Positions 1 through 64,000 of a stretch of DNA of 64,000 nt are shown here, one piece after another; within the stretch, counting starts at the first letter, position 1, and every line of letters begins with the position of its first letter. Both the position numbers and the translations under genes were made by a program. The notes under the pieces were generated by a model. It ran no database searches. It saw only the letters and a list, made by a program, of their open reading frames with translations, and had not been told where the DNA came from. The DNA is taken from the NCBI GenBank assembly GCA_026387335.1, contig JAPLLX010000004.1, positions 13,955 through 77,954 on the forward strand, given 5' to 3'. The stretch is from Candidatus Omnitrophota bacterium. GTDB taxonomy: Bacteria > Omnitrophota > Gorgyraeia > Gygaellales > Profunditerraquicolaceae.

Positions 1-1111
1 GGTGATCCATCTCAGTATCTTGGTAAGCGGTAGCCAGATGGACCTCAGTAACAGGATGCTCATTAAGATCCTGCTCACCTTTGCTATTTAAAAGCTCTTC
101 GTCAATACGAGTGCCTTCGGGAACCGGATTACCGGCAAAAACTATAAAATATGGCTCAGGTAGAGTAGATGCGCCATGCTGGACTACTCCGGCAAGGCCA
201 TATTCTTCCCTAGCTACCTTACCTAACTCGCCTAAAGTATTAAAACCTACCTTGGCCTTGGCTAGCTTACCCTGAGCATCCCTTACGCCGCCATGCTTAG
301 TCCCGGTCTGCACAGCAATCTTGGTTATGGATTCAAGGTCAAGTCCTTCTTCTCGGCTGAGTCTTCGTAATTCAGGGTTATAACCATCCATAAAAGCCCT
401 GAGGTCTTCCACGGTGCTATTTTTCTGTTTGGCTTTATCCAAACCCATACCGATTTCGCCAATCTCACCACCTAAATTTACCACAATGCCTAATTTATCT
501 AAACCTAACCTTCTTTCTTCTTTACGTATATATCTAGTCAACTCTGCTGTTAGCTTATAGTTAAGCTCCTGTTGTTCCTTATGAGTCAACTTATTCCAGT
601 CTACTAACTGAGACAGATCCACGTCTATCTGGTAAAAACCCGCCTCTAGTGCTTCAGTAATGAGTTCCTTTTCATCCTGGATTGCCTTTTCAGGATTCTT
701 TAAATAATCCTTAAGGGCTATCTGGAAGTGATCCCCCTGTAAATACAAGGTCTGGTTATAGCCTTCTTTAATAGCTGCAGCCAGCATTGAAGTAGTAAAT
801 TCAATAGGACGTTGGCCAGTATATTTTATTTCTGATTTGGCAATTTCCAATATAACCTTAGTTACGTTATTCTTAACAGCAGACTTCAATGCTGCCCTGG
901 CAGTATCATAGGCCATACCTCTGATGTTTATAGCCGGAACAGTGTAATGTGTCGGATCTTTTGCCTTTTGTACATATAAATTATGGACAGAACCAAGATT
1001 AATCCCTAGAGAGGCGGCGATACCCTTAATCAGTTGTCGGGATTTATTAACTATCTCTTGATTCGGGTTAAAGGTGGCATCATAGACTAATTGATCAATT
1101 AATACACTTCG
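1..1111 (-). other. Class II fructose-bisphosphate aldolase-like domain of the giant ORF, partial; an estimated ~115 aa of the domain lie beyond the window
   Basis: About 45% identity over ~370 aa to the stand-alone FBA encoded at 30799..32124, for example PAINIRGMAYDTARAALKSAVKNN against PAINLRSMSYDLARAIFRVAAKNN, plus LQGDHFQ, GGEIGEIG, TVEDLRAFMDGY, QTGTKHGG and VQHGASTLPE. Confidence 0.7.
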
Positions 1112-4100
1112 TAAGGCAGGTTCATTTAATATATTATAGCCGTCAGTAGTAACTTCCACTATTCCTGTTAAGGCGGCATCAAGAGCCTTTACGTCAGCGA
1201 AGTTAAGTCGAGGTTGAGCTAAGTCTGGCAATAGAAACTCCCTACCCGAATTTGAAGTAAGAAATAGTACTGCCTCGGGGCTTGCTCTCTTTATACGATT
1301 CTGCGAAGCAATAGGATCCTTGGTCTGGAACTCTGTGCGAATTACAAAAACACTGCCATCAGGAGTAATTGTAAGTGTATTCGTAGTCACCGTTCCTGCG
1401 GCATTATTAAAAGTTACGCGTTGCATTAAATCTGAGAACGTCGGGCCAAAAAACTTCTCCGAAGCTCCGGTTACTGCTGTTATAGCAAAAGTTCCGCTTC
1501 CTTGGAAATCTGCTGAATTGTAAGTTCTTCGCTGGGCATCAGCACTATAGCCCAACGCATCAAACATTCGTAAGTCTTCTTCTGTAAAACTATCGGCGGT
1601 TTGCGGGCTCACATCTTTTGCAGTCATTTTCTCGGAAACAAACCTATGACTAAACTGCCCATTAGGAACTAATGCTGCCACAAGCTCTGCAATAGTAGCC
1701 TCAGCAGAACCGCTCCTGCCGAACACCATCATCTTATATCCATCGAGGTCTAACCCCAATGAAGCCACTGCCCGCGGAGCAAAATCACCGTCGTCAGGGG
1801 TAAGTAACTTAATCCCGGGATATTTTTCTTGCAGTTGCTTGGCATCTTCAATAATTCTTAAATGCCGGCTGTCGCCTGACTGCGTAGGTTGTTTGGCAAG
1901 ATCCTTATCGCGAGAACCTAAAGTTAAAATTACAAGATGATTCATAAAATCTGCGTAGAAGCCTGTAAAGGCAGGGTCTGTTACTTCAATCCCTTTCTGC
2001 CTGGCTAAGGCAACTGCGATTCTGCGTGTGGCAATACTCGGAAGATCAAGAGGTTGAACTCCGGCATCTCTCGGGGCATTAAAACTTACCCCTGCAATAC
2101 GGAATTTATCCCAAACCGTTCTTCTAATTCCGCCTGGCAGATCTTTGAATAAAGCAGCTAACGACCAACTGTTAGTTGCCTGCGTAGCTGCCTCTTTAAC
2201 AATAAGGCCGTTGGTATGCTCAAGCGCGTCACCGGCAAAATAATTAATATTTACGCCTATTTTGCGCAATTCATTGACTTCGGCCTCAAGGCTTTTGAAA
2301 AAGTTTTCCGGGTCAGGGTCCCAATAGCCTTTCGCGTAACCCTTCCAGTAAATACGGCCTCTTTTTAGAGAAACTGCGTCATCTCTTTCTCCCTCATCCG
2401 CAATAACAATTATAGCTTCAAGGGGGTTGGCTTCAATAAAAGAGACTAAGCTTCTTCTGCTAAACTCAACTGCATTGGCATCAGCAATATTCTTTCCCTG
2501 TTTAGTGCCCACGCCTGCATAAAGAATCGAGCCCATAGCTTGGCCGATAGAAGTCTCAATTACTGCTCTTGTAGTAGGTTGCTTTAGGACTTCTTTAGTC
2601 GGGAAATTACCTTGTAACCTTACCACTTTTATTGTACTCTTTTTAAGGCCAAAATCTGTAAGCACCTTCCCAAAAGACGCGGGGATATCTTGATTTTCTA
2701 ATTCTGTGCCTGTTTGTAAAGCTAAGTTGGCGAGTGATTCCTGCGCGGCAGCGGCTTTTCCTTCTGCGGTCATATACGGCAGATAAGACTTAAGGTACTC
2801 AACGAATTGCTGCTTAAAAGCGCTCATATCTGAAGGTTCAACATCGCCTTTCACCACTGTTGCATCCTCCCCGGTAGAAATATTACTGACTACAACACCA
2901 TCAACCGGTAAAACAAATTTATTCTTTAATTCTGGATCAGCCAATAACTTACTCGCAATCTGGACTTGAAGTTGGTCAGGCATAGAATCACCTACTTTCT
3001 TACCCTGAGCTGCCAGAAAAGCAAGCGCCATTCTACCGCCGATTATAAAGAGATCTGTTTCTTTCTTTAAGGAATCAAATAGATCAATCTTAGTGTCAAG
3101 TTTTGCTCCGGCCAAAATAACTACTAAAGGCTTCACAGGATTATTACGGAGTTGTTTTAAGTAAGTATATTCATTTGCTAAACTTAATCCTGCGAATTTC
3201 GTTCCGAGAGCAAAAAATCTGGTGATTGCCTGAACAGAAGCATGAGCACGATGGTCAACCGAAAAGGAATCGTTAACATAATATTTCGCTATTCGGCTTA
3301 ACGCTTGAGCAAAAGCCTCGTTATTTAGTTCTTCGGCTAACCTAAAGCGGAGATTCTCTAAGAAAACAACTTCTCCGTTTTTCTGAGTATTCTGGATAAA
3401 ATCTTCTACCGGCTTACCAATACAATCATCTAATTTATACACCGGTACTCCCAGAAGTCTCTGGAGCTCTTTTGCTACAGGATCAGTCCTGAGCTTCTCA
3501 TCAACCTTTCCATTTGGCCTACCTAAATGAGTAGCTACAATAAGTTTGACTTTCTTGGCTAATAATGCTTGCGCGGTAGGAAGGATTGCCCTGAGCCTAG
3601 AATTATCGGTTATATTTAAATTTGAATCTAAAGGAACATTACCGTCTATGCGTAGAAAGACGGTATCTCCTTCTTTTACATTCTGTAAGAGACTATCAAA
3701 CTGGGAAAGCTCACCTGTAACAGGATCAATTAAAACTTTGACTCCCGGCAGGTTTTCCACTCCAAATTTGAATGCCTCTAAGAATGCTCCGCCGGCCATT
3801 GAGACATAGTCAAATTGATCCCTCTCTTTTTCAGATAATGTCGCTATAGTATCGCCTCCACCTACGATTTTCTTTATTGTTTTAGGCAAACTTAAAACGT
3901 TCTTGGCCGTACCTTTTGTGCCGTAGCTTGTAGATTCTACTTCCGCTACTCCCATAGGCCCATTCCAGAGCACCGTGCCCTTATCTCCAGCAGCTGAAAA
4001 AACCTCCTGCATTCTTTTCATATCAAGCTCCACGCTTGCCGGGCCAATATCCGCAATAACCTTGCCTTTAATGTGGGAAAAGGCATTTTCATAAACTATG

Positions 4101-7100
4101 AGGTTCACCATACGATTGGAGAAACCAGTTTCATTATCATACCAAGTCTCTAACCTGATGATTGTCTGATCAAGCTCATCATCGTAATCAACAATTTCAA
4201 TAGAATTACCATCCACAATAGTAGAAGCAGGATTACCAACAATAGTGGCGGATGTAATCGGATCCTGAGTATAAGCCAAAAGGCCCGCAAATTTATTTTG
4301 GCTGGCTTTTCTAAACGCATTTTGGATCTGTTCTTTAGTCACCTTACCCTTACGTACGACTAACAAGTCAACAACCGAACCTGTAGGGTTAGGAGTACGT
4401 ATTGCCCAACCATCAGATTTTCCGGTTAAGGAAGGGAATATTTTAGCTGCGGTTTTAGCAGCTCCGGTTGAAGCAGGCTCGGCATTACCTAATGCACTCC
4501 TACCACGCACAGGCTCTTTTTTATGCAGGTCTTGCTTGGCAAAATTCTGATCCGTAGTATAACCATGCACAGTAAGCATATCCTGAGAAACAATTCTACC
4601 TTCTATAGGAAGGCCTTCCTGTTCCAATGCGGAAATTTCATTTTCAAACGGTTCATCTAAAACAGCACCTACGGGCATTAAAGCATTAGTAGTGCAGCTG
4701 GCATTATCTTTAGTGAGGGCAGCCCGGGTTGGTTCAACTACACCCAAGACAATAGATTGTCCTACTCCTTCTGCCGGCGCAGTAATAATTACTTTCCCAC
4801 CTTTAATATGCGTAAGGTGAGCCATAGCGTCATCAGCATTCTTTAAATCTCCGGAACTTTCTGCGATAATTTTTATGCCTGCTACATCCCAGGGGAGCTC
4901 TGAAACTGCTTTTCTTTCGTTAACAATCAGGACTTTCTTCCCATTTATATCTAAAACACCTACCAGACTTTTTAATAACCAGTTAATTGAACTTTGCAGC
5001 TCAGCTCGAGGCTTTCCCCATGAAACTAAGAGTTTTTCAAGATAAGGAACAAGCTCTTCTTTCTCCTGAAGCATATACAATCTCTGGGAATCGATCTGAC
5101 CGTTGATAATCCCTTTTACCTGATCTTCTGTATAATTATTTAAAAGTTGAGAGATTTCCTTCTTTAATTGCTTAGGGGTTAAAATAATCCTAGTCACCGG
5201 TTTAGGCGTGGACTGCTGGATTGAATCTGCGGCTAAAAGCCAGGATATGATTAACATGTTGCTTGGGCCATTAATCATCCTGAGGTCAACATTCGGGTCT
5301 CCCTGCATAGCCCAGGCTATGGTCCTGCCTGTTCTACCCGGCCCATTTTCTCCCACAATTGCTGACTGCATCGGCTTACCTTTATATGTAAAGCGGGGCC
5401 GGCTTTTTCCGTCAAGAGACGGAATATAGCTGGAATTAGTATCCAAAAACTTAGGCCTTATAATTTGAGATTGCGCATCTTGAGCCGCGGAAAGAACGCT
5501 TTCAATTTCTTCGGAAATGGTTTGAGAATCTTTAGAGGTAACAATAGACGCAATCTTCCCTTCTTTCATACCATCCAACATTAAAGGAAGCTGGCTTAAG
5601 GCGAAAGTCGTATCCTCGTTATGTAAAACCTGTAGATGAACCATATTTTTTCCCGTAACTTTAGTCTGTTTACCCAAAACAACAATCGGCGCCTGTTTAT
5701 AGGTATCTAAAGAAACTTTCGAGTTATCCTCGGAATAAACAAGCTTACCCCTAAGAGCGCCTTCTGCGGCATCTTTAAAGATTTTGTTTATTGAAGCAAC
5801 ATCCGTATTAGAATTTAAAACCATCTTGACATCTAATATGCAACCGAGCATCTGCGGAGCAAAATGAACCCTTCCCTTGATTCGTCCGGATAAATCAGGA
5901 GAAAACATTTTACCCACATATTCATCTATATCCCTGCTTAAGGCAGGAGCAATATTATTTCCCGAAGAACGCATAAGAACCGGGTCTGGCCCGGAATTAT
6001 CCAAGCCACGCTGTAACGATGAAGGTGGCTGAACATCTGTAAAACTAACACCCCTGATTGTTTCCTGCGGGATAAGAGACAAAACCGGCCTTAAAGCGCT
6101 GACTGCAGTTAAAGCAGGATTCGTAACAATGACAAATTGAGCGCCCTGGCTTTTATGGCTAGCAGCTAACTGAGGGTTTTGGCCTTCAATTACAGCTTGC
6201 GCATTTAATTCCTTCCAAGGAAACTCTTTGGGGTTAGAAATTGCAGAAACCTTTAAAACGAGTTTCCCGTTTCTTCCCAAGCCTTCGGGTAAAACTTGAA
6301 AATTCTTATTAAACCAGTTTCTGAACGCGGGAGTTGCAGAAAAATCTTTGGTTAAAAGATAATAAAGGTTATCGGCAGAAACGCCGTTTACTCCCACTAA
6401 TTCAACGTCTTTACTCTTACCTAAGAGCCATTCACGGATAAGTTCCCGTTCCTGCGCACCGGGATTATTTATCGCAACTTTTACCGGCGAGCTCATGCTT
6501 GCTCTTGTTAATTCGTGTGCTGTAGGAGTCCCCGATGCATCCACTAGAATTCCCTTAAGTGTAGGAAGAAGCGTATCCACTACTGTTGTTATATTGAAAG
6601 TTGCTCCCTGCATTCTCGCGTCTACTTCCAGACCTGTAAGGATTTGACCACCGCTAAAATAACTCCGGATTACCTGTCCGGTAGGAGTACGTACTGTTTC
6701 CTTAATATTATACTCGCCTTGAGCGAAGGATTTTTTATAAGCGTTAAAATAAGTAGATTTAGACCAGGCGGCGGCGGAAGTAAGGCCGGTAAGGTCTTTT
6801 CTGTCAATACGCGAAGCGTATTTACCTTCCTGACCGGTAAAATGAGACTTAAACCAGCGAGAGAGAATGATGGAATAATAGACCTGCCTTAAGGAAGCGT
6901 AACGTTTGGAAAGATTCACTTCTTTGGTTAATTTAGGGATAATTAATTCGCGGATTAACTGGGAAGAATATTCGTTTAACGCCTTAGCCCGGCTGTCTTT
7001 AAAGCTATAGGTAGCCGAATCCTTAAGAAAATCCTGCTCCAGCATGACCTTTAAGGTCGCCTTATAGATATAGGCGCTGTCGTTGGTCTGACGGACAATG

Positions 7101-7654
7101 ATTTCATTGGGGACTATCCAGGGACGGGTCAAGGTAGGAATGGTTACTTCCTGGTAGCCATAGAGTTCTTCGGCCTTCTTATAAAGCCTGTTCCAGTATT
7201 CCCGGCCTTCGGGAGTTTCGGGTGAAGTAAATTGGGCGGTATCTTTCTTTAGCTGCAGGTCTGTCTCAAGCATGATTTTGCCTACGTCAGTCCTGGCTAA
7301 GTAGTCATCTATAATGTTATCTTCGGAATCCGGGCGCAGGTTTACCCAAAACTTGTCGCTGGGAAGATTTATACCTACTAGAAAATAATTTAATAATTCC
7401 TGGGTAGCGGCGTCAAGCTGTTTTCCCTTAAGCTCCTTGATATCGCCTTTATCCAACATTACCTTAATATTATCATTCTGGCTGTCAAAGGAGAAAAAAC
7501 GGATATGTACAGGCCTAAACCTATCCTGGACAAAGCCACCGGACATCTTAGATAAATGGCCGGCCAGATTAAGTTCGGTTGCGATACTGGCGAAACCTAT
7601 CTGCTGGAAGACCAAACACAGGGAAATTAGCAGGGAAGAAATTTTACGCCACAT
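1..7654 (-). CDS. Giant secreted multi-domain protein, at least 2551 aa in the window, with its C-terminus running off the window at position 1. Order of parts: signal peptide, ~390 aa unassigned, degenerate GAPDH-like, intact GAPDH-like, circularly permuted PGK-like, GlpX-type FBPase-like, class II FBA-like (partial)
   Basis: Hand translation of the reverse strand from ATG at 7654..7652 (AGGAGG 8 nt upstream) continues without a stop to position 2. The ORF track shows no competing long ORF in 1..7650. Motifs read directly: MWRKISSLLISLCLVFQQIGFASIA; NASCTTNALMP...TVHGYTTDQ...WYDNETGFSNRMVNL (GAPDH); RIDGNVP...THLGRPNG...LENLRFR...NDSFSVDHRAHAS...GGRMALAFL and WNGPMGV...GGGDTIA...MAGGAFLE (PGK); GKNIADANAVE...IADEGERDD...DPDPEN...TPDDGDFA (GlpX); PAINIRGMAYD...LQGDHFQ...QTGTKHGG...VQHGASTLPE (class II aldolase). 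Confidence 0.8.
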   Translation of the reverse strand, partial: MWRKISSLLISLCLVFQQIGFASIATELNLAGHLSKMSGGFVQDRFRPVHIRFFSFDSQNDNIKVMLDKGDIKELKGKQLDAATQELLNYFLVGINLPSDKFWVNLRPDSEDNIIDDYLARTDVGKIMLETDLQLKKDTAQFTSPETPEGREYWNRLYKKAEELYGYQEVTIPTLTRPWIVPNEIIVRQTNDSAYIYKATLKVMLEQDFLKDSATYSFKDSRAKALNEYSSQLIRELIIPKLTKEVNLSKRYASLRQVYYSIILSRWFKSHFTGQEGKYASRIDRKDLTGLTSAAAWSKSTYFNAYKKSFAQGEYNIKETVRTPTGQVIRSYFSGGQILTGLEVDARMQGATFNITTVVDTLLPTLKGILVDASGTPTAHELTRASMSSPVKVAINNPGAQERELIREWLLGKSKDVELVGVNGVSADNLYYLLTKDFSATPAFRNWFNKNFQVLPEGLGRNGKLVLKVSAISNPKEFPWKELNAQAVIEGQNPQLAASHKSQGAQFVIVTNPALTAVSALRPVLSLIPQETIRGVSFTDVQPPSSLQRGLDNSGPDPVLMRSSGNNIAPALSRDIDEYVGKMFSPDLSGRIKGRVHFAPQMLGCILDVKMVLNSNTDVASINKIFKDAAEGALRGKLVYSEDNSKVSLDTYKQAPIVVLGKQTKVTGKNMVHLQVLHNEDTTFALSQLPLMLDGMKEGKIASIVTSKDSQTISEEIESVLSAAQDAQSQIIRPKFLDTNSSYIPSLDGKSRPRFTYKGKPMQSAIVGENGPGRTGRTIAWAMQGDPNVDLRMINGPSNMLIISWLLAADSIQQSTPKPVTRIILTPKQLKKEISQLLNNYTEDQVKGIINGQIDSQRLYMLQEKEELVPYLEKLLVSWGKPRAELQSSINWLLKSLVGVLDINGKKVLIVNERKAVSELPWDVAGIKIIAESSGDLKNADDAMAHLTHIKGGKVIITAPAEGVGQSIVLGVVEPTRAALTKDNASCTTNALMPVGAVLDEPFENEISALEQEGLPIEGRIVSQDMLTVHGYTTDQNFAKQDLHKKEPVRGRSALGNAEPASTGAAKTAAKIFPSLTGKSDGWAIRTPNPTGSVVDLLVVRKGKVTKEQIQNAFRKASQNKFAGLLAYTQDPITSATIVGNPASTIVDGNSIEIVDYDDELDQTIIRLETWYDNETGFSNRMVNLIVYENAFSHIKGKVIADIGPASVELDMKRMQEVFSAAGDKGTVLWNGPMGVAEVESTSYGTKGTAKNVLSLPKTIKKIVGGGDTIATLSEKERDQFDYVSMAGGAFLEAFKFGVENLPGVKVLIDPVTGELSQFDSLLQNVKEGDTVFLRIDGNVPLDSNLNITDNSRLRAILPTAQALLAKKVKLIVATHLGRPNGKVDEKLRTDPVAKELQRLLGVPVYKLDDCIGKPVEDFIQNTQKNGEVVFLENLRFRLAEELNNEAFAQALSRIAKYYVNDSFSVDHRAHASVQAITRFFALGTKFAGLSLANEYTYLKQLRNNPVKPLVVILAGAKLDTKIDLFDSLKKETDLFIIGGRMALAFLAAQGKKVGDSMPDQLQVQIASKLLADPELKNKFVLPVDGVVVSNISTGEDATVVKGDVEPSDMSAFKQQFVEYLKSYLPYMTAEGKAAAAQESLANLALQTGTELENQDIPASFGKVLTDFGLKKSTIKVVRLQGNFPTKEVLKQPTTRAVIETSIGQAMGSILYAGVGTKQGKNIADANAVEFSRRSLVSFIEANPLEAIIVIADEGERDDAVSLKRGRIYWKGYAKGYWDPDPENFFKSLEAEVNELRKIGVNINYFAGDALEHTNGLIVKEAATQATNSWSLAALFKDLPGGIRRTVWDKFRIAGVSFNAPRDAGVQPLDLPSIATRRIAVALARQKGIEVTDPAFTGFYADFMNHLVILTLGSRDKDLAKQPTQSGDSRHLRIIEDAKQLQEKYPGIKLLTPDDGDFAPRAVASLGLDLDGYKMMVFGRSGSAEATIAELVAALVPNGQFSHRFVSEKMTAKDVSPQTADSFTEEDLRMFDALGYSADAQRRTYNSADFQGSGTFAITAVTGASEKFFGPTFSDLMQRVTFNNAAGTVTTNTLTITPDGSVFVIRTEFQTKDPIASQNRIKRASPEAVLFLTSNSGREFLLPDLAQPRLNFADVKALDAALTGIVEVTTDGYNILNEPALRSVLIDQLVYDATFNPNQEIVNKSRQLIKGIAASLGINLGSVHNLYVQKAKDPTHYTVPAINIRGMAYDTARAALKSAVKNNVTKVILEIAKSEIKYTGQRPIEFTTSMLAAAIKEGYNQTLYLQGDHFQIALKDYLKNPEKAIQDEKELITEALEAGFYQIDVDLSQLVDWNKLTHKEQQELNYKLTAELTRYIRKEERRLGLDKLGIVVNLGGEIGEIGMGLDKAKQKNSTVEDLRAFMDGYNPELRRLSREEGLDLESITKIAVQTGTKHGGVRDAQGKLAKAKVGFNTLGELGKVAREEYGLAGVVQHGASTLPEPYFIVFAGNPVPEGTRIDEELLNSKGEQDLNEHPVTEVHLATAYQDTEMDH
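1333..2572 (-). other. GlpX-type (class II) fructose-1,6-bisphosphatase-like domain with ~45- and ~20-aa insertions
   Basis: GKNIADANAVEFSRRSL aligns to GDKNTADGAAVNAMRIML; IIVIADEGERDDAVSL to TIVIGEGEIDEAPML; YWDPDPEN to AVDPIEGT; SFNAP to FLNAP; KLLTPDDGDFAPRAVAS to VFAIPDGDVAASIL; MMVFGRSGSAEATIAELVAALVPNG to VLYGIGGAPEGVVSAAVIRALDG; GTFAITAVTGAS to VIFSATGITKG. The metal-ligand Asp and Glu positions are retained. Confidence 0.5.
2845..4066 (-). other. Phosphoglycerate kinase-like domain, circularly permuted (C-terminal third first, then the N-domain up to the permutation point)
   Basis: The first segment IADIGPASVE...LWNGPMGVAEVE...IVGGGDTIATL...MAGGAFLEAFKFGVENLPGV matches the PGK C-terminal region. 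It is followed directly by RIDGNVP...ITDNSRLRAILPT...ATHLGRPNG...VVFLENLRFRLAEE...NDSFSVDHRAHAS...ILAGAKLDTKIDL...IIGGRMALAFL...LPVDGVVV, which is the PGK N-domain and the start of the C-domain. Confidence 0.65.
4090..5365 (-). other. Intact GAPDH-like domain of the giant ORF, with a ~90-aa insertion in the NAD-binding part
   Basis: AIVGENGPGRTGR...INGKKVLIVNER...LPWDVAGIKIIAESSG...KGGKVIITAPAEG...NASCTTNALMPVGAVLDE...TVHGYTTDQ...ASTGAAKTAAKIFPSLTGK...TPNPTGSVVDLLV...WYDNETGFSNRMVNL. The catalytic Cys and His are present. Confidence 0.7.
5460..6490 (-). other. Degenerate, probably non-catalytic GAPDH-like domain of the giant ORF
   Basis: VKVAINNPGAQER replaces the Rossmann INGFGRIGR. NGKLVLKVSAISNPKEFPWKELNAQAVIEGQ...AASHKSQGAQFVIVTNPA aligns to the GAPDH NAD domain. 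TNPALTAVSALRPV sits where SCTTNCLAP would be, so there is no Cys. SFTDVQPP replaces TVHAxTATQ, so there is no His. GRIKGRVHFAPQMLGCILDVKM aligns to GKLTGMAFRVPTxNVSVVDL. This stretch was re-translated carefully (6300..5821). Confidence 0.55.
7577..7654 (-). other. Sec-type signal peptide (or N-in signal anchor) of the giant ORF
   Basis: M-W-R-K n-region, 18-residue hydrophobic core ISSLLISLCLVFQQIGFA, then SIA. Confidence 0.6.
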
Positions 7655-7728
7655 TTTTACATCCTCCTTTTTTCTGGTTCCTCATTATTAAATACTTTTT
7701 AAAATTCCTTTTAATTCCACAAAAAAGA

Positions 7729-7757
7729 AAGCCGAACTGACCCTTTCAGTTCGGCTT
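7729..7757. terminator. Perfect 12-bp stem hairpin (AAGCCGAACTGA / CCCTT / TCAGTTCGGCTT) with T-rich tracts on both sides; looks like a bidirectional intrinsic terminator, in the divergent region between the giant ORF and the ppiD-like gene
   Basis: Read directly. Flanked by aaaaaag on the 5' side and aattattttatt on the 3' side. Confidence 0.45.
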
Positions 7758-7952
7758 AATTATTTTATTACGTGGCAGATCCCCGGTCGTCCTCCGATAA
7801 CCGGAAATTTATTAAACCTTAACAAATTTGATAAAGGATAACATATCAACCTGGCCTTGTCAAGTTTTTTTTAAGTTTTTTCAAGCAAACCTACACTTTA
7901 TAGTTGCAAAATCAAAAGTTTAGACTATAATGGATAAAACGTTAACAATAAC

Positions 7953-8012
7953 TCCGCGCATAGCGCGGAGTAAACAAGCGTTAAGCGCCGGAGGCAACGC
8001 TTGTTTAAGGAG
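7953..8012 (+). promoter_or_regulatory. Two strong hairpins in the leader of the ppiD-like gene (CTCCGCGC-ATA-GCGCGGAG, and AAACAAGCGTT-13 nt-AACGCTTGTTT), followed by an AAGGAG RBS
   Basis: Perfect 8-bp and 11-bp stems read directly. The second stem ends 1 nt before the RBS. Confidence 0.4.
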
Positions 8013-8018
8013 AAACTG

Positions 8019-9401
8019 ATGCTTAAAATATTGCGCCATAAAAAGACAGCCAAAAAAGTCTGGATATTCCTGGCTTTAATCATAATACCCGCCTTTGCGC
8101 TTTGGGGTTTTGGCGGGGCATTCCGTTCTCGTGAAGAAAATATGCCCGCGGGCAAAATTTTTGGACGGGCCATATCCAAGCTTGAACTTAAGGATTCGCT
8201 GAGCGCCGCCACAACCATAGCCATTCTACAATACGGAGATAAACTCCCCGAGATACAGAAATACCTTAACCTTGAAGGTCAAGCCTGGCAGAGGCTCATT
8301 CTGCTGGAAGAAGCCAAGAGGCGCGCAATTAAAGCTAGCGACGCAGAAGTCATCCAGGCCATTGAAGCCCTTCCCTACTTTCAGTATAAAGGAGGCTTTG
8401 ACAATAAAACTTACCAACAAAACCTGCAGTATATTTTTCGCCTTAATCCGCGCCAATTTGAGGAACAGATGCGCCAAGGCATTATACTCAGTAAGCTCTA
8501 TAAGCAAGTTACCGACAACACAAAAATTGACGAAAATGCGATCGGGAAAGAGTACGAGAAGCTAAACCAGGAAATAAGCATCTACTATATCTCCAGTCTT
8601 TCTGCTGATTTTATCAAGGATATTAAGCCCAGCGCCGGCGAGCTCAATGATTATTTTAGCAAAAATAAGGATATGTTCAGAGAACCGGCTTCCTTTAATA
8701 TAGAATACCTGGTAATAAATTCTGTGGTCCAGGTCAAAGAAATCTCAGAATTATTAAACAAAAAATTCACGTTTGCAAAAATTGCCCAAGAATTAAAATT
8801 ACAACCCAAGGAAACCGGCCTCTTTATTCAGAACAGCCCTGCGCCGGGGCTGGAATGGCTGGCAGAAAACCCGGAGATAATCTCTAAACTTAAAACGGTA
8901 GAATGCAGCCCGCCGGTACAGGTAGGTGATTTGTATTACCTGTTAAAATTAAAGGAAACCAAAGAAGCGCATACTCCGGAATTTAAGGCGGTAGAACAAA
9001 AGGTCAGGCTTGCCCTGATTAATACCGGGGCCCTAAAAAAAGCTGAACAAAAAATAAACCAGTGCGCAAAAGAGCTAAAATCCCGGAAATTTAAACAAGC
9101 GGCCAAAAAATGCGGATTAAAAGTCAAGGAAACCGCCCCCTTTAAATTCGCCAGCAATATTGAAGGTATCGGCGCCGCGGATATATTTTGGAATACCGCA
9201 AAATCCTTAAAAGACACAGAGAATAGCGAAATTATCCGCTTACCTTCCGGTTTCTATATAATTAAGGTAAAGGCCATCTCTAAAATAGACCCTAAAAAAT
9301 TTGAACAGGAGAAAGCAGGGTTTGGGAACAGCTTACTTGAACAGAAAAAACAGGAGAAATTCAGGGAATTCTTGACAGGGTTGAATAAAAAAGCGCAATA
9401 G
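8019..9401 (+). CDS. Periplasmic chaperone PpiD/SurA-like protein with an N-terminal membrane anchor
   Basis: The ORF-track start (TTG 8001) is probably an extension; ATG 8019 sits 6 nt after AAGGAG. N-terminal TM segment WIFLALIIIPAFALWGF, then a SurA_N-like region. No clear parvulin motif was recognised. Confidence 0.5.
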   Translation: MLKILRHKKTAKKVWIFLALIIIPAFALWGFGGAFRSREENMPAGKIFGRAISKLELKDSLSAATTIAILQYGDKLPEIQKYLNLEGQAWQRLILLEEAKRRAIKASDAEVIQAIEALPYFQYKGGFDNKTYQQNLQYIFRLNPRQFEEQMRQGIILSKLYKQVTDNTKIDENAIGKEYEKLNQEISIYYISSLSADFIKDIKPSAGELNDYFSKNKDMFREPASFNIEYLVINSVVQVKEISELLNKKFTFAKIAQELKLQPKETGLFIQNSPAPGLEWLAENPEIISKLKTVECSPPVQVGDLYYLLKLKETKEAHTPEFKAVEQKVRLALINTGALKKAEQKINQCAKELKSRKFKQAAKKCGLKVKETAPFKFASNIEGIGAADIFWNTAKSLKDTENSEIIRLPSGFYIIKVKAISKIDPKKFEQEKAGFGNSLLEQKKQEKFREFLTGLNKKAQ

Positions 9402-9437
9402 GCTAGGAAACCTATTGCGCTTTTAAGATACTAGAGC

Positions 9438-9620
9438 TTAACCTACTTTAATGCAATTTACCGGGCAAGAATCAGCTACTTCCTGCAGGTTACAAGTCGC
9501 GCAAACCTGAGTTTTTACGTGAGCGATCCCGTCTCCCTGCACCTGAAAAACCTCCGGGCAGGATTGCTCGCATAAACCGCAACCTACGCAAGTAGAAGCA
9601 TCAATAGTAACTTTTGACAT
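9438..9620 (-). CDS. fdx: Small 4Fe-4S ferredoxin (60 aa)
   Basis: CVGCGLCEQSCP ... CATCNLQEVADSCP; matches the short archaeal/Thermotoga-type ferredoxins. Confidence 0.8.
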   Translation of the reverse strand: MSKVTIDASTCVGCGLCEQSCPEVFQVQGDGIAHVKTQVCATCNLQEVADSCPVNCIKVG

Positions 9621-9646
9621 TTATCCTCTCCTTACCCACAAGGGTA

Positions 9647-9676
9647 CACCGACGCAATTCCGATTAGCGTCGGGTG
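9647..9676. repeat. Hairpin CACCGACGC-AATTCCGATTA-GCGTCGGGTG; member of a two-copy palindromic family (second copy 40256..40285)
   Basis: Same stem (CCGACGC/GCGTCGG) and a similar 11-nt loop (AATnCCnnTTA) at both loci. Confidence 0.4.
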
Positions 9677-9678
9677 CT

Positions 9679-10158
9679 TTATCTTTCTAACAAATTCTCA
9701 AACATCTCTTCGTGATCGACTTCTTCCGACAATATATGCGTGACTAGCTGATAAGTAACATGATCCTTACCGAGAGTCTTTTTGGCGATCTTACTATAAA
9801 CCTCAATTGCCCCTGCTTCTGCCTCAGTAACAATACGGATGATCCTGTTGATATCCGCGGTATTCTTGGGAGGCATAAGGTACGGCGCGTTGGCGTTCTT
9901 CTCTAAATCCATAGGATTAGCCGTAGGAGCATCGCCTAACTTTATGATCAGATCCGCTACTTCTGTGGCATGCTCTAATTCATCCTTAGCTAATTTTTCC
10001 AGCATTTCTTTCACATCTTCATAAGCCTTGCCGGAAACAATCTGGGCCATATACCAATATAAATAATAAGCGAGCCATTCGTCGCAATACGCCTTATTTA
10101 AATCCTTGACCAGGTCTTTTAAGCTTACCTCTACAATTGCCCTTCCCTGTTTTCCCAT
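9679..10158 (-). CDS. Ferritin-like diiron protein (rubrerythrin/bacterioferritin superfamily, no rubredoxin domain)
   Basis: Diiron EXXH-type motifs DELEHATE and SEEVDHEE; 159 aa. Confidence 0.55.
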   Translation of the reverse strand: MGKQGRAIVEVSLKDLVKDLNKAYCDEWLAYYLYWYMAQIVSGKAYEDVKEMLEKLAKDELEHATEVADLIIKLGDAPTANPMDLEKNANAPYLMPPKNTADINRIIRIVTEAEAGAIEVYSKIAKKTLGKDHVTYQLVTHILSEEVDHEEMFENLLER

Positions 10159-10193
10159 TTCTTACCTCCTTGATTTTCCAGCTTAAGCTCGTT

Positions 10194-11078
10194 TTAAGCC
10201 TGCTGGGCTTCAACTTTCAATCCGTACTTTTTTATGTTATTATCCGCGATCTCCTGAATCTTCTTTAGTTCTTCAGGTTTATTCAATAAATGCTTAAACC
10301 TTCCCTGAAGCTTCAGGTATTCTTCCACCGGCTTAGGCGTAATCTGCCTGCGGTTGCTTAGTAAACCAAACTCATACTCAATCAAAGGATACAGCCCTGT
10401 CTCAACAGCCAACTTGGCTACCACAAGAGTAAGATTTGTTTCATGCCTCCAGCCTAACGGGCAAGGCACATGCACCTGTATATATTTAGGGCCTTTAATG
10501 GAAAGGGCCTTTTTTACTTTCCTCTGTAAATCCTGGGCAAATCCGCTAGAGGCCGTAGCTACATAAGGAATACCGTGGGCATTGGTAATCTCCGGCATCG
10601 GCTTTTTCGGACGAAGGTTCCCCAAGGAAGACGCGCCCGCGGGGCTGGTCGTTGTATTGGTATCAAAAGGAGTAAGCCCGCTTCTTTGCACCCCGGTATT
10701 CATATACGCTTCGTTATCATAACAGACATACAAAATATTGTGCCCGCGCTCAAGCATCCCGGAAAGGGCCTGCAGGCCTATATCCGCGCTGCTTCCGTCT
10801 CCGCCTTGCGCGATAATATTTATACTGTCAGCCTTACCTAAATATTTAATCGCTGATTCAACTCCTGAAGCGACTGCCGCGGCATTCTCAAATAACGAAT
10901 GGATAAAAGGAACTCTCCAGCTTGACTCAGGATATTTGGTCGAGAAGACCTCCAGGCACCCGGTATTATTTACGATAATAGTGTTTGGACCGGCCGCATC
11001 CAATACAAGCCGCGCTGCCATAGACTGGCCGCAACCTGCGCAGGCTGTATGCCCCGGGGCGAACAAAGTCTCAGTCAT
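10194..11078 (-). CDS. porB: Pyruvate:ferredoxin oxidoreductase beta subunit (TPP-binding)
   Basis: CAGCGQSM and GDGSSADIG TPP-fold motifs; in a porG-porD-porA-porB operon. Confidence 0.85.
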   Translation of the reverse strand: MTETLFAPGHTACAGCGQSMAARLVLDAAGPNTIIVNNTGCLEVFSTKYPESSWRVPFIHSLFENAAAVASGVESAIKYLGKADSINIIAQGGDGSSADIGLQALSGMLERGHNILYVCYDNEAYMNTGVQRSGLTPFDTNTTTSPAGASSLGNLRPKKPMPEITNAHGIPYVATASSGFAQDLQRKVKKALSIKGPKYIQVHVPCPLGWRHETNLTLVVAKLAVETGLYPLIEYEFGLLSNRRQITPKPVEEYLKLQGRFKHLLNKPEELKKIQEIADNNIKKYGLKVEAQQA

Positions 11079-11125
11079 CCCGCGACTCCCTTCGATAGCT
11101 GGGGATTTCTAGAGACACAAAATGA

Positions 11126-12307
11126 TTAGTCATAGTTCTCCTTTAAAAGCTCTGGCTTTAAATCTATAAACTCAATCCCCTTCTCCTTGCCGTTCATCAG
11201 CCGGAATATTTCTTTTATAGAATCCTTAGTGATATCGCGTCCGCCTAAACCTACCACAAAACTGTTTATACTTTGAGGTTTCTTCGTCTTGCCGGAAAAT
11301 ACAGCCTTAACTTCCACGTGAAGAGGAGCAAATGACCCTAAAGAGAGGGCCCGATCAATAACCGCGACTTTAGGGATATTTTTTAAAGCAGTGTATATCT
11401 CATCAACTGGAAAAGGCCTTAAAGATGTAACCTTAAGTAAACCCACTTTTTTACCCTTGACCCTTAATTCATCAATGACCTCTTTTATTGTACCGCAGAC
11501 TGAGCCCATAGCCACAATCACTTTTTCAGCATCCTTAAGCTGATAACCCTCAACTAAGCCATTATAAGTCCTGCCGAACACTTTTGAAAATTCCGCAGTA
11601 AGTTTAGGGATAAGAGCTAAAGCTTCTTTATGTGTTTCATTAAGGGCATAGCGAGCCTCCATATAATATTCAGGGTCAACTAACGGACCCAAGGTCAGAG
11701 GATTCTCTACATCTAATTTATAAGGGGGCTTATAAGGCGGTAAAAATTTATCTACCTGTTCCTGCGTGGGCATATCTACTGTCTCTAACCCGTGAGTAAG
11801 AATAAAACCATCCATACAGACCATCACCGGAAGCATTATGGATTTATCTTCGCCTAATTTGTAAGCGATAAGATGTAGATCCACTACTTCCTGTATATCT
11901 TCGGCATGGAACTGAATCCAGCCTGAATCGCGCAGGGAGACCGCATCCTGATGGTCGTTCCAGATATTTATGGGAGCGGATATCGCCCGGGCAGCAGTAG
12001 TCATAATTACAGGTAAACGCATGCCGGCAATATTATAAAGGACTTCGGCCATATAAAACAACCCTTGAGAACTGGTAGCGGTATAAGCGCGCACCCCTGT
12101 TGCCACTGCGCCTAAAACTACGGAGGCCGCGGAATGTTCGCTTTCTACATTAACAAATTGGGCATTCAGCTGGCCGTCAGCGACTATCTGGGCAAGTCCT
12201 TCCACAATATGAGTCTGAGGAGTAATGGGGTAGGCGGAGATTACTCCGGGCTTACAGCGCTTGATAATCTCAGCTACCGCCATTGAACCTTCTAATAATT
12301 CTTTCAT
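11126..12307 (-). CDS. porA: Pyruvate:ferredoxin oxidoreductase alpha subunit
   Basis: 393 aa; typical PorA N-terminus (MAVAEIIKRCKPGVISAYPITPQTHIVE). Confidence 0.85.
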   Translation of the reverse strand: MKELLEGSMAVAEIIKRCKPGVISAYPITPQTHIVEGLAQIVADGQLNAQFVNVESEHSAASVVLGAVATGVRAYTATSSQGLFYMAEVLYNIAGMRLPVIMTTAARAISAPINIWNDHQDAVSLRDSGWIQFHAEDIQEVVDLHLIAYKLGEDKSIMLPVMVCMDGFILTHGLETVDMPTQEQVDKFLPPYKPPYKLDVENPLTLGPLVDPEYYMEARYALNETHKEALALIPKLTAEFSKVFGRTYNGLVEGYQLKDAEKVIVAMGSVCGTIKEVIDELRVKGKKVGLLKVTSLRPFPVDEIYTALKNIPKVAVIDRALSLGSFAPLHVEVKAVFSGKTKKPQSINSFVVGLGGRDITKDSIKEIFRLMNGKEKGIEFIDLKPELLKENYD

Positions 12308-12308
12308 A

Positions 12309-12572
12309 TTATCCTTGTGAGTCTTCTTTAATCATCTCTATATCCTGCTTAGGGCAGACTGCCGCGCAGTTTCCGCAGCCCTTGCAGTAATCAGGATTAA
12401 AGTCATAAGTATTCTTACCCTGGCCGCTGATACAGGCCTCCGGACAGATGAGGAGACACATATTACAGGCAATACAGTTTTTCTTTAAGAATTTGGGCCT
12501 TAACTCAGTCCTCCACGGACCGGTCTTATTATTCTTACTTGAACCCGGTTTAGAAATCAACGGACCAAACAT
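12309..12572 (-). CDS. porD: Pyruvate:ferredoxin oxidoreductase delta subunit (2x[4Fe-4S] ferredoxin)
   Basis: CIACNMCLLICPE and CKGCGNCAAVCP. Confidence 0.8.
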   Translation of the reverse strand: MFGPLISKPGSSKNNKTGPWRTELRPKFLKKNCIACNMCLLICPEACISGQGKNTYDFNPDYCKGCGNCAAVCPKQDIEMIKEDSQG

Positions 12573-12583
12573 TAACGAACTCC

Positions 12584-13135
12584 CTATTTATTGCCGCGGG
12601 TTACAAAATCAAAACCTTCCTGCGCGGCTTTAATATTAGCTTCCTGAAGCTTGGCGGCGAATCTGTGTTTAATAGCCGCGATTAATTCATCTAAAGTCAA
12701 TTCTTGCGTAGCCGCGCAGAAAGCGCCTAAAAGCGCGGTGTTGCCTAAGGGCCTACCTATATGTTTTAGGGCGATATCGTTTGCCGGAACCAGGAAAACT
12801 TTCTGTTTAGGCTTGACCTTAGGCATCTGCACAGAATCTTCCTTGCCGCTAATAATAGCTATGCCATCCTCTTTAAGCCCGGAAAAACAATTATACCCGC
12901 GCATAAGAGTATGGTCGGCGATAATAACGTAATCCGGCTCGTATATCTGGCTGCGCAAGCGTACCGGCTTAGAGTCAACGCGCACAAACGCGTTCATGGG
13001 AGCTCCCATACGGGCAGCGCCAAAACTGGGGAAGGCGTAAGGGCATAAACCTTTTAAAAAGTAGGCATAACCTAATAACGTGGCAGTAGTAATTGCGCCC
13101 TGGCCTGCGCGGGCGTGGATCCTGATTTCTTTCAT
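12584..13135 (-). CDS. porG: Pyruvate:ferredoxin oxidoreductase gamma subunit
   Basis: IRIHARAGQGAITTATLL N-terminus, characteristic of PorG. Confidence 0.8.
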   Translation of the reverse strand: MKEIRIHARAGQGAITTATLLGYAYFLKGLCPYAFPSFGAARMGAPMNAFVRVDSKPVRLRSQIYEPDYVIIADHTLMRGYNCFSGLKEDGIAIISGKEDSVQMPKVKPKQKVFLVPANDIALKHIGRPLGNTALLGAFCAATQELTLDELIAAIKHRFAAKLQEANIKAAQEGFDFVTRGNK

Positions 13136-13198
13136 TTTCTCCTTAGCCGTTACAAAGTTTGTTAATTATATATTCTTTGCGCTGGTTTGTCAAATCTT

Positions 13199-13828
13199 TT
13201 ATTCAACAGTGTTATTTGCCTCAACTTTTTCTCCTTTAGGGCCTAATCTGGCCTGCCTGGCCTTAAGGAAATCCTTGGCTTCAGTAGCATCTATTACCCC
13301 ATCGCCATTTTTATCAAATTTAGCCTCTTCCGGGGTGTCCACGATTGAACGGGCCTGTATTTTTTCCTGTTCGTCGACTACACCATCCTTGTTCGTATCC
13401 AGCCGGGCTTTCCTTCTTTCTCTGAATTGATTGGCTTCTGTTTCGTCAACTACGCCATCATTATTCGTATCCATCCTTGCTTCTTTAGGAGTGTTTACTC
13501 TGGCTTTTTCTTCCTGATTAGCTTGCGTAGCCTCCACTTTATCCACCCTACCATCATTATTCGTATCCATCCTCGCTTCTTTAGGAGTGTTTACCTGTGC
13601 GCGGGCTTGATTAGCTTCTACTCTGCCCACTCTACCGTCATTATTCGTATCCATCCTCGCTTCTTTCGGGGTATTTACCACTGAACGCTGTTTAACCTCC
13701 CCGCCCTTGTTTCTATCGGCGGGTTGAGCTTTTTGCTGCATTGCCGGTTTAGCCGGTTTAGCCGGCTGAGCATAGGCAATAGAAACAAAAAATGCCATGA
13801 CCAAAACCAACCCTAAGCTTTTAAACAT
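13199..13828 (-). CDS. Secreted protein with five EF-hand-like calcium-binding loops in tandem repeats
   Basis: Signal peptide MFKSLGLVLVMAFFVSIAYA. Loops DTNNDGRVGRVE, DTNNDGRVDKVE, DTNNDGVVDETE, DTNKDGVVDEQE and DKNGDGVIDATE each fit the DxNxDGxIxxxE pattern. Repeated unit VNTPKEARMDTNNDG. Confidence 0.6.
   Translation of the reverse strand: MFKSLGLVLVMAFFVSIAYAQPAKPAKPAMQQKAQPADRNKGGEVKQRSVVNTPKEARMDTNNDGRVGRVEANQARAQVNTPKEARMDTNNDGRVDKVEATQANQEEKARVNTPKEARMDTNNDGVVDETEANQFRERRKARLDTNKDGVVDEQEKIQARSIVDTPEEAKFDKNGDGVIDATEAKDFLKARQARLGPKGEKVEANNTVE
13440..13690. repeat. About three ~87-bp near-identical tandem DNA repeats inside the EF-hand gene (core attattcgtatccatcctcgcttctttaggagtgtttac)
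   Basis: Near-identical 40-mers at ~13470, ~13552 and ~13636, read directly. Confidence 0.7.
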
Positions 13829-13859
13829 ATCTCCTCCTTTATTAATAATCCCGCTAAAA

Positions 13860-14894
13860 TTAAAAATTATCCTTTATATAAAGCGAGGTAGCGCGTAAAA
13901 GATGGTATATCTCTTCAGATTCGCTTATCTTTAGCGTACCTAAGCCGCAGGAAGGGCTGATAAACATCTGACTCCTAAGTAAAGAACCTTCCAGCCCCTT
14001 ATTAACTAACGCCTCAATACAGCTCTTAATCTTATTAACCAAAGAAACAGGACTGTCTTCTATTCTACCACTTTGGGTAGGCACAATACCCCAACAGATG
14101 ATTCCCCCTCTTTTTAAGAACCCTTTCAGGTTTTGGGCGTAGAGGACGAATCTCTCCTGGAAATTATATGCGTCAAAGTTAATAATGTCAATAGCCGGGA
14201 TATCCGTAAATAAAGACCAATCGGTATTGCCGCAGCAATGTAGCCCCAAAAACAGGTCTTTACTCTTTACGCTTTCAGAGAACTCGGCTAGACCCTGGAC
14301 TACATCTTCCCTGTTGAGCGAAGTATAGGCTGAGCCAAAAGTACCCAGGTATGGCTCGTCGATAAAAGCAATGATGGGCCTGGCGAATTTCTTAAATAAA
14401 TCTATCTGCCAGCGTAACTTCATACTCAAGGCTTTGAAGATAGCCTGTTTAAATACCGGATCATGCAAAAGCATGACTCCCTTTTCGTCGTTTATGCCGG
14501 CCAGAAAAGTAAAGGGACCGGTAACCTGAATCTTGATAAAATCTATTCTCCCTAAATCCACGTTACTAAGCCGCTCATAAAATTTATGCAGGCCTAAAGC
14601 AAAACTAGCGCTTAGCTTAAAATAATCCAGATCATCGTTAATAATTTTCTCATAAAATACCTCCAGCTTCTTCTCTTTATTTTCAGGGTTAAAGACTAAA
14701 CCATTGCCTTTAATTTCAAGGCAGGGGATGTTTTCGCTAAATTGGGCCAGCATCCCTTCGCGAAAATCCCTCTTGGGAAACTGCGGCCAAAAAGGGATGT
14801 TGGGCACAAATTTAAAGATTAAATCCAAAGCCTTATCCGCGTCCAGATGCGGAAGACTTCCTACTCCCGTAGCTAAACCTCTTATTCCGCTCAT
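13860..14894 (-). CDS. Uroporphyrinogen-decarboxylase-fold protein (MetE C-terminal / MtaA-CmuA-like methyltransferase family)
   Basis: 344 aa; HCCG motif (GLHCCGNTDW), consistent with the Zn-binding H-x-C-G of URO-D-like methyltransferases. Assignment is tentative. Confidence 0.35.
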   Translation of the reverse strand: MSGIRGLATGVGSLPHLDADKALDLIFKFVPNIPFWPQFPKRDFREGMLAQFSENIPCLEIKGNGLVFNPENKEKKLEVFYEKIINDDLDYFKLSASFALGLHKFYERLSNVDLGRIDFIKIQVTGPFTFLAGINDEKGVMLLHDPVFKQAIFKALSMKLRWQIDLFKKFARPIIAFIDEPYLGTFGSAYTSLNREDVVQGLAEFSESVKSKDLFLGLHCCGNTDWSLFTDIPAIDIINFDAYNFQERFVLYAQNLKGFLKRGGIICWGIVPTQSGRIEDSPVSLVNKIKSCIEALVNKGLEGSLLRSQMFISPSCGLGTLKISESEEIYHLLRATSLYIKDNF

Positions 14895-15352
14895 ACCTTT
14901 TCTCTTTTTAAAATACCGCTAGAGACCATTTCCACTATTTCTTCAATTTTTACCTTAAAGATAACGAAGTTCTCCGACATATTCAATTCAAAATCCTCAT
15001 GAGCCTTGCCCCTGGTAACTCCTTCTACAATACGCCGGGCAGACAAATCAACCTCTCTTTGCAATAAGTCTTTGACTAAAAGATCGTATTCCGGACCGCT
15101 TTCTATAATCTTAACCAGGCCATTTAACTGATAGCCCACAAGGCTGTGGGTATCCATAAAAGATATGGAAATCTTAGGGTTAAGGCTAAGATTGTGGAAT
15201 GTCGTTCCGATAATATAATCTACCAGATAGACAACATTATCTTCTATTTTAAGCAGAAATTTAGGAGCGGCATTAGGCCGGCCGTTAAAATCGCAGGTAG
15301 CTACACTAACAAATTCCCGAAACTTCAGAAGCTCGGCTATTCTCTTATTCAT
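14891..15352 (-). CDS. Pyridoxamine 5'-phosphate oxidase family (FMN-binding split-barrel) protein
   Basis: 153 aa; overlaps the upstream gene by 4 nt (ATGA). Confidence 0.4.
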   Translation of the reverse strand: MNKRIAELLKFREFVSVATCDFNGRPNAAPKFLLKIEDNVVYLVDYIIGTTFHNLSLNPKISISFMDTHSLVGYQLNGLVKIIESGPEYDLLVKDLLQREVDLSARRIVEGVTRGKAHEDFELNMSENFVIFKVKIEEIVEMVSSGILKREKV

Positions 15353-15363
15353 CTTTCTTTACT

Positions 15364-15861
15364 TTAAGGCTGTTTAGCGGATATTTTATTAATCAGCTCC
15401 TCAGGGAATTGATTACCTGAAGAAACTATCTTCCCGGAGATATTTATCACAAAATAAGTCGGGACCCCCATAAGCTCATAGGCCTCGGCGACATAGCTAT
15501 CTCTATCCAAAAGGACCTCCAAGTTCAGCGAGTATTTTTTCATAAAATTCGCCACCTTATCCTTAGGCTCGCCTACATTTATGGCTAATACTTCAATAGA
15601 TTCTTTTGCTAATTCCGCATATCTTGCATTCAACTTCTGAAGTTGATCCCGGCAATAAGGGCACCAAGTCGTCCAAAAAACCAGTAGCACTGTTTTCCTG
15701 CCTAGATAATTGCTTAAGGAAACCGGTTGATCATTTAAGTTGGTTAGTTGGAAAAGGGGCGCGGGGGCAGGATTATTTTCATAATCCTGAGCGGCAAAAC
15801 AGCTCAAAACAAAAGAAATAAAAAATATAAGTATAAATATAAATCTTAAACTTTTCTTCAC
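15364..15861 (-). CDS. tlpA: TlpA/ResA-family thiol-disulfide oxidoreductase (periplasmic thioredoxin-like)
   Basis: WCPYC active site; N-terminal signal/anchor; adjacent to ccdA. Confidence 0.8.
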   Translation of the reverse strand: MKKSLRFIFILIFFISFVLSCFAAQDYENNPAPAPLFQLTNLNDQPVSLSNYLGRKTVLLVFWTTWCPYCRDQLQKLNARYAELAKESIEVLAINVGEPKDKVANFMKKYSLNLEVLLDRDSYVAEAYELMGVPTYFVINISGKIVSSGNQFPEELINKISAKQP

Positions 15862-16527
15862 TTAAAATCCCCTTAGGCCCCGGTAAATAAAATACAGGCC
15901 TAAAACTATAATGATTAAAGCGCCAGCCTTCTTAACATAAGACATCCACCTGCCGGATTTAGGAAGATTTATTAATATACTGCTAAAGGTCCCGGCCAGT
16001 ATAAAGATCAAGCCCATACCGTAAGCAAAAACCACTAAGAGGCTCATTCCGTAGAAAATATTCTTTTGGGCTGATAAGTAGGCCAGGATGGAAGCCAATG
16101 CCGGCGTAAGGCAGGGAGACGCGATTAACCCGGAACTTGCCCCCAGGAAAAAGGTAGAAAGGTATCCTTTTTTATTAGTATCCACTTTCGGGGCCGGCCA
16201 GTATATGCTAAAAAAATCCGTCAGCATGCTCGCTCCAAATAAAATAATAATGACTCCTACCGCTATTAATGTAAACGGATGGCTGCTTATTTTACCAAAG
16301 ATCATCCCGCCCAGAGAAGCAATCAGGCCCAGGATAGAATAGGTAACTGCTATGCCGGAAACATAAATCAGGCTTAAAACGAAACTCCTTATCTTTGACC
16401 TGCCGCTCTTTGCGCTTATATAGATTACGCTGACCGGAATAAGCGGATAAACGCAGGGAGTAAAACTCACTAATACTCCGCCTAAAAAAGCAAAAATATA
16501 ATCAATCGGGCTACCTGAGGGATTCAT
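15862..16527 (-). CDS. ccdA: Cytochrome c-type biogenesis / disulfide-reductant transporter CcdA (DsbD transmembrane domain)
   Basis: Polytopic membrane protein; Cys in TM1 (SFTPCVYPLIP) and TM4 (IASPCLTPAL). Confidence 0.8.
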   Translation of the reverse strand: MNPSGSPIDYIFAFLGGVLVSFTPCVYPLIPVSVIYISAKSGRSKIRSFVLSLIYVSGIAVTYSILGLIASLGGMIFGKISSHPFTLIAVGVIIILFGASMLTDFFSIYWPAPKVDTNKKGYLSTFFLGASSGLIASPCLTPALASILAYLSAQKNIFYGMSLLVVFAYGMGLIFILAGTFSSILINLPKSGRWMSYVKKAGALIIIVLGLYFIYRGLRGF

Positions 16528-16822
16528 CTATCCATTTAAGATACGGTTTAAAACCGCTGACTATCGGAAGAGCGATTATTTCCGGGACCGCATAACTATG
16601 AGCTGATTTAACTAACTTAACAATCTTATTAAACTTATCTTTCCTGGATTTAACCATCAGGAGTGTTTCTTTTGCCCGCTCGACCTTGCCTTTCCAGGAA
16701 AAAATAGACTCTAAGCCGCTTATAATATTGACACAGGCAGCCAGTTTATTTTTTATCAGTAATTTAGAGATTTTACCGGCTTGGGATTTATCCTTGGCCG
16801 TAATCAGTATTATGATGTGCAT
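16511..16822 (-). CDS. cutA: Divalent-cation tolerance protein CutA
   Basis: 103 aa; typical CutA1 length and sequence. Confidence 0.7.
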   Translation of the reverse strand: MHIIILITAKDKSQAGKISKLLIKNKLAACVNIISGLESIFSWKGKVERAKETLLMVKSRKDKFNKIVKLVKSAHSYAVPEIIALPIVSGFKPYLKWIDESLR

Positions 16823-17286
16823 TTTTTAACAAGCTTGGCAAACCTTGAACCCATCCTTAAACATTCTTTCGTGGACCGGGAATCCGGAGAATCTATCGCC
16901 ACCGGACCGTAATGATCGCCCTGCCAATCACCTTGGATAATCATACCATGTATGAGCATAGCATTCAATATATCCAGAATCGTAGTCTCATTTCCGCCGG
17001 CGATATTGCGGCTGGAAGAAAACGCCGCGCCGACTTTACCATCCAGTTTTCCGTGGAACTTGACCGAATCATCAAAGAGTTTTTTGATTTCACCAGACAT
17101 GCTTCCGTAATATGTCGGCGAACCGATGATTAAACCGTCATATTTTAGTAAGTCGTCGGCGAGCGTATCCTTAACATCCTTAAGCGTTACCTCAAGGCCT
17201 TCATTCTCTACGCCTTGCGCGATTAATTCAGCCATTTTTTTAGTGTTTCCGCTGCGCGAATAATAAACTACCAGGGCTTTGGGCAT
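16810..17286 (-). CDS. Flavodoxin-family protein
   Basis: ALVVYYSRSGNTKKMAE FMN-binding N-terminus. Confidence 0.75.
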   Translation of the reverse strand: MPKALVVYYSRSGNTKKMAELIAQGVENEGLEVTLKDVKDTLADDLLKYDGLIIGSPTYYGSMSGEIKKLFDDSVKFHGKLDGKVGAAFSSSRNIAGGNETTILDILNAMLIHGMIIQGDWQGDHYGPVAIDSPDSRSTKECLRMGSRFAKLVKKCTS

Positions 17287-17287
17287 A

Positions 17288-17536
17288 TTATTTGCCTCCT
17301 TCGTCTTCCACCTTGACCGACCTTATCCTGCCGAATTGAGAGCAGACATCAAAAACAATAGTGGGATCTTCAGTAGCAATATTTATCTTAAAATTTTTGC
17401 CTTTCTGCCCGACGTCAACAACCTCCGCGATATCCAGTTTCTCTCCAAATTCCGCCAGCGAAGACTTAACCGCTTCTAAGGTAGTATTGTAGGTGTGTAA
17501 AATAAAACCCAGCTTGAATTTTGGTATGCGGATCAT
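17288..17536 (-). CDS. Small hypothetical protein (82 aa)
   Basis: No family recognised; ORF only. Confidence 0.3.
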   Translation of the reverse strand: MIRIPKFKLGFILHTYNTTLEAVKSSLAEFGEKLDIAEVVDVGQKGKNFKINIATEDPTIVFDVCSQFGRIRSVKVEDEGGK

Positions 17537-18276
17537 TTGATCATTATAACCGAAAGAGACCTTCCGGTATCCTTGCCTTCCCTGCGGAATGAAAAGAAAT
17601 CTTCGCTATCACAATGCGTGCAAAGGCCTGTTTCGGATATATTCTCTTCTTTTAAGCCCGAGGCGATCAATTGCCTTTTATTTACCAGGGCCAGATCTAA
17701 GTAAAAGCGCCCTGACTTTTCAGTTAATTCCGACGGGAAATAGCCCCTGAATTCGCCTGAAACTTCGTAACAGCAACTCCTTATGGACGGGCCGAACCCG
17801 GCGATCAATCCTTCGGGCCGAGAATTAAATTTACTCCGCATCAATTCAACCGCCTGGCCTAAAATGTTTCCTTTTGAACTGCGCCAGCCGGCGTGAATTA
17901 ATCCTATCGCGGGTTTACGCGGATCATATAAAAATACACAGGGGCAGTCAGCGGTAAACATCGCCAGCGGTAAATTCCTGACATCGGTTATGAACCCGTC
18001 AGTGTTCGGAATCGAATTATCATAAACCAGCGCTCCGCTGCTTTCATCAGTTTGATTTACATATCTAACATTAGTCCCGTGCACCTGCTCGGCGCAGACT
18101 AAAGCAATATAATCAATTCCTAAATTACTCAAGAATTTCCTGCGGTTATCTAAAACGCCCCTGGAATTACCGTAAGATAAAGACATATTCCCGCAGGCGC
18201 GAGTGCTAAAAGAACAGGTTATCCGGCCTTCTGTCCGGCCTTCTAAAGGATTATTATTTTTAAGTAATTTCAACAA
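17533..18276 (-). CDS. pgeF: YfiH/PgeF-family purine nucleoside phosphorylase / peptidoglycan editing factor (DUF152)
   Basis: CAEQVHG...ADCPCV motifs of the laccase-domain/YfiH family. Confidence 0.7.
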   Translation of the reverse strand: MLKLLKNNNPLEGRTEGRITCSFSTRACGNMSLSYGNSRGVLDNRRKFLSNLGIDYIALVCAEQVHGTNVRYVNQTDESSGALVYDNSIPNTDGFITDVRNLPLAMFTADCPCVFLYDPRKPAIGLIHAGWRSSKGNILGQAVELMRSKFNSRPEGLIAGFGPSIRSCCYEVSGEFRGYFPSELTEKSGRFYLDLALVNKRQLIASGLKEENISETGLCTHCDSEDFFSFRREGKDTGRSLSVIMIK

Positions 18277-18475
18277 GTTTATTCCTGGATTTATCGCCTT
18301 TAATAATCTTGATCTGGTATTTTTTTATCTTTAGGTGTTCCGCTAAGAGGCTGATAAGCTGGCTATTGGCAAGCCCCTCCTGAGCGGGTTTAGTCAGATA
18401 AACCTTAAACCCTTTTCCCTCTTCTTTAACCAGATTTCTGCTTGCCTTGGGGACTACCCTGACCGTAAAGGCCAT
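18260..18475 (-). CDS. YggU/DUF167 family protein
   Basis: 71 aa; VRVVPKASRN...VYLTKPAQEGLAN pattern. Confidence 0.55.
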   Translation of the reverse strand: MAFTVRVVPKASRNLVKEEGKGFKVYLTKPAQEGLANSQLISLLAEHLKIKKYQIKIIKGDKSRNKLVEIT

Positions 18476-18484
18476 TATTAAAAA

Positions 18485-19417
18485 CTATTTTTTCTCAATT
18501 TGCCTGGCATCCTGAATATTAACCAGCTTATCACTGACTTTATCCAGCCTTTTTTGCGAATCCTCATATTTGGTATTGGCATTAATCAGGTGGCTTCCCA
18601 GGATATTAAATTCTTCTTTGAATTTATCTATTTCGATCTCTAAAGCGCTTAAAGATTTTAATATGGACTTGGCGTTCTCTTCTACTTTTAAGCCTTTTAA
18701 TCCCAGACAGATAACCTGCAGGTAAGCGTAAAATGTGTTCGGTGAGACCGGAATGACCTTTTTAGACATACTGTAAGAAAAAATGTCTTCTTTAATGACC
18801 ACTTCGTAATAAACATTCTCCGCCGGTATATACATCAGCGCGAAATCATAGGTGTTCTCCTGCGGAAGGATATATTTTGAAGAGACTTCATCAATGCGGT
18901 TTTTTACGTCCTGGATAAATTTCTTACGCAAGTTATTTTTTAGCTGCTCATCTTGCGCCTCCAGCATCTTCTGAAAATTCTCCAGGCTAAACTTCGCATC
19001 CACCGGCACAATACGCTCGCCAAGTTTAATAATGGCATCCACCGCCTCCCCGGACTTAAACCGGTATTGTGTGGCGTAATGATCTTTGGGTAATACTTGG
19101 GATAATAAATTCTCCAGAAGCACTTCGCCCATCGCCCCGCGGAATTTAGGCGCGCGTAAAAGCTCCTGCAGGCTGGAAATATCCTTACTGATAGTAACAA
19201 TCTGCTTGTTAGTCTCTTCCAGCCTACCTAATTGCTCCTTAACGTTGCCAAATACGTTGGTGGCGCTGCCGAGGTTTGAGCCGATAATCTTATTGGCCTC
19301 CTGGAGCGACTGGTTCATCTGATTTAACCGCTCATTGACCTGCGAAGAGAGCTTAAAAACCAGCACGGTGATAACCGTCAGTAAAACCAAAAATGATAAT
19401 CCGATCATCCAAATCAT
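18485..19417 (-). CDS. rmuC: DNA recombination protein RmuC
   Basis: N-terminal TM, coiled-coil, and the RmuC C-terminal region (PNTFYAYLQ). Confidence 0.7.
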   Translation of the reverse strand: MIWMIGLSFLVLLTVITVLVFKLSSQVNERLNQMNQSLQEANKIIGSNLGSATNVFGNVKEQLGRLEETNKQIVTISKDISSLQELLRAPKFRGAMGEVLLENLLSQVLPKDHYATQYRFKSGEAVDAIIKLGERIVPVDAKFSLENFQKMLEAQDEQLKNNLRKKFIQDVKNRIDEVSSKYILPQENTYDFALMYIPAENVYYEVVIKEDIFSYSMSKKVIPVSPNTFYAYLQVICLGLKGLKVEENAKSILKSLSALEIEIDKFKEEFNILGSHLINANTKYEDSQKRLDKVSDKLVNIQDARQIEKK

Positions 19418-19447
19418 AAGTTTATTATACCACTCTCCTCTATTTTC

Positions 19448-20167
19448 TTACAGCAAATAATCTTTCTTTATGCGCCGGACACTTCTAAAGATATTCTTTT
19501 TTATTTCCGGACAGGTCTTTTTTAAATCCTGGATAATTTTACCCATCTTTGCGCGGTTAGAGGTAACCGAATTTGGGCAAACGCAGGTATCGTGGGGGAT
19601 CTTTTCTTCTTTAGCAAAGCGTTTAATCATATATTCTTCAACATAGGCCAGCGGCCTGATCAGGGTGATCTTACCCTTAAATAATTCCTGCTTCGGCTTC
19701 ATTGCCGAGATTTCTCCCTGAAAGAATAGATTTAATAAAATCGTCTCAATGATATCATCCATATGGTGGCCCAGGGCAACTTTAGTGCACTTAAGCCGGT
19801 CAGCCACTTCAAATAGGGCCTTTCTTCTATTCCAGGAACACCAGAAACAATTTATATCTTTCTTCTTGGTTTTACGCAAGGTATCGACTTTTTCAATATG
19901 GTATTCAACATTCGCCTGCTTAAAATACCTTTCCAGCTTTTTAGATATTGATTTAGGATAACCCATATCAATATGCACCGCCACTAAATTGTATTTTAAC
20001 GGGACAAACGCGCGCCTATCGTTTAAGATACGCAGGAGTGTCAGGCTATCCTTGCCGCCGGATACGGCCACGGCAATCTTATCGCCCTCAGAGAGCATAT
20101 TATAATCTATGATTGCCCTGCCTATGCGTTTGGAGATATAAAATTCCGGTCCCTGTAAGATTCCCAT
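19448..20167 (-). CDS. ttcA: PP-loop ATPase, tRNA 2-thiocytidine synthase TtcA-like
   Basis: SGGKDS PP-loop and CxxC pairs. Confidence 0.7.
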   Translation of the reverse strand: MGILQGPEFYISKRIGRAIIDYNMLSEGDKIAVAVSGGKDSLTLLRILNDRRAFVPLKYNLVAVHIDMGYPKSISKKLERYFKQANVEYHIEKVDTLRKTKKKDINCFWCSWNRRKALFEVADRLKCTKVALGHHMDDIIETILLNLFFQGEISAMKPKQELFKGKITLIRPLAYVEEYMIKRFAKEEKIPHDTCVCPNSVTSNRAKMGKIIQDLKKTCPEIKKNIFRSVRRIKKDYLL

Positions 20168-20526
20168 TATTTGGCAAAGATTGTATAGAGCGCAATGATT
20201 AATAAAAATATTCCAAAGGCTTTTCTTAAAACAAGGTTGGAAAGCATTTCCGCCATATTGGCTCCCAGAAGCCCGCCGATCAAGAACCCGATACAGATAA
20301 ACGCGGCGATATAAAAATGCACGTGTCCACTATGATAATACTTCATTACCGCCAGAAGCCCTATCGGTAGGAGCATGATCGCCAGAGTGGTCCCCTGCGC
20401 CTCATGCTGCGACAAACCTACCAAAAAAACCAAAGCCGGAATAAGTATCGTCCCCCCGCCTATCCCGAACATTCCGGAAAGTGTGCCCGCCGTCAACCCT
20501 AAAACAAGATACAAAATTTCTTTCAT
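20167..20526 (-). CDS. TSUP (TauE/SafE) family membrane transporter, half-size
   Basis: GxGGG motif (FGIGGGTILIPAL); 119 aa with 4 TM segments. Confidence 0.6.
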   Translation of the reverse strand: MKEILYLVLGLTAGTLSGMFGIGGGTILIPALVFLVGLSQHEAQGTTLAIMLLPIGLLAVMKYYHSGHVHFYIAAFICIGFLIGGLLGANMAEMLSNLVLRKAFGIFLLIIALYTIFAK

Positions 20527-20547
20527 AATTTATCCTTTCCGCTCATT

Positions 20548-20765
20548 TATTCTATAGCTATTTCGCTCTCAGGGTATTGTTCGCGTGCGAAATTTTTCGC
20601 CGTGTGCTACGGTTTACGACTCCTTCCGGCAGCGCAGTGTTCCTCACGCATAAGGGTATTGCCTATACTCGCCGTAAAGCCTTGCACACACGTAGCTAAT
20701 AGCTTGGCCGAAAAATTTCTAATTGCCCGCTTACAATACCCTTCGGCAAAATATCTATAGAATAC
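20548..20765. repeat. Long imperfect inverted repeat (~55-bp arms, ~85% identical, ~100-bp centre); looks like a MITE or a long RNA hairpin
   Basis: Left arm tattctatagctatttcgctctcagggtattgttcgcgtgcgaaatttttcgcc aligned by eye to the reverse complement of the right arm, tattctatagatattttgccgaagggtattgtaagcgggcaattagaaatttttcggcc. Confidence 0.55.
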
Positions 20766-20766
20766 A

Positions 20767-20932
20767 TTAGCGGATGGATTGGCTTGTTCCGGAGCAGGAC
20801 GTAACGCAGGCGAAGCGGGCAGGGTTGCCTACAATATAAGTCCCGGCAGAGCGAAGCCGAGTAGCCGAGCGGGATTTTCCACGCTGGGGAAAATCACGCG
20901 TTCCTGCGAGGAACAAGACAAACCAGACGCTA
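20767..20932 (+). ncRNA. Copy 1 of a ~165-nt conserved structured element (candidate sRNA or repeat element); copy 2 at 45341..45505
   Basis: About 90% identical to copy 2. An internal perfect hairpin GATTTTCC-acgct-GGGGAAAATC is conserved. Terminal stems show compensatory changes between copies (cttgttcc/ggaacaag against cttgtttc/gaaacaaa; gga..tcc against ggg..ccc). Confidence 0.45.
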
Positions 20933-20936
20933 TGAA

Positions 20937-22742
20937 TTATATTCTTCTGGAATCAGCGACCAGTTTGCGTATTTCTTTAGTGACCGGATGCTTCATTAAA
21001 TCTTCAAGGGAAAGCGGGATTTTGAGCGACCAGTTCTTGTCGCTTATTGTACCGGGGGTATTGAATCTATATTGATACGCGTCACCGGACAAAACATCAT
21101 CCAGATACAAAAGGTCAATTATTGTATTTATACAGAATAGGGAACTCGATTCCAGGTTTAATTTTAAGACAGCCCGGAATATTTCTTTATCACATTTCTC
21201 ACGCATCGGGCCGAGCAGACCCAAATGCTTCCAGAGTTTTTCTTTCTCCCCGCATGTATTCTCATATAAACCCATTAAGACGTGCAACCTATCTTTAGGG
21301 ACAGTCCCCTGCGGGGACAGTCCCTTGATTAACTTATCAACCGAATCAATTCCTTCTTTCCAGCGCAATCTCCCATGCTGAGAACGGACCGCGTCAAAAA
21401 GCTCAAGTTTTACCCGGTCAAAATCAATCCCCGCTTCAACGCACTTTCTGCGGAATAGATCCTCATCCACTGTCCCAGCCTCATTCTCCCACCAGGCAGG
21501 CCAGTTAGTCGTATCATGCGTGGAAAGCATAGCGACAGAAAACTTACGATACTCCTCGGGTTTTAAGAAATCGCGCTTAATCTTCCAATCCTTAACCCAA
21601 CGCTGCACGTCATTACCCGGTATCTTTAATTTTTCTAAAGTTTCGGTGCAGGCCTTAGGGATTACCCCTAAATCTTCGGCGCACAAAAACATTTTTGTGC
21701 TCTCAAGCATAACCTCTAATATCTTCTGGCCATGCGCCTGCCACTCGGATTCATTGACCGGATCAAAAAATCCGTTTAAGCCCTGATTTTCAATAGGTTC
21801 GTTATAAGGAATACTCCAGATACGAAATAAACCGACTACATGATCAATCCTGATGATATCGTAAAAATTCTCGGCGAATTTTAATTTCTCTTTTAAGTAT
21901 TTGTATCCATCAGCCGCGATTTTTCCCCAATTATAGGTAGGCATTCCCCAGCGTTGGCCGCGGGCAGCATACATATCCGGCGGCGCGCCGGCGGCAAATT
22001 CCAATTTGAAAAATTCCGGATGGCTCCAGACATCGCTTGAGTCGCGGGAGACCAAGATAGGCAGGTCTCCGTTGATAAAAACTTTCTTCTGCCGGGCGTA
22101 ATCCTTAACAGCCTTAAATTGTTCAAAGAGCTTCCATTGTACCCACTCTTGAAATTTAATTTCCTGGGCATTAGTTTTACGGAAATTTTCTAAGGCCGCC
22201 TTATCCCGGTTTCTAAACTCTACCGGCCAATCATACCAAGCCCTATTTTCCCATTTTGCTTTAAGAGTTTTAAACAAAGCGTAATCTAAGAGCCAATAAC
22301 TGTTCTCGCTCCTGAAACGGCTAAAAAGTTCCGGACTAGCGGCGGCGTCCAATAAGAAAATTTCCCGCAATATGCGTATTTTTTCATTCTTCATCCCGTA
22401 ATCCACATATCGCTTATCCGTTTTTAAGTTTTTACGCAAGGCTTCGATTTGCCTTTTAATGGATTTGTTTTTAGGCAGGGGTAAATGGCTAAGAGAAATA
22501 TAAAGCGGCTCGAGCGCGTTCGCGCTTAAAGCGTCATACGGACAGAATAAGCCTCCCATATCATTCATCGGTAAAAGCTGGATAATGGAATTGCCCGTAG
22601 GAGTTGCCCAATCAATGACTGATCTTAAATCATTCAGGTCACCTGCGCCAAAACTATTTTTTGAATAGACTGCGAATAACGGGACTAATACCCCTGAACT
22701 TTTCTTAGTTAGAAAAGATTGCGGCTGGTTTGACTGCGGCAT
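20937..22742 (-). CDS. malQ: 4-alpha-glucanotransferase (amylomaltase, GH77)
   Basis: 601 aa; GVLVPLFAVYS...GDL N-terminus typical of GH77. Confidence 0.75.
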   Translation of the reverse strand: MPQSNQPQSFLTKKSSGVLVPLFAVYSKNSFGAGDLNDLRSVIDWATPTGNSIIQLLPMNDMGGLFCPYDALSANALEPLYISLSHLPLPKNKSIKRQIEALRKNLKTDKRYVDYGMKNEKIRILREIFLLDAAASPELFSRFRSENSYWLLDYALFKTLKAKWENRAWYDWPVEFRNRDKAALENFRKTNAQEIKFQEWVQWKLFEQFKAVKDYARQKKVFINGDLPILVSRDSSDVWSHPEFFKLEFAAGAPPDMYAARGQRWGMPTYNWGKIAADGYKYLKEKLKFAENFYDIIRIDHVVGLFRIWSIPYNEPIENQGLNGFFDPVNESEWQAHGQKILEVMLESTKMFLCAEDLGVIPKACTETLEKLKIPGNDVQRWVKDWKIKRDFLKPEEYRKFSVAMLSTHDTTNWPAWWENEAGTVDEDLFRRKCVEAGIDFDRVKLELFDAVRSQHGRLRWKEGIDSVDKLIKGLSPQGTVPKDRLHVLMGLYENTCGEKEKLWKHLGLLGPMREKCDKEIFRAVLKLNLESSSLFCINTIIDLLYLDDVLSGDAYQYRFNTPGTISDKNWSLKIPLSLEDLMKHPVTKEIRKLVADSRRI

Positions 22743-22751
22743 ATTGCCTTT

Positions 22752-23558
22752 TTAAGGAATTATAAGATGTAATATCTTATCCGACCAAAATATGGAAATC
22801 AACGCTGCTAAGGATAAAAACGGGCCATACGGTATAGTATGGTCTTTTTTAGTAATCAGGATGATTATACCCAGAAGCGCGCCAAAGAACGGAGCGATAA
22901 AAAAAGTAAGCAGCGCCCTAGGAGCGCCTAAAAATGCTCCGATCATGGCTAAAAGTTTGACATCTCCTCCGCCCATTGACTCAGTCTCGCCGTTTATGGG
23001 ATGGTTTTTAAGGATTTTAAAATAAACCAGGTCAAATAACCAGCCGGTAAGATAAATCACGCCGCCGCCGATTATGATGCCGAATAATGAACTGAGCATC
23101 GGCCGGAAACTAAAGGCCAGGGGATTTAAGTTAACACCCCTGATCGAACTCAAAATAAACCCGACAATAAGCCCGCCTATAGAGATCTCATCGGGAATAA
23201 TCCTGTGCTGGATATCCACAAAAGTGGCGATAATCAGGGCCGCGGCGAGGACAAAATAAAAGAAGAAATTATAACTTAACCCGTAACGCAAAAAGAAAGC
23301 CAGAAACAACAAACCGCTTATAAGCTCCACTAAAGGGTAGCGCAGCGATATTCTTTCTTTACAGAAACGGCACCTTCCTTTTAAAAGAATAAAGCTTATG
23401 AAGGGTATATTGTCGTAACCGGGGATCCTTTTCTTACACTTAGGGCAATGTGAACGGGGCCAGACAACTGATTCGGATTCGGGCATGCGATGTATGCAAA
23501 CATTTAAAAAACTTCCTATTACAGAACCAAAAATAAAGACTATTACTTGGCCGATCAT
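22752..23558 (-). CDS. pilD: Type IV prepilin leader peptidase (A24 family) with N-terminal zinc-binding CxxC pairs
   Basis: HCPKCKKRI...CRFCKERI, then polytopic membrane domain with GGGDVKLLAMIGA. Confidence 0.75.
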   Translation of the reverse strand: MIGQVIVFIFGSVIGSFLNVCIHRMPESESVVWPRSHCPKCKKRIPGYDNIPFISFILLKGRCRFCKERISLRYPLVELISGLLFLAFFLRYGLSYNFFFYFVLAAALIIATFVDIQHRIIPDEISIGGLIVGFILSSIRGVNLNPLAFSFRPMLSSLFGIIIGGGVIYLTGWLFDLVYFKILKNHPINGETESMGGGDVKLLAMIGAFLGAPRALLTFFIAPFFGALLGIIILITKKDHTIPYGPFLSLAALISIFWSDKILHLIIP

Positions 23559-24403
23559 AATTTCTTCACTCCTTTTTCTAGAGCCCTGCGCATCACTTCC
23601 ACAGGCGCTTTTTTAGGGCTTATCCATAAGTTCAACGCCTCTACCCCCTGGTAAAGAAGCATTCCTAAGCCATTTGAAAATGCCAGATTTTTCTCCTGCG
23701 CCAGTTTTAGCAGCTTGGTCTGGACAGGGTTATAGATTAAATCATAGATAAATAATCCGGAGTGTAACCAAGTGGGGTCTACCAAAAGAGGATCGTCTGC
23801 TTTCATCCCGACTGAGGAGGCGTTAATCAAGATATCTTTCTCCTTTAATTTTAAAGCTTCAATACTTTCAGCCGCCAGGAACCTGGTATGCGGAAATATC
23901 TGGTTAAACCTTTCCATAATTGAGAGGCTGCGAAATTTATCAATATCATAAATATCGACTTCCCGCGTCTTTCTCTTCCCAAGAGCGAAACAGATCGCCC
24001 GGGCCGCGCCTCCGGCTCCGATGATAGCGGCTTTCTTAGGGTTGACTTTTAATTCCTTAAGATGCTGAATAAACCCGAGATAATCGGTATTAAATAATTT
24101 AAACTTATTATTTTTATCTATAGCTATAGTATTGGCTGCCCCGATTGCCCTGACGGCGCTGGAACAGTAACCCTCTATAAGACCAAGGACCTTCTCTTTG
24201 TAGGGAATCGTTACATTCAGGCCGCGGATGTTTTTCTTATTCAGGCTGGATAAAAAAACTTTTAGTTCCCTATCTCCCAAAGGAAAGAGTTTATATCTGG
24301 CTTTAATTTTAAGGCGAGAGAACGCCGCGTTATGCATTAACGGCGAGAGGCTATGCTTGATGGGATTGCCGATTAAACCGTAAGTACGGCCGCCTTTACT
24401 CAT
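23555..24403 (-). CDS. aroE: Shikimate dehydrogenase
   Basis: YGLIGNPIKHSLSPLMHNAAF. Confidence 0.85.
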   Translation of the reverse strand: MSKGGRTYGLIGNPIKHSLSPLMHNAAFSRLKIKARYKLFPLGDRELKVFLSSLNKKNIRGLNVTIPYKEKVLGLIEGYCSSAVRAIGAANTIAIDKNNKFKLFNTDYLGFIQHLKELKVNPKKAAIIGAGGAARAICFALGKRKTREVDIYDIDKFRSLSIMERFNQIFPHTRFLAAESIEALKLKEKDILINASSVGMKADDPLLVDPTWLHSGLFIYDLIYNPVQTKLLKLAQEKNLAFSNGLGMLLYQGVEALNLWISPKKAPVEVMRRALEKGVKKL

Positions 24404-25920
24404 TTAACCTCTAACTTATTGACGGCGTCCAAATATGCCTTGATAGCGGCTTCAATGATATCGGTGCTCGCGCCGCGGCCGCTGATGACGGAATTATTAA
24501 TTTTTAGCTTAAGACTGACTTGGCCCAAGGCGTCTTTACCTGAAGTAACCGCTTCCAGGCGAAAATCATCCAGTTTCGCCTTATAACCGGTAATTTTATC
24601 TATGGCCTTAAAACAGGCGTCCACCGGTCCGTCGCCGGAAGATGCGCCGCAGATGTTCTTAGCTTTTTTGATTAAAACAACCTCTGCCTCCGGCTTAATC
24701 CTGGTGCCGGAAGTAACTTTAAAACTATACAACCGCCAAAGAGGCTTGGTTACGCGGATCTCATCTTCAACGATAATCCTCAAATCATCGTCAAAGATAT
24801 CTTTCTTCTTATCCGCGACTTCTTTAAAGCGCTTAAACGCTTTATTTAATTCTTCTTCGTTAAGATGGAATCCGAGTGATTTTAACCTATCCCGAAAAGC
24901 GTGCCTTCCGGAATGCTTTCCCAGAATAAGCTGACTTTTAGCTAACCCCACATCTTTAGGATCCATAATTTCGTAGGTAGTCCTGTTCTTTAAAATCGCG
25001 TCCTGATGAATGCCGGATTCATGGGCAAAGGCGTTCCTTCCGACAATTGCCTTATTAGGGGGAACAACGAAATTCGTCAGGTTGCTGACCAGCCGCGAGG
25101 TGCGGAATATTTCTTTAGTATTTATACCCATATAAAATCCGCCGAAGATATCTTTACGCGTCTTAATCGCCATAACCACTTCTTCCAAAGAGGCGTTTCC
25201 GGCGCGCTCGCCGATACCGTTAATAGTACAATGGATCTGCCGCGCCCCGGCCAAAACCGCGGAGATAGAATTAGCCGAAGCCAATCCTAAATCATCGTGG
25301 CAATGTATAGCAATGACTGCTTTATTAATATTAGGGACATTGTTCTTAATATCCTCGATCAGCGAGTATATCTCCTGAGGATAACTATAGCCTACCGTAT
25401 CCGGGATATTTATGGTTTGCGCGCCTTCATTTATGGCGGTTTCAATTACTTTAAAAAGAAAACCTCTTTCTGAGCGCGTGGCGTCCTCAGGCGAAAATTC
25501 AATATCATCGCAGAGCCGGCGGGTAAGCTTTACCGCGCCTTGAGCAATAGCCAAAATCTCATCTTCGGCCTTCTTGAACTTATACTGCAGATGGATTTTA
25601 GAAGTAGCCAGGAACAAATGAACGCGCGGATGCTTGGCTCTTTTAACCGCATCACTTGCGGATTCGATATCCAGCTTAAGGCAACGGGCTAAACCACAGA
25701 CAGCGCTTTTTTTAATCGCCTTAGAGATTTCAGTTACGGCCTTAAAATCTCCCGGAGAAGCGATCGGAAAACCTGCTTCAATTATATCCACACCCAGCTT
25801 CTCAAGCTGAAAAGCTACCTCCAGCTTTTGCTGGTGAGTCAAAGACGCTCCCGGCGCCTGCTCTCCATCACGCAAAGTTGTATCAAATATGATTATCTTT
25901 TCCATTATTTCTTCATCCAA
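24400..25920 (-). CDS. leuA: 2-isopropylmalate synthase / citramalate synthase family
   Basis: IFDTTLRDGEQAPG; HxH metal motif (IHCHDDLG); C-terminal LeuA dimerisation domain. Confidence 0.8.
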   Translation of the reverse strand: MDEEIMEKIIIFDTTLRDGEQAPGASLTHQQKLEVAFQLEKLGVDIIEAGFPIASPGDFKAVTEISKAIKKSAVCGLARCLKLDIESASDAVKRAKHPRVHLFLATSKIHLQYKFKKAEDEILAIAQGAVKLTRRLCDDIEFSPEDATRSERGFLFKVIETAINEGAQTINIPDTVGYSYPQEIYSLIEDIKNNVPNINKAVIAIHCHDDLGLASANSISAVLAGARQIHCTINGIGERAGNASLEEVVMAIKTRKDIFGGFYMGINTKEIFRTSRLVSNLTNFVVPPNKAIVGRNAFAHESGIHQDAILKNRTTYEIMDPKDVGLAKSQLILGKHSGRHAFRDRLKSLGFHLNEEELNKAFKRFKEVADKKKDIFDDDLRIIVEDEIRVTKPLWRLYSFKVTSGTRIKPEAEVVLIKKAKNICGASSGDGPVDACFKAIDKITGYKAKLDDFRLEAVTSGKDALGQVSLKLKINNSVISGRGASTDIIEAAIKAYLDAVNKLEVK

Positions 25921-25989
25921 GGCATTGAATTAGGCGTGCCTCTGGCGTTTACGCCTAATTCATACTTGCCACCGGCAAGTATATTTCTC

Positions 25990-26982
25990 TTACTTCTTCA
26001 TCCACGGCATCATATTCCGTAGATCTTTTCCCACCTTCTCAATCAAATGATTATCGCCTTCGGAAATCAGCTTATTGAAATTCGGCCGGCCTAGTTCATT
26101 TTCTTTAATCCATTCGCGGGCAAATTTTCCCGATTTAATCTCTTTGAGCATCTTTTTCATCTCTTTACGCGTCTTAGCCGTGATGATCCTGGGGCCGCGG
26201 GTTAAATCACCGTAGCAAGCGGTATTAGAAACTCCCCGGCGCATACCGGAAATTCCCCGTTCCTGAATAAGGTCAGTGATTAATTTTAATTCGTGTAAAA
26301 CTTCAAAATAGGCGATCTCCGGCTGGTATCCTGCTTCAATCAAAGTATCAAAACCCGCTTTGATTAACTCCGTGACTCCGCAGCAAAGCACTGCCTGTTC
26401 GCCGAAAAGATCAGTCTCGGTCTCTTCTTCAAAAGTCGTCTCAATAACGCCGGCGGTAGTGGCCTTGATGGCTTTAGCGTAAGCCAACGCTAAATCTTTA
26501 GCCTGGCCGCTGGCGTCCTGATAAATCGCGATTAATGAAGGTACGCCTTTGCCTTCTTCGTACATCTTTCTGACCAATGCTCCCGGTCCTTTCGGCGCCA
26601 CCATAAATACATCCACATTCTTCGGAGGCTTGATCTGTTTAAAGCGGATATTAAAACCGTGCGAAAAACAAAGCGCCTTGCCTTTTTTTAAGTTCGGCTT
26701 TATCGCCTCTTTATAAACCTTGGCCTGGACATGGTCCTGGGTTAAAATCTGGATAATATCCGCAGCCTTGGCTGCCTCAGCCGCATCTACCGGGGTAAAC
26801 CCATCGGTTTTAGCCTGTTCAAAATTGGCAGTCCCCGGCATCTCTGAAACAATCACGCGTATCCCGGAGTCCCTTAAACATAAAGACTGGCCGCGCCCCT
26901 GAATACCATATCCGATGATCGCGATAGTCTTATTTTTAAGTAAATTTAAATCCGCGTCCTGGTCATAATAAATCTTCGCCAT
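25990..26982 (-). CDS. ilvC: Ketol-acid reductoisomerase
   Basis: [21 protein letters not shown]. Confidence 0.9.
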
Positions 26983-27000
26983 TTTTTTACTCCTCCCTTT

Positions 27001-27474
27001 CTATCCGCTGATCGCTAATTTTCCTGTCCTGACTAATTCTTTAATCCCGAATTTATTCAATTCTTCCAACAGCAATTTAATCTGCTCCAAGTTTCCTACC
27101 GCCTCAATAATCGCGGTATCTCCTTTACGCTGAATTACCTTACCTACAAATTTAGCGCAGATATTCTCCAGCCTAGATTTATCTTTCGCGCAATAACTTA
27201 CCTTGGCCAAAATAAGCTCGCGGTCCACATGCTCTTTCTTGGTAAAATCAGTAACGGTGATAACATCAATAAGCTTATTCAGCTGCTTCTTTATCTGTTC
27301 AAGTATCTTTTCATCTTTAGCTTCTACGACAATAGTCATATAAGAGATATCCGGGTCAAGTGTCTCGGAAACCGCTAAAGAAGCAATATTATAGCCGCGG
27401 GCGCTAAATAATCCGGCTATCCGCGCCAAGACACCAAACTTATTCTCTACTAAAAGTGCAATAGTATGTTTCAT
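27001..27474 (-). CDS. ilvN: Acetolactate synthase small (regulatory) subunit
   Basis: ACT domain; ALLVENKFGVLARIAGLFSARGYNI. Confidence 0.85.
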   Translation of the reverse strand: MKHTIALLVENKFGVLARIAGLFSARGYNIASLAVSETLDPDISYMTIVVEAKDEKILEQIKKQLNKLIDVITVTDFTKKEHVDRELILAKVSYCAKDKSRLENICAKFVGKVIQRKGDTAIIEAVGNLEQIKLLLEELNKFGIKELVRTGKLAISG

Positions 27475-27475
27475 A

Positions 27476-29140
27476 TTAGGCTAACCCGCCGATAAACTGG
27501 TTTATGGCTTGTCCCGCCGGAACCATCGGAAAGACGTTCTCCTCCGGCTCTATCTTAAAATCGATTAAAACGGTGTTATCTATCGCGACTGCCTTTTCCA
27601 GCGCAGCCCGGACCTCTTCTTTTTTAGTGACGCGTATGCCGACCGCTCCGTAACTCTCCGCTAATTTTACAAAATCCGGGCTAGTTATCTCAACTTGAGA
27701 ATAGCGCCGCTTATAAAAAAGCTCCTGCCACTGCCGCACCATTCCTAAATAGCCGTTATTTAAAATCGCGACCTTTACATTTATTTTATTGGCAATACAG
27801 GTCCCTAATTCCTGGATATTCATTTGTATTGAACCGTCTCCGGCAATATCAAATACGGTCTTACCCGGGCAACCCACTTTTACGCCCATTGCCGCCGGCA
27901 AGCCAAATCCCATGGTCCCTAATCCGCCTGATGAAATAAATGTGCGGGGAGCCGTATATTTGTACCATTGCGCCGCCCACATCTGATTCTGCCCTACTTC
28001 GGTAGTAATAATCGCGTCGCCTTCAGTCACCTCGTAAATCTGCTCCACCACATATTGCGGCCGCAGCTTATTATCGTTTTCATAGACTAAAGGATATTTT
28101 TTCTTCCAACCCTCAACTGTTTTCAGCCACTCTAGCGTATTAGGCGTCTTTTTAATTTCTTTCAATAATTCGGTTAAAATACTTTTTGCGTCCCCCACTA
28201 TCGGAATATGCACATTTACATTCTTGCTGATAGAAGAAGGATCAACATCAATATGAATTACCTTAGCGTTCGGAGCAAAAGCGTCCAGCCGTCCGGTCAC
28301 CCGGTCATCAAAACGCGCGCCTACCGCAATAATAAGGTCAGACTCCATAATAGCGTGGTTGGCGTAGGCAGTCCCGTGCATACCCAGCATACCTAAAGAC
28401 AATTCATGGGTCGCCGGAAATCCTCCTATGCCCATCAGGGTCCAGGTCAAAGGAGCGCTGATTTTTTCCGCTAACATCTTTAATTCTTTATGCGCGCCGG
28501 AAGTAATTACTCCGCCTCCGGCATAAATTATCGGCTTCTTGGAAGTAGCGATGAGTTTAGCCGCTTTTTTAATCTGTCCGGGGTGTCCCAAAAGAGTCGG
28601 ATTATAACTGCGTATCTGGACCTTCTTGGGCCAATCGAATTCCGTATCCATCATCTGGATATCCGAAGGGATATCTATTAATACCGGTCCGGGCCTACCC
28701 GTCGAAGCGATATAAAAAGCTTCGGCAATAGTCCGCGCCAAGTCTTTAACGTCCTTAACTAAAAAATTATGCTTAGTGATGGGCCGGGTGATACCGGTAA
28801 CATCGGCTTCCTGAAAAGCGTCATTACCGATTAAGAAACTCTTCACCTGGCCGGTGATGGCGACCATAGGAATAGAATCCATATAGGCATTGGCAATCCC
28901 CGTCACTAAATTCGTAGCGCCCGGGCCAGAAGTTGCCAGGCAGACCCCTACTTTTCCGGTTGCGCGGGCATAGCCGTCGGCAGCATGTGCTGCTCCCTGT
29001 TCATGGCGGGTCAGGATAAAACGTATATCCGAATCATAGATACTGTCAAATATAGGCAGTACCTGGCCTCCGGGGTAGCCAAACATTACTTCTACCCCTT
29101 CGCGCTTCAAAGACTCTAATAATATCTGTGATCCCTTCAC
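27476..29140 (-). CDS. ilvB: Acetolactate synthase large subunit
   Basis: TPP enzyme; 554 aa; [12 protein letters not shown]. Confidence 0.9.
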
Positions 29141-30789
29141 CTTAATATCGCTCCCTTATCCGCCGAAGTAACCAACCTGGAATACCTGGACAAATATCCT
29201 GTCCTGATTTTAGGCGCTACAGGTTTCCAATTTTTAAATCTTTTCTTGATCTCTTCTTTAGTCAATTTTGCTTCTATTTTTCTATTAGGGATATCTATTG
29301 TAATTGTATCACCATCTTTTAGAATTGCAATCGGCCCGCCGCTGGAGGCTTCCGGAGAGATATGGCCGATGCAGGGGCCTTTTGTCCCGCCGGAAAAACG
29401 GCCGTCCGTAATAAGCGCTACTGAATCCGCTAACCCTAAGCCCACAATCGCGGCAGTCGGCGCAAGCATCTCGCGCATACCTGGTCCGCCGGCCGGACCT
29501 TCGTAACGAATAACAATACAATCGCCTTTTTTGATCTTATTGTTCATGATCGCCTGCATTGCCTCTTCCTCGCGGTTAAATACGCGGCTGCGTCCTGTGA
29601 ACTTCATCATCTTAGCGCTTACCCCGCTTTGTTTAACCACTGCTCCGGCGGGAGCAATGTTTCCAGACAACACAGCAATGCCGCCCTGTTTATGATAAGC
29701 CTTATTCAGGGGCCGGATTACCTCCTCATCAAATATTCTGGCCTTATCGGCGATCTCAAAAGTTTTTTCTCCGCTGACATTTAAAACATTATTCAATTTA
29801 GACTTCAACCTCTTTAAAACCGCAGGGATCCCTCCGGCATATTCTAAATCTTCCATAAAATGCGGGCCTGACGGTTCTAAACTGGTAATATGCGGCACGG
29901 ATTTACTGATTTTGTCAAAAGTTTTTAAATCTAACCCGATTCCGGCTTCGTGAGCGATTGCCATAAGATGCAAGACCGTATTACTTGAACCGCCTAAAGC
30001 CATATCCACCACAATGGAATTCTCCAGGGATTTCTTAGTAATAATATCCCGCGGCTGGATATTCTTTCTTACCAGCTCCACGATCCGCTCGCCGCTGGCT
30101 TCGGCGATCCTGCGCTTCTTGGCGGACGCTGATAAAGCTGTGCCGCAACCCGGAATTGACATCCCCATAGCCTCGGTAAGGCAGGCCATGGTATTCGCCG
30201 TATATAAACCCTGACATGAACCACTTCCGGGGCAAGCCTCCATCTCTAAACAGGATAATTCCTCCTGGGAAATATCGCCTTTTTTCGCCCGGGCCATTCC
30301 CTCGTAAGTATCGTGCACAAAAGCCAGCTTACGTTGGTTGAAACGCCCGGAGAGCATTGGCCCGGCAGTCACGATAATTGCCGGGATATTTAGACGCGCG
30401 ACACCCATCAGCATACCGGGAGTAATTTTATCGCAGTTAGTCAAACAAATGATCCCGTCTAATTGATGGGCATTGCATACTGTTTCAATTGTATCGGCGA
30501 CAATCTCGCGTAAGGCTAATGGATAGCACATCCCCAAATGCCCCATCGCGATTCCGTCGCAGATTCCCGGCACTCCGAATAAAAACGGAACACCCTGGCC
30601 ATAACAAATTCCGCGTTCAATAAAACGCTCTAAATCGCGCATGCCGATATGTCCGGGAATAAGATCGGTAAAAGAAGTAGCGATGCCGATAAACGGCCTA
30701 GCCAAATCTTTTCTGGATAAGCCTGTCGCGTGTAAAAGCGCGCGGTGCGGGACCCTCTCTAAACCTTTCTTGATTATATCGGATCTCAT
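29137..30789 (-). CDS. ilvD: Dihydroxy-acid dehydratase
   Basis: CDGIAMGH and [16 protein letters not shown] motifs. Confidence 0.9.
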
Positions 30790-30798
30790 TCTGGCCTC

Positions 30799-32124
30799 CT
30801 AGTCTGCCCCTTCTCCGTCGTGAACGACCTCATTCGCTGCTTTACGCGGCCGGACAATCACGCGTTTTAAAGTTACATATTTATTAGCCAATTCCCGGTT
30901 GTTAACCGAGCTTAACTGCTTGAAAAGAAAATCGAACTTGCTTTCAATCTCCGCGGCGATTTTAGCGCGCGTATCCTCAGGTAACCCCATAATATCTTTT
31001 TTGAACGGGCCAAGCGCTTTTTTGCGCGCCTTATAGAAAAACTGTTCGTCGCTCTCACCCTGCTTTCTTTCGCTGGCGGCATTAACTATCAACCAATCAT
31101 ACATCTTTTTCTTTAGGTCCGCGGGAAAATTCTGGCTTTCCAACATCATATTCTGAAAACCCGTTGCTAAATGCACTTCTATCGTATTATGCTCCGGAAA
31201 TTTATGGAACATATCTTCGGGTAAGGTTGACGCCCCGTGCTGTACCGCTCCTCCCAGGCCAAACTCTTTCTGGGCAATACCGGAAAGAGTCTTAAGGGTA
31301 CCAAAATCCAGCTTTACTTCAGCAATTGACCCGTCAGCCTTAACCACACCGCCATGAGAAGTTCCGGTCTGTATAGAGATCTTGCTGATTCCGGTTAAAC
31401 CCTTGCGTAATTTTTCGCGGTATCCTCCCATAAACGCGCGCAGGTCTTCCGGGGTGGAATTCTGATGCCCTACCTCGCCTATCTCGCCGCCTACCGAAAC
31501 AGTAATGCCTTTTGGTTCTATTCTACGGATAAACTGCGTAAGCTTCGCGCAAACTTCATAATTATTTTTCTGCTGCTTTTTGATATCCGTTTTGGATAAA
31601 TCCACCAGAGTCGATGAATCAATATCAATATTATAAAAACCGGCACTTATTGCGTCGGCAATCAGGTCCTGCAACGCCTGCAATTCCTTATCCGGATCCT
31701 CCTGAAACTTTTTGGCATTTACCTGCACATGGTCCGCTTGGATAAATACCGGGCCTTTATAACCTTCTTTAATCGCGGCTCCCAGGACAACGCTGACGAA
31801 TTCAACAGGAGCCTGAGCAGTATAACCCATTTCAGATTTGGCGATTTCAAAGATGAACGCCCCGCAATTATTTTTAGCGGCGACCCTGAATATCGCGCGG
31901 GCCAAATCATAACTCATACTCCGTAAATTTATCGCCGGCACGGTAAAACCGCTGAATTCTTGCCTACCGGCAGCCATATAAAAATCATGAATGCTCGCCG
32001 GGTAAATCCCCTTTTTATAGGCTAGGCCTAATATTTTTTTAGCTAATGCCTTTTTTGCCGCAACAGCGTCGTTAAATATTAAATCCTTAACAATTTTATC
32101 AATACTTAAGGCCTTCCTTCCCAT
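30799..32124 (-). CDS. fba: Class II fructose-bisphosphate aldolase (long form, 441 aa)
   Basis: IQADHVQ, GGEIGEVG, QTGTSHGG and VQHGASTLPE zinc-aldolase motifs. Confidence 0.8.
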   Translation of the reverse strand: MGRKALSIDKIVKDLIFNDAVAAKKALAKKILGLAYKKGIYPASIHDFYMAAGRQEFSGFTVPAINLRSMSYDLARAIFRVAAKNNCGAFIFEIAKSEMGYTAQAPVEFVSVVLGAAIKEGYKGPVFIQADHVQVNAKKFQEDPDKELQALQDLIADAISAGFYNIDIDSSTLVDLSKTDIKKQQKNNYEVCAKLTQFIRRIEPKGITVSVGGEIGEVGHQNSTPEDLRAFMGGYREKLRKGLTGISKISIQTGTSHGGVVKADGSIAEVKLDFGTLKTLSGIAQKEFGLGGAVQHGASTLPEDMFHKFPEHNTIEVHLATGFQNMMLESQNFPADLKKKMYDWLIVNAASERKQGESDEQFFYKARKKALGPFKKDIMGLPEDTRAKIAAEIESKFDFLFKQLSSVNNRELANKYVTLKRVIVRPRKAANEVVHDGEGAD

Positions 32125-32150
32125 AGCAAGTAACTTCTCCTTCCATTTCA

Positions 32151-32223
32151 GGGACGGTTCTCAAGCCAATCTTAAAGTGTCCCCTTAGTAGGGACACTTT
32201 TGCTTTGAGTTGAGAACCGTCCC
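32151..32223. repeat. Nested palindromic element between pfkA and fba: outer GGGACGGTTCTCAA / TTGAGAACCGTCCC, inner AAAGTGTCCCC-TTAGTA-GGGACACTTT
   Basis: Perfect 14-bp and 10-bp inverted repeats read directly. The GGGACGGTTCTCAA 14-mer recurs at 47596..47609. Confidence 0.6.
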
Positions 32224-32225
32224 TA

Positions 32226-33203
32226 CTAGGTTAAAGTTTTAATTAATTTTAATATATTTTCTACGTTGAGCTCTTTTTTCTTAATCGCTGTTTCAAAATC
32301 TACGCTGACTATTTTGCCTGCGCTAAAACCTAGCGCTTTATCTTTTTCGCCCCGCATCAGCGCCTCAACCGCAGCTTTACCTAAATTTAAAGCCAAGTCC
32401 CTGGATAATGCCGTAGGCCTGCCGCCGCGTTGAATATGCCCAAGCGTAATAGCGCGGGTCTCCAGGCTGGTTATTTCGGTTATCTTTTTGGCGATGTCAT
32501 TAGCCTTACCCGCTCCTTCAGCCACCACAATAATCCAGCTTACTTTACCGATAAGATTACCATGGACAATATCGTGGCAAGATGCCTCTAAGTCAACCGG
32601 CCTTTCCGGGATAAAAACATCTTCACATCCTCCGGCAAGAGCTACGGCCAGCGCGATAAAACCGCAGTCGCGGCCCATTACCTCCACCACAAAAATCCGC
32701 TCCATACTGGTTGCGGTATCCCGGATATTATCAATCGCGCAAAGCCCGGTATTGATGGCCGTATCAGCGCCTATAGTATAATCTATACCGTTTATATCGT
32801 TATCAATAGACGCGGCTATTCCTATACAAGGAACATTATACTTACTTCCGAATTTATGCGCGGCAGAAAAGCTGCCGTTACCACCAATCACTACCAGGCC
32901 GTCAATGGCGAATTTCTTAACCGTATTAAATGCCCGTTCCTGCCCCTCTTCGGTCTTAAACTCAGGACAACGCGCGGTTTTTAAGACTGTGCCTCCCTGA
33001 CTGATTATACCGGAAACAGAACGATGATCCAGAAGCTTAAGGTCTCCATTAATTAGACCCCACCATCCCCGGAATACTCCCATTACCTCTAGCTTATTAG
33101 CAACACCGCAGCGCACTACCGCCCGTATTGCCGGATTCATTCCCGGAGCATCCCCTCCGGTAGTCAAGACCGCTATTCTTTTTATCAAGTACCCATCTCC
33201 CAA
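32226..33203 (-). CDS. pfkA: 6-phosphofructokinase
   Basis: [12 protein letters not shown] and [10 protein letters not shown] motifs. Confidence 0.85.
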
Positions 33204-34441
33204 CTGCTTAAATATTTCTTTTGTTCTTTAGTCAAGGTATCTATCTTTATCCCTAAAGATCTTAATTTTAAACTGGCTATCTTGCTATCAATATCTTCAG
33301 GGACCTTATATACCTGGTTTTTTAACCTCTTATAATTCTTCGCCATATACTCAGCGCAAAGAGCCTGATTGGCAAAAGACATATCCATGACAGACGCCGG
33401 ATGCCCCTCGGCAGCTGCCAGGTTTATAAGGCGGCCTTCTCCCAAAAGATAGAGCTTACGGCCGTCCTTTAAAATATATTCTTCCACAAAATCCCGTATG
33501 ATTTTTTTTCTTATACTTAATTTCTTTAATCCCGCTATATCTAACTCCACGTTAAAATGCCCGGAATTGCAGACTATCGCGCCATCTTGCATAATCTTAA
33601 AATGCTCTTTTCTTATAACATTTATATCTCCGGTAACAGTGACAAAAATATCCCCTATTCTAGCAGCTTCTTTTATCGGCATAACCCGGAATCCATCCAT
33701 ACTTGCTTCTAACGCCCGCAAAGGATCGACTTCTACGACAATCACTTTAGCGCCTAAACCATCAGCGCGTAAGCCAGCTCCCTTACCGCACCAACCATAG
33801 CCGCAAACCACAAAATTTGATCCGGCCAATAATTTATTAGTTGCCCGGATTATTCCGTCTATTGTAGATTGGCCTGTTCCGTAGCGGTTATCAAATAAAT
33901 GCTTGGTCAGCGCGTCGTTAACCGCGACTATCGGATAGCGCAATTTGCCGGCTTTAGCCAAGGCCCTTAAACGTATTACACCCGTGGTTGTCTCTTCAGT
34001 CCCGCCGATAATATTACTGTGCGCGCTAGCCGGACCGCTATGAATAGTGCTTACCAGATCCGCTCCGTCGTCCATAGTTATATCCGGAGAAGCTGCCAAA
34101 ACAGCCTTAATGTGCTTATAGTAAGTTTTGGTATCTTCGCCCTTAATCGCAAAAACCGAAATTTTAGAATCTTTAACTAATGCAGCGGCTACATCATCCT
34201 GAGTGGATAGCGGATTGGAGGCGGCGATGAAAACCTGCGCGCCACCGGCTTTTAAAACACTACCCAAAACACCTGTTTCGGTTGTAACGTGAAGACAGGC
34301 GGCGATCTTTAATCCTTTTAAGGGTTTTTCTTTTGCAAATCTCTGTTTAATCAGATTTAAAACAGGCATATTATTGCTTGCCCACTCAATACGCAAGCTG
34401 CCTTTTTTAGCCAAGTTTATATTCTTGATATCATATTTCAT
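33185..34441 (-). CDS. ahcY: Adenosylhomocysteinase
   Basis: 418 aa; NAD-binding [11 protein letters not shown]. Confidence 0.85.
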
Positions 34442-35610
34442 ATTTTCCCTGCCTGTTTCTTTAAGGTTGCCGCCTTATCCGTGCTCTCCCAGCTAAACTC
34501 AGGTTCAGTCCTGCCAAAATGGCCGTAACAAGCGGTCTTTCTGTATATCGGGCGCAAAAGATCCAGGGCCTTAATCATCCCCTGCGGAGTAAGCTCAAAG
34601 TTTGCCCTGATCAATTTTATAAATTGGGTTTCCGTTAGCTTTCCCGTTCCAGAGGTATCCACCATAATCGCCAAAGGATCGGCTTTACCAATAACATAAG
34701 CAAGATGAATAAGGCATTTATCCGCTAAGCCCGCAGCGACAATGTTCTTGGCGATGTAACGGGCCATATAAGCTGCCGAACGGTCAACCTTGGTCGGGTC
34801 CTTTCCGGAAAAAGCGCCTCCGCCGGGAGCGGCTGCTCCGCCGTAGGTATCTACGACAATCTTTCTTCCGGTCATGCCGGTATCGGATTGCGGGCCCCCG
34901 ATAACGAATTTACCTGTCTCATTGATAAAATATTTTGTATCCTTATCTAAGTATTCCTTTAAAACAGGCTTGGCAATCACATCAATAAATTCTTGACGGG
35001 CTGCTTTAGTAATCTTTTCTTTAGTGGAATCCAGGATCTCTTCAGTATGCTGACAAGCCAACACGACAGAATCTACTCTCTTAGGATGGCCATCATGATA
35101 TTCAACGGAGACCTGAGATTTGCAGTCAGGGCCTAAATATTTTAAAATCCCCTTTCTCCTTACCTCAGCCATCCGGCGGACCAATTTCTGGGAGAGCATA
35201 AGCGGTAAAGGCATAAGTTCTTCGGTTTCCCGGCAGGCAAAACCGACCATAAAACCCTGGTCTCCCGCGCCTCCCGTATTTACACCCTGGGCTATATCCG
35301 GAGACTGACTGTTAATTGTATTAATGATAGCGCAGGTATGATAATCAAACCCGTATTTAGGATGCGTATAACCTATCTCTTTAATGATTCCGCGGCTCAA
35401 TTTCTGGATATCAACATAAGCGGTTGTCGTAATCTCCCCGCCTACGATCAAAAGCCCCATAGTTACAAAAGTTTCGCAGGCGACCCTGCCGTAAGGATCC
35501 TGCTTTAAAACCTCATCCAATACACCGTCGGATATCTGATCGCAAACCTTATCCGGATGCCCCTCACCTACCGACTCAGAAGTAAAATAGTGCTTACGCC
35601 CTGCTGTCAT
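34438..35610 (-). CDS. metK: S-adenosylmethionine synthetase
   Basis: [20 protein letters not shown]; [19 protein letters not shown]. Confidence 0.9.
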
Positions 35611-35624
35611 GACTCCTCCCTTTA

Positions 35625-36359
35625 TTAAGCAAAATTATTCTTTGCTGCGTTTAAATATTTAAAATCCCCGATATCATACCAAGAACCCTGGAATACAAAT
35701 CCGTAAGTCTTTACTTTATCTTTAAGCCAATCTATATAGTTACCCGTAGCATCAGCCCTTTTATTAATCTGCATATATTCTTTAATCAGGCCTAAGCATT
35801 CAAAAGGTATATAATAAAGGCACATTGCCACTAGCTTGGATTTTGGGTGTTTGGGTTTCTCTTCAAAATAAACAACCCGCTTATTCTTATCTAACTTAGC
35901 TACGCCATACCTGGATGCGTCCTTCAGGGATTTTAACTCATAAAGGCCGATAGTTGCCGCGGGTTTTTTCTTATCAGCGAACTTTAAAAATCTTTTTAAG
36001 GTCCCGCTAAACAGGTTGTCCCCGCCGATTACCAAAACATCTTCTTGGATACGCTTTTTATTTATGACAAAATTAACGTCGCCTATGGCCCCCAGCCTAT
36101 CGCTGTTACTTTGGGTCCGGTCATCCACTAATGTCAGGAGCTTCCTTACGTGAGCCGATCTTCTCCATTGGCGGAATTTAGAAATAAATTTGCTGTTGGT
36201 TACTATGAATATTTCGCTAACCTTATCCGCGGCTTCCAGCTTTTCAATAATATACTCAAGGATCGGTTTATCCCTGACCTTAAGCAAAGGTTTAGGGTAT
36301 TCTTTGGTTAAAGGATATAACCGCGTGGCGTACCCCGCGGCTAAAATCAGGGCTTTTAT
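35625..36359 (-). CDS. Sugar-phosphate nucleotidyltransferase (glucose-1-P thymidylyl/uridylyl-transferase-like); apparent non-ATG (ATA) start overlapping the ptsI stop
   Basis: The ORF track begins at TTG 36287, but the in-frame upstream sequence encodes (I)[25 protein letters not shown], the canonical NTP-transferase N-terminus. The only candidate initiators are ATA 36359..36357, CTG or ATT; there is no ATG, GTG or TTG. Confidence 0.55.
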
Positions 36360-38086
36360 TTTAGTATCTCCCTTAACTTGGCCTGGGCAAATTCTTCTAC
36401 CTGAACGCCCGTAGAAAATGTTAATGCCTCTTGGGCTATCTCCTGGGCCTGTTTCAAAGTAACCGAACGAATCAAATATTTTAATTCCGGGATGACCTGC
36501 GGAGGCATACTGAATTCATCCAGCCCCAGCCCTAAGAGTATCAAGGCCAGGCTGGGCTCTCCGGCCATTTCTCCGCACATGCCGACATTAATATCAGCTT
36601 TGTGCGCTGAATCAATAATATTCTTAACCAAACGCAAAACCGCCGGATGCGCCGGCTCATAAAGATAAGCCACTTTCTCATTCGCGCGGTCAACAGCCAG
36701 AGAATATTGAATAAGGTCATTGCTGCCTATACTAAAGAAATCCGCCTCCTGGGCTAATATATCCGCGGTCAATGCCGCCGAGGGGACTTCAATCATCGCG
36801 CCTACCTGGATATCCTCATCAAAAGGCTGGCTCTTCTTCTTAAGTTCTTCCTTTGCCTCTTCCAATATTTTATTCGCCTGCCTTAACTCCTCTACACCTG
36901 AGATCATCGGATACATAAGTTTTAAGTTCCCGTGCACCGAAGCCCTAAGAATTGCTTTTAGCTGTAACCTGAATATATCCGGCCGGGCCAGGCAAAATCT
37001 GATCGCCCGCCAGCCTAAGAACGGATGCATTTCATGAGGAAGCTGAAATTGCGACAAAAATTTATCCCCGCCTAAATCCAGCGTGCGGATAATCACCGGA
37101 TACGGGTTCATTTCTTCAGCCACATATTTATAGGCCTGATAATGCTCCTCTTCCGTAGGCAGGTCTTTTCTGTTCATATAAAAGAACTCGGTGCGGTAAA
37201 GACCGATGCCTTCTCCTCCGTGTAATTTTACCGCCGGGACCTCCTCAGGGAATTCAATATTGGCATTGATCTCTATTTTATTTCCGTCAAGGGTGAGAGC
37301 AGGCAGATCCTTGGTCGAAAGAAACTTCTCAGTTACTCCTTTTAATCTTAATTCCGCGTTACGATACGACTCCAGTGTTTCTTCGTCCGGATCTACAATA
37401 ACAATGCCCAGCTGACCGTCTACGATCAGCATATCGCCCTGATTGATCTTCAGGATAGCTTCCTCAACACCCACTACGGCAGGTATCTCTAAGGACTTAG
37501 CCATAATCGCGGTATGCGAAGTCTTGCCTCCGACATCCGTAACGAATCCGGAAACGTTCTTCTTATGCATTGCCGCGGTATCCGAAGGCGAAAGATCATG
37601 CGCGACTATAATGACCCTATCCTTTAAATTTCCCAGGCCCCGTTTCTCTTTGCCTAAAAGGTTACGCAGTATTCTTTTGCCCACATCGTTTATATCGGCG
37701 ATGCGCTCTTTAAGATACTCATCTTCTATTTTAGCGAAAACAGAGACATATTTCTTCAAAACCTCCTGGAAGATGAACGCTACGTTTTGCTTATCCTTTT
37801 TAAGCCTGGAGATCACTTCTTCAATAAGCATCCGGTCTTCCAGGACCAATAGATGCGCGTCAAAAATTTGCGCCTCTTCCTGGCCCATATCCGCGCTTAT
37901 TCTCTTTTGTAGCTCAATAATCTCCCGGCGCGTTTTAATTAAGGCTTCCTCAAAAAGCTGTATCTGAAGAGGGATCTCTTGCTCGCTGATAATCTGCTTG
38001 GTGATAATAAACTCTTCTTTGCCTATCTTATAAGCCGAGCCTATACTTATCCCGCCGGCAGCAGCTATACCTTTAATCTGGATCAT
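36356..38086 (-). CDS. ptsI: Phosphoenolpyruvate-protein phosphotransferase (PTS enzyme I)
   Basis: 576 aa; GGKTSHTAIMAKSLEIPAVVG, with the catalytic His. Confidence 0.9.
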   Translation of the reverse strand: MIQIKGIAAAGGISIGSAYKIGKEEFIITKQIISEQEIPLQIQLFEEALIKTRREIIELQKRISADMGQEEAQIFDAHLLVLEDRMLIEEVISRLKKDKQNVAFIFQEVLKKYVSVFAKIEDEYLKERIADINDVGKRILRNLLGKEKRGLGNLKDRVIIVAHDLSPSDTAAMHKKNVSGFVTDVGGKTSHTAIMAKSLEIPAVVGVEEAILKINQGDMLIVDGQLGIVIVDPDEETLESYRNAELRLKGVTEKFLSTKDLPALTLDGNKIEINANIEFPEEVPAVKLHGGEGIGLYRTEFFYMNRKDLPTEEEHYQAYKYVAEEMNPYPVIIRTLDLGGDKFLSQFQLPHEMHPFLGWRAIRFCLARPDIFRLQLKAILRASVHGNLKLMYPMISGVEELRQANKILEEAKEELKKKSQPFDEDIQVGAMIEVPSAALTADILAQEADFFSIGSNDLIQYSLAVDRANEKVAYLYEPAHPAVLRLVKNIIDSAHKADINVGMCGEMAGEPSLALILLGLGLDEFSMPPQVIPELKYLIRSVTLKQAQEIAQEALTFSTGVQVEEFAQAKLREILK

Positions 38087-38352
38087 TTGTCTTCCTCATT
38101 AGAAATAATTTTCCCTAATTCTTCTAACGCTTCCTGCGCGTCCTCTCCGTCAGCCTCAATGATAATAACGCTATCCTTTTCCGCGCCAAGCATAAGGATA
38201 CCCATAATCGACTTGCCGTTGACTACCTCAGCATCCCGTTTAACGGTTATACGGGATTCAAATTTATTCGCCACCTGCACAAATAATGCCGCGGGACGGG
38301 CGTGCAGTCCGGATTTATTCTTCACTATTAATTGTTTCTTGACTAAGCTCAT
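38083..38352 (-). CDS. ptsH: Phosphocarrier protein HPr
   Basis: GLHARPA, with the His15 equivalent. Confidence 0.85.
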   Translation of the reverse strand: MSLVKKQLIVKNKSGLHARPAALFVQVANKFESRITVKRDAEVVNGKSIMGILMLGAEKDSVIIIEADGEDAQEALEELGKIISNEEDK

Positions 38353-38359
38353 GGAATAA

Positions 38360-39601
38360 TTATATCTCCTCGATCAAACCTAAAATAATTTTAGCCAATT
38401 TTTGAGCGTCATGCCGGATTACGCCGTTTTCAATAATAACAAAATCATCTTCAATAACGCGGCAGCCCATCTCTTCAATTTTCTTCCGGTCATGAACGAC
38501 TAAAGACGAACCCTGTAGAGAGTAACGCTTAAGAATACCCGGGGGCACTTCGCCTGTGTTAACCACGCAATAATCAATAATCCGCGGGTGAGAATGAGCG
38601 GTTAACACCTTAATATGCTCTGAAGCGTCGAAGCTGTCGGTCTCCCCCGGCTGGGTCATGGCGTTACAGACATAGACCTTTAACGCCTGCGAAGAAACAA
38701 CGGCCTCGGTAATCTCGCCGATCAACAGATTAGGAATAATACTTGTATACAATGAACCCGGCCCCAAGACTATAACCTGGGCTTCTTCTATTGCCTTTAT
38801 CGCATCGGGTGTCGCCAGCGATAACTCCGGGTTCAAATACACTCTTTTTATAGAGCGCTGCGTTTTAGGGATCTTATTTTCGCCTACCGTAGTTGTTCCA
38901 TCCTTATGCTCGGCCACCAAAACGACTTTATTCAAAGTTGACGGGATGACTTGCCCCCTTAAAGCCAATACCTTGCTGGTCTCCTTAATGGCCTTCTCAA
39001 AATCTCCGGTCAATTGCGTCATTACTGTTATAAAAAGATTCCCGAAACTATGCCCCGATAACGCGGATTTTGTATCAAAGCGAAACTGAAACAGGTCGCG
39101 CATCAACGTAGGCGCATCGGCTAAAGCCACCAGGCAGTTACGTATATCTCCCGGGGGCAGCATTCCGAATTCCTCGCGGATCCTTCCGCTTGACCCGCCG
39201 TCATCGGCAACAGTAACAATGGCTGAAAGATTGGTAGTAAACTGTTTTAATCCGCTCAATAAAACCGACAGCCCTGTCCCGCCTCCGATAACCACAACTT
39301 TCGGGCCCCGCGATAATTGCTTATTTTGATAAATGATGTCAAAAAGTTCACTCCCCTTGGAAGAAGGTATAAACGCGGCGATAAAAGAACGCATCATCCG
39401 CTTTATTCCTAATATTAATATTATAATACCGGAAAACAGGATTATGGAATCTAATATCTGGATACCCAAAAACTCATCCGAACGCAGGTGGCCGGTAGCA
39501 AAAATCAAGAGCAGCACTCCAAAGACGCCTAAACCGATCCAGCGCTTAAGCCCTATGCCGGGATAAAACCATTTAAGTGCATTATGAATTTTATTAGTCA
39601 T
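38360..39601 (-). CDS. YvcK/CofD-family gluconeogenesis factor-like protein with an N-terminal membrane extension
   Basis: UPF0052-like core (VVIGGGTGLSVLLSGLK) preceded by ~80 aa containing 2 TM segments. Confidence 0.65.
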   Translation of the reverse strand: MTNKIHNALKWFYPGIGLKRWIGLGVFGVLLLIFATGHLRSDEFLGIQILDSIILFSGIIILILGIKRMMRSFIAAFIPSSKGSELFDIIYQNKQLSRGPKVVVIGGGTGLSVLLSGLKQFTTNLSAIVTVADDGGSSGRIREEFGMLPPGDIRNCLVALADAPTLMRDLFQFRFDTKSALSGHSFGNLFITVMTQLTGDFEKAIKETSKVLALRGQVIPSTLNKVVLVAEHKDGTTTVGENKIPKTQRSIKRVYLNPELSLATPDAIKAIEEAQVIVLGPGSLYTSIIPNLLIGEITEAVVSSQALKVYVCNAMTQPGETDSFDASEHIKVLTAHSHPRIIDYCVVNTGEVPPGILKRYSLQGSSLVVHDRKKIEEMGCRVIEDDFVIIENGVIRHDAQKLAKIILGLIEEI

Positions 39602-39633
39602 CTTAATACTTCTTTTTTAGGACGAAAGACTGG

Positions 39634-40104
39634 TTAAACTTTCTTTTCGTCTTCCTGAGATATAATTTTAGTTACAGCTTTATCGTCTTCGCAAGCGCGC
39701 AAAGTATCGCGGAAGTATTTGTCTTTAAGGAGCCTGGAGATGCGGGCCAGGGCTTTTAAATGCGGGCCGGCAGAATCCTGAGGAGCGACTAAAAGAAAGA
39801 AGATATAAGCTAGTTCTCCGTCTAACGAATCAAAATCCACGCCTTTCTTGGAAAGTCCGAATGCCGCGACCAATTTTTCTACGCAGTCAGATTTGGCGTG
39901 CGGTATGGCTATCCCCTGGCCGATGGCCGTAGAACCCAGGGCCTCCCTGGCCATAAGCGATTCAATAAGCTTATTCCGGCTGCGTTTTTCAATATCGCCG
40001 GCAGTAATAAGGGTATCGACCAGTTCTTTTATAACATCCTCTTTCTTGGTGGATTTTATATCGGTGATAATAGCTTTCTTGGATAAGAAATCCATAATCT
40101 GCAT
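39634..40104 (-). CDS. ptsN: PTS IIA-like nitrogen-regulatory protein PtsN (EIIA-Ntr)
   Basis: GIAIPHAK, with the His phosphorylation site. Confidence 0.75.
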   Translation of the reverse strand: MQIMDFLSKKAIITDIKSTKKEDVIKELVDTLITAGDIEKRSRNKLIESLMAREALGSTAIGQGIAIPHAKSDCVEKLVAAFGLSKKGVDFDSLDGELAYIFFLLVAPQDSAGPHLKALARISRLLKDKYFRDTLRACEDDKAVTKIISQEDEKKV

Positions 40105-40142
40105 ATTGGTTCTCCTTTCAATGTTTGGGCAATATTCTTGGA

Positions 40143-40215
40143 GCGGGAGGCGGGATTCGAACCCGTGACATCAACCTTGGCAAGGTTGCGCTCTACCAGC
40201 TGAGCTACTCCCGCG
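40143..40215 (-). tRNA. tRNA-Gly (GCC)
   Basis: Cloverleaf read on the reverse strand: GCGGGAG acceptor, anticodon loop CUUGCCAAG, TPsiC arm GGGTTCGAATCCC. CCA is not encoded. Confidence 0.85.
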
Positions 40216-40224
40216 TTACCTAAC

Positions 40225-40287
40225 GCGCACCGACGCAATTAGCGCACAAGCGCACGCCGACGCAATACCTGTTAGCGTCGGGCGCTC
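40225..40287. repeat. CCGACGC hairpin family, second locus: CGCCGACGC-AATACCTGTTA-GCGTCGGGCG at 40256..40285, plus a partial copy GCGCACCGACGCAATTAGCGC at 40225..40245, between tRNA-Gly and tRNA-Leu
   Basis: Same stem and loop architecture as 9647..9676. Confidence 0.4.
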
Positions 40288-40334
40288 CTATTAACTGCCG
40301 GGTACTGCTTGAATACTTTATCGAAAAATTTAAG

Positions 40335-40416
40335 TGGGCGGAAGAGGATTTGAACCTCCAAGGGTTGCCCCAATAGCTCCTAAGGCTATCGCGTATGCCA
40401 ATTCCGCCATCCGCCC
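40335..40416 (-). tRNA. tRNA-Leu (TAG)
   Basis: 82 nt with a long variable arm; anticodon loop CUUAGGA; GGTTCAAATCC T-arm. CCA is not encoded. Confidence 0.8.
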
Positions 40417-40450
40417 TCACAACCTCTTACCGCTTTTTAAAAAAATCAAG

Positions 40451-40523
40451 TGAGCCTCCCGAGACTCGAACTCGGCACACGCGGCTTAAAAAGCCGCTGC
40501 TCTACCAGATGAGCTAGAGGCCC
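40451..40523 (-). tRNA. tRNA-Lys (TTT)
   Basis: GGGCCTC acceptor with a G-U pair; anticodon loop CUUUUUAAG; GAGTTCGAGTCTC T-arm. Confidence 0.85.
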
Positions 40524-40528
40524 GAAAT

Positions 40529-41089
40529 CTAGAATTCCAAAACTTCTTTTTCTTTATTCTTTAAAATTTCGTCAACCTTGGCGATATATTTATCCACCGA
40601 TTTCTGCAGTTCATCTAAAGCGCGGAATTTATCGTCTTCGGAAACAATTTTATCTTTTTCCAGCTTCTCAATATGCTCTTTGGCGTCACGCCTTATGGTC
40701 CTTAAAGACACCCTGCCTTCTTCGGACATCTTATGAATCATCTTAGCCAGTTCCTGGCGCCTTTCTTTGGATAACTCCGGAAACAATAATCGGATTATTT
40801 TCCCGTCATTAGAAGGGTTAACCCCTAAATTAGATTTTAAGATCGCCTTTTCAATTTCGGCGATAGCGGATATATCCCAGGGCTGGAGAGTTAACATATG
40901 CGCGCCGGTAGTTGAAATAGAAGCCAGTTGTTTTAATAATGTAGGCGTTCCGTAATAATCAACGTGTATGCCCTCAACCAGCGTAGGGCTGGCCCGGCCG
41001 GTGCGGATTTCGCCGAATTGTCTGGTCACTGACTCAATGGCCTTTTTCATTTTTTCTTCGGTATCATGTAAGATTTCTTTGGCAGTCAT
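40529..41089 (-). CDS. frr: Ribosome recycling factor
   Basis: 186 aa; typical Frr. Confidence 0.9.
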   Translation of the reverse strand: MTAKEILHDTEEKMKKAIESVTRQFGEIRTGRASPTLVEGIHVDYYGTPTLLKQLASISTTGAHMLTLQPWDISAIAEIEKAILKSNLGVNPSNDGKIIRLLFPELSKERRQELAKMIHKMSEEGRVSLRTIRRDAKEHIEKLEKDKIVSEDDKFRALDELQKSVDKYIAKVDEILKNKEKEVLEF

Positions 41090-41109
41090 AGGTAAGTCTC
41101 CTTAAAAGG

Positions 41110-41832
41110 TTAACACTGAACCACTGTCCCTATCTTTTCGCCCAACACTACCCGCTTAATATTGCCTTTTTTGCCGAGGTCAAAGACTACTATCGGAAGT
41201 TTATTATCCATACAAAGGCTGACCGCGGTAGCGTCCATAACTTTTAAACCTTTCTTTAATACATCGATATATTTTAAATGCGTAAATTTCCGGGCGCCTT
41301 TAACTTTTAAGGGGTCTGCCGAATAAACTCCGTCTACCTGGGTAGCTTTAAGTATAGCGTCGGCATTAATCTCCATCGCCCGCAGCGCGGCTGCCGTATC
41401 CGTGGTAAAATACGGATTACCGGTACCGGCGACAAATATGACCACCCTTCCCTTTTCCAAATGGCGTATGGCCCGCCTTCTAATATAAGGTTCGGCGATC
41501 CGCTCCATATCTATCGCGGTCATAACTCTGGTCGGCACTCCTGCTTTTTCCAGAGAATCCTGCAAGGCCAAACCGTTAATTACGGTAGCCAGCATTCCCA
41601 TATAATCGGCTACGGACCTATCCATGTCCAGGCCGCGCGAACCGGTATTTTCCTGACCCCGAAAAATATTCCCCGCGCCTAAAACTATTGCCACATCCAC
41701 CTTTAAATCACGGATTTCTTTTATCTGGCGGGAGATAGATATCAAGACTGCCTGGTCTATCCCGTGGGATTTCCTTCCCTGGAGGGCTTCGCCGCTTAAC
41801 TTAAGGACTATTCTTTTATATACTGAACCCAT
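41110..41832 (-). CDS. pyrH: UMP kinase
   Basis: [11 protein letters not shown]... Confidence 0.9.
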
Positions 41833-41837
41833 TGGTA

Positions 41838-42371
41838 TTATTCGCCGACTTTAAAACGGCTGAACCTACGCACCACGATATTCTCGCCGATCTTGGCGAC
41901 AACGCTACCTAAATAATCTTTAACAGTCATGGAAGGGTCTTTAACAAAAGACTGCTCCATTAAACAGTGGTTTTTGTAAAAATCATCTTTATTTTTTTCG
42001 TGTTCGACAACTTCCGCCGGAACATCTTCTTTCTTTATGTATAACGGGCTGGTCGCGGTTATCTGCATAGCCAGGTCTTTGGTAAACCGGGCAAATTCTT
42101 CGTTCTTAGCTACAAAATCCGATTCGCAGTCAACTTCCAGCAATACTCCGACCTTATTCCCATGATGCACGTAAGCTTCTATTCTTCCATCCTTGGCTGC
42201 CCGGGATTGTTTCTTGGCGGCAATCTCTAAGCCCTGCCTGCGTAATAGCTCGGCGGCCTTCTTAATATCCCCTTTTGTCTCCTCAAGGGCTTTCTTACAG
42301 TGAGCTACACTGGAAGAAGTCATCTCCCTTAATTCTTTGATTAATTCTATGGCTATACTCATTTTACTCAT
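41838..42371 (-). CDS. tsf: Elongation factor Ts (short, 177 aa)
   Basis: [11 protein letters not shown]...[18 protein letters not shown]-terminus. Confidence 0.8.
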
Positions 42372-43267
42372 ATCTTTCTTTTACCCTTTCCTTTCGCGTC
42401 TATCGCCGGCTTAACATGTCCCTTCTTAATAAGTTTGGCATCTTCATTAATAGGCTCGATGGTTTCTGCTATCTCCTCAATCTCTTTTATCTTGATCTCT
42501 TCTTCGGGTAACAATACTACCTCTGCGTCTATCTTAGCCGGTTCCTCTTTAATCTTTACGCCTTCCTGAGACATATAAGAGAGGAATTTCTTCCTGCCTT
42601 CAATAATCGTATCGGTGATGATGTTGGCCACCGCCTTGATAGACTTGGTAGCGTCGTCATTACCGGGGATAGGATAGTCAATTAAATCGGGGTTAGAGTT
42701 GGTATCAATAAGGGCTATAATAGGTATATTCAGGCGCCTGGCTTCTTTTACCGCGGTATCTTCCTTGCTTGTGTCCACCACAAACATTGCCTTAGGCATA
42801 CGCTCCATAGGGACAATCCCGGAGAAATTCTTATTCAATTTAGCTAATTCTTTCTCAAGGCCCGCCACTTCCTTTTTAGTAAGCTTGGCGAATGTCCCAT
42901 CTACGCGCATCTTCTCTATATCTTTCAGGCGGTTGATGCTCTTCTTTATAGTAGAAAAATTTGTTAAAAGCCCGCCCGGCCAGCGGTCAGTCACGTAATA
43001 CATGCCGGATCGCTGCGCTTCCGCAAGCATTACCTCCTGCGCCTGCTTCTTAGTCCCCACAAAAAGCACATATTCGCCTTTTGAGGTTATATCCGACAGG
43101 AAATCCCTGGCCTTGTTTATACATTCTTCGGTCTTCTCAAGGTCAATAATATAGATACCGCTCCTTGAACCGAAGATAAATTTCTTCATTTTCGGGTTCC
43201 AGCGCTTAGTCTGATGCCCAAAATGCACCCCTGCTTCCAGTAATTGCTTGATTAAATCTGATGGCAC
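42368..43267 (-). CDS. rpsB: 30S ribosomal protein S2 with a ~60-aa K/E-rich C-terminal extension
   Basis: [19 protein letters not shown]. Confidence 0.9.
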
Positions 43268-43368
43268 TTTACTATTCCCCCTTTTAGATTGTTAATATGT
43301 ACTGCCCCCGAAGCCTCCCGGGAACAGTTTAATTCTATTATTATACTCAAATTTCCTCGGATTTGCAA

Positions 43369-45159
43369 CTATTTTCGTAACTCTTGCATTGAATAAAGCC
43401 GCTTATATAAACCATCCCTCTTTAAAAGCTCTTCATGGGGCCCGGATTCGGCAATAGCGCCTTTGTCCAAGACCACAATTTTATTCGCGCTTCTGACTGT
43501 AGAAAGCCTGTGGGCGATGACAAATACCGTACGACCCTGAATAAGCCTGTCTAAAGCGTCCTGGACTATCCGTTCTGACTCCGAATCCAGCTGGGAAGTA
43601 GCCTCATCCAGGATTAAAATAGGCGGATTCTTAAGCAGGGCCCGGGCTATAGCGATCCTCTGGCGTTCGCCTCCTGAAATACGCATACCCCTATCCCCGA
43701 TAACCGTAGCATAGCCTTGGGGCAGGTGACTGATAAAATCATGGGCATTAGCCTGCAGCGCTGCCTGTTTAATCTCTTCATCTGTCGCCCCGGGTTTACC
43801 GTAAGCGATATTCGCCTTAATGGTATCATTAAAAAGTATGGTCTCCTGGGTAACAATCCCGACGAGTTGGCGTAACGACTTTAGGCTAACATCTTTTATA
43901 TCCGTACCATCAATTAAAACCCTCCCCTTTTTAGGGTCATAGAAACGCGGGATTAAATCCAAAAGCGTGGTCTTGCCTGTCCCGCTGGGCCCGACGATAG
44001 CCAGGACTGAACCATACGGGACATCTAAACTTACCCCTTTAAGAACCTGATTATCGCCATAACTAAACCAGACATTCTCAAAGACAACATTATTTTTAAA
44101 TCCTTTTAATTCTTTAACCGTAAGGGATTCCACTACGCTGGGCTCTGTTTCCAAGACTTCATAGATGCGCTCGCTGGCGGCTACCGCCTGCTGATTTAAA
44201 GAATTTACCTGGCTTAATTTCTTAAAAGGCCGGATAGTGGATAGAAGCGCGCCGAGGAATAATCCAAAGACGCCGAAAGAGATTTTTCCGGAGATGACTT
44301 CCCTCCCCCCTAAGAAGAATATAATTACGCCCGCTATACAGCCTAAGATCTCGGTTGCCGGGCTTAAAAGCAGCATACGTTTAATAGATTTCATGGAAAC
44401 ACGGTAATAATCATTATTTACCTTATTGAATTTCTTTATTTCGTAATCCTCCATATTAAAACCTTTAACAATACGCGCGCCGATAATCGTCTCGTAAAGT
44501 ATGGAGTTTGTATCCGCCATCTTCTCCTGCGAAGTCCTGGATAACTTTCTAAGTTTCTTGCCTACGACAGCGATTAAGTAGCCCAGGATCGCCAAAGGAG
44601 GAACGATAAAAATAACGAATTTGGCGTAAATAAACATGGTCAGCGAGAAGAATATGACTACCTGCGCCCCCTGATATACGATATCGGTTGAGCCATAAGA
44701 AACAGCGTTCTCTACCAGCTTGACGTCATTAGTGATGCGCGAAATCATCTCTCCGCCGCGTTTATGGGTAAAATAATCCAAAGAAAGCGACTGGAATTTA
44801 GCGTAAAGCCTGGCCTTTATATCCCTTACAATACGCTGGCCAATATCCGACATAAGATAGCTCTGCAGGAAGTTAAAAAACCCTTTAAGCACAAAGAGCA
44901 ATACAATGCCTACGGCCATATAGTTCAAAAGCACTACCGGTTCAATACTATTGAGCTTATCCACAAAATTAGCTAAAAACGCAGGTAGTTTGGCGGGTAT
45001 GATGATTTTTCTATTGGTAAGGACCTTATCCGCCAGCGGGACCATCATAGCTAAAGAAACCCCGTCAAATATGGCGGAAAAGACCATACAAACGGTAGCC
45101 AGGGAAAACATCCCTAAATATGGCTTAATAAATCGCAGTAACTTCAAGTAATCACGCAT
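43369..45159 (-). CDS. msbA: ABC transporter permease/ATPase, MsbA-like lipid exporter
   Basis: 6-TM domain plus Walker A GPSGTGKTT, LSGGERQR signature and Walker B ILILDEAT. ATG 45159 with a GGAGGAG RBS is preferred over the track start at 45294, which would read through a repeat element. Confidence 0.8.
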   Translation of the reverse strand: MRDYLKLLRFIKPYLGMFSLATVCMVFSAIFDGVSLAMMVPLADKVLTNRKIIIPAKLPAFLANFVDKLNSIEPVVLLNYMAVGIVLLFVLKGFFNFLQSYLMSDIGQRIVRDIKARLYAKFQSLSLDYFTHKRGGEMISRITNDVKLVENAVSYGSTDIVYQGAQVVIFFSLTMFIYAKFVIFIVPPLAILGYLIAVVGKKLRKLSRTSQEKMADTNSILYETIIGARIVKGFNMEDYEIKKFNKVNNDYYRVSMKSIKRMLLLSPATEILGCIAGVIIFFLGGREVISGKISFGVFGLFLGALLSTIRPFKKLSQVNSLNQQAVAASERIYEVLETEPSVVESLTVKELKGFKNNVVFENVWFSYGDNQVLKGVSLDVPYGSVLAIVGPSGTGKTTLLDLIPRFYDPKKGRVLIDGTDIKDVSLKSLRQLVGIVTQETILFNDTIKANIAYGKPGATDEEIKQAALQANAHDFISHLPQGYATVIGDRGMRISGGERQRIAIARALLKNPPILILDEATSQLDSESERIVQDALDRLIQGRTVFVIAHRLSTVRSANKIVVLDKGAIAESGPHEELLKRDGLYKRLYSMQELRK

Positions 45160-45229
45160 TTTTCGCTCCTCCTCAAAAGGAAAAGTATTGTAGCATATCT
45201 TCCCACCCCAAGCAACTTTTTTATTGCCT

Positions 45230-45324
45230 AATAAATGACACTGGCAAGTTTCCCGCTCAGGTCGGTTTTTTAACGCCATGGCTAAAACCTCCATTCGCGG
45301 ATAAACTTGCCAGTGTCATTTATT
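45230..45324. repeat. Perfect 22-bp inverted repeat (AATAAATGACACTGGCAAGTTT / AAACTTGCCAGTGTCATTTATT) with a 51-nt spacer that holds a nested GGTTTT..GCCATGGC..AAAACC palindrome
   Basis: Read directly. In the divergent msbA | Gfo-lpxB promoter region, immediately upstream of copy 2 of the 165-nt element. Confidence 0.7.
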
Positions 45325-45340
45325 ATAAGTATAAGTATCA

Positions 45341-45505
45341 TAGCGGATGACTTGGCTTGTTTCGGAGCAGGGCGTAACGCAGGCGGAGCGGGCAGGGTTG
45401 CCCACAATAAATGTCCCGGCAGAGCGCAGCCGAGTAGCCGAGCGGGATTTTCCACGCTGGGGAAAATCGTGCGGCCCTGCGAGAAACAAAACAAGGCAGG
45501 CGCTA
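45341..45505 (+). ncRNA. Copy 2 of the ~165-nt conserved structured element
   Basis: See 20767..20932. Lies 50 nt upstream of the Gfo/Idh/MocA start. Confidence 0.45.
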
Positions 45506-45556
45506 CTAAAGAAGATTATAGTTGCAATAAAGCAGGCGGTTTGCTATTATTCCCTT

Positions 45557-46483
45557 ATGGATAAATTAAAAGTGGCGGTGATTGGAGTAGGTCATTTGGG
45601 CAGTATTCATGCCAAAATATACCAGGAACTCCCCAATTGTTCACTTGTTGCTGTCTGCGATACGGATAGGGCTCGGCTGGATGCGGTCAGCAAAAGCTTA
45701 AATGTAACCGGATACCGGGATTACCGCGAAATCTTCGGCAAAGTAGATGCCGTAAGCGTAGCTACTCCCACAAAATCACATTACGCTGTCGCCAGCGAAT
45801 GCTTAAAGCATAATCTACACGCCTTAGTCGAGAAACCCTTTACTCCTACCCTTAAAGAAGCTGACGATCTGATAAAAATAGCCGGAGATAATAATTTAAT
45901 CCTACAGGTTGGGCATATTGAACGGTTTAATTCCGCTTTTAGCGCTACGCAAAAAATAATCAGGAACCCAAAGTTTATTGAATGCCACCGCCTCTCTTCT
46001 TTTCCCAACCGCTCGCTGGATGTAGGCGTGGTTTTAGACATCATGATCCATGATATTGATATAATCTTAGGCTTGGTAGACTCGCCCGTAGAGCGGATCG
46101 AATCCGTAGGCATAAATGTGCTTACGCATTTCGAAGATATTGCTAACGCCAGGATCACCTTTAAGAACGGCTGCGTAGCTAACCTTACGGCTAGCCGCAT
46201 TTCCGACGAAACCATGCGCAAGATCCGTATCTTTCAGGAGAATACCTATATTTCGCTGGATTATAAAAACGCCGAAGCCTGGGTCTATCGCAAAGGCCTC
46301 CTGAAAATTTCAAAAGAAATCCTGCCGATTGAAAAAGAACAACCCCTGCAAAAAGAACTCCAGGCATTTGTCAACTGCGTAATAGATAAAAAAGAGCCTC
46401 TTGTATCGGGCGTTGTCGCCCGCCAAGCCTTAAAAGTAGCGTTGGAAATCCAAGATCAGATATGGCAAAAAAACAAATCCTGA
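45557..46483 (+). CDS. Gfo/Idh/MocA-family NAD(P)-dependent oxidoreductase (possibly UDP-GlcNAc 3-dehydrogenase GnnA-like, given the lpxB context)
   Basis: MDKLKVAVIGVGHLGSIHAKIY Rossmann N-terminus. The track start at 45347 is an extension across the repeat. Confidence 0.65.
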   Translation: MDKLKVAVIGVGHLGSIHAKIYQELPNCSLVAVCDTDRARLDAVSKSLNVTGYRDYREIFGKVDAVSVATPTKSHYAVASECLKHNLHALVEKPFTPTLKEADDLIKIAGDNNLILQVGHIERFNSAFSATQKIIRNPKFIECHRLSSFPNRSLDVGVVLDIMIHDIDIILGLVDSPVERIESVGINVLTHFEDIANARITFKNGCVANLTASRISDETMRKIRIFQENTYISLDYKNAEAWVYRKGLLKISKEILPIEKEQPLQKELQAFVNCVIDKKEPLVSGVVARQALKVALEIQDQIWQKNKS

Positions 46484-47595
46484 TTATCTGCGGCGAGCCT
46501 TCCGGCGAACTGCACGCCAGTTTGCTCGCCACTGAAATAAAAAAATTAAGCCCGGAAATCAAGATTTCCGGCGTCGGAAGTTCGCTGCTGGCCCAGGCAG
46601 GAGCCGAAATAATCTTTGATACAAAAGACTTAAGTGTCATGGGCCTTTTTGATGTCCTGAAAAAACTTCCTAAATTTATATTATTAAAGCAACTGATCCT
46701 GGATAAAATAAAACAGGGTAAGTTTGACGCGGTAATATTCGTGGATTTCTCCGGATTTAATTTAAGACTGGCTCGAGCCATCAATAACAGCCTACCCACT
46801 ATTTATTACGTAAGCCCCCAGGTCTGGGCCTCACGAGCCAAAAGGATCGCCGTAATAAAAAAATACATCCGCAAAATGATTGTGCTTTTTGAATTTGAAA
46901 AAGAATTTTATATGAAACATGGCTTGGAGGCGGATTGCGTAGGGCATGCGCTTCTGGATGTCGTCAAGCCGAGTATAGGGAAAGATGAACTATTGCATAA
47001 ATTAAGCCTGGCAAATGACAAAACAACTATAGCCCTCCTACCGGGGTCAAGAAAACAGGAGATAAATAAAATCCTGCCCATAATGCTTAAAACAGCGCAA
47101 TTAATAAACCAGAAAATCAACGCGCAGTTTGTAATCGCCAAGCCCAAACAAACCGATTGGGGAATTTATGACCGGATAACCGCTAAATTCAAGATTGAAG
47201 TCAAGTTTGTGGAAGGAAATACCTATGACGCCCTAAATATCGCGGATTTTGCCCTAGTCTGTTCAGGGACAGCGACGCTGGAAACCGCTATAATGGAGAA
47301 ACCTTTCCTGATAATTTATAAAATGGGCCTGCTTAATTACCTGCTCTACCGGCCGCAGGTAAAAATCCCTTTTATCGGGATAGTCAATATCGTGGCCGGC
47401 AGAAAAATTATCCCGGAATATATACAGTTCGGGGCAGCACCGGCAAAAATAGCCGCCAACGCCTTGGAACTACTGGATAATCGCATTAAGCTGGAGAATA
47501 TGCGGGTCGAACTGGCCGCAGTCAAATCTTTATTAGGCCAACCCGGGGCAGCTCACCGCGCCGCCAAAATCATAGTCGACTTCCTAAAAAATTAG
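46462..47595 (+). CDS. lpxB: Lipid-A-disaccharide synthase
   Basis: ILIICGEPSGELHAS...; 377 aa; 22-nt overlap with the upstream gene. Confidence 0.85.
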   Translation: MAKKQILIICGEPSGELHASLLATEIKKLSPEIKISGVGSSLLAQAGAEIIFDTKDLSVMGLFDVLKKLPKFILLKQLILDKIKQGKFDAVIFVDFSGFNLRLARAINNSLPTIYYVSPQVWASRAKRIAVIKKYIRKMIVLFEFEKEFYMKHGLEADCVGHALLDVVKPSIGKDELLHKLSLANDKTTIALLPGSRKQEINKILPIMLKTAQLINQKINAQFVIAKPKQTDWGIYDRITAKFKIEVKFVEGNTYDALNIADFALVCSGTATLETAIMEKPFLIIYKMGLLNYLLYRPQVKIPFIGIVNIVAGRKIIPEYIQFGAAPAKIAANALELLDNRIKLENMRVELAAVKSLLGQPGAAHRAAKIIVDFLKN

Positions 47596-47628
47596 GGACG
47601 GTTCTCAAAACAAAGCAAAACTGTCCCC
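47593..47628. terminator. TAGGGACGGTTCTCAA...CTGTCCCC palindromic element between the convergent lpxB and M48 peptidase genes (probable bidirectional terminator; same family as 32151..32223)
   Basis: Shares the 14-mer GGGACGGTTCTCAA with the pfkA-fba element. Confidence 0.45.
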
Positions 47629-47632
47629 AATA

Positions 47633-48721
47633 CTAAAACGATTTGGCCATTTTGATGCGCTCATCAATCGGCGGATGGTCAAAGAAGAAAAATTTGATTA
47701 GCGGGTGAGGGGACCTATCGGAAAGGTTTTGCTGGGCGAGTTTATCCATCGTTGAAATAAAGGCGTCTTTTAAACCGGTAGTTTCTAACGCCAGGCTATC
47801 CGCGCTTCTCTCAAAGCTTCTGCTGATAAAAGCCTCCAGCGGCTGGGTAATTATGCCAAACGCAATAAAATAAATTAAAATTACCGGCAACGCCGCGACT
47901 TCATTCAAAGAGTATAAACCGAATAAACGCAAAGTATAAGGGTTGGTCCTAAAAATCAGGTAAAAAATTATTAATGTGGTTAAGGAATTTACCACAATCA
48001 ATTTGAGCAGGTGTTTTAACTGATAGTGCGCGAATTCATGCGCCAGGATCACCTCAATCTCAGCGTAGGTATATTTATCTTTTAAGGTATCCGCTAGAAT
48101 CACCCTGCGCGTATTTCCTATTCCCACAAAAGCGGCGTTAGCTTTTAAGGTCTTTTTGCTAAAGTCGATTTCAAAACAATCCAATAGCTTAACCTTCATT
48201 TTAGCCGCTAACTTCATAATCCGAACGCGCAAATTTTCATCGCTCAGCTTTTTATATTTAAAAAAGAGCGGAATAATCAGCACCGGCATAAGCTTAGCCA
48301 AAACAACGCTAAAGAATATCCAAAATATGGAAACCAAGAGCCACCAGTTGCCGGGATTATGTTCCAGGATAAAATAGAACACTGTGATCAATATTAAAAT
48401 AATCAAATAAGAAACTCCGCCGGCCTTAAGCTGGTCTTTAAACCAATCCCGCAGCCCTTGAGTAGATAAAGAAAATTTGTGCTCCAAAATATACGCTTGA
48501 TAAAAATTAAGCGGGAAGTCTAACAAATAGTAGCCCAGGGATATTATAAGCAAGTATAAAGGAATGACTAAAAAAGTTAAGGAGTGTTTGCTTAGGGCGA
48601 GGACGAGTTTTTGGGATAAACCTGATCTCAGGAATAAAATAACGAGAATAAGGGTATAGATTATACCCACAATTTCCAATATATACTTAATGTTGGAATA
48701 CTGCTTGGCCCTATCTTGCAT
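47633..48721 (-). CDS. M48-family zinc metalloprotease (Ste24/HtpX-like) with an N-terminal polytopic membrane domain
   Basis: HEFAHYQLKH (HExxH); 362 aa. Confidence 0.7.
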   Translation of the reverse strand: MQDRAKQYSNIKYILEIVGIIYTLILVILFLRSGLSQKLVLALSKHSLTFLVIPLYLLIISLGYYLLDFPLNFYQAYILEHKFSLSTQGLRDWFKDQLKAGGVSYLIILILITVFYFILEHNPGNWWLLVSIFWIFFSVVLAKLMPVLIIPLFFKYKKLSDENLRVRIMKLAAKMKVKLLDCFEIDFSKKTLKANAAFVGIGNTRRVILADTLKDKYTYAEIEVILAHEFAHYQLKHLLKLIVVNSLTTLIIFYLIFRTNPYTLRLFGLYSLNEVAALPVILIYFIAFGIITQPLEAFISRSFERSADSLALETTGLKDAFISTMDKLAQQNLSDRSPHPLIKFFFFDHPPIDERIKMAKSF

Positions 48722-48735
48722 GAACCAAAAAGCGC

Positions 48736-48981
48736 TTATTTAGCCTTCTTCTGGACTGGCTTGACATTCACAAAGGTGCGCACCTTGCCGTGGCTAGTCT
48801 TCTGCTTGGTAAAATAAACCTTACCCGCGCACCGGGCAAATAACGTACCTAAGCCTTTTACATTAATCCCGGACTTATAACTATCCACTCCTCTTATTAA
48901 AATCTGGCCGGTTGAAACGAGCATACCTTCGGAAACTTTATTCGCTTTGTCTTTCTTGGGGGTTGAAAATCCACCTGTCAT
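48736..48981 (-). CDS. rpmA: 50S ribosomal protein L27-like
   Basis: GQILIRGVDSYKSGINVKGLGTLFARCAGKVYF aligns to the L27 core GSIIxRQRGTKxHxGxNVGxGxDxTLFAxxDGxVKF. Not next to rplU. Confidence 0.55.
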   Translation of the reverse strand: MTGGFSTPKKDKANKVSEGMLVSTGQILIRGVDSYKSGINVKGLGTLFARCAGKVYFTKQKTSHGKVRTFVNVKPVQKKAK

Positions 48982-49030
48982 TTTAATCTCCTTGTTAAAT
49001 TAATTTATTAAGCATATTACCACATAATCC

Positions 49031-50425
49031 CTACTCAAGCAACACTTCTTCATCTTTTGACGGGATATAGGCGTTAAGGCCTTGCTGAGTAAGCGTAGTA
49101 AGGAGAGCCTGAGCCTGCTCCTCTTCCCCATGGACTAAGAAAATACGTTTTAAGGGAAGACACCCTGATATGAATTTCATCAGCTCATCCTTATCCGCAT
49201 GGCCCGATAGGGCGTTAATGATGACGACTTCGGCGTTAAGTTCATATTCTATCCCGAATATACGCACAATTTTTTGCTTATCCACTATTCTCCGGCCTAA
49301 GGTATCGCGGGCCATGTAGCCTACCACCAGAATCATATTCCTGGAGTCTTCAATATTATTCTGCAGGTGATGGAGTATCCTGCCGGACTCGCACATCCCG
49401 GAACCAGCAATGATGATCATCGGCCGTTTATCCGCGTTTAAGGCTTTGGACTCTCTCTGTTCACGGATAAACCTTAAGTTTAAAAACGCGAACGGACTCT
49501 CTCCCCTGGCGATTGCCTGACGGGTCTCCTCATCCAGATAATCAGGATGGGCCTCAAAAACTTCGGTTATTTCGGTGGCCAACGGGCTATCCACATATAT
49601 GGGGACATTGGGGATCAGTTTTTCTTTTAATAATTCATTCAGAAAATAAACTATCTCCTGAGTGCGCTCTAATGTAAAAGAAGGGATAAGCACTTTGCCT
49701 CCCCGGCGCAAAGTCCGGGATATCGCCTCTCTTAATTTAGATTGCGCTTCTTCAATCGGGGCATGCGTTCGTCCACCGTAAGTGCTCTCTATAATCAGAT
49801 AATCCAGGCCCTTAGGAATGACCGGGTCATTAAGTAACGGCAGGTTCTCTCTCCCTAAATCCACAGCGTAGCCAACGCGCATACTGCGGTTATCATCTTT
49901 GATATCCAGCACAATTACGGCTGAGCCCAATATATGCCCGGCGTCAATAAGTGTCGCCGAGACTCCCTGAGCTATGCAGAACTTCTGATTATAGGAGATT
50001 GGCCGGAATATTTTTGTAGCCTTGGCCGCTTCTTTTTTGGTATAGAGCGGTTTTCTTTCAGGCAGGCCTATCCTTTTATTTATTTTATTAACGTAATTTA
50101 CATCTTCTTCCTGGATCTTACCGGAATCTTCCAGCATAAGCTGAGCCAGGGCTTTTGTGGCCAGGGTCGTATAAATCTTACAGCGCAGGCCTTTTTTTAT
50201 TAATCTGGGGATGTTCCCGCAGTGGTCAATATGCGCGTGCGAAAGCACGAGCGCGTTGATTGAGCGCGGATTAAAACTAAAAGTCGTATTTATTTTATAA
50301 GACTCATCCCGGTGCCCCTGAAAGAGTCCGGCGTCCAGCAAGACCTCGGTCTTACCAACTGTTAAAAGATGGCTGGAACCGGTAACGGTCTTAACCCCTC
50401 CTAAGAATTTTAATTTTATCGCCAT
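49031..50425 (-). CDS. MBL-fold beta-CASP ribonuclease (RNase J / CPSF73-like)
   Basis: HAHIDHCG (HxHxDH), beta-CASP region and C-terminal RNA-metabolising domain; 464 aa. Confidence 0.65.
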   Translation of the reverse strand: MAIKLKFLGGVKTVTGSSHLLTVGKTEVLLDAGLFQGHRDESYKINTTFSFNPRSINALVLSHAHIDHCGNIPRLIKKGLRCKIYTTLATKALAQLMLEDSGKIQEEDVNYVNKINKRIGLPERKPLYTKKEAAKATKIFRPISYNQKFCIAQGVSATLIDAGHILGSAVIVLDIKDDNRSMRVGYAVDLGRENLPLLNDPVIPKGLDYLIIESTYGGRTHAPIEEAQSKLREAISRTLRRGGKVLIPSFTLERTQEIVYFLNELLKEKLIPNVPIYVDSPLATEITEVFEAHPDYLDEETRQAIARGESPFAFLNLRFIREQRESKALNADKRPMIIIAGSGMCESGRILHHLQNNIEDSRNMILVVGYMARDTLGRRIVDKQKIVRIFGIEYELNAEVVIINALSGHADKDELMKFISGCLPLKRIFLVHGEEEQAQALLTTLTQQGLNAYIPSKDEEVLLE

Positions 50426-50430
50426 AAAAA

Positions 50431-51954
50431 TTAGGTAACAAAAAGATTATGCGAAGAGAATTTACCGTCGGTGGTCATATTTACTCCCAGCCTTTTTAAA
50501 CCGACTTCGTCTCCGGGAGTAGGGATATGTGTCATATGTACTTCACATCCTTTTAATTCTACTAATCTTTGCATAGCCAGCTCCGCGGTGTGATTAGTGG
50601 TCGCGCTTATGGCCAACGCTATTAATGTTTCCTCTAAATCCAGGCTCTCGGACTCCGCGTCCAGTATCCCTTCTTTTAATTTACCGATTTGAGCAATGAT
50701 ATGCGGAGAAAGAAGCAAGATCGCATCGGGTATATTCGCCAAAACTTTTACTGAATTTAAAATCAGGCTGGACGCCGCGTGCATCAATTTGGAATTCTTG
50801 CCGGTAACAATCCGGCCGTCGTTTAATTGAATAGCCGCCCCGCAATATATGCCGTCATTGCCCTTACCTTTGCTTTCCGCCTCTTCCGCGGTCTTTCTGG
50901 CTATGCCCACCACTGTCCGGTCAAGCAGCTTAACCCCCAGTTCTTCCATAAGCAGGCTGACCCTCTCTGCCGTCTCTTTCCTCTCTACGCCTAAAACATA
51001 TTCGGCATTATACCGGAAATACCTACGGATCAATTCCTGTTTAGCCGCCTCCTGAACTATTCTGTCATCCACAATCCCAAAACCCGCGCGGTTAACGCCC
51101 ATATCAGTCGGAGAATTGTACATCGGCAGATTCACACTTTTGTCAAAAATCCGGCTGAGGATCAACTTTAAAATCGGGAAACTTTCTACATCGCGGTTAT
51201 AATTTATAGAGGTCTTATTGTATTTACCCAGATGAAACGGGTCAACCAGGTTAAAATCCTGTATATCAGCGGTGGCCGCTTCATAGGCCACGTTCACCGG
51301 ATGTTTTAAAGGCAGGTTCCAGATGGGGAATGTCTCAAACTTGGCATAACCGGCATTTACCCCGCGCTTATGCTCCTGATACAACTGAGATAAACAAACC
51401 GCCAGCTTCCCGCTGTTCGGCCCGGGAGCAGTCACCACGCACATCGGGTTTTTAGTCTCTATAAACTCGTTCTTCCCGAAACCTTTGTCGCTTACGATAG
51501 CGTCCACGTTAGAAGGGTAACCCTCTATCGGATAATGTAAATAGACCTTGACCCCGCGGCGTTCCAGTTTATTTTTGAAGATTACCGCCGAAGACTGGTT
51601 ATTAAAACGGGTGATGACTACGGCCAGGATATCCAGGCCCCATTTACGCAGGTCATCTATCAATTTTAAGGTCGCGACATCATAAGTAATGCCAAAATCG
51701 CCGCGGACCCTTCCTTTTTCAATATCCCCGGAATAGATAGCCAAAACAATATCTATTTTATCTTTTAAGGATTGTAAGAGCCTTATTTTTACATTGGGGT
51801 CATACCCGGGCAGGACGCGGGCGGCGTGATAATCAAAACAAAGCTTTCCGCCGAATTCCAAATACAGCTTATTATCAAATTTCTTCACCCGCTCGATTAT
51901 CGCCTGAGTCTGTTCTTTCAGGTATTTTTCGTTATCAAAACCGGCTTTAGACAT
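50431..51954 (-). CDS. DUF1846/UPF0371-family protein
   Basis: 507 aa; N-terminus MSKAGFDNEKYLKEQ resembles the UPF0371 family. Assignment is from memory of that family. Confidence 0.45.
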   Translation of the reverse strand: MSKAGFDNEKYLKEQTQAIIERVKKFDNKLYLEFGGKLCFDYHAARVLPGYDPNVKIRLLQSLKDKIDIVLAIYSGDIEKGRVRGDFGITYDVATLKLIDDLRKWGLDILAVVITRFNNQSSAVIFKNKLERRGVKVYLHYPIEGYPSNVDAIVSDKGFGKNEFIETKNPMCVVTAPGPNSGKLAVCLSQLYQEHKRGVNAGYAKFETFPIWNLPLKHPVNVAYEAATADIQDFNLVDPFHLGKYNKTSINYNRDVESFPILKLILSRIFDKSVNLPMYNSPTDMGVNRAGFGIVDDRIVQEAAKQELIRRYFRYNAEYVLGVERKETAERVSLLMEELGVKLLDRTVVGIARKTAEEAESKGKGNDGIYCGAAIQLNDGRIVTGKNSKLMHAASSLILNSVKVLANIPDAILLLSPHIIAQIGKLKEGILDAESESLDLEETLIALAISATTNHTAELAMQRLVELKGCEVHMTHIPTPGDEVGLKRLGVNMTTDGKFSSHNLFVT

Positions 51955-52105
51955 ATATTCTCCTCTGCTTAATTTTTAAGCACATTATAGTATCTAATCG
52001 CCCCTTTGTAAAGAGAAGCCGCAAGTAGAGTAAACAAAAAAACGTTTCTAGGCACTCGCGGGGGGGTTCGCCTAAAAACGCCCTGGTTAGATTTTATAGT
52101 TCTTC

Positions 52106-53446
52106 TTAAATCAAATGCAGAAATTCTTTCCCCTCGCTCCAGGGGCTTAAGTAACGCTCTATTTTAAGGGTATCCTTAACCTGTTTAAGGTTAATTATCT
52201 CCTGGGAATTCTGGGGAGAAATTATCTTAACCAGCGGGAGGAACATGTTATCTTCGTTCTCCCCTACGACTACCCCTACCCGCTTATCGCTTAAAGAAAC
52301 AATTGAACCTAGAGGCCAGACACCGATCGCCTTGAAAAAAACAGCTAATAATCCCGGGTCAAAGGTCGAGCCGCTGCCGCGCATCATTAAATTATGAATC
52401 ATATCCGGGGGATAATCCGTTTTATAACTTCTCCTCTGCGCTAGCGCGTCATAAACATCACAGATGGAGACAATGGCTGAGGCAATATGCTGCTTATTCT
52501 TGAAAGGGACCCGGGGGTAGCCGCTTAAATCATATTTTAAATGGTGCTCAAAACAAACTACCACCGGAGTTATCCCTATTGAGTCCACATATTGCATCAG
52601 GAGTTTGGCTCCCAAAACAGTATGGCTCTCCATCTGGGAAAACTCCTGGGCGCTGAGTTGTCCTGGCTTACGGATAGTTTTACGCGAAATATGCAGCTTT
52701 CCGATATCATGGAACAACGCGGATAACCCTATGTCCATGACCGCGTCCTTAGTAAACCCGAGCTTGGAAGAAAAATACATGCTTAATATGGAGACATTTA
52801 AAAGATGGGTGAAAGTCCCGGTGTCATATCTTTTTAAAGTAGCCAGCTTAAACAACTGCTCAAAATAAGAACCTAAATTATTGACAATATTGCCTATCGC
52901 CAGCTTCAAACTAACCTCATCCACGGCTTCCTTATTCATTATTTTAGTCAACGGATGCGCGATGTTACTCAAGGCCGCCTGATAGAAATTTAATAAATCC
53001 GGGATCTGCTCCTTAGCGCTTGCACCCGGCACAGCCTTGACCTTACCTATAGCTATATTTCTTACTCCGGTTAACTTTAAGAATTCCGCAGGATCGTCTT
53101 TTATCGCCTCTTTAGGCAAAGTTAAGAATTCAATAAACTTGTTCAGTTCATCCAGTTCCAGAGCGCGGTTAAAAGCAATCCTCTCTATCCCTCTATCTTT
53201 AAGGTAAAGGATCGTCTGCCTTAAGAATTTGCTTAAATCAAAGAATATCTCTTTCTCAAAAGCAAGCTCTTCTCCAATTATTCCAATAACCAGTTCGCCC
53301 TTATCCGTTAACGCCTCCTGTAGGCTAAGGTAAGCCTTTTCCACGGATTTCCTAGTAATAGGATGGTCCGGGCCATAAAGCTTGGCTGTTTGCAGGGAAG
53401 CTAGCAAATCCTTAAAAGAATCTTCTATTTTTCCGGTCATTTCCAC
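52106..53446 (-). CDS. HD-GYP domain protein (probable c-di-GMP phosphodiesterase or sensor)
   Basis: HDIGK ... EHHLKYDLSGYP. Confidence 0.7.
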   Translation of the reverse strand: MEMTGKIEDSFKDLLASLQTAKLYGPDHPITRKSVEKAYLSLQEALTDKGELVIGIIGEELAFEKEIFFDLSKFLRQTILYLKDRGIERIAFNRALELDELNKFIEFLTLPKEAIKDDPAEFLKLTGVRNIAIGKVKAVPGASAKEQIPDLLNFYQAALSNIAHPLTKIMNKEAVDEVSLKLAIGNIVNNLGSYFEQLFKLATLKRYDTGTFTHLLNVSILSMYFSSKLGFTKDAVMDIGLSALFHDIGKLHISRKTIRKPGQLSAQEFSQMESHTVLGAKLLMQYVDSIGITPVVVCFEHHLKYDLSGYPRVPFKNKQHIASAIVSICDVYDALAQRRSYKTDYPPDMIHNLMMRGSGSTFDPGLLAVFFKAIGVWPLGSIVSLSDKRVGVVVGENEDNMFLPLVKIISPQNSQEIINLKQVKDTLKIERYLSPWSEGKEFLHLI

Positions 53447-55353
53447 TTCTCCAGGACTTTAAGCGCCGCATTCCTTAATTGCCTGTTCCAGAAGAATTTC
53501 TTTTGGCTAAAAGAAAGCATATAGCTGCTGGCTACATTTACGTTTAATTCCTCAATAATCATAATATTTTCTAAAATCAGCTTATTTCTTCTGCCCCACG
53601 GGCTCTTGATGCCTAAAAGTATATCTATAGCCCTTTGCTGAGTAACGCTGTCTCTAAGCAGGACGGCTAAGGCCTCTTTCTTTAAAATCCGGCTTTTTCC
53701 TTTAAGGAGCGAAAATAGGAAATCCGGGTCAAATTCTTTTGCGGACCGCATTGCTTTAAGCGTTTCAATTTTAACCAGCTCATTGCCAAGAGAGAATATT
53801 GCTTTCAAAACAGCCGCGGCAACCGGCAGGTCAATAAGCGCCAGGGCCTCTATAATCTGGCTCAAGAATTCTAAGTCCGAAAGTTCCTGCTTAAGGTGCT
53901 CATAGAAGATATTCAGCTGGGAAGGGAAGAGTCTTAAGAATAATTTTAATCCCGGCGGACTAAGTTTTTTCTCCTGGAATATCTTATCCAAGTAGAAAGA
54001 CGCCGCGGAATAGCTTTTCTCCAAAGAATCGGCTAGACAAGTTAGGTCTAAAGAAGGGTTCTCCACCCATATATTATTCTCAACTATCAAGGTAATCTGC
54101 TTTTCGATAGTCTCCAATGAATCCGGGGAGAGCCTTTCTTTTTTTTGTTTCAATGTATCCAAGAGATACTTAAGGAAGCGGTAATCTTTTTCCTCGGTTA
54201 TATTCTCCCATTCTTTACTTAACCTGCTCAACAGTAAATCCAAGCCGCTTGTATTATCTTCCTGGGCTAATAAATTAAGGATAATCATATGGTAATTAGA
54301 GCGTAGTTGTTCGCGCTCAAATGAAAGGATTTCCGCAGAAGAAATATTCTTAAGCAAGGCGCTCAGGGCTCTACGGTATACGGGAGAAACAGTCGTATTA
54401 TCAGGGTCAGATAAGAGGTCTTTGATCTTCTTAAGTAAAACTGTTTTATTTTTTAAGCCGGCCTTTACGCTAACTCTGCCTTCCAGGCCTGAAGCAATCT
54501 TATCCGCCCTATCCTCTCCCGCCAGACGGGAGAATAACTCCAGGCTTAAAGGATTTAAGGCTTTCTCATCAGCTAACCGGGATAACAGGATATCCGAGAA
54601 ATCATTATTATCCAGGTCCTGAAATACCTCCTTTAATCTTCCTATGCTATCAGCGCTAAACGGATCCCCCGAAGATATTATGAGGCTGGAGAGTTCCTGG
54701 GAGCATTTAGCGAAGTTCTCATTTTTTGTCTCTTTTAAATAACGCAGGAAATTGCGCAAATCCTCCCTTAATTTATCGTCTTCAATGACCTTCTTCACGT
54801 TTAGATTGTTTATCCCTTTTGAGAAATTAGCCGCTAATTCATTAATTTTGCGGGCATTTTGGCTTTCTATCGTGTCCTTAAATAGATACATCCAGACATC
54901 TTTGGCCTCTTGGCCTTGCGAGCCCAATAACCCGGAATAATCCAGGTCTTCCGCGCGGATGTGCCGGATCCCGGCTTCGATCAAGAGGCGCGCCAAGCCG
55001 CCGTTTTTAATGATTTCTTTTGGCTGCCTGGATAATACGCTTAAGAAATCAGCCAATTCGCCCGCGGTTAATCCGGACCTGAATTCCACGCTTTTTATTT
55101 TGCGCTGATGTAAAATATTAGCCAGTTCCGGCACAAAGGCTAACTTTTGGCAGTCTTTACCGTCCAGCAATAACGACTTAGGCATAACGTTGACTTTTAT
55201 GGGGTCGAGGAAATTGAATAGACTCTCTATTTTTTCTTGGAATTCTTGAGCGGATTTGAGGAAATAAGGGTGCTGGCGGGAATAAGCGAGAGAATTATTA
55301 ATGGCAATGCGTAACCCTTTTAAAAACTCGATTAAGGCCTCTTCTTTAACCAT
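53437..55353 (-). CDS. Large alpha-helical repeat (HEAT/ARM-like) hypothetical protein, translationally coupled to the HD-GYP gene
   Basis: 638 aa; 10-nt overlap with the downstream HD-GYP ORF; no catalytic motif recognised. Confidence 0.4.
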   Translation of the reverse strand: MVKEEALIEFLKGLRIAINNSLAYSRQHPYFLKSAQEFQEKIESLFNFLDPIKVNVMPKSLLLDGKDCQKLAFVPELANILHQRKIKSVEFRSGLTAGELADFLSVLSRQPKEIIKNGGLARLLIEAGIRHIRAEDLDYSGLLGSQGQEAKDVWMYLFKDTIESQNARKINELAANFSKGINNLNVKKVIEDDKLREDLRNFLRYLKETKNENFAKCSQELSSLIISSGDPFSADSIGRLKEVFQDLDNNDFSDILLSRLADEKALNPLSLELFSRLAGEDRADKIASGLEGRVSVKAGLKNKTVLLKKIKDLLSDPDNTTVSPVYRRALSALLKNISSAEILSFEREQLRSNYHMIILNLLAQEDNTSGLDLLLSRLSKEWENITEEKDYRFLKYLLDTLKQKKERLSPDSLETIEKQITLIVENNIWVENPSLDLTCLADSLEKSYSAASFYLDKIFQEKKLSPPGLKLFLRLFPSQLNIFYEHLKQELSDLEFLSQIIEALALIDLPVAAAVLKAIFSLGNELVKIETLKAMRSAKEFDPDFLFSLLKGKSRILKKEALAVLLRDSVTQQRAIDILLGIKSPWGRRNKLILENIMIIEELNVNVASSYMLSFSQKKFFWNRQLRNAALKVLEKWK

Positions 55354-55376
55354 CGGATTTTTATTTTACTCCCGCC

Positions 55377-57898
<2,522 letters not shown>

Positions 57899-57902
<4 letters not shown>

Positions 57903-59428
57903 AATTTATTTTCTCTTATAAACCCGGATTTGAAAGCGGCTATTGCCGTATCCAGGCGTAGCATGAGGGCATTACTTAGTTCTTTTTTGGCTTCTATCTC
58001 AGCGGCAATATCCGGATGGTACTTATCCATATATTTAAAGAATTCTCCCTCAAATTTTTTGATTATTCCTACCGCCAGGTCATCCAGAAATCCCCGCGTG
58101 CCGCAATAAATAATCAGCACCTGTTTAGAAATAGGCAGCGGGCTATACTGCTCTTGCTTTAAGATCTCTACCATTCTCTCGCCGCGGATAAGTTGCGCCT
58201 GGGTGGCCTTATCTAACTCTGTGCCGAATTGGGTAAAGGCGACTAATTCGCGGTATTGCGCCAGGTCAAGCCTGAGCCTGCTGGCAACTTGGCGCATAGC
58301 TTTTACCTGGGCCTTACCGCCGACTCGGGAGACTGATAAACCCACGTTTATCGCCGGACGCACGCCGGCGTAAAAAAGGTCATTCTCCAGATAGATCTGT
58401 CCGTCGGTAATTGAGATTACATTTGTAGGGATATAACTGGTAATATCTCCGGCTTGAGTTTCAATTATGGGTATCGCGGTAAGCGAGCCGGCTCCCAGGG
58501 CGTTATTAAGCTTGGCCGCTCTCTCTAATAATCTAGAGTGTAAATAGAAGACATCTCCGGGATACGCCTCTCTTCCCGGAGGCCTTCTTAAAAGCAGGGA
58601 AAGCTGCCGGTAGGCCTGGGCATGTTTAGTCAGGTCATCATAAATCACCAATACGTGCTTTCCGGAATAAAGCAGCTCTTCTCCTATCGCGCAACCCGAA
58701 TAAGGAGCCAGATATTGTAAAGACGCTGACGCGCGGCTGGAAGCGCTGACAATAGTGGTATACTCCATTGCTCCGTATTTCTGCAAGATTTCCGAAATCG
58801 TAACGATGCTGGAAAGTTTTTGGCCGATCGCCACATAAATACAATATACTCCTTTGCCTTTTTGGTTAATAATTGTATCAATAGTGATCGCGGTCTTGCC
58901 GGTCTGGCGGTCAGCTATAATTAATTCCCGCTGCCCGCGGCCGATAGGCGTAAGGGCGTCAATAGCTTTAATACCCGTCTCAAGAGATTCGGTTACCGGC
59001 TGGCGCTCCACCACATTAGGCGCCTTGGATTCTATTGGCCGGAATTTATTGGTGTCTAGCGGTCCCTTCCCGTCAATGGGCTTACCTAAAGCATTGACTA
59101 CCCGGCCGATGAGCTCCTCTCCTACCGGAACCTCTACTATTTTTCCCGTCCTCTTGACAATATCGCCTTCTTTAATATCTTTATCGGGATTATCCGTGCC
59201 AAAGATGACTACGCCGACGCTCTCTTCTTCCAGATTTAAAACCATACCCATAACCTTCTCTGAAAATTGGACTAGCTCGCCTACCATTACATCGTCCAAA
59301 CCGTGGATCCTGGCAATTGTGTCCCCGACCTGGATAACCGTACCGATAGACTCCGAACGCATGCGAGTCTTGTACCTTTCCAGTTCCTGCCGGATAACCG
59401 AACTTATTTCTTCTGGCCTTAGTGGCAT
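57899..59428 (-). CDS. atpA: F-type ATP synthase alpha subunit
   Basis: GDRQTGKTA Walker A. Confidence 0.95.
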
Positions 59429-59429
59429 A

Positions 59430-59972
59430 TTATACCTTTAATGATAATAGTTTTTCTTTAAGGTCGCTTAAACGCCGACGCACCGTTCCATCAATAATGG
59501 TATTGCCTATGATCACCTGCACGCCCCCCAGCATACTTCCATCCAGATTTATGTAAAACCTGAACCGGCGGTTAAATTTCTTCTCTAGTCTATCTTTTAT
59601 CTCCCGCACCAAATCTAAATCTAAAGGAAAACTTGTTCTTAATATTGCCTCCGTCTCTCCCAGGTGCGCGTAAGCCACCCTTACATAATCAGCAATATCA
59701 ACAATCTTATCAATGCGCTGCTTTTCTAAAAGAAGTTTTAAGAACTGCCGGAATTCTTGGGAGAAATCCGCGCCTAAAACCTTATCTATAAAATCTTCCT
59801 TTTCAGTCAGCGCTACATCCAGGCTGCTGAGGATCTCCTGGAATCCCGGATTTTCCTGCATAAGAAGTTTCAAGCCTTTAAAATCCTGGGCCGCCCGCTC
59901 TAACCCCACGGTTTCTTTTGAAAAATCCATAAATGCCTCGGCGTACCTCTTGACTACCAGCCTTTCTTTCAT
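59430..59972 (-). CDS. atpH: F-type ATP synthase delta subunit
   Basis: 180 aa; operon position. Confidence 0.75.
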
Positions 59973-60466
59973 TAAAGCTTATCTACCCCTTCCAGAAATT
60001 CCCTGACCAGCTTTTTGTCCCCTTCCTGGTTAAGTTTTTCTTTTATCACGTTTTCGGTGGCCTTCAGAGTTAAATCAATGATCTCGTTTTTAAGCTCATC
60101 TTTGGCCTTGGCCAATTCGTATTTAACGCCGGCCTTGGCGTTATCGATAATCCCCTGAGCCTGTATATGCGCTGCTTTACGCGCGTCCTCTAAAATTATT
60201 TTTGACTCAAGCGAGGCCGCGTGCATTTTATCTTTAGCCGCCTCTTCAATTGACCCGAGTTTAGCATTATAATCCGTTTTTAGTTTTTCAATATCCGCTC
60301 TAGTTTCTTCTATTTTCTTAAACTCCTGGGCAATGCGCTCTTTGCGCTTATCTAAAACTCCCAACACCCTCTTCCAGGCAAAAACCCTCAGCAGGGTCAA
60401 CAAGATAAGGAACCCCAAGACCTGGGCGATAATCTCATTAGTACTTAAGAGTTTAAGTAATTCCAT
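59972..60466 (-). CDS. atpF: F-type ATP synthase subunit b
   Basis: N-terminal TM segment plus long coiled coil. Confidence 0.8.
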   Translation of the reverse strand: MELLKLLSTNEIIAQVLGFLILLTLLRVFAWKRVLGVLDKRKERIAQEFKKIEETRADIEKLKTDYNAKLGSIEEAAKDKMHAASLESKIILEDARKAAHIQAQGIIDNAKAGVKYELAKAKDELKNEIIDLTLKATENVIKEKLNQEGDKKLVREFLEGVDKL

Positions 60467-60473
60467 TTTTTAT

Positions 60474-60531
60474 TAGGGACAGCGACTATTTTTCCCATTA
60501 TTTTACTTAGGAAAAATGGTCGCTGTCCCTA
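60474..60531 (-). terminator. Long nested hairpin between atpE and atpF (TAGGGACAGCGACTA / TGGTCGCTGTCCCTA outer stem, TTTTTCC..GGAAAAA inner stem)
   Basis: Read directly. Belongs to the TAGGGAC...GTCCCTA family. Confidence 0.5.
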
Positions 60532-60538
60532 TTTAAAT

Positions 60539-60769
60539 TTATAATTTACCCGCTAACACAAACGCGAAGACCAACGCGTAAATCGTCAACGCTTCAATAA
60601 AAGCGCAACCTGTCGCCATATTGATTAATATCTTATTTGCCGCTTCCGGTTGCCTGCCTGTCGCTTCCATTGCCGAAGAAACGGCTTTACCTAAGGCCAG
60701 CGCGGAACCGACCGCGACTATGCCTAATCCTAACGGAATAGCCAGCGCCAACATTACTTTATAATCCAT
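60539..60769 (-). CDS. atpE: F-type ATP synthase subunit c
   Basis: 76-aa two-helix proteolipid. Confidence 0.9.
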   Translation of the reverse strand: MDYKVMLALAIPLGLGIVAVGSALALGKAVSSAMEATGRQPEAANKILINMATGCAFIEALTIYALVFAFVLAGKL

Positions 60770-60771
60770 CT

Positions 60772-61524
60772 TTACACCTCCTCGTGGGTTAAGACCAGTG
60801 AAAAATATATTGTTGTTAAAAGGCTAAAGACTACCGCCTGGACTACCGCGGCTAAGATTGCCAGTAACATGCTAAATACCAAAAGCGGAATACCCGCGGG
60901 GCCAAAGCCGGCCAGAACAGCCAAAAGCAGATCATCGCCCCAGATATTGCTGCGTAAACGCAAAGACAAGCTTAGCGGCCGGACTAATTCCGAAACAATA
61001 TGCAGGATAAACATCATCAGCGGAATAAACACGGAAAAAGCCAGGATCCCCCGCGGTTTACCCAGCATATGGTCTAAATAACCTAAGAAACCCAATTCTT
61101 TAAAAGCGGCGTATTGCACGTAAACAAAAACGCAAAAGGCCAACCCCAGGGTCGTTGACCAACTGGCTGTCGGAGATTTCAGAAAAGGGATTATTCCGGA
61201 TAAATTCATGAAAAGTATGTAGATAAAAAGCGTGCCGATAAAAGGGGTATACCTTCTGCCCTGCTTGCCTAATATCCCGCAGACAAAATCATCCAGACCT
61301 CCCACTACTAACTCTATTGCGTTCTGCAGCTTTCCGGGGATCATCTTCGGCTTACGGGAGGCTAGATACGCGATCAAAGAAATAATAAAAACGATAAGGA
61401 GGGAAAAGATGACATTTTGCCACAAGATTACCTGTTCGCCTAAATGGGTGGACTTGCCGACTGCCTCGGCTAAAAACGAAACTAAATTCGGCAGTTCAGA
61501 TTGGGTTTGGTGCGCTTCGACCAT
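60772..61524 (-). CDS. atpB: F-type ATP synthase subunit a
   Basis: 250 aa; conserved Arg in RPLSLSLRL. Confidence 0.85.
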   Translation of the reverse strand: MVEAHQTQSELPNLVSFLAEAVGKSTHLGEQVILWQNVIFSLLIVFIISLIAYLASRKPKMIPGKLQNAIELVVGGLDDFVCGILGKQGRRYTPFIGTLFIYILFMNLSGIIPFLKSPTASWSTTLGLAFCVFVYVQYAAFKELGFLGYLDHMLGKPRGILAFSVFIPLMMFILHIVSELVRPLSLSLRLRSNIWGDDLLLAVLAGFGPAGIPLLVFSMLLAILAAVVQAVVFSLLTTIYFSLVLTHEEV

Positions 61525-61781
61525 ATGCTTAATACTCCTAAAACTAATAAAATCGAAGACATGCCTAAAAGCAAACTTACAGCGGGAAAAATCTTTAAAG
61601 CCAGTATTAAAAATCCTAATAAATATAATACTGGAAATTTTACCAAAAGCAATAGCAAAAGCTTCTGTTTTGGCCTTCTAAGTATGGCGATCTCCAGTAA
61701 ATTAAGGGTAAACAAAAAACTGGCCATTAACCAGCTGGCTCCGACTAAAATACCCGCGCCGTAAATTAAATACTCCCGCAT
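61482..61781 (-). CDS. atpI: ATP synthase protein I-like small membrane protein
   Basis: Position upstream of atpB; hydrophobic. Confidence 0.45.
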   Translation of the reverse strand: MREYLIYGAGILVGASWLMASFLFTLNLLEIAILRRPKQKLLLLLLVKFPVLYLLGFLILALKIFPAVSLLLGMSSILLVLGVLSIWSKRTKPNLNCRI

Positions 61782-61783
61782 CT

Positions 61784-62047
61784 TTAGACCTTTTTATCTA
61801 TTCTTAAAACTAACCTGAGTATCCTTACTGATTCCCTTATCCCTAAGACAACTCCCGCCGCGGCGCAAATAACCATAAAATAAAAAGACAGATGGAATTT
61901 TTTTTGTAGATAATCGCCTAGGAAAAAACCGGCTAAAGAAGAAGTGGCTAAGATTATCGGGATATATGAAACTAACCCAGCGATCTTAATCCTTTTATAG
62001 AGCTCTTCTTTATCGGCCACTCTAGACCCTGATTGGCAATATAACAA
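61784..62047 (-). CDS. atpZ: AtpZ-like small membrane protein
   Basis: 87 aa; two hydrophobic helices; first gene of the atp cluster. Confidence 0.4.
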   Translation of the reverse strand: MLYCQSGSRVADKEELYKRIKIAGLVSYIPIILATSSLAGFFLGDYLQKKFHLSFYFMVICAAAGVVLGIRESVRILRLVLRIDKKV

Positions 62048-64000
62048 AAGGGATACCTTCGCGGTATAATTTCTTCTGCATCGCGAAAACCGTATAGTTA
62101 TGCAGGAACCTTATGGCAAATGAATCTTGGGGAAAAATAAGCTGGCCGCCGAAGAATACCGAATTTGGAAAACGTTTAAGAACGCGGGGCGCGATATTGC
62201 TTACCTCTTCCACCACATCTGTGCCTACCTCGAATATCCCTTCGGCGTAAAACCCCTGCTTATTCATAAATTTAACGTAACGGGTAATATCAGTCTTGAC
62301 TTCGGCTTCTACCCTTCCCACTTCATCCCTACCCTTAAAATTACCGGCGTCAACTATTCCGATCTGGACAAAAACAAAATTCTTGAACACCCCTCCGAAT
62401 AGTCTTATGATTCCAAAGAGCGTATGTAAACCAATACCATTAAAACCACTTACCAATAAAACCGCGGTCTTGGCTTTAGGATCAGGCTTAATATCCTGCG
62501 CAACATTCGACATAGGATTTAACAATGTATCTTCCGCTGATTCGGCGACGGTAACCAGATTATTTAACCTATGCAGGAGTTTTGCGGTTTGATAATAATG
62601 CCTTTTTATTAAGAGAGCTACCGCAATTAAGGCGCCGGTAATAAACAAAGTAATCCAGCCGCCCTCGTTTAGTTTCATCACAATCATGGATACAAGTATA
62701 AAAGCGCTTAAGGAGAGGCCCAAGCCGTTTATGAATAATTTCTTAAACCAACCCTTGATTTTAGAACGCATCTGCCACCAATGGCGGACCATACCTGCCT
62801 GAGACAAACAGAAGGTAATAAAAACGTTAATACTGTATAAAACCACCAGGAACCTGACTGAGCCGCCGGTAACGCTCATAAGTATCAAAGCCAAAACGCC
62901 CATAATCAAGATGCCGTTTTGCGTCACCAACCTATCGCTTAAAGTTGAAAACTTGGTAGGAAACCAGCGGTCATTGGCCATATTCGCCAAAACCCGCGGG
63001 CCGTCAAGAAAACCGGTCTGAGCGGCAACAAAAAGCAGCGTGGCTTCCGAAAGCAGGATTATAAGGACAAAAATAAATCCCGACTTGCCCCAACCGGAGG
63101 TGACTTGTTCAAAAAGAATCGCGTTTAAAGTCTTTCCGGTTTGAATGTGGACATTATAAAACAAGTAGGCTACCATTAAACCCAAAACCACAAAAGAGAG
63201 CGAAAAGGCCATATAGCGCATAGTATGCCGGGCGGTCTGAACCTTTGGCTCGCGCAGGACCGGCACACCATTACTGACAGCTTCAATTCCGGTATAAGTT
63301 CCCGCTCCCATGCTATACGCCTTAAGGACTAAAAAGATAGTCCCCCATATACCGATTTGCGAAACCGTGTTATGTAAATCACCCGCGGTGGAGGCGCTTA
63401 ACTGCCCGAAGTTAGAAGAATTCTTGCAAAAAGCGTAAATGATAATAAAAATATGCGTAATCAAAAAGACGATAAAAATAGGGGTAAGCGCTAAAACTGA
63501 TTCTTTGACTCCGCGCATATTCAACACCATAAGCGCCATAAGCACCACGATAGCAAAACCCAGCCTATACGCGTGCCACTGTATAGGTAAAAGGCTAAAG
63601 AGCGCGTCGGCGCCGCTGGCGATGGATACCGTAATAGTCAACACATAATCAATGAGTAAGGCGCAACCAGAAACCATCCCCAGGGTAGGCGACAAAAGTT
63701 TACTGGCGACCAGGTATCCGCCGCCACCTCCGGGGAAGAGTTCAACTATTTGAGAATAGCTGTTGCTGATGATAAAAATGGTCAGCACTGTTCCTAAAGC
63801 GACAAAAATACTTAAGTAGGTGTGCGCCCCTAGGGCGAGAAATGCTTCTTGCGGGCCGTAACATGACGAAGATAAACCATCAGCCCCTAAGCCTATCCAG
63901 GCAAAGAAAGCTATCAGCGATATTTTATGGAAAATCGCGGAGTCCTGAGGATTCCGCGATTTCCCTATAACTAAATTTTTTATCCGTTGGATAATGGACA
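62022..64000 (-). CDS. APC-superfamily amino-acid permease with a C-terminal soluble domain; N-terminus lies beyond the window end
   Basis: The frame stays open upstream of the first Met (..YGPQEAFLALGAHTYLSIFVALGTVLTIFII..). Multiple TM segments with a GGGGY motif. Confidence 0.7.
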   Translation of the reverse strand, partial: SIIQRIKNLVIGKSRNPQDSAIFHKISLIAFFAWIGLGADGLSSSCYGPQEAFLALGAHTYLSIFVALGTVLTIFIISNSYSQIVELFPGGGGGYLVASKLLSPTLGMVSGCALLIDYVLTITVSIASGADALFSLLPIQWHAYRLGFAIVVLMALMVLNMRGVKESVLALTPIFIVFLITHIFIIIYAFCKNSSNFGQLSASTAGDLHNTVSQIGIWGTIFLVLKAYSMGAGTYTGIEAVSNGVPVLREPKVQTARHTMRYMAFSLSFVVLGLMVAYLFYNVHIQTGKTLNAILFEQVTSGWGKSGFIFVLIILLSEATLLFVAAQTGFLDGPRVLANMANDRWFPTKFSTLSDRLVTQNGILIMGVLALILMSVTGGSVRFLVVLYSINVFITFCLSQAGMVRHWWQMRSKIKGWFKKLFINGLGLSLSAFILVSMIVMKLNEGGWITLFITGALIAVALLIKRHYYQTAKLLHRLNNLVTVAESAEDTLLNPMSNVAQDIKPDPKAKTAVLLVSGFNGIGLHTLFGIIRLFGGVFKNFVFVQIGIVDAGNFKGRDEVGRVEAEVKTDITRYVKFMNKQGFYAEGIFEVGTDVVEEVSNIAPRVLKRFPNSVFFGGQLIFPQDSFAIRFLHNYTVFAMQKKLYREGIPFVILPIRV

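Follow-up and report, generated by a model that had tools for sequence, protein, structure and literature searches.

A catalytically dead GAPDH domain maintained beside an intact one in a glycolytic polyprotein of Omnitrophota

Why would a protein keep a glyceraldehyde-3-phosphate dehydrogenase (GAPDH)-like domain that has lost its catalytic residues immediately upstream of a GAPDH domain that has all of them? The question is raised by a stretch of 64,000 nucleotides of Candidatus Omnitrophota DNA (hereafter the window), in which such a pair had been predicted from the sequence. We asked whether the upstream domain is indeed a dead GAPDH, what surrounds it and what it might be retained for. 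All features of the gene in question lie on the minus strand and positions are those of the window.

The dead domain and its intact neighbour

The upstream domain (5540..6484, amino acids 391-705) resembles GAPDH far beyond chance. The segment 5540-6499 alone scored above the cut-off for Pfam Gp_dh_C (33.9 bits, E 2.9e-8, cut-off 24.4) and marginally below it for Gp_dh_N (30.2 bits, E 5.8e-7, cut-off 31.7), and it matched 137 GAPDH chains of solved structure, with 1vc2 at the top (E 5.2e-15). The GAPDH homology put forward in the original prediction is thus borne out, with coordinates that were right to within a few codons. Identity to any real GAPDH is only 22-31%. The domain is Rossmann-like from amino acid 391 to approximately 512, then resembles the GAPDH catalytic domain, and closes with a C-terminal helix.

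The three substitutions on which the domain had been called dead are all present. The GxGxxG dinucleotide loop has become N397-P-G-A-Q-E402 (6449..6466) within INNPGAQER, part of the motif AINNPGxQERELIR that is invariant in all four known dead domains. TNPALTAV, with an invariant PALTAV, stands at the catalytic Cys149, the equivalent residue being L515 according to phmmer and T516 according to MAFFT (6107..6112); it follows a deletion of approximately 25 residues that has removed strand F as well as the strand running into the Cys helix. At the catalytic His176, SFTDVQPP provides Q542 (6029..6031), a Gln found in four of the four dead domains. Further losses are seen in the alignments: Thr179 is replaced by Pro, Arg231 by Phe and the residue at the Asp32 position is Gly, and LSRDIDEY takes the place of the phosphate loop STGAAK(A), abolishing the Thr208-Gly209 site. 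The profile matches and the alignments to GAPDHs, read at the catalytic columns, showed the homology and no Cys or His equivalents. Judged by these residues, the domain cannot be a GAPDH enzyme. As a family homologue without catalytic residues it is a pseudoenzyme, namely a pseudo-GAPDH predicted to have the complete fold and to be incapable of canonical NAD binding or thioester catalysis.

The neighbouring domain (4070..5347, amino acids 770-1195), delineated by alignment and motifs, keeps the catalytic features as foreseen: the dinucleotide loop G771-P-G-R-T-G776, C987 in ASCTTNA (nt 4694-4696) and H1030 in TVHGYT (nt 4565-4567), together with STGAAK, the Arg of AIRTP and WYDNE. Alignment and the AF2 model place a helical insertion of approximately 85 residues in its Rossmann half (4940..5194), which is kept in the two other full-length proteins carrying the dead domain (P0131 and P0132) and missing in ordinary GAPDHs. 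The dead and live GAPDH halves are approximately 23% identical. An AF2 model of amino acids 386-1195 (mean pLDDT 73.9, pTM 0.73) predicts full GAPDH secondary structure for the dead domain, with pLDDT mostly 75-94. Given that the larger domain makes up approximately 53% of the modelled chain, the pTM suggests that the domain pair is confidently placed.

Duplication next door followed by decay would be a simple history of such a pair, and it is not supported. A profile of the dead domain favours free-standing GAPDHs (84 bits) over the adjacent live domains (34, 25 and -0.4 bits), and BLAST of the polyprotein against itself gave no match between dead and live domains at E 1e-2; on these two grounds a recent tandem duplication of the live neighbour was ruled out.

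A glycolytic polyprotein of a modular family

Direct translation shows a frame that is open from 7681 to 2 and leaves the window at its start. The ATG start codon lies at 7654, with a Shine-Dalgarno sequence GGAGG (7663..7667) 8 nt 5' of it. The part of the gene inside the window (2..7654, amino acids 1-2551) is an exact match to the N-terminal 2,551 residues of MCX5695737.1 (P0130), a protein of 3,600 residues from a Candidatus Omnitrophota MAG, deposited at NCBI under the product name 'triose-phosphate isomerase'. Of the predicted pseudo-enzyme/enzyme tandem, the dead domain beside an intact one is therefore confirmed by the alignments, whereas the two-domain picture is incomplete, the pair being a block in a 3,600-residue polyprotein. 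This multi-enzyme, signal-peptide-bearing polyprotein belongs to an Omnitrophota-specific family, and the context alters which roles of the dead domain are plausible.

The chain begins with a signal-peptide-like segment (7577..7654) of MWRK, a 12-residue hydrophobic core and FASIA, assigned heuristically from hydropathy and sequence. In the hydropathy scan it was the sole strongly hydrophobic stretch outside the enzyme cores, and a similar N-terminus was seen in all of these fusions. The following N-module (6620..7576, amino acids 27-345), defined by comparison of the sequence family, is approximately 320 residues long, ends with RSYFSGG and is 55-84% identical across hundreds of Omnitrophota proteins with very different middle domains; no relative was found in Pfam or PDB. 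A poorly conserved linker (6485..6619, amino acids 346-390; 28% identity to the homologue P0001) ending with the junction motif MSSPV leads to the dead domain. Between the dead and live domains lies a linker that is conserved in the alignment (5348..5539, amino acids 706-769; ITSKDxQxI ... RPxFL ... DG) and partly helical in the AF2 model.

The live GAPDH is followed by a circularly permuted phosphoglycerate kinase (PGK; 2825..4069), recognised from two Pfam stretches and from a BLAST comparison with P0002, whose PGK is unpermuted. Its C-terminal third (DIGP, WNGPMG, GGGDT) precedes the N-terminal two thirds, and P0131 and P0132 have the same order. The next domain, of approximately 490 residues (1235..2707, amino acids 1650-2140), shows 63% identity to the P0057 cargo and 40% to P0282, and had no match in Pfam, in PDB by phmmer or in PDB with a three-sequence profile. 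It showed weak colinear pairwise similarity (E 0.007) to a class II fructose bisphosphatase GlpX sequence; with one weak pairwise alignment and negative Pfam and PDB searches, a GlpX-type identity was dropped. Of a class II ketose-bisphosphate aldolase-like domain only the first part (2..1012) lies within the window, whose edge cuts it; in P0130 the domain is followed by triose-phosphate isomerase (TPI), an enolase-like domain and the C-module of the family. Most of the glycolytic trunk is thus carried on one Omnitrophota chain of 3,600 residues. The neighbouring enzyme domains retain their catalytic motifs, which makes the polyprotein look like a functional pathway and not like a row of relics. 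P0130 and P0132 have PGK and enolase-like domains but no recognisable phosphoglycerate mutase, and no peptidase domain, C39 and S8 included, was found in the polyprotein.

The C-module, a helical region of approximately 115 residues beginning with GGIDF, lies outside the window in full-length P0130 (GGIDFRPNAMLINYQPMGNF...) and was present in 78 of the 120 family matches. The cargo carried by the N-/C-module system comprises hundreds of enzymes and binding domains that are elsewhere cytosolic, among them PGK, GPI, transaldolase, NUDIX, DnaJ and methyltransferases. The single N-module and single C-module rule out an assembly chimera or read-through of adjacent genes, as does the occurrence of the block of dead GAPDH, live GAPDH and permuted PGK in independent NCBI, JGI, ENA and Logan assemblies.

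Divergent from the polyprotein gene is a plus-strand gene for a PpiD-like chaperone with SurA_N and Rotamase_2 domains (8001..9401), and a related gene with N-module, PGK and C-module has this neighbour too, at a syntenic locus. Extension of the contig by way of this neighbour yielded only a 1.6-kb Logan contig. A Rotamase_2 peptidyl-prolyl isomerase (PPIase) also adjoins the genes of Omnitrophota giants (West-Roberts preprint). The next 18 kb encode an oxoacid:ferredoxin oxidoreductase, RmuC, 4-alpha-glucanotransferase, shikimate dehydrogenase, LeuA and a prepilin peptidase; apart from the last, nothing of a type II/IV-like secretion locus was found there.

Retention of the dead domain and its possible role

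When 1.84 billion representatives were searched exhaustively, the dead domain turned up in no more than three giant proteins, all from Omnitrophota, and one fragment. The sequence of P0001 ends just past the dead domain, at the end of its contig, and has no continuation in other frames. Used by itself as the query of a word-indexed homologue search, the dead domain retrieved ordinary GAPDHs only, and P0001 and P0130 were missed. No close relative was found in a scan of GTDB genomes, and a metagenome scan gave one locus, a member of the P0131 cluster. In all three full-length homologues (P0130, P0131 and P0132) the dead domain immediately precedes the live GAPDH and the permuted PGK in the chain, and the block of dead GAPDH, linker, live GAPDH and permuted PGK stays constant despite differing overall architectures; P0131, for example, starts with phosphofructokinase and aldolase and has neither N-module nor enolase. 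The junction motif of the family (ASSA/SSP) is found on the flanks of the block and never inside it.

The four dead domains share 53-61% mutual identity, 112 invariant columns out of 320 and invariant motifs of their own. The fraction of all-identical positions in the Rossmann half (0.47) is comparable to that of the live Rossmann half (0.47-0.56), and the catalytic-domain sheet is less conserved (0.26-0.33 invariant). Best conserved of all are the former dinucleotide loop and the next helix (AINNPGxQERELIRxWLxG), and the invariant polar residues include H115, D155, Q157, R164, D167, D172 and R177 in domain numbering. Comparison with P0001 gave dN/dS values, rough ones given that dS is near saturation, of 0.22 for the dead domain, 0.12 for its Rossmann half, 0.61 for the adjacent linker and 0.09 for the N-module. 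With dS above 1 the four sequences are not near-clonal. The dead domain is, by these measures, maintained by purifying selection. Invariant motifs, dN/dS of approximately 0.2 and a fixed position beside the live domain argue for a retained pseudoenzyme rather than decay, and some non-catalytic role is likely, which may be scaffolding or regulatory as the original prediction had it.

Prozymes are dead paralogues that hetero-oligomerise with a live paralogue and activate it, as do the prozymes of trypanosomatid S-adenosylmethionine decarboxylase and deoxyhypusine synthase. To the proposal that the dead domain partners the live one structurally in the manner of a prozyme, so that two chains build a GAPDH-type tetramer, we give somewhat less than an even chance. 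The enzymes concerned differ in their oligomeric state: free GAPDH forms a tetramer with 222 symmetry, dimers are formed by TPI, class II aldolase and enolase, and PGK is a monomer. Polyproteins pairing through their dimeric domains would supply just two live GAPDH protomers, and a second GAPDH-fold domain per chain could complete a four-protomer GAPDH-like assembly of two live and two dead subunits. Once purely structural, the extra copy would be free to lose its active site, and the remodelled loop AINNPGxQERELIR may act as a new contact surface or ligand site. As expected of a prozyme, the dead domain is physically tied to its live paralogue in each of P0130, P0131 and P0132. An independent protein with two tandem GAPDH domains, both with Cys and His (P0155), speaks in favour of the proposal; two fusions with one GAPDH domain (P0201 and P0273) count against it and indicate that a second copy is not obligatory. 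In addition, the catalytic-domain sheet is the main tetramer interface of ordinary GAPDH, and a former cofactor loop better conserved than this sheet is no less compatible with a role in ligand binding or in a novel interface.

That loop and the helix after it, along with the several invariant polar residues and a Rossmann half under constraint as strong as that of the N-module, would suit an allosteric sensor, in which a metabolite or nucleotide bound in the remodelled nucleotide pocket would modulate the adjacent GAPDH and PGK; the inactive N-terminal half of mammalian hexokinase I and the regulatory half of eukaryotic PFK-1 would be its counterparts. Canonical NAD(P) binding is argued against by Glu and Asn at the third and first Gly of GxGxxG and by Gly at Asp32, and all the phosphate-site residues are lost; we regard a sensor as rather unlikely. 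Surface GAPDHs of pathogens moonlight as adhesins, and an exported dead GAPDH fold might likewise dock the polyprotein to a partner, an envelope structure or prey. The signal-peptide-like N-termini would agree with this, as would the many non-enzymatic binding cargos (e.g., TPR, HEAT and FHA) of the N-module/C-module family. Furthermore, Omnitrophota multi-enzyme giants are predicted to face the periplasm or exterior (bioRxiv 10.1101/2023.11.21.568195; bioRxiv 10.64898/2026.06.07.730766). Docking nevertheless seems quite improbable to us, leaving unexplained why the dead domain is constantly welded, with a conserved linker and independently of the N-module, to the live GAPDH and permuted PGK.

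Could the domain have acquired a new activity from its new invariant residues, such as the missing phosphoglycerate mutase step? The many charged and polar residues among them, and the want of a recognisable mutase beside the PGK and enolase-like domains of P0130 and P0132, invite the thought. However, it is purely speculative and very unlikely: the domain resembles no mutase, P0131 contains it yet lacks enolase, and we know of no precedent for mutase-type chemistry on a GAPDH scaffold. As for a functionless relic, a duplicated or fused GAPDH decaying in frame would account for the loss of every catalytic feature and for the internal deletion of 25 residues. It would hardly account for the identity and invariant columns kept over four lineages with conserved motifs of their own, for the gap in dN/dS to the linker, for 945 nt free of stops and frameshifts or for the full predicted secondary structure, and must be considered extremely improbable.

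The prozyme-like reading can be taken further, to a dead-live GAPDH pair serving as the oligomerisation hub of a glycolytic/gluconeogenic 'pathway on a string' that is exported or anchored extracytoplasmically by the lineage-specific N-/C-module system, with central carbon metabolism run in a dedicated compartment beyond the cytoplasm or on a surface structure, or delivered into prey. We hold this elaboration to be doubtful at best. Counting against the prozyme-like reading itself, the predicted signal peptide makes it questionable whether the enzymes of the polyprotein meet NAD and ATP.

Significance and comparison with known systems

Dead enzyme copies partnering live paralogues are a recognised theme; in a literature search, neither a conserved pseudo-GAPDH nor the N-/C-module family was found to have been described. 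The latter, with hundreds of paralogues, no recognisable fold and diverse cargo, may be the bigger discovery. A fusion of aldolase, TPI, GAPDH, PGK and enolase-like domains is a test case of how a fused pathway might reconcile differing oligomeric states. Surveys based on KO assignments that count GAPDH, PGK and enolase in Omnitrophota may be counting signal-bearing polyproteins, and if these were the sole glycolytic trunk and exported, models of Omnitrophota physiology would need revision.

With type I GAPDH (PF00044 plus PF02800, TIGR01534) the dead domain shares the two-domain fold and colinear homology over its whole length, including the C-terminal helix; it differs in being without GxGxxG, Cys149, His176 and the phosphate sites Thr179, Arg231 and Thr208-Gly209. 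It is like a prozyme as a dead paralogue under selection tied to a live enzyme of the same fold that is normally a homo-oligomer. Prozymes, however, are separate subunits, whereas here dead and live domains are covalently fused in a multi-enzyme chain; moreover, the dead GAPDH is not detectably duplicated from its neighbour. Mammalian hexokinases I and III have a dead N-terminal half and a live C-terminal half, and the C-terminal half of eukaryotic PFK-1 is allosteric. These chains likewise combine a dead and a live copy of one glycolytic enzyme fold, and in hexokinase I, too, the dead copy comes first, but the dead halves of these enzymes are clear duplicates with known ligand sites.

The giant multi-enzyme proteins and Archaeovorins (bioRxiv 10.1101/2023.11.21.568195; bioRxiv 10.64898/2026.06.07.730766) come from the same phylum and resemble the present protein in their many domains of sugar metabolism (TPI, aldolase, FBPase, PPDK and others), in the signal peptide, judged here by hydropathy, and in the Rotamase_2 PPIase neighbour. 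They are at least 10,000 residues long in both preprints, as opposed to 3,600 here, and neither preprint mentions a pseudo-GAPDH, a permuted PGK or the N-module/C-module family. Unlike the giants, which are described as preceded by a type II/IV-like secretion locus and as having a C39/S8 peptidase near the N-terminus, the polyprotein gene sits among housekeeping genes. Fusion of trunk glycolytic enzymes into a single chain, in some cases one that also bears a targeting signal, is known as well from the PGK-TIM fusion of Thermotoga (PMC7729029) and the TPI-GAPDH fusion of stramenopiles (PMC3527533). Those are fusions of two enzymes with no pseudo-domains, whereas the Omnitrophota chain combines six or seven enzyme-type domains with a dead GAPDH and a permuted PGK.

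Lost active site and conservation of the dead domain

The original prediction of a catalytically dead GAPDH-like domain is borne out by comparison with known GAPDHs. The segment (residues 391-705; nt 5540-6484, minus strand), corresponding to the 5460-6490 region first flagged, alone matches Pfam Gp_dh_C with 33.9 bits (E 2.9e-8) and Gp_dh_N with 30.2 bits (E 5.8e-7, slightly below the gathering score), as well as 137 solved GAPDH chains (top E 5.2e-15). According to HMMER and MAFFT alignments, N397-P-G-A-Q-E402 occupies the place of the expected GxGxxG loop, Leu515 or Thr516 that of Cys149 and Gln542 that of His176. The loss goes beyond the NAD loop, Cys and His initially listed: other residues stand in place of Thr179, the STGAAK phosphate loop and Arg231, and approximately 25 residues are missing in these alignments and in the AF2 model, so that Rossmann strand E leads directly into the helix normally begun by the catalytic Cys.

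When the dead domain was compared exhaustively by phmmer with 1.84 billion cluster representatives, only three strong matches emerged, all giant proteins: P0130 (3,600 aa), the full-length product of the window gene, and P0131 and P0132, likewise from Omnitrophota. The next-best matches were ordinary GAPDHs of approximately 335 residues (E around 1e-11). P0131 (2,485 aa) consists of PFK, aldolase, dead GAPDH, GAPDH and permuted PGK, and P0132 (2,437 aa) of N-module, dead GAPDH, GAPDH, permuted PGK, enolase and C-module, the two modules being the ends of an unnamed Omnitrophota protein family. A fourth carrier, P0001, is a contig-limited fragment with N-module and dead domain; it stops right past the latter, close to where the contig ends, and no other frame continues it. 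Its gene is preceded by a 5S rRNA-like sequence (locus L007, ~90-200). The same search revealed metagenomic multi-enzyme fusions with signal-like N-termini wherever the N-terminus is complete, namely P0155, a tandem GAPDH-GAPDH with HEAT repeats, and, among P0201 and P0273, TIM-GAPDH-FBPase_3 and TIM-PGK-GAPDH-FBPase_3 (gluconeogenic set).

In the comparison of four dead domains (53-61% identity to the window copy), 112 of 320 columns are invariant, including AINNPGxQERELIR, LVGVNG, LLTKD, PALTAV, LQRGxD...DPV and the Gln that stands where the catalytic His would be. Columns without any difference between copies make up 0.47 of the dead Rossmann half vs. 0.47-0.56 of the live one, and 0.26-0.33 of the dead catalytic-type half. 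Between the window and P0001, Nei-Gojobori dN/dS values, rough as dS is near saturation, are 0.22 for the dead domain (0.12 for its Rossmann half) and 0.09 for the N-module, against 0.61 in the linker joining the two. Purifying selection thus acts on the dead GAPDH fold, which represents a rare, conserved and new pseudo-GAPDH family inside a glycolytic polyprotein.

The polyprotein and its dead-live-PGK block

The earlier interpretation is supported in part: a dead GAPDH does adjoin a live one, but the two-domain view is incomplete, as the polyprotein gene is much larger. The open frame runs on the minus strand from window position 7681 to 2 and off the window start; its first ATG (7654) is preceded by GGAGG (7663-7667). 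From this ATG the window part comprises 2,551 residues, all identical in P0130 (NCBI MCX5695737.1, deposited as 'triose-phosphate isomerase'; Candidatus Omnitrophota MAG, 328 kb contig). Based on Pfam and PDB comparisons, P0130 contains, in order, a signal-peptide-like N-terminus, the N-module (~320 residues), dead GAPDH, a conserved linker, live GAPDH with a helical insertion of ~85 residues, a PGK circularly permuted so that its C-terminal third leads, a ~490-residue domain, a class II aldolase-like domain whose Zn-ligand histidines are present, TPI (E 1.6e-75), an enolase-like domain retaining most catalytic positions and the C-module (~115 residues). The domains other than dead GAPDH look catalytically competent. 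The ~490-residue domain (window 1235-2707, minus strand) has no match in Pfam or PDB; it shares 63% identity with the cargo (the domains between the end modules) of P0057 and 40% with that of P0282, whereas its colinear likeness to GlpX, a class II FBPase, is only weak (E 0.007 in a single pairwise alignment).

Each of the three full-length proteins has the dead domain immediately upstream of live GAPDH and permuted PGK, with the same conserved dead-live linker and live-domain insertion, while the surrounding architecture varies (P0131 is without the N-module). The dead domain obligately adjoins this pair. A junction motif, [AGST]SS[AP] (ASSAI/SSPV), is enriched approximately 10-fold in the family (209 observed vs. 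19.6 expected). It borders N-module and dead GAPDH, aldolase and TPI, TPI and enolase, and enolase and C-module (P0130 aa 388, 2632, 2907 and 3470, the first at window 6479-6493), and is absent within the block from dead GAPDH to aldolase. The motif may mark seams of recombination, provide flexible linkers or be the target of processing. For residues 386-1195, AF2 (14-row alignment) gives a model with a mean pLDDT of 73.9 and a pTM of 0.73. Since this pTM was reached although the larger domain makes up only ~53% of the chain (~15% of residues are disordered), the predicted relative placement of the dead and live domains would carry some confidence.

The live GAPDH, the second domain of the original prediction (residues 770-1195; nt 4070-5347, minus strand), carries the helical insertion in its Rossmann half (window 4940-5194, minus strand; conserved in P0131 and P0132) and a 16-residue insertion past the catalytic Cys helix (4595-4642, minus strand) unique to the window protein. 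Its RMINGPS (5240-5251, minus strand) has Gly in place of Asp32 (N-D) of NAD-specific GAPDHs, and the enzyme may accordingly use NADP(H), as would suit a gluconeogenic direction. In the permuted PGK (2825-4069, minus strand) the C-terminal third (DIGP, WNGPMG, GGGDT) comes ahead of the N-terminal two thirds; catalytic motifs are retained and P0131 and P0132 share the permutation. At the P0131-type locus (L011), the gene lies between two others: the one after it encodes 1,895 aa that include pyruvate phosphate dikinase domains (14642-20329), and the one before it a 1,627-aa TPR/HEAT/methyltransferase/VTT protein (102-4985).

The N/C-module family and the locus

The N-module (window 6620-7576, minus strand; ~320 residues behind a signal-like helix) is found with 55-84% identity in hundreds of Omnitrophota proteins; those compared include P0002-P0120. 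Their middles are unrelated: PGK, glucose-6-phosphate isomerase, transaldolase, GAPDH, NUDIX, DnaJ, methyltransferases, FHA, TPR, HEAT and M48 peptidase. The helical C-module, starting with GGIDF, ends 78 of the 120 best N-module matches. For a short family member, AF2 confidently predicts an N-module of mixed alpha/beta type and a C-module made of helices, with a disordered linker between the two; neither module has a relative in Pfam or a convincing one in the PDB. In P0077 (N-module, GAPDH, C-module), aa ~500-590 weakly and colinearly resemble the C-terminal half of the GAPDH catalytic domain, with a VWYD end, and may be a second, further decayed dead-GAPDH remnant. The polyprotein and the N/C-module family are a larger surprise than the pseudo-GAPDH, and the family may prove more important than the dead-GAPDH finding itself.

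By N-module, the nearest relative is P0002 (1,165 aa: N-module, PGK, C-module), whose PGK is without permutation and which comes from a related genome (flanking-gene comparison, loci L008-L010). The ferredoxin gene (60 aa; window 9438-9620, minus strand), the PpiD-like SurA_N/Rotamase_2 gene (8001-9401, plus strand) and the family gene occur there in the same order. Given this synteny, the window gene looks like an expanded-cargo version at a P0002-type site. The window neighbourhood is of housekeeping type, with oxoacid:ferredoxin oxidoreductase, RmuC, 4-alpha-glucanotransferase and LeuA and no secretion locus; three ordinary tRNA genes (Gly-GCC, Leu-TAG and Lys-TTT; 40139-40523, minus strand) are its sole Rfam matches.

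All these fusions carry a signal-peptide-like segment at the start, and it is their sole membrane-type segment. For Omnitrophota giant proteins with sugar-metabolism domains, two preprints predict a location facing the periplasm or the outside, and a Rotamase_2 PPIase gene is described whose position next to Omnitrophota giant genes is conserved; pseudo-GAPDH, permuted PGK and the N/C-module family are unmentioned there (bioRxiv 10.1101/2023.11.21.568195; 10.64898/2026.06.07.730766). Where the polyprotein works matters for any mechanism.

Origin and role of the dead domain

The dead and live GAPDH domains have no mutual BLAST match at E 1e-2, and a profile built from all four dead copies reaches 84 bits against free-standing GAPDHs but only 34, 25 and -0.4 bits against the adjoining live domains. 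A recent copy of the neighbour is thereby excluded. The live domains beside the dead copies are divergent too, and either an ancient duplication or separate acquisition of two GAPDH copies took place.

GAPDH works as a tetramer; TPI, class II aldolase and enolase each form dimers, whereas PGK is monomeric. A polyprotein dimerising via its dimeric domains would bring together two GAPDH protomers, and an extra GAPDH-fold domain per chain could complete a four-protomer assembly; that copy would be free to lose catalysis, as in the 'prozyme' logic of trypanosomatid AdoMetDC and deoxyhypusine synthase. By this analogy we tentatively regard the dead domain as a structural partner of live GAPDH, with a likelihood somewhat short of even. 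The tandem in P0155, an unrelated fusion with Cys and His in both GAPDH copies, argues for such a partnership, as does the likeness in P0077 upstream of its live domain. In P0201 and P0273, however, one GAPDH domain suffices, and conservation of the dead domain peaks at the former cofactor loop rather than at the catalytic-domain sheet of the main interface.

Among the other roles, sensing of a ligand is conceivable but unlikely, and service as a binding or adhesion module slightly more doubtful. A new activity seems improbable, and a functionless relic is hardly credible: conservation across copies and low dN/dS argue against decay. With the structural-partner role, the dead-live GAPDH pair can be viewed as a variant of the known theme of a dead paralogue that partners a live enzyme.

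Follow-up and report, generated by a model that had tools for sequence, protein, structure and literature searches.

A conserved signal-peptide leader heads exchangeable arrays of metabolic enzymes in Omnitrophota and points to their possible export

A gene on the minus strand of a 64,000-nucleotide stretch of DNA from Candidatus Omnitrophota bacterium (GCA_026387335.1 JAPLLX010000004.1:13955-77954; hereafter the window) encodes P0001, a protein of 3,600 amino acids in which a predicted Sec signal peptide precedes a row of central-metabolism enzymes. With a probability of roughly 55%, we favor the reading that this signal peptide opens an export leader and that a catalytically competent triose-phosphate/fructose-bisphosphate array works outside the cytoplasm of its producer. 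The wider proposal, that Omnitrophota export whole metabolic stretches as modular, recombining arrays which stand behind a common leader and work outside the producer cytoplasm, is put forward only tentatively.

The minus strand from 7654 to 7577 encodes MWRKISSLLISLCLVFQQIGFASIAT, the N-terminus of P0001. The start codon is unambiguous (ATG 7654-7652, minus strand); it is preceded by a strong ribosome-binding site, and a run of three in-frame stops, TAA TAA TGA, lies 10 codons 5' of it, with no start codon between. The first residues display n-, h-, and c-regions (Table 1) and continue into an early mature sequence, SIATELNLAGH, with no basic residue in the 12 positions after the predicted site. 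The tripartite pattern is kept in 195 to 200 of 200 homologues, in which the h-region is exactly 12 residues long in 195 cases (mean hydropathy 2.89), the n-region carries a net charge of +2 to +4 in 180, and the start of the mature part is neutral or acidic. Position −1 of the cleavage site is Ala in 92% of them, while position −3 is Gly in 83% and Ser in 15%. Judged by this conservation, the predicted pattern is far more than chance. In an AlphaFold2 model, residues 2-23 form a lone helix that a low-confidence linker (residues 17-42) connects to a globular domain.

Taken together, the N-terminal 22 to 25 residues are predicted to be a genuine, cleavable Sec-type signal peptide. The first-pass annotation had left a choice between a strong Sec signal and an N-in signal anchor; the tripartite anatomy and the 200 homologues bear out the former, and the anchor falls because an h-region of 12 residues is too short for a stable one. 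Further membrane segments, which it had also raised, do not convincingly occur anywhere in the 3,600 residues by Kyte-Doolittle windows of ≥1.6, the sole other such window (residues 955-973, value 1.61) lying within a GAPDH cassette. A lipoprotein (SPase II) signal was rejected, as there is no lipobox, Cys13 is preceded by Leu, and the Cys is missing in many homologues. A Tat signal was rejected on the twin residues (RK in P0001; RR in just 23 of the 200 homologues, RK being the commonest pair), the strongly hydrophobic h-region, and a c-region without a basic residue.

Table 1. Features of the P0001 gene and its 5' region, in window coordinates
Feature	Position	Strand	Remarks
Promoter-like site and structured 5' leader	7719..7863	-	z = -4.0
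Promoter-like site	7863-7835	-	
5' leader hairpin 1	about 7806-7781	-	
Intrinsic-terminator-like hairpin, then U-run	7757-7729	-	
Shine-Dalgarno GGAGG	7663..7667	-	7 nt spacing to ATG; kept at orthologous loci
Predicted Sec/SPase I signal peptide, aa 1-22	7589..7654	-	cleavage predicted after Ala22
Signal peptide n-region MWRK	7643-7654	-	+2 plus amino terminus
Signal peptide h-region ISSLLISLCLVF	7607-7642	-	12 aa, uncharged
Signal peptide c-region QQIGFA	7589-7606	-	G at -3, A at -1; then S
Mature N-module, aa 23-336	6647..7588	-	linker to about aa 42, then globular alpha/beta domain ending IRSYFSGG
Junction motif SSPV, aa 388-391	6482..6493	-	DNA homology with sister genome stops here
GAPDH-like cassette predicted to be dead, aa 392 to about 700	5555..6481	-	weak Pfam Gp_dh_N and Gp_dh_C
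Live type I GAPDH cassette, aa about 765-1190	4085..5362	-	catalytic Cys987 codon 4694-4696
Circularly permuted PGK, aa 1197-1602	2849..4066	-	C-terminal third precedes N-terminal two-thirds
Cassette of ~520 aa without family, aa 1661-2180	1115..2674	-	kept in P0005, P0009
Class II fructose-bisphosphate aldolase cassette, aa 2182-2627	1..1111	-	runs off window start
Junction ASSAAV, near aa 2633-2638	outside window		

The cargo of P0001 comprises, in order, a dead and a live GAPDH, a permuted PGK, the cassette without a family, the class II aldolase, TIM, and an enolase-like domain, the last two lying with the C-module beyond the window start. In the alignment of the first GAPDH copy, GxGxxG is lost (INNPGAQER), the SCTTN segment with the Cys is deleted, and Gln stands in place of the catalytic His; the copy is thus predicted to keep the fold and to be catalytically dead, as had been proposed from the sequence earlier. 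It is conserved in P0002-P0004 and may more simply be the non-catalytic partner in an intramolecular GAPDH pair. The second copy keeps GxGxxG, SCTTN, TVH, and STGAAK by alignment, carries an insertion of ~90 residues in the NAD domain, and scores 252 bits with TIGR01534 against a curated cut-off of 367.2. PGK is matched by Pfam PF00162 in two stretches (6e-97; 325 bits versus a cut-off of 27), and BLASTP HSPs to the canonical-order PGK of P0013 occur in swapped order. The ~520-residue cassette has no match in Pfam and none in the PDB by sequence or profile, and these searches gave no support to a GlpX-type FBPase, which motifs picked out by eye had suggested. The aldolase cassette scores 26.9 to 31.3 bits as GatZ_KbaZ-like (cut-off 26.7) and 36.5 bits, under the cut-off, with TIGR00167; it retains DH, HGG, and QHGAS when aligned to a stand-alone paralogue. 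By motif reading TIM has NWK, GHSE, and YEPVWAIGTG, and the metal and base motifs of the enolase-like domain are present by eye. Catalysis thus appears to be retained in the array. Domain searches of P0001 found no protease domain and no HEAT or GT domains.

The stand-alone paralogue is a leaderless class II aldolase encoded in the same window next to a PFK gene and is 39% identical to the cassette over its full length; therefore, at least the aldolase cassette is a second copy. A search for stand-alone Omnitrophota GAPDH returned canonical GAPDHs only, the source-named ones being from other taxa, and P0001 itself was missed. P0001 contains 9 Cys in 3,600 residues (0.25%), one of them the catalytic Cys of GAPDH, compared with 1.07% in the other 50 ORFs of the window, a four-fold depletion (binomial p = 1e-8); the pooled content of the family is 0.31%. 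Exclusion of Cys is a known trait of exported bacterial proteins, and the depletion and the stand-alone aldolase both favor export of P0001.

Proteins with this leader make up a very large modular family specific to Omnitrophota. The leader consists of the signal peptide and an alpha/beta N-module of ~310 residues, about 345 in all, is highly conserved, and was found in 7,417 protein clusters, always N-terminally (residues 1 to about 345). Next come variable cassettes that hold enzymes of cytoplasmic type, and in most members a C-module with a GGIDFR motif and a five-helix bundle closes the chain, this C-terminus being conserved in 92 of the 120 best matches and in 159 of all 211 family proteins compared. 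The N-module (AF2 model with pLDDT 81.8 and pTM 0.77) has no relative in Pfam, PDB, or BFVD and matches no known family or fold. For the C-module Pfam held no significant match, and a further search yielded two short fragments and nothing more. Two cargo-less members with both modules, P0165 and P0158, match no NCBIfam entry, and P0165 none in PHROGs; its AF2 model (pTM 0.55) displays no sign of packing between the modules. P0002 is a homologous array that lacks both modules and instead begins with an unrelated hydrophobic signal or anchor. N-module paralogues within one MAG are 61 to 71% identical, with the same codon at just 18 to 53% of the identical residues, which fits long-term purifying selection; recent gene conversion as the source of N-module conservation was rejected on the low fraction of shared codons. 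Neither module nor the junction motif described below was found in the texts of two preprints on giant Omnitrophota proteins or by literature motif and keyword searches.

Dozens of unrelated enzyme classes make up the family cargo, including lower glycolysis/gluconeogenesis, sugar-phosphate mutases, PEP synthases, nucleotide kinases, protein kinases, and radical SAM. P0104 carries a domain assigned as radical SAM by its Pfam accession, in which the Cys triad is kept; DnaJ J-domain, GerE HTH, and MutS_V cargo in other members is assigned from accessions in the same manner. P0105 contains a GT51 transglycosylase, separated from the leader by just one marginal hydropathy window (1.65), and P0114 an M23 peptidase, preceded by one window of 2.03 that is not membrane-helix-like. 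Both of these cargo domains must act only outside the cytoplasm. Positive-inside scoring of the first internal membrane segment in 19 members gave 9 versus 8, with 2 ties.

Swappable cassettes are bounded by SSP[VI]/ASSA[V] motifs. A ~95%-identical genome carries different cassettes inside the array at the orthologous locus, namely PGK, a GAPDH of archaeal type, and a domain of the FBPase_3 family (PF01950), and the break-points of the swap fall exactly on junction motifs, one of them at window position ~6483. Replacement by non-homologous enzymes for the same steps would fit selection for chemistry and not for binding.

The neighborhood of P0001 consists of housekeeping central-metabolism genes, including PFOR, and that of the sister locus includes transketolase and HisG, with hisG directly downstream of the array gene. 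No recurrent partner, only housekeeping genes, emerged from clustered upstream neighbors of 80 loci (3-kb flank for most). Eleven or twelve family loci adjoin genes whose N-terminal sequences we read as glmS and rsmI, five adjoin PFOR and a PpiD-like gene, and each paralogue keeps a stable genomic position. The structured 5' leader of the transcript contains a conserved GGGGAU.CUGCCACG stretch and has no match in Rfam.

It is conceivable, although we consider it somewhat unlikely, that the N-terminus just targets or anchors the chain, and that the array sits on the cytoplasmic face as a membrane-tethered metabolon for ordinary gluconeogenesis/glycolysis, with the modules as scaffold or assembly elements. 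Such a tether would suit cargo that is overwhelmingly cytoplasm-type and cofactor-dependent, the housekeeping neighbors, and the stable positions of the paralogues; replacement cassettes covering the same steps imply that the pathway itself is needed, and the fusion of GAPDH to a permuted PGK may resemble a channelling device. TM-only giants have been read likewise in a 2026 preprint (bioRxiv 10.64898/2026.06.07.730766). However, the charges flanking the h-region predict an N-in/C-out chain with its bulk outside, and the short h-region together with the conserved site (G-F-A, then Q) is that of a cleavage signal and not of an anchor. Nor would one expect the Cys depletion in cytoplasmic enzymes, a leaderless aldolase is already present, and the GT51 and M23 cargo of other members belongs outside.

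An improbable reading, compatible with either location, treats the junction motifs as protease sites at which a polyprotein precursor is cut into separate enzymes. The motif is enriched 7.7-fold in the family (309 observed, 40 expected), the most enriched tetrapeptides being SSPV, AGSP, SSSP, ASSP, and ASSA, and it lies at module boundaries as well as at swap break-points; for the giant proteins of Omnitrophota, cleavage after translation has been suggested (bioRxiv 10.1101/2023.11.21.568195). Stretches rich in Ser, Pro, and Ala are, however, ordinary flexible linkers, the motif could equally mark where recombinants remain viable, and P0001 has no detected protease domain. Moreover, both the pairing of a dead with a live GAPDH and the permuted order of PGK seem to resemble adaptations to staying covalently linked.

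Surface-exposed glycolytic enzymes serve as adhesins in many bacteria, and this precedent, the dead GAPDH copy, and the strong divergence of several cassettes, which fall under curated family cut-offs, could be cited for the first-pass proposal, in which moonlighting glycolytic folds would make up an exported adhesin or binding scaffold without catalysis. Against that proposal stand the catalytic and cofactor motifs kept in the live GAPDH and aldolase (and, by motif reading, in TIM and the enolase-like domain), the same-step replacements at the orthologous locus, where chemistry and not surface shape is conserved, and the breadth of the family cargo, and we regard it as most improbable.

Under the favored reading of export, we infer cleavage of P0001, its site of action, and the roles of the N- and C-modules as follows. 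The chain would be threaded through SecYEG and its leader peptide cut after GFA, and the array would then act enzymatically in one of three places: the periplasm, the cell surface, or a host or prey cell (at it or within it), in which last case the partner would supply ATP, NAD(H), and substrates. The two modules would serve tasks common to all members, for instance targeting, anchoring, or assembly. For the exported arrays in general, the workplace is most plausibly at or inside a host or prey cell, where the partner's ATP, NAD, and metabolites could be used. Sugar-phosphate enzymes have been reported in predicted extracellular parts of Omnitrophota giants (bioRxiv 10.1101/2023.11.21.568195; 10.64898/2026.06.07.730766), and an Omnitrophota epibiont is reported to pass RNA from predator to prey (PMC13153191).

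Several observations run against export. Much of the cargo, GAPDH and PGK included, depends on ATP, NAD(H), SAM, or PRPP, and a bacterial periplasm is not known to offer any of these compounds. Sec passes unfolded chains, and the cargo of some members (radical SAM, DnaJ J-domain, GerE HTH, MutS_V) needs cytoplasmic maturation or partners. The neighborhood is of a housekeeping kind, and no secretion system adjoins the sister locus. A genome without other copies of GAPDH, PGK, TIM, or enolase would require a role in the producer's own cytoplasm.

If the leader exports, thousands of Omnitrophota proteins would place ATP- or NAD-dependent enzymes outside the cytoplasm, including a near-complete triose-phosphate pathway, and one would have to rethink where ultra-small, host-dependent bacteria run metabolism and how they exploit their partners. 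Such a bacterial “secreted metabolism” effector system would represent a new class of secreted effectors and a new pair of targeting modules. If the leader does not export, the family would constitute a phylum-wide system that tethers central metabolism to the membrane. Either way, metabolic reconstructions may count leader-bearing fusions as ordinary cytoplasmic enzymes; several members are named plainly “triose-phosphate isomerase,” “phosphoglycerate kinase,” or “GAPDH” in NCBI/JGI. The family is also a naturally occurring case of cassettes exchanged at defined junctions on the scale of a pathway, and the leader of ~345 residues is a simple handle for experimental tests of export.

Among known systems, polymorphic toxins and effectors (CdiA, Rhs) have a conserved N-terminal trafficking region, recombining variable cargo, and many paralogues per genome, the variable part being an extreme C-terminal toxin paired with an immunity gene. 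The P0001 family is similar in its conserved N-terminus, its enzymatic cargo exchanged at conserved junctions, and its many paralogues, while its variable part is internal, its C-terminus conserved, and its cargo drawn from central metabolism. No immunity-like partner or secretion genes adjoin the family loci examined, and a polymorphic toxin system is ruled out by the conserved C-terminus and by hisG downstream at the sister locus. T9SS CTD cargo and dockerin-bearing cellulosomal enzymes likewise run from a Sec signal through a variable catalytic middle to a conserved C-terminal module. In the P0001 family, however, that module is an all-helical bundle after GGIDFR, with neither a beta-sandwich CTD nor a dockerin, and the N-module of ~310 residues is without counterpart in those systems.

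Eukaryotic precedents exist for relocating cytosolic enzymes. Microsporidia put signal peptides on otherwise cytosolic proteins, including secreted hexokinases that are found at the parasite-host cell interface (PMC6460350); there, too, a host-dependent organism has equipped a sugar-metabolism enzyme with an N-terminal secretion signal, but the route is ER secretion, the enzymes are single, and neither conserved flanking modules nor pathway-length fusions appear. Stramenopiles possess TPI-GAPDH fusions with N-terminal mitochondrial targeting signals (PMC3527533), and kindred relocations of glycolysis exist. As in P0001, fused glycolytic enzymes stand behind a targeting peptide that relocates part of glycolysis, whereas the peptide there leads into a eukaryotic organelle that has ATP and NAD pools of its own. 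We know of no organelle-like compartment with such pools in Omnitrophota.

The closest relatives in kind are the giant proteins of the same phylum, of at least 10,000 to 30,000 residues, described as “Archaeovorins” by West-Roberts et al. (bioRxiv 10.1101/2023.11.21.568195) and as “multi-enzyme metabolic” proteins (10.64898/2026.06.07.730766). Both preprints note the paradox, shared with P0001, of FBPase, PGM, and aldolase domains predicted outside the cell. Like P0001, the giants are long chains in which a predicted signal peptide is followed by many enzymes of cytoplasmic type that act on sugars and nucleotides; unlike it, most of them have numerous membrane helices and bear HEAT or dockerin repeats, with genes for secretion or pili next to them. 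Classification of P0001 as an Archaeovorin was rejected, as it has none of the defining features (≥30,000 residues, membrane anchors, HEAT/GT repeats, and a secretion/pilus locus). P0001 is instead a protein of 3,600 residues without a membrane helix, and its family is defined by the N-module, the C-module, and the junction motif.

The giant minus-strand gene opens with an ATG whose frame (MWRKISSLLISLCLVFQQIGFASIAT...) runs past the start of the window, 2,551 codons lying inside it; the full product in public data, P0001, has 3,600 amino acids and carries the NCBI name [quoted passage not shown]. This start codon is secure because GGAGG lies 7 nt 5' of it, three consecutive in-frame stops are found 10 codons 5' with no alternative start in the interval, and the P0001 homologues share the same start position. 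Judged from sequence, the N-terminus is that of a classical signal peptide in every respect, with two basic residues in the n-region, an uncharged h-region of 12 residues (ISSLLISLCLVF), a polar c-region of six residues (QQIGFA) with Gly at -3 and Ala at -1, and a neutral or acidic early mature region. Inspection of this N-terminus revealed neither a lipobox nor a twin-arginine motif, and a scan of the 3,600 amino acids found no convincing membrane segment in the remainder. In the AlphaFold2 model, residues 2 to 23 form a lone helix and residues 17 to 42 a low-confidence linker, followed by a confident globular domain. The strongest argument for the predicted signal peptide is comparative: the h-region is exactly 12 residues long in 195 of 200 homologues, although its sequence varies, the n-region charge is +2 to +4 in 180, and the c-region consensus is (Q/E)-Q-x-G-F-A↓Q-(V/I)-A. 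The strong Sec signal claimed in the first-pass annotation is thus upheld, and the interpretation given there is supported in part. A 12-residue h-region would be too short for a stable anchor, which favors a cleaved peptide over the "N-in signal anchor" also mentioned there. Export of P0001 itself is a prediction.

As far as sequence comparison goes, this signal peptide is not a single-gene oddity but belongs to a family with a fixed frame. A search with whole P0001 returned 534 proteins at E ≤ 1e-10; nearly all of the best 120 share only ~13% of P0001, at 60 to 70% identity, and these 120 have very different domain contents and, in all but one case, source names in Omnitrophota. A full HMMER scan with residues 1 to 345 returned 7,417 cluster representatives, of which 5,495 reached E ≤ 1e-30, and the leader match was N-terminal in 150 of 150 among the matches listed. 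The frame consists of the signal peptide, an N-module ending ...IRSYFSGG near residue 336 to 345 (112 of the 120 best matches), a variable middle of 77 to >6,000 aa, and a C-module starting with GGIDFR ~113 to 135 residues from the C-terminus (92 of the 120 best matches and 159 of 211 proteins examined). The N-module is modeled confidently as an alpha/beta domain (pLDDT 81.8, pTM 0.77), while the C-module is represented by P0165, a natural member without cargo, where a conserved but disordered stretch leads into a bundle of five helices (pLDDT about 90). Pfam holds no relative of either module; the N-module has none by PDB sequence, PDB fold, or BFVD, the P0165 model with both modules has none by PDB fold, and NCBIfam and PHROGs scans of cargo-less members found nothing. 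P0165 (537 aa, locus L083 186-1799) and a second such protein, P0158 (609 aa), comprise the signal peptide, N-module, a short disordered linker, C-module, and nothing else, and would serve well as minimal experimental constructs.

Scanning one genome per species yielded 438 leader loci. Most of the 80 that were kept are titled Omnitrophota MAGs, the others being labeled differently, mostly "uncultured Planctomycetales", and single MAGs among them carry at least 4 to 5 paralogues. Within one MAG, N-module paralogues show 61 to 71% protein identity yet use the same codon at only 18 to 53% of identical residues, which rules out recent gene conversion as the cause of their conservation; the conservation therefore reflects selection.

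Between leader and C-module, P0001 carries an array of enzyme cassettes. Several score below curated family cut-offs and have therefore diverged, while the catalytic signatures that could be checked in the live cassettes are intact at the level of motifs. The C-terminal third of the PGK directly follows GAPDH and precedes the N-terminal two-thirds, an order also found in the relatives P0002 to P0004. P0002 (2,485 aa) has a homologous PFK-aldolase-dead GAPDH-GAPDH-PGK array with neither the N-module nor the C-module, and its N-terminus is an unrelated hydrophobic signal or anchor (MNAGNFHKSLLARIMSLIIIVNFIITTGPVSLYA).

Features of P0001 and of the window carrying its gene
Feature	P0001 residues	Window position	Strand	Details
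Conserved promoter-like site, structured 5' leader		7719-7863	minus	also upstream of genes at loci L001, L002, L004, L005, L007, L008
ATG of giant gene		7654-7652	minus	
Leader	1-336			signal peptide and N-module
Junction SSPV	388-391			
GAPDH-like, dead	392 to ~700			GxGxxG missing; Cys segment deleted; Q replaces His
Type I GAPDH, live	~765-1190			GxGxxG, SCTTN, TVH, STGAAK kept; ~90-aa insertion
PGK, circularly permuted	1197-1602	2849-4066	minus	C-terminal third placed first
Cassette without Pfam or PDB match	1661-2180			
Class II aldolase	2182-2627			
Junction ASSAAV	near 2633-2638			
TIM	beyond 2640			NWK, GHSE, YEPVWAIGTG present
Enolase-like domain	beyond TIM			metal and base motifs present, judged by eye
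C-module	C-terminus			
SurA_N/Rotamase_2 (PpiD-like) chaperone		8001-9401	plus	membrane-anchored; divergent from giant gene
209-aa repeat protein		13199-13828	minus	signal-peptide-like N-terminus
344-aa ORF		13860-14894	minus	no Pfam family at E ≤ 1e-5
DsbD/CcdA-type transporter, thioredoxin-like protein		15364-16527	minus	adjoining
Stand-alone PFK, class II aldolase		30799-33203	minus	leaderless; side by side
638-aa ORF		53437-55353	minus	no Pfam family at E ≤ 1e-5

In the 5' leader of the giant gene, ~70 nt before the start codon, lies a hairpin with a U-run that resembles an intrinsic terminator; another hairpin and a conserved GGGGAU.CUGCCACG stretch are also present. The fold z is -4.0, some changes are compensatory, and Rfam holds no match; this 5' leader may act as an attenuator or riboswitch for the enzyme array. 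The divergent arrangement with the PpiD-like gene is conserved at five orthologous loci; West-Roberts et al. (bioRxiv 10.1101/2023.11.21.568195) list a Rotamase_2 isomerase in secretion loci near giant genes. The Cys-free 209-aa protein has repeated NTPKEARMDTNNDGRV units, matches EF-hand, Excalibur, and dockerin-type calcium-binding models, and bears a predicted signal peptide similar to that of P0001, ending AYA↓Q; both it and the 344-aa ORF are conserved at the sister locus. A membrane reductant transporter of the DsbD/CcdA type lies about 8 kb from the giant gene and adjoins a thioredoxin-like (AhpC-TSA/Redoxin) protein with a signal-peptide-like N-terminus; speculatively, the two might maintain catalytic thiols in reduced form outside the cytoplasm.

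The cargo differs between closely related genomes. The L081 contig, which encodes P0006, shows 94.7% DNA identity to window 17738..6483, a stretch that takes in ~391 codons at the beginning of the giant gene together with its PFOR, rubrerythrin, and PpiD-like neighbors; homology ends at the SSPV junction (window 6483). Protein identity restarts at the ASSAAV junction, with P0001 residue 2630, and runs at 97.6% through to the end; ~2,240 P0001 residues between the junctions are swapped, and the break-points in these two ~95%-identical genomes fall exactly on the two motifs. Where P0001 has bacterial-type GAPDH, PGK, and aldolase, the P0006 interior holds a different PGK, an archaeal-type GAPDH (PDB 2czc, E = 9e-17), and an FBPase_3-family domain (PF01950). 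One position in two near-identical genomes is thus occupied by predicted non-homologous enzymes for the same steps. The junction motif SS[PA][VILM] was observed 309 times versus 40 expected in 120 proteins, and enrichment among variable-region tetrapeptides is greatest for SSPV, AGSP, SSSP, ASSP, and ASSA. This pattern shows a cargo that is modular and exchanged at defined junctions, and a selection that probably acts on the chemistry of the enzyme array.

Several observations suggest that the array is exported, first among them the signal peptide and its conservation. Cys is depleted four-fold in P0001 (0.25% versus 1.07% in 50 other window ORFs, p = 1e-8; 9 Cys in 3,600 aa versus 7 in 325 aa of the stand-alone PFK), the pooled family value is 0.31%, and the catalytic GAPDH Cys is among the few kept. 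The separate leaderless aldolase, 39% identical to the P0001 cassette, also points outward, and at least aldolase activity would therefore exist apart from the array. P0002, with its own hydrophobic N-terminal signal, is likewise suggestive. GT51 transglycosylase and M23 peptidase act only outside the cytoplasm, and their presence as cargo in some family members, with no strong membrane helix between cargo and leader, again suggests export. On the other side, we know of no demonstrated periplasmic availability of ATP, NAD(H), SAM, and PRPP. Other members carry cargo that we take, by Pfam accession, to be radical SAM, J-domain, GerE HTH, and MutS_V, which counts against export as well. The radical SAM cassette of P0104, a leader-bearing and otherwise Cys-poor member, keeps a Cys-x4-Cys-x2-Cys triad (residues 617 to 625) that would be difficult to square with passage of an unfolded chain through Sec. 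The neighborhood of the giant gene also speaks against export, being one of housekeeping genes (PFOR, branched-chain amino-acid synthesis, PTS, ribosomal genes, and ATP synthase). Upstream in the 80 loci, neither a recurrent partner gene nor secretion genes turned up. Positive-inside scoring of 19 members with internal membrane helices split 9 to 8, with 2 ties.

On balance, we favor, with a probability of roughly 0.55, the reading that the Sec signal peptide is genuine and heads a leader through which catalytically active enzyme arrays are exported. Export and cofactor needs would be reconciled most attractively if the arrays acted at or inside a host or prey cell. Omnitrophota have been described as ultra-small, as showing traits of host dependence, and as possible predators or parasites (PMC10066038), RNA of an Omnitrophota epibiont has been seen inside prey cells (PMC13153191), and a study of microsporidia describes signal peptides attached to otherwise cytosolic proteins, including secreted hexokinases (PMC6460350). 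A membrane-tethered cytoplasmic metabolon would fit the cargo and the gene neighborhood but is doubtful given the charge topology, the short h-region, the cleavage site, and the Cys depletion. Still less probable is a polyprotein cut at the junctions, which would be compatible with either location. The non-metabolic adhesin or binding scaffold of the first-pass annotation, for which the dead GAPDH had seemed fitting, is very improbable and we reject it, mainly because the cassette exchange points to selection on array chemistry, the intact catalytic signatures being a further objection.

Because it lacks defining features of each class, P0001 is not counted among Archaeovorins, polymorphic toxin systems, or T9SS or dockerin cargo. 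The paradox posed by the Omnitrophota giants, that of metabolic enzymes predicted outside, has already been raised in two preprints: in West-Roberts et al., the "Archaeovorin" portions predicted to be extracellular include FBPase, PGM/PMM, and aldolase domains, and the authors suspect that a membrane helix was missed, and a second preprint, from 2026 (bioRxiv 10.64898/2026.06.07.730766), recognizes a "multi-enzyme metabolic" class among proteins of at least 10,000 aa, the content of which DeepTMHMM places outside the cytoplasm. Targeted term searches of both texts, and motif and keyword searches of the literature covered, returned no mention of the leader, the C-module, the junction motif, or the cassette swap. 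The phenomenon is therefore already known, whereas the family frame and its modularity appear to be undescribed. The P0001 signal peptide is of interest because it gives a glimpse of a tightly constrained system spanning the phylum, which would either export central metabolism or tether it.

Follow-up and report, generated by a model that had tools for sequence, protein, structure and literature searches.

Structured MITEs and related repeats of bacteria, such as the Correia elements of Neisseria, the enterobacterial ERIC/IRU sequences and bcr1 of Bacillus cereus, fall in a size range of 100-250 bp, have no coding capacity and lie between genes in many copies and in either orientation; their ends form inverted repeats, their transcripts fold to a long hairpin, strains are polymorphic for them, and they mark points of rearrangement. 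The element described here, termed E, resembles them in all these respects and is itself small, non-coding and multi-copy, as MITEs are. However, each of the known families is confined to one genus or family and has conserved termini and target-site duplications, whereas in E the termini covary, no duplication was seen and the conserved part is an internal junction core that recurs across phyla. The REP/BIME sequences associated with RAYT (REPtrons) are likewise structure-selected hairpin repeats, are recognised in trans, occur as inverted pairs and can flank a gene, but they are simple hairpins of 20-40 nt with a conserved 5' tetranucleotide, whereas E is branched and 150-230 nt long; no RAYT gene was seen near any E copy. 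Integron attC sites (including the Vibrio VCRs) and pdif sites share with E the precedence of structure over sequence and a position beside small accessory, toxin or orphan genes, and pdif modules are bounded by inverted sites, as are the pairs of E copies described below. E differs from attC in possessing a conserved internal core sequence and in having no R'/R'' core sites, no like-oriented arrays and no integrase nearby; the sequences at the base of its stem (TAGCGG...CGCTA and variants) contain no attC motifs, and its copies are solitary or inverted. Orphan multi-copy structured RNAs and self-cleaving ribozymes known from comparative genomics, such as twister, hatchet, pistol and HEARO, combine conserved junction or loop nucleotides, covarying stems and optional hairpin insertions with many copies in diverse contexts of environmental bacteria, as E does, but their models do not match E, which has no inferable cleavage site or associated ORF. 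By analogy only, E can also be compared with the T- or Y-shaped end hairpins of parvovirus ITRs and Streptomyces telomeres, which are palindromes of ~150 nt with a long stem and two arms and stand as inverted pairs at the ends of a unit; these structures end linear replicons, whereas E is intrachromosomal, often stands alone and has cargo that does not resemble a replicon.

The window, that is, the whole stretch of 64,000 nt analysed here (contig JAPLLX010000004.1 of a Candidatus Omnitrophota bacterium), contains two copies of E, copy A (20768-20932) and copy B (45341-45505), which are 89.1% identical over 165 nt on the same strand (blastn E-value 2.8e-59). No third copy was found in the window by blastn, and a covariance-model scan of the window agreed. 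The model, R1, was built from 14 Omnitrophota copies with the structure set by hand. Loci retrieved in other genomes and metagenomes carry L-numbers (L001, L003 and so on). The features of the two copies and of two adjoining elements, H and H2, are listed below.

20538..20766, no strand given: element H, conserved core 20576-20733 (inverted-repeat arms, nhmmer homologues, RNAalifold)
20768..20932, plus strand: E copy A, subtype 1 (model R1, 201.7 bits over the full model length)
20768-20790 with 20910-20932, plus strand: P1 stem of copy A (alignment and pair tables)
20794-20800 with 20901-20907, plus strand: P1b of copy A (alignment and pair tables)
20814-20826, plus strand: core AGCGGGCAGGGTT of copy A
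20827-20829 with 20845-20847, plus strand: P3 of copy A (alignment and pair tables)
20848-20856, plus strand: core AGAGCGAAG of copy A
20869-20880 with 20888-20899, plus strand: P4 stem of copy A (alignment and pair tables)
20873-20895, plus strand: invariant hairpin of copy A, inside P4
45229..45325, no strand given: element H2, hairpin of 97 nt located 5' of copy B, with 23-nt arms that match perfectly
45341..45505, plus strand: E copy B, subtype 2 (model R1, 195.8 bits)
45446-45468, plus strand: invariant hairpin of copy B

Both copies are intergenic, in line with the preliminary description, which had reported two ~165-nt segments of ~90% identity at these positions. Copy A and the stop codon of the convergent malQ gene (4-alpha-glucanotransferase; 20937-22742, minus strand) are 4 nt apart; an exact look-up of the window's MalQ gave no record, and MalQ homologues place the organism in Omnitrophota. 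On its other flank, copy A lies past the start of a TauE-like ORF of 119 aa (20167-20526, minus strand). This ORF matches only positions 2-110 of the 237 positions of the TauE/SafE profile, i.e., its first half. L001 and L002 lack it in the corresponding spacer, and it may represent either a half-size gene or a fragment brought in together with the H+E module. Copy B is flanked by a divergent msbA-like gene (minus strand) and a Gfo/Idh/MocA gene (45557-46483, plus strand). The longest ORFs of msbA (641 aa; 43369-45294, minus strand) and gfo (378 aa; 45347-46483, plus strand) extend into the H2/E region; since the homologues have 596 aa and 303-308 aa, respectively, the real starts are placed at ~45159 (msbA) and ~45557 (gfo). 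The two copies have a G+C content of 57-60% (window mean, 44%), end in imperfect 23-nt inverted repeats that are 78-83% complementary and have predicted folds that beat those of shuffled sequences (z = -5.2 and -3.2), with folding better than that of shuffled sequence on both strands. The internal hairpin GATTTTCC-ACGCT-GGGGAAAATC, previously noted as invariant, is the same in both copies, and the two compensatory differences that had been named across the stems (outer stem, C-G to U-A; inner stem, A-U to G-C) are real and separate two subfamilies, subtype 2 of copy B being also that of the E copies in L001, L003 and L011. With two sequences, each of these differences amounts to about one event and is anecdotal; the support for the structure comes from the homologues.

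From the outside inwards, E consists of a closing stem, P1 (20-45 bp, of lineage-specific sequence), a stem P1b and a three-way junction. The first junction arm contains P2 with AGCGGGCAYGGUU, followed by a variable hairpin, P3 (ranging in the family from 3 bp to over 100 nt, with insertions and deletions among homologues), and AGAGCGA; the second arm, P4, reads GAGCGn-GAUUUUCC-nCGCnGG-GGAAAAUC-nCGC. Three GAGCG motifs are present in E. Its termini are the least conserved part of the element: they vary and covary across the family, extended termini are shared within an Aminicenantes-type subfamily, and closing stems of up to 45 bp are shared by the copies of one genome. Larger insertions were also observed, namely a 70-nt hairpin nested inside the P4 arm in L131 (3533-3713) and an expansion of P3 by ~90 nt in L071 and L079, so that the P4 and P3 positions tolerate extra domains.

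In a plain MAFFT alignment of 75 diverse copies, the pairs of P2 and P3 each showed three or four Watson-Crick types (GC 32, UA 18 and CG 9 for one P2 pair, for example). R1 recovered 108 copies at an E-value ≤ 1e-9, some of them without the exact hairpin used for searching. In the resulting model alignment, which is fitted to the structure so that pairing counts are somewhat inflated, standard pairs made up 92.8% of the pair cells compared to 67.4% in shuffled and 36-51% in slid controls, the covariation score was 0.58 compared to 0.14 (shuffled) and ~0.07 (slid), and double-sided changes occurred in 43 of the 46 pairs. When all column pairs were ranked by mutual information, the top 15 were all pairs of the model, and this ranking suggests that P2 is longer than modelled. 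G-U/U-G combinations were 2.5-fold more common than A-C/C-A (125 versus 49 in the 108-copy alignment), which marks the plus strand as the folded one. Judged by these comparisons between homologues, the fold of E is real and under selection, and it is the plus strand that folds.

Metagenome searches with a 24-mer from the element as query yielded 12 loci with 14 distinct E copies. A genome scan with a 20-mer gave no matches, since that pattern held a G (alignment column 114) which, among 14 aligned copies, is specific to the two window copies. A second genome scan, for which the invariant 23-nt hairpin GATTTTCCNCGCNGGGGAAAATC served as the pattern, gave at least 117 stretches; the identity of the hairpin in these matches is imposed by the search, and the sequence to either side of it aligns with E throughout. 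Among the matches listed were MAGs labelled Omnitrophota, Aminicenantes, Auribacterota, Planctomycetales, Saccharibacteria and "Eubacteriales", with at least 4-7 E copies or contigs in single MAGs. E is a multi-copy intergenic element in several uncultivated bacterial phyla. The invariant hairpin motif was not found in IMG/VR contigs, nor was E found in PLSDB plasmids. A search of the whole window against Rfam 15 (4227 models) at the gathering threshold returned three tRNAs only, which form a gene cluster at 40142-40523 (minus strand), and no match for E; with both copies and their flanks, only spurious matches far below threshold were obtained at an E-value ≤ 10. E homologues of other phyla and an H element had no match in Rfam 15 either, and a literature search by sequence strings and topic returned nothing relevant to E. 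Within Rfam 15 and the searchable literature, E is therefore an undescribed family. The preliminary description had proposed that the element is a candidate for a new family and that its structure is under selection, as opposed to a recent duplication; both proposals are upheld, the first by the absence of any Rfam family for the window copies and their homologues, the second by covariation in more than 100 homologues.

Comparison with related genomes indicated that E behaves like a mobile repeat. Between the window and L007/L012, the fourfold-degenerate sites of malQ are 41-44% identical (saturated), whereas the adjacent E is 92-93% identical. Relative to the near relative L001, the malQ fourfold sites are 90% identical and E only 86%, L001 carrying the other subtype, and the whole H+E module, which lies between malQ and the next gene, is inverted. 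In L002 no E follows malQ; the GC-rich spacer at this place (11860-11935) contains a near-perfect 46-nt palindrome (CTCATCAGCGGGCCCTGCCGC...) and starts with TAGCGG as E does, and it is not homologous to E. The msbA-gfo spacer is empty in L133 and L134 and holds unrelated short hairpins in L132, which is from the same genome as L001 and whose Gfo is 98% identical to that of the window, and in L135. A filter-free model search detected no E at the msbA-gfo loci of these four related genomes (L132-L135); H2+E is found in this spacer in the window only and, compared to the empty site of L133/L134, has been inserted together. At this one point (window ~45225-45512, L132 3880-3940, L133 3950-3960, L135 3905-3950), three genomes have three different short structured inserts and a fourth has none, which suggests an insertion hot spot within a divergent promoter region. 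E copies are also situated at synteny breakpoints. Taken across relatives, these loci show that E copies have been gained and lost, swapped for another subtype and inverted, all independently of the flanking sequence. No target-site duplication was found, the terminal dinucleotides being inverted and not direct (UG...CA, UU...AA, AA...UU), and comparison of the filled and empty msbA-gfo sites revealed at most an ambiguous TA/TAA duplication. A TA target-site duplication was considered and rejected, as the terminal bases covary as a helix; because they change in this way, no target duplication is visible.

Clustering of 547 ORFs located within 2.5 kb of E copies revealed no common partner gene, only synteny clusters of close relatives, and none of TnpB, IscB, IS110, reverse transcriptase or integrase was a recurrent neighbour. 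Neither a transposase nor an autonomous parent element was seen within 4 kb of ~130 copies. With respect to the flanking genes, E was antisense to both neighbours in 52 cases, sense to both in 25, between divergent genes in 22 and between convergent genes in 7, these counts being approximate because some loci are orthologous. A co-directional gene was located downstream (plus strand) of 48% of the copies, the 5' side faced a divergent gene start in 71%, and stop codons were often found at a distance of 4-30 nt from E, start codons at 20-150 nt. Consensus scans detected no sigma-70-type promoter upstream of either window copy (counts were about those of shuffled sequence) and no intrinsic terminator or U-tract on the plus strand of either. 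By eye, an AT-rich, -10-like box precedes many E copies; it is inconsistent and was not counted as evidence.

Copies of E also occur as inverted pairs. Ten such pairs all have the minus-strand copy on the left and the plus-strand copy on the right, with the 5' ends pointing inwards, and one partial pair is opposite. Some pairs are spaced by 0.8-3.5 kb (L010, L023, L097, L062, L022, L047) and others are back to back (L060, L120, L110, L008). The genes that the pairs bracket, if any, are few, unrelated and of an accessory or defence-like kind; among them are those coding for an HTH/YdaS-like protein, a zeta toxin with a DMT protein, an Mrr-type nuclease and several orphans of ~220 aa. Homologues of the 251-aa cargo protein of L010 were found in E-free, phage-like contexts, and E is therefore not demonstrably travelling with its cargo.

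Omnitrophota copies of E are often accompanied on their 5' side by element H, a long imperfect hairpin of ~230 nt that lies directly 5' of copy A. Homologues of H were detected by nhmmer beside E in 12 further loci (13 with the window), on the 5' side; the H core is 5' of E in L001, L011, L003, L016, L085, L086, L089, L093, L106, L059 and L041, and 0.8 kb from E in L025. As oriented in this analysis, the strand of the H core is opposite to that of E, and the core reads ...AUUAGAAAUUUUUCGGCA...GUGUGCAAGGCUUUACGGCGAG...GAGCCGUAAACCGYAGCACACGGCGAAAAAUUUC... RNAalifold predicted 27 pairs from 12 members, 9 of them with compensatory changes, and the only signal in Rfam was a spurious miRNA-precursor hit well below threshold. 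H contains AGCGGGCA and GAGAGCGA, as E does. That H is a diverged E copy was considered and rejected despite these shared sequences, since R1 does not recognise H, and H is treated as a separate structured family. H2, the hairpin beside copy B, is also a recurrent partner of E: its arms and interior recur adjoining E in L030 and also in L003, where they enclose an H core; H2 may be an internally deleted H-type element. With H beside copy A and H2 beside copy B, both window copies are part of the same type of head-to-head two-element module.

We consider it probable that E is a non-autonomous, MITE-like dispersed element that needs the fold of one strand in order to propagate or function. The preliminary description had offered two possibilities, a novel small RNA or a repeat family, and of these the repeat family fits better: E is a multi-copy element found in either orientation, without a conserved neighbour and polymorphic among close relatives, and consensus scanning found neither a sigma-70-type promoter nor an intrinsic terminator. 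In its fold, a closing stem of free sequence encloses the three-way junction, whose arms present the core that is common to several phyla. The folded strand would be RNA read from the plus strand somewhat more probably than single-stranded DNA, a preference that derives from the branching of the core and from internal loops that are conserved and rich in purines, features more like an RNA-protein or RNA tertiary module than a simple recombinase hairpin, and from the antisense bias of E relative to genes. A factor encoded in trans would recognise the conserved core and not the termini, and dispersed copies may double as substrates for homologous recombination. Recombination among E copies would explain both the inversion of H+E between the window and L001 and the variable content of adjoining genes, and, as near-identical head-to-head repeats would promote inversion and gene turnover, the variable malQ-tilS slot could be accounted for without a dedicated recombinase. 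The high identity of E next to malQ could reflect purifying selection for a host function instead of recent spread.

An invariant branched core between termini that vary freely and covary, together with head-to-head pairs around defence-like and orphan genes, fits none of the MITE, REP and attC systems well and, if this reading holds, is a lead to a new mechanism of mobility or recombination or to a new functional RNA. It is possible, if doubtful, that E and H together constitute mobile or recombinogenic modules of a new class, with the three-way-junction fold as the recognition or catalytic unit. This unit could be an RNA, guide-like or self-processing, or else a single-strand end with a T shape like those of viral ITRs, and the head-to-head folds would delimit exchangeable slots for accessory genes in chromosomes of several uncultivated phyla, served by a trans-acting enzyme. 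To the same tentative degree, E may mark a mechanism that is not yet known.

Among the alternatives to a non-autonomous element, the one that survives best, while still unlikely, is that the fold acts as single-stranded DNA, i.e., as a hairpin for a trans-encoded HUH/Y1 transposase or tyrosine recombinase, as with REP/BIME and RAYT, the ends of IS200/IS605, integron attC and the folded attP of CTX phage. Such a role is in line with the conservation of structure while stem sequence is free, with the intergenic multi-copy distribution and the inverted pairs, and with the hot-spot behaviour and the accessory-gene cargo; moreover, the strand asymmetry seen in the G-U excess is equally expected of hairpins that act on one DNA strand. 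However, attC core sites (GTTRRRY / RYYYAAC) and like-oriented arrays are absent, E, with its 150-230 nt, greatly exceeds REPs and IS200 end hairpins in size and branching, and no such enzyme was found within 4 kb of copies. In co-directional contexts, furthermore, the folding strand is antisense to the genes by ~2:1, which is probably not what exposure of the lagging-strand template would predict.

Still less probable is a family of genes for trans-acting sRNAs that benefit the host, for example as protein-sequestering RNAs, and that have been duplicated or transferred in the manner of other sRNA paralogues. The strong covariation, the core kept across phyla, the strand marked by G-U over A-C and the conservation of E at malQ, far above that of neutral sites, are all compatible with this explanation; three GAGCG motifs and a conserved hairpin would suit protein sequestration, and the divergent gene start on the 5' side of 71% of the copies leaves room for a promoter. 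Against it, promoter and terminator signals are absent at both window copies by consensus scans, the synteny of E is not conserved, its presence varies between relatives whose Gfo proteins are 98% identical and the subtype has been swapped at one site. E copies also stand head to head around accessory genes, and their closing stems, up to 45 bp long and shared by the copies of a genome, resemble repeat termini.

A cis-acting mRNA element, whether it served as riboswitch, leader or terminator or as a hairpin for processing or stabilisation, is very improbable. The short distances that often separate E from a stop codon (4-30 nt) and a start codon (20-150 nt) would be suitable for such an element, and the long closing stem would probably suit RNase III, but the flanking genes are unrelated, both orientations occur with a co-directional downstream gene in 48% of the copies only, there is no U-tract, and the favoured strand is antisense to the flanking genes (52:25). 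That E is simply a recent DNA duplication, or a piece of coding sequence, without selection on structure has a negligible probability: an open frame does cross both copies, but most differences between copies A and B alter an amino acid (~12 amino-acid changes per 18 base differences, from the translations), P3 has insertions and deletions among homologues, and covariation extends over more than 100 copies and several phyla, so that the coding reading, whose frame is not conserved, was rejected.

If the reading of E as a dispersed element that depends on the fold of one strand holds, it would constitute a family of structured elements with hundreds of copies, at least five phylum-level labels and a common core. 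E and H come from Omnitrophota, Aminicenantes and Auribacterota, lineages with almost no known non-coding biology. A covariance model of E would avert spurious ORF calls in these genomes, such as the 378-aa and 641-aa ORFs at copy B, and would flag rearrangement hot spots in these MAGs.

Follow-up and report, generated by a model that had tools for sequence, protein, structure and literature searches.

A recurrent hairpin-then-A arrangement of structured intergenic modules, probably a mobile mosaic cassette, in a Candidatus Omnitrophota clade

At two intergenic loci in the 64,000-nt stretch of Candidatus Omnitrophota DNA analyzed here (the window) a long palindrome stands directly before a copy of the same 165-nt element, which raises the question of what kind of genetic unit this composite represents. 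Omnitrophota is an uncultivated and poorly understood phylum. We consider it probable, at roughly 60%, that the composite is a two-part cassette drawn from three families of structured intergenic modules in one Candidatus Omnitrophota clade, and that these modules form a mobile or recombining mosaic. The 165-nt element, named A, is a well-supported new structured-RNA-like family, and the palindromes belong to two companion hairpin families, named B and C. The following features were recognized in the window.

20167-20526, minus strand: TauE/SafE-like ORF of 119 aa, matching only the first half of the Pfam model, between module B and the PP-loop gene.
20538-20774, plus strand: module B (~190-240 nt), an imperfect long hairpin, delimited more widely at about 20532-20779 by the inverted repeat, with the core GCGAAATTTTTCGCCGTGTGC...CGCCGTAAAGCCTTGCACACA...GCCGAAAAATTTCTAAT.
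20768-20932, plus strand: element A, copy 1 (repeat search; covariance model score 181 bits).
45228-45230 and again 45506-45508: CTA, a possible 3-bp (or TA) duplication around the whole C-A insert, by comparison with the empty site TTATTGYCTAAA.
45229-45325, plus strand: module C, with perfect 23-bp arms (45229-45251 and 45303-45325; repeat finder) around a 51-nt interior that holds the conserved motifs of the family, TTTCCCGCTCAGGTCG ... GGCTAAAACCTCCATTCGC.
45326-45340, plus strand: AT-rich linker between C and A, TAAGTATAAGTATCA, read from the sequence.
45341-45505, plus strand: element A, copy 2 (repeat search; covariance model score 182 bits).
Termini of element A: 5' end TTTAGCGG, 3' end CCGCTAAA.
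45522-45550, plus strand: promoter-like site of the oxidoreductase gene, TTGCAA-17-TATTAT (with TG), whose end is 6 nt from the ATG at 45557; it does not belong to the cassette.

The two copies of A in the window form a 165-nt direct repeat with 89% identity, and when the two loci are aligned the similarity begins and ends at the boundaries of A. The first-pass annotation had placed a long inverted repeat just before the element at both loci; this was borne out, and the arrangement recurs in relatives. At locus 2 the repeat is indeed perfect with a 51-nt spacer, its arms being 23 nt and not 22 nt long; the 3' end of this C hairpin lies 15 nt upstream of A, and its predicted fold has an energy of -46 kcal/mol (z = -9.2). 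The imperfect repeat described for locus 1 corresponds to the B hairpin, in which the repeat finder returned arm segments of 29, 18, and 11 nt; its fold energy is -94 kcal/mol (z = -8.4), its HMM core spans 20559-20754, and its outermost 3' arm reaches into A, covering its first 7 nt. The palindromes B and C share no sequence and constitute separate families. A third echo of the 5' motif of A, proposed at the inner edge of the 45303 arm (cattcgcggataaacttgcc), did not hold up: its local alignment score of 8-9 was reached by 1.7-7.5% of shuffles, and other C-A composites have not retained it.

Locus 2 lies between a minus-strand ABC transporter gene (real start at ~45159) and a plus-strand Gfo/Idh/MocA oxidoreductase gene followed by lpxB, and thus in a divergent promoter region as had been suggested for both loci. 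For locus 1 that description does not apply; it is situated between the gene of a GH77 4-alpha-glucanotransferase and the short TauE-like ORF, both on the minus strand, so that A is antisense to both flanking genes with its 3' end 4 nt from the GH77 stop codon (20937-20939, minus strand). The genes flanking both loci are housekeeping genes, and their nearest protein homologues all belong to Candidatus Omnitrophota MAGs. A spurious N-terminal extension of the ABC transporter ORF was noted to begin within module C.

Further copies were sought in ~1 Mb of related Omnitrophota contigs that had been fetched via two neighboring marker genes. A first covariance model of A built from five copies was run on 889 kb of these contigs and gave 24 further A-like matches, 22 of them distinct after the duplicate records L041 and L042 had been merged and a weak fragment (L062) left out. 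Scores reached up to 182 bits on the strand of A, as against at most 38 bits for matches on the reverse strand. With the additional copies in L099 and L104, and with nhmmer profiles of B and C used to map the hairpins in the relatives, the families in the ~1 Mb amount to ~26 copies of A, 16 of B, and ~12 of C. The window itself carries two copies of A within its 64 kb, and the neighbors of the A copies are housekeeping genes.

The order and the orientation of hairpin and A are fixed. In the nhmmer maps B stood directly 5' of A and in the same orientation in 10 of its 16 copies, and C in 8 of ~12; in the relatives mapped, neither hairpin was ever seen 3' of A or opposed to it. The gap between B and A measured 8-16 nt in seven cases, and 65-76 nt in those with a C arm or other sequence in between. 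The cassette therefore occurs as B-A, as C-A, or as B followed by a C arm and A (the C 3' arm in L041, L046, and L104), with the hairpin first on the strand of A in each form. In L093 a different, perfect 26-bp hairpin was found 5' of A. Taken together, a hairpin module precedes A directly in ~19 of ~23 copies with a readable upstream sequence (~80%), mostly at a distance of 8-19 nt that is filled by an AT-rich linker; these copies come from many genomes and from three genomic sites. The ~4-5 copies without a recognizable upstream hairpin are those in L022, L037, L077, and L032b, and possibly L078. It is the recurrence in related contigs that takes the arrangement of palindrome and A far beyond chance.

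The three sites at which A was found are upstream of the oxidoreductase gene, downstream of lpxB, and between the GH77 gene and the PP-loop gene; since all related loci were fetched via two neighboring genes, this restriction to few hot spots is partly a sampling effect. Of the 13 copies immediately before the oxidoreductase gene, 12 are co-oriented with it (the cassette of L069 is inverted), and A ends ~18-140 nt, mostly 44-60 nt, from the start codon. Downstream of lpxB there are ~10 copies which face gene ends in either orientation. Close relatives differ in whether these variable intergenic hot spots contain the cassette, lack it, hold something else in its place, or carry it inverted. The spacer between the ABC transporter and oxidoreductase genes varies from 75 to 2212 nt among ~60 relatives, and the inserts found in such hot spots include prepilin-like genes, nucleotidyltransferase/HEPN-like pairs, DUF6036 genes, and genes of XRE-type regulators; the larger inserts code for pilin-like, toxin-antitoxin-like, and regulator proteins and for no transposase. 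The C family is represented at this same site in L039, L032, and L033.

Comparison of occupied and empty sites, which had been proposed as a check, revealed three states in relatives: an empty site, a different insert, and an inverted copy. Locus 2 is empty in an 89% relative (L012/L013), where TTATTGTC is joined to TAAAATTATAG. In a 98% strain (L011, with its JGI twin L019) a different, 56-nt GC-rich hairpin occupies exactly the point at which the window carries C-A, and A is absent from the oxidoreductase site in this strain and in most relatives. The search for target-site duplications yielded the possible CTA or TA bracket at locus 2 and no unambiguous case; this direct repeat, recognized by comparison with the empty site, was seen once, is short and AT-rich, and may be due to chance.

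The window shares its arrangement at the GH77 site with L104 (78% protein identity): the GH77 stop codon is followed after 4 nt by A and then B on the opposite strand. In the sister strain L099 (96%) the cassette is flipped, with B then A on the gene strand. Two strains with 96-98% protein identity in the flanking genes thus carry B-A in opposite directions, as a phase-variable inverton might. As the A copies of the window and L099 at this locus differ by 14%, replacement is favored over a simple flip; no invertase was seen. Both A and B are absent from this site in L100 and L101-L103, and other content is carried there by L100, L101-L103, and L105. L099, L100, and L104 have no TauE/SafE-like ORF here, so that this ORF counts as variable cargo of the hot spot between the GH77 and PP-loop genes. 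A third polymorphism concerns B alone: the sister strain L011 carries a copy with 89% identity between its tRNA-Leu and tRNA-Lys genes, at a point where the window has a 34-nt spacer without B. Solo copies of B are found mostly in this tRNA spacer, co-oriented with the tRNA genes.

Element A is richer in GC (58-61%) than the genome (44%). Its ends are inverted repeats, with the consensus TTTAGCGGG...CCCGCTAAA in most copies, and form a long closing helix. The fold is a four-helix one, made up of the closing helix, a second helix, an inner helix, and two hairpins of variable length at an inner junction; the inner helix alternates between GC-rich (AGGC/GCC) and AU-rich (AAAUUU/AAAUUU) versions, and GAGCGGGCA, AGAGCGA, CCGAGCG, and the hairpin loop C.CGC.GGGG are invariant unpaired stretches. 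The structure was evaluated on a MAFFT alignment of 19 copies which had not been fitted to it, with slid pairing partners and 500 shuffles as controls. Pairing was possible in 86.4% of the cells, compared with 35-46% in the slid controls, compensatory changes were found in 27 of 47 pairs, and the covariation score was 0.378 against 0.05-0.11 for the slid partners. None of the 500 shuffles reached the observed covariation, and the same was true on four of the five measures used. An alignment fitted to the model agreed; across both alignments there were 27-32 compensatory pairs, and 86-88% of the cells were paired compared with ~40% in the slid controls.

Several observations assign this fold to one strand. 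Two U-G pairs are kept in 16 of the 19 sequences, the strand of A folds more stably than its complement in all 19 (by a mean of 8 kcal/mol), and at paired positions G-U exceeds A-C by 67 to 33, a ratio of about 2:1 only. Covariation that upholds a conserved secondary structure on one strand is characteristic of structured RNAs in general, and A shows it; its fold is under selection as a single-stranded structure of one strand. RNA is the simplest reading of this strand specificity; a function as single-stranded DNA fits the same data.

Searches of reference collections returned no known family for these modules. Against Rfam 15 the window gave only three tRNAs at gathering thresholds; at E <= 10 neither locus had a match on A, with only generic noise of the long-hairpin (miRNA) type on B, and at E <= 1 six related loci had none on A, B, or C. 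A 20-mer from the most conserved block of A, which is a window-specific word, had 10 matches in a genome collection, each to the word only. A window-specific 24-mer had no match in metagenomes, a result explained by the copy of the sister strain, which differs at three positions within the word. Among viral contigs a 17-mer of A had five chance matches and a word from B none, and a gapped pattern at family level had 11 chance matches in coding DNA, none of which was confirmed by the covariance model; BLAST against phage and plasmid collections gave no match. Six-frame peptides from A, meant to pick up any spurious ORFs annotated over other copies, had no match in the protein database, and in the searchable full-text library no paper was found linking Omnitrophota to structured RNA motifs or hairpin repeats.

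The hairpin modules are conserved in a different manner. In B the core is conserved, and the outer arms diverge among copies yet remain complementary. A TTGCAC-17-TCTAAT promoter considered within B was rejected because by eye its spacing is apparently broken by insertions in ~6 of 15 copies, and conservation of this region is better explained by structure than by a promoter. Fold stability favors the strand opposite to A in 14 of 15 copies of B and 7 of 9 of C. As a guide to the active strand this asymmetry was discarded, as G-U counts in B and C do not decide the strand and the orientation of B in tRNA operons contradicts it. In C the arms and the two internal motifs are conserved around a center that varies from 0 to ~190 nt. 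A small ORF starting from the conserved GCGAATG on the opposite strand of C was dismissed, its peptides not being conserved, and C has no conserved ORF; the idea that the TGGCA arms of C represent a sigma-54 site likewise failed across copies when examined by eye.

Transcription of A would follow from its strand-specific pairing, and the co-oriented position of B inside the tRNA operon of relatives supports the view that A acts as RNA. A single transcript running through hairpin and A is not secure, since B and C fold better on the opposite strand and the G-U counts leave the strand undecided. At locus 2 a TTGCCA within the C arm and a -10-like TATAAG in the linker, 17 nt apart, were noted by eye as a possible promoter for A; it is a weak candidate, as its position is not conserved across copies, and the promoter scan was silent. 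TAGAAT or TATAAT occurs at some B-A junctions, also proposed by eye as promoters, and -10-like hexamers in the linkers lie at distances of -2 to -17 from A, some copies having none. The copies thus share no promoter at a constant spacing upstream of A, and on the strand of A no terminator-like site follows it, these being the signals expected of an independent sRNA gene.

The similarity among copies of A is uncoupled from the divergence of their hosts. At four-fold degenerate sites the neighboring gene is only 25-53% identical, i.e., saturated, whereas A at the same site is 65-91% identical. The hosts of L076 and L093 share 74% protein identity and their A copies 91% identity, compared with 97% and 81%, respectively, for L046 and L050. 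The locus-1 copy of the sister strain L099 is 92% identical to the locus-2 copy of the window and only 86% to the locus-1 copy, and the A copies of L032b, downstream of lpxB, and L056, upstream of the oxidoreductase gene, are 94% identical. Saturated neutral sites together with a similarity that does not track the hosts suggest that A is both constrained and exchanged, and that it can swap its hairpin partner.

Among the alternatives to a mosaic cassette, the one which survives best, though we hold it to be unlikely, is that A, and separately B and C, are MITEs mobilized in trans, the apparent structure being the terminal and subterminal inverted repeats used for transposition. The inverted ends of A, readable as TA-flanked, agree with this, and so do the perfect 23-26-bp arms of C in the window and of the L093 hairpin, which resemble those of young MITEs. 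Occupied and empty states are known for locus 2, the GH77 site, and the tRNA spacer, the possible CTA or TA duplication would fit, and near-identical copies of A lie in distant hosts or at different sites, such as the L032b-L056 and L076-L093 pairs. The ends of A do not discriminate, because the same pairs form the closing helix of the RNA-like fold, and the TTA and TAA at these ends are reverse complements of each other and belong to the palindromic inverted repeat, from which a duplication cannot be distinguished. Compensatory changes are found in each of the four helices, even in internal hairpins remote from the termini, and are accompanied by invariant unpaired junction nucleotides and strand-specific U-G pairs; inverted repeats read as double-stranded DNA would not yield such features. 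Furthermore, copies at the same site stay 65-84% identical while neutral sites are saturated, in the loci sampled very few sites are occupied rather than many scattered ones, and no transposase or parent IS sharing the termini was seen in the window or the ~1 Mb of related loci. The footprint of a small mobile element suggested by the first-pass annotation was right as to polymorphism and exchange; a single such element is not supported, the three families A, B, and C being combined in a mosaic.

A further possibility, which we regard as quite doubtful, is that A is the RNA or single-stranded part of a new small mobile element devoid of a protein gene, with a ribozyme- or guide-like branched fold kept under selection, which integrates beside the 3' foot of hairpins. 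Integration next to hairpin feet would account for the unrelated hairpins (B, C, and that of L093) which all stand directly 5' of A, and for distant hosts in which near-identical copies of A have different hairpins as neighbors. In the vicinity of the copies of A we saw no transposase, recombinase, or reverse transcriptase, and none of the ~26 copies adjoins a gene for IscB, TnpB, an IS110 recombinase, or a reverse transcriptase, as a retron ncRNA, an IS110 bridge RNA, or a TnpB/IscB omega RNA would.

More doubtful still is that the modules are recombination sites of folded single-stranded DNA, comparable to attC or to the ends of IS200/IS605, with A being recognized as DNA by a strand-specific recombinase. 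Such sites would explain why structure conservation is strand-specific, why the arms of C are conserved around a center of variable length as in attC, why in relatives these hot spots contain small accessory genes of the sort that cassettes carry, and why the cassette occurs in both orientations. When the sequences were read for attC boxes (RYYYAAC...GTTRRRY), none was present at the termini of the three modules; A, with its 165 nt and branched fold, differs from the single hairpin of 57-141 nt in attC; and neither an integrase, an HUH transposase, an attC array, nor a tandem array of cassettes was seen in the loci examined. The location of B inside a tRNA operon in the transcribed orientation also speaks against this type of site.

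There is very little to be said for A being a riboswitch-like cis-regulatory leader of the oxidoreductase-lpxB operon with the hairpin as its expression platform or promoter. The 12 of 13 copies at the oxidoreductase site which point towards the gene, and conserved junction nucleotides and covarying stems which resemble an aptamer, would suit such a leader. The promoter-like TTGCAA-17-TATTAT site of the oxidoreductase gene lies downstream of A, which places A outside the oxidoreductase mRNA, and this site is kept both in relatives with empty sites and in C-A relatives. About half of the A copies are not upstream of a co-oriented gene: those downstream of lpxB lie in either orientation, the L069 cassette is inverted, and copy 1 of the window and the L104 copy are antisense to both neighbors. 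The absence of A from the 98% sister strain and from most relatives is equally hard to reconcile with this function. Of the earlier proposal of a hairpin-plus-RNA regulatory module the conserved module thus stands, while regulation of the flanking genes is not supported, given the promoter of the oxidoreductase gene itself and copies of A that are antisense or in both orientations. Lastly, a coincidental adjacency of unrelated repeats in long intergenic regions can be set aside: although B and C share no sequence and the motif echo does not exceed chance, it is not compatible with ~19 of ~23 copies of A having a hairpin immediately on their 5' side, in a single orientation and with gaps that are short and alike, and both further copies and empty sites were found.

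In the mosaic cassette which we favor, A is a strand-specific, RNA-like module that combines a long closing helix with a conserved core of several helices; it probably acts as RNA, transcribed in the direction from hairpin to A. The cassette would not be a regulator of adjacent genes; it may rather be a self-contained, horizontally exchanged unit which has been, or is still being, moved by recombination at hairpin-rich hot spots. For Omnitrophota the finding supplies a modular grammar of hairpin then A, and concrete hot spots at which close strains differ. Should A be expressed, it would represent a new class of ncRNA encoded by a gene with the behavior of mobile DNA; a role of A as DNA would instead point to an unrecognized strand-specific recombination system. 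Either way the modules are markers of genome plasticity in Omnitrophota MAGs, and they can cause mis-annotation.

Orphan ncRNA motifs such as HEARO/IscB omega RNA, GOLLD, and ROOL resemble A in having a covarying fold that is GC-rich in an AT-richer genome, hairpins that vary in length at fixed positions, and a patchy distribution among strains suggestive of a link to mobile DNA. A differs from them in having neither a match in Rfam 15 nor an adjacent protein gene, and its 5' hairpin partner is unusual. Integron attC sites and CALINs share strand-specific folds, conserved arms with a variable center, and small accessory genes that come and go; the cassette lacks their R and L boxes, integrase, and array, and A is branched and longer. 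ERIC/IRU, Correia (CREE), RUP, and BOX elements are likewise 100-250 nt long with inverted termini, form long hairpins when transcribed, and are present or absent according to the strain; Correia elements can carry promoter elements, and BOX is modular (boxA-boxB-boxC), as is the cassette. In contrast to these, A covaries in several helices, keeps its U-G pairs, and evolves slowly compared with neutral sites, all of which argues for selection on a specific fold and not for decay after insertion, and neither a related IS nor a firm target-site duplication was found.

The BIME/REP mosaics of enterobacteria and pseudomonads share most with the cassette in organization: they are intergenic palindromic modules in fixed relative orientations, variable between strains at the same site, lie between convergent or divergent genes or within operons, and can act both in RNA, as stabilizers of 3' ends, and in DNA. 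REP units, however, are simple hairpins of 20-40 nt, whereas A is a branched structure of 165 nt whose junction nucleotides are invariant and B measures 190-240 nt; the modules described here (97-240 nt) do not form series of short, alternately oriented units. The examined loci showed no RAYT (TnpA-REP) gene, there is no sequence similarity to REP, and in the sampled loci the copy number of the cassette looks low, with few sites occupied. Mosaic repeats of the BIME/REP, ERIC, Correia, and BOX type are the closest analogues of the cassette, and they lack a counterpart to the branched, slow-evolving, strand-specific A.

At the site between the ABC transporter and oxidoreductase genes, the exact point that carries module C (the hairpin with perfect 23-bp arms) and A (the 165-nt structured RNA-like element) in the window is occupied in the 98% sister strain by a hairpin which differs from C-A, and of which no second copy was found among the related loci retrieved. 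The GH77/PP-loop site, where A follows the long imperfect hairpin B, is occupied by yet another element in a 76% relative.

L011 9884-9939 (in its JGI twin, L019 9899-9954): 56-nt GC-rich hairpin, GGCACACCGGGC...GCCCGGGTGTTGCC
L100 11807-11975: CATCAGCGGGCCCTGCCGCTTAAGCGGCAGGGCCCGCTGATG, a perfect palindrome about 20 bp long, in place of B-A

Immediately to the left of B in the window lies TCCGCTCA (20538-20545), which pairs with the first bases of A, TAGCGGA (20768-20774), and is similar to the 3' end of A itself (CCGCTA); these bases look as though what remains of a further A end lay on the far side of B. In some other genomes both intergenic hot spots carry small accessory genes instead of these modules, encoding prepilin-type N-methyl proteins, a nucleotidyltransferase and HEPN-like pair, DUF6036, an XRE-type regulator and a 381-aa secreted protein. 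Neither an integrase nor a transposase was visible in the five inserts.

L022 9323-9736: accessory-gene insert
L040 8104-9729: accessory-gene insert
L020 8533-9923: accessory-gene insert
L105 3361-4811: accessory-gene insert
L101 7883-9141: accessory-gene insert

The tRNA cluster shows another small strain difference: the tRNA-Gly/tRNA-Leu spacer of the window (40215-40334) exceeds that of L011 (4728-4799) by about 50 nt, and the additional DNA includes small palindromes as well as repeats of words resembling GCGCAC/CGACGCAAT.

Two observations concern the genes on either side of C-A.

43369-45294, minus strand: longest ORF of the ABC transporter, 641 aa, with its ATG within module C
45522-45559: TG-extended promoter, TTGCAA-17-TATTAT, ending 6 nt 5' of the oxidoreductase ATG

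The 641-aa ORF begins in module C and the start at 45159, which has a GGAGGA ribosome-binding site, agrees with the 596-aa gene calls of the relatives; the cassette can thus create false N-terminal extensions. On the other side (45522-45559), the oxidoreductase-lpxB operon appears from its sequence to be leaderless; the promoter stops 6 nt short of the oxidoreductase ATG, no Shine-Dalgarno sequence is present, and this arrangement is kept in every aligned relative.

Two further reading frames deserve mention.

13199-13828, minus strand: 209-aa ORF enclosing three tandem 75-nt units (13425-13679)
1-7681, minus strand: single ORF of at least 2560 aa, continuing past the window start and, being truncated by that edge, absent from the ORF listing

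The 75-nt units are 76-84% identical, recur at a spacing of 84-96 nt and probably represent repeats of a protein domain. In L099, the sister strain at the GH77/PP-loop site, the syntenic gene gave faint matches to EF-hand, dockerin and Excalibur. Giant genes are on record for Omnitrophota, and the ORF at 1-7681 may be one of them.
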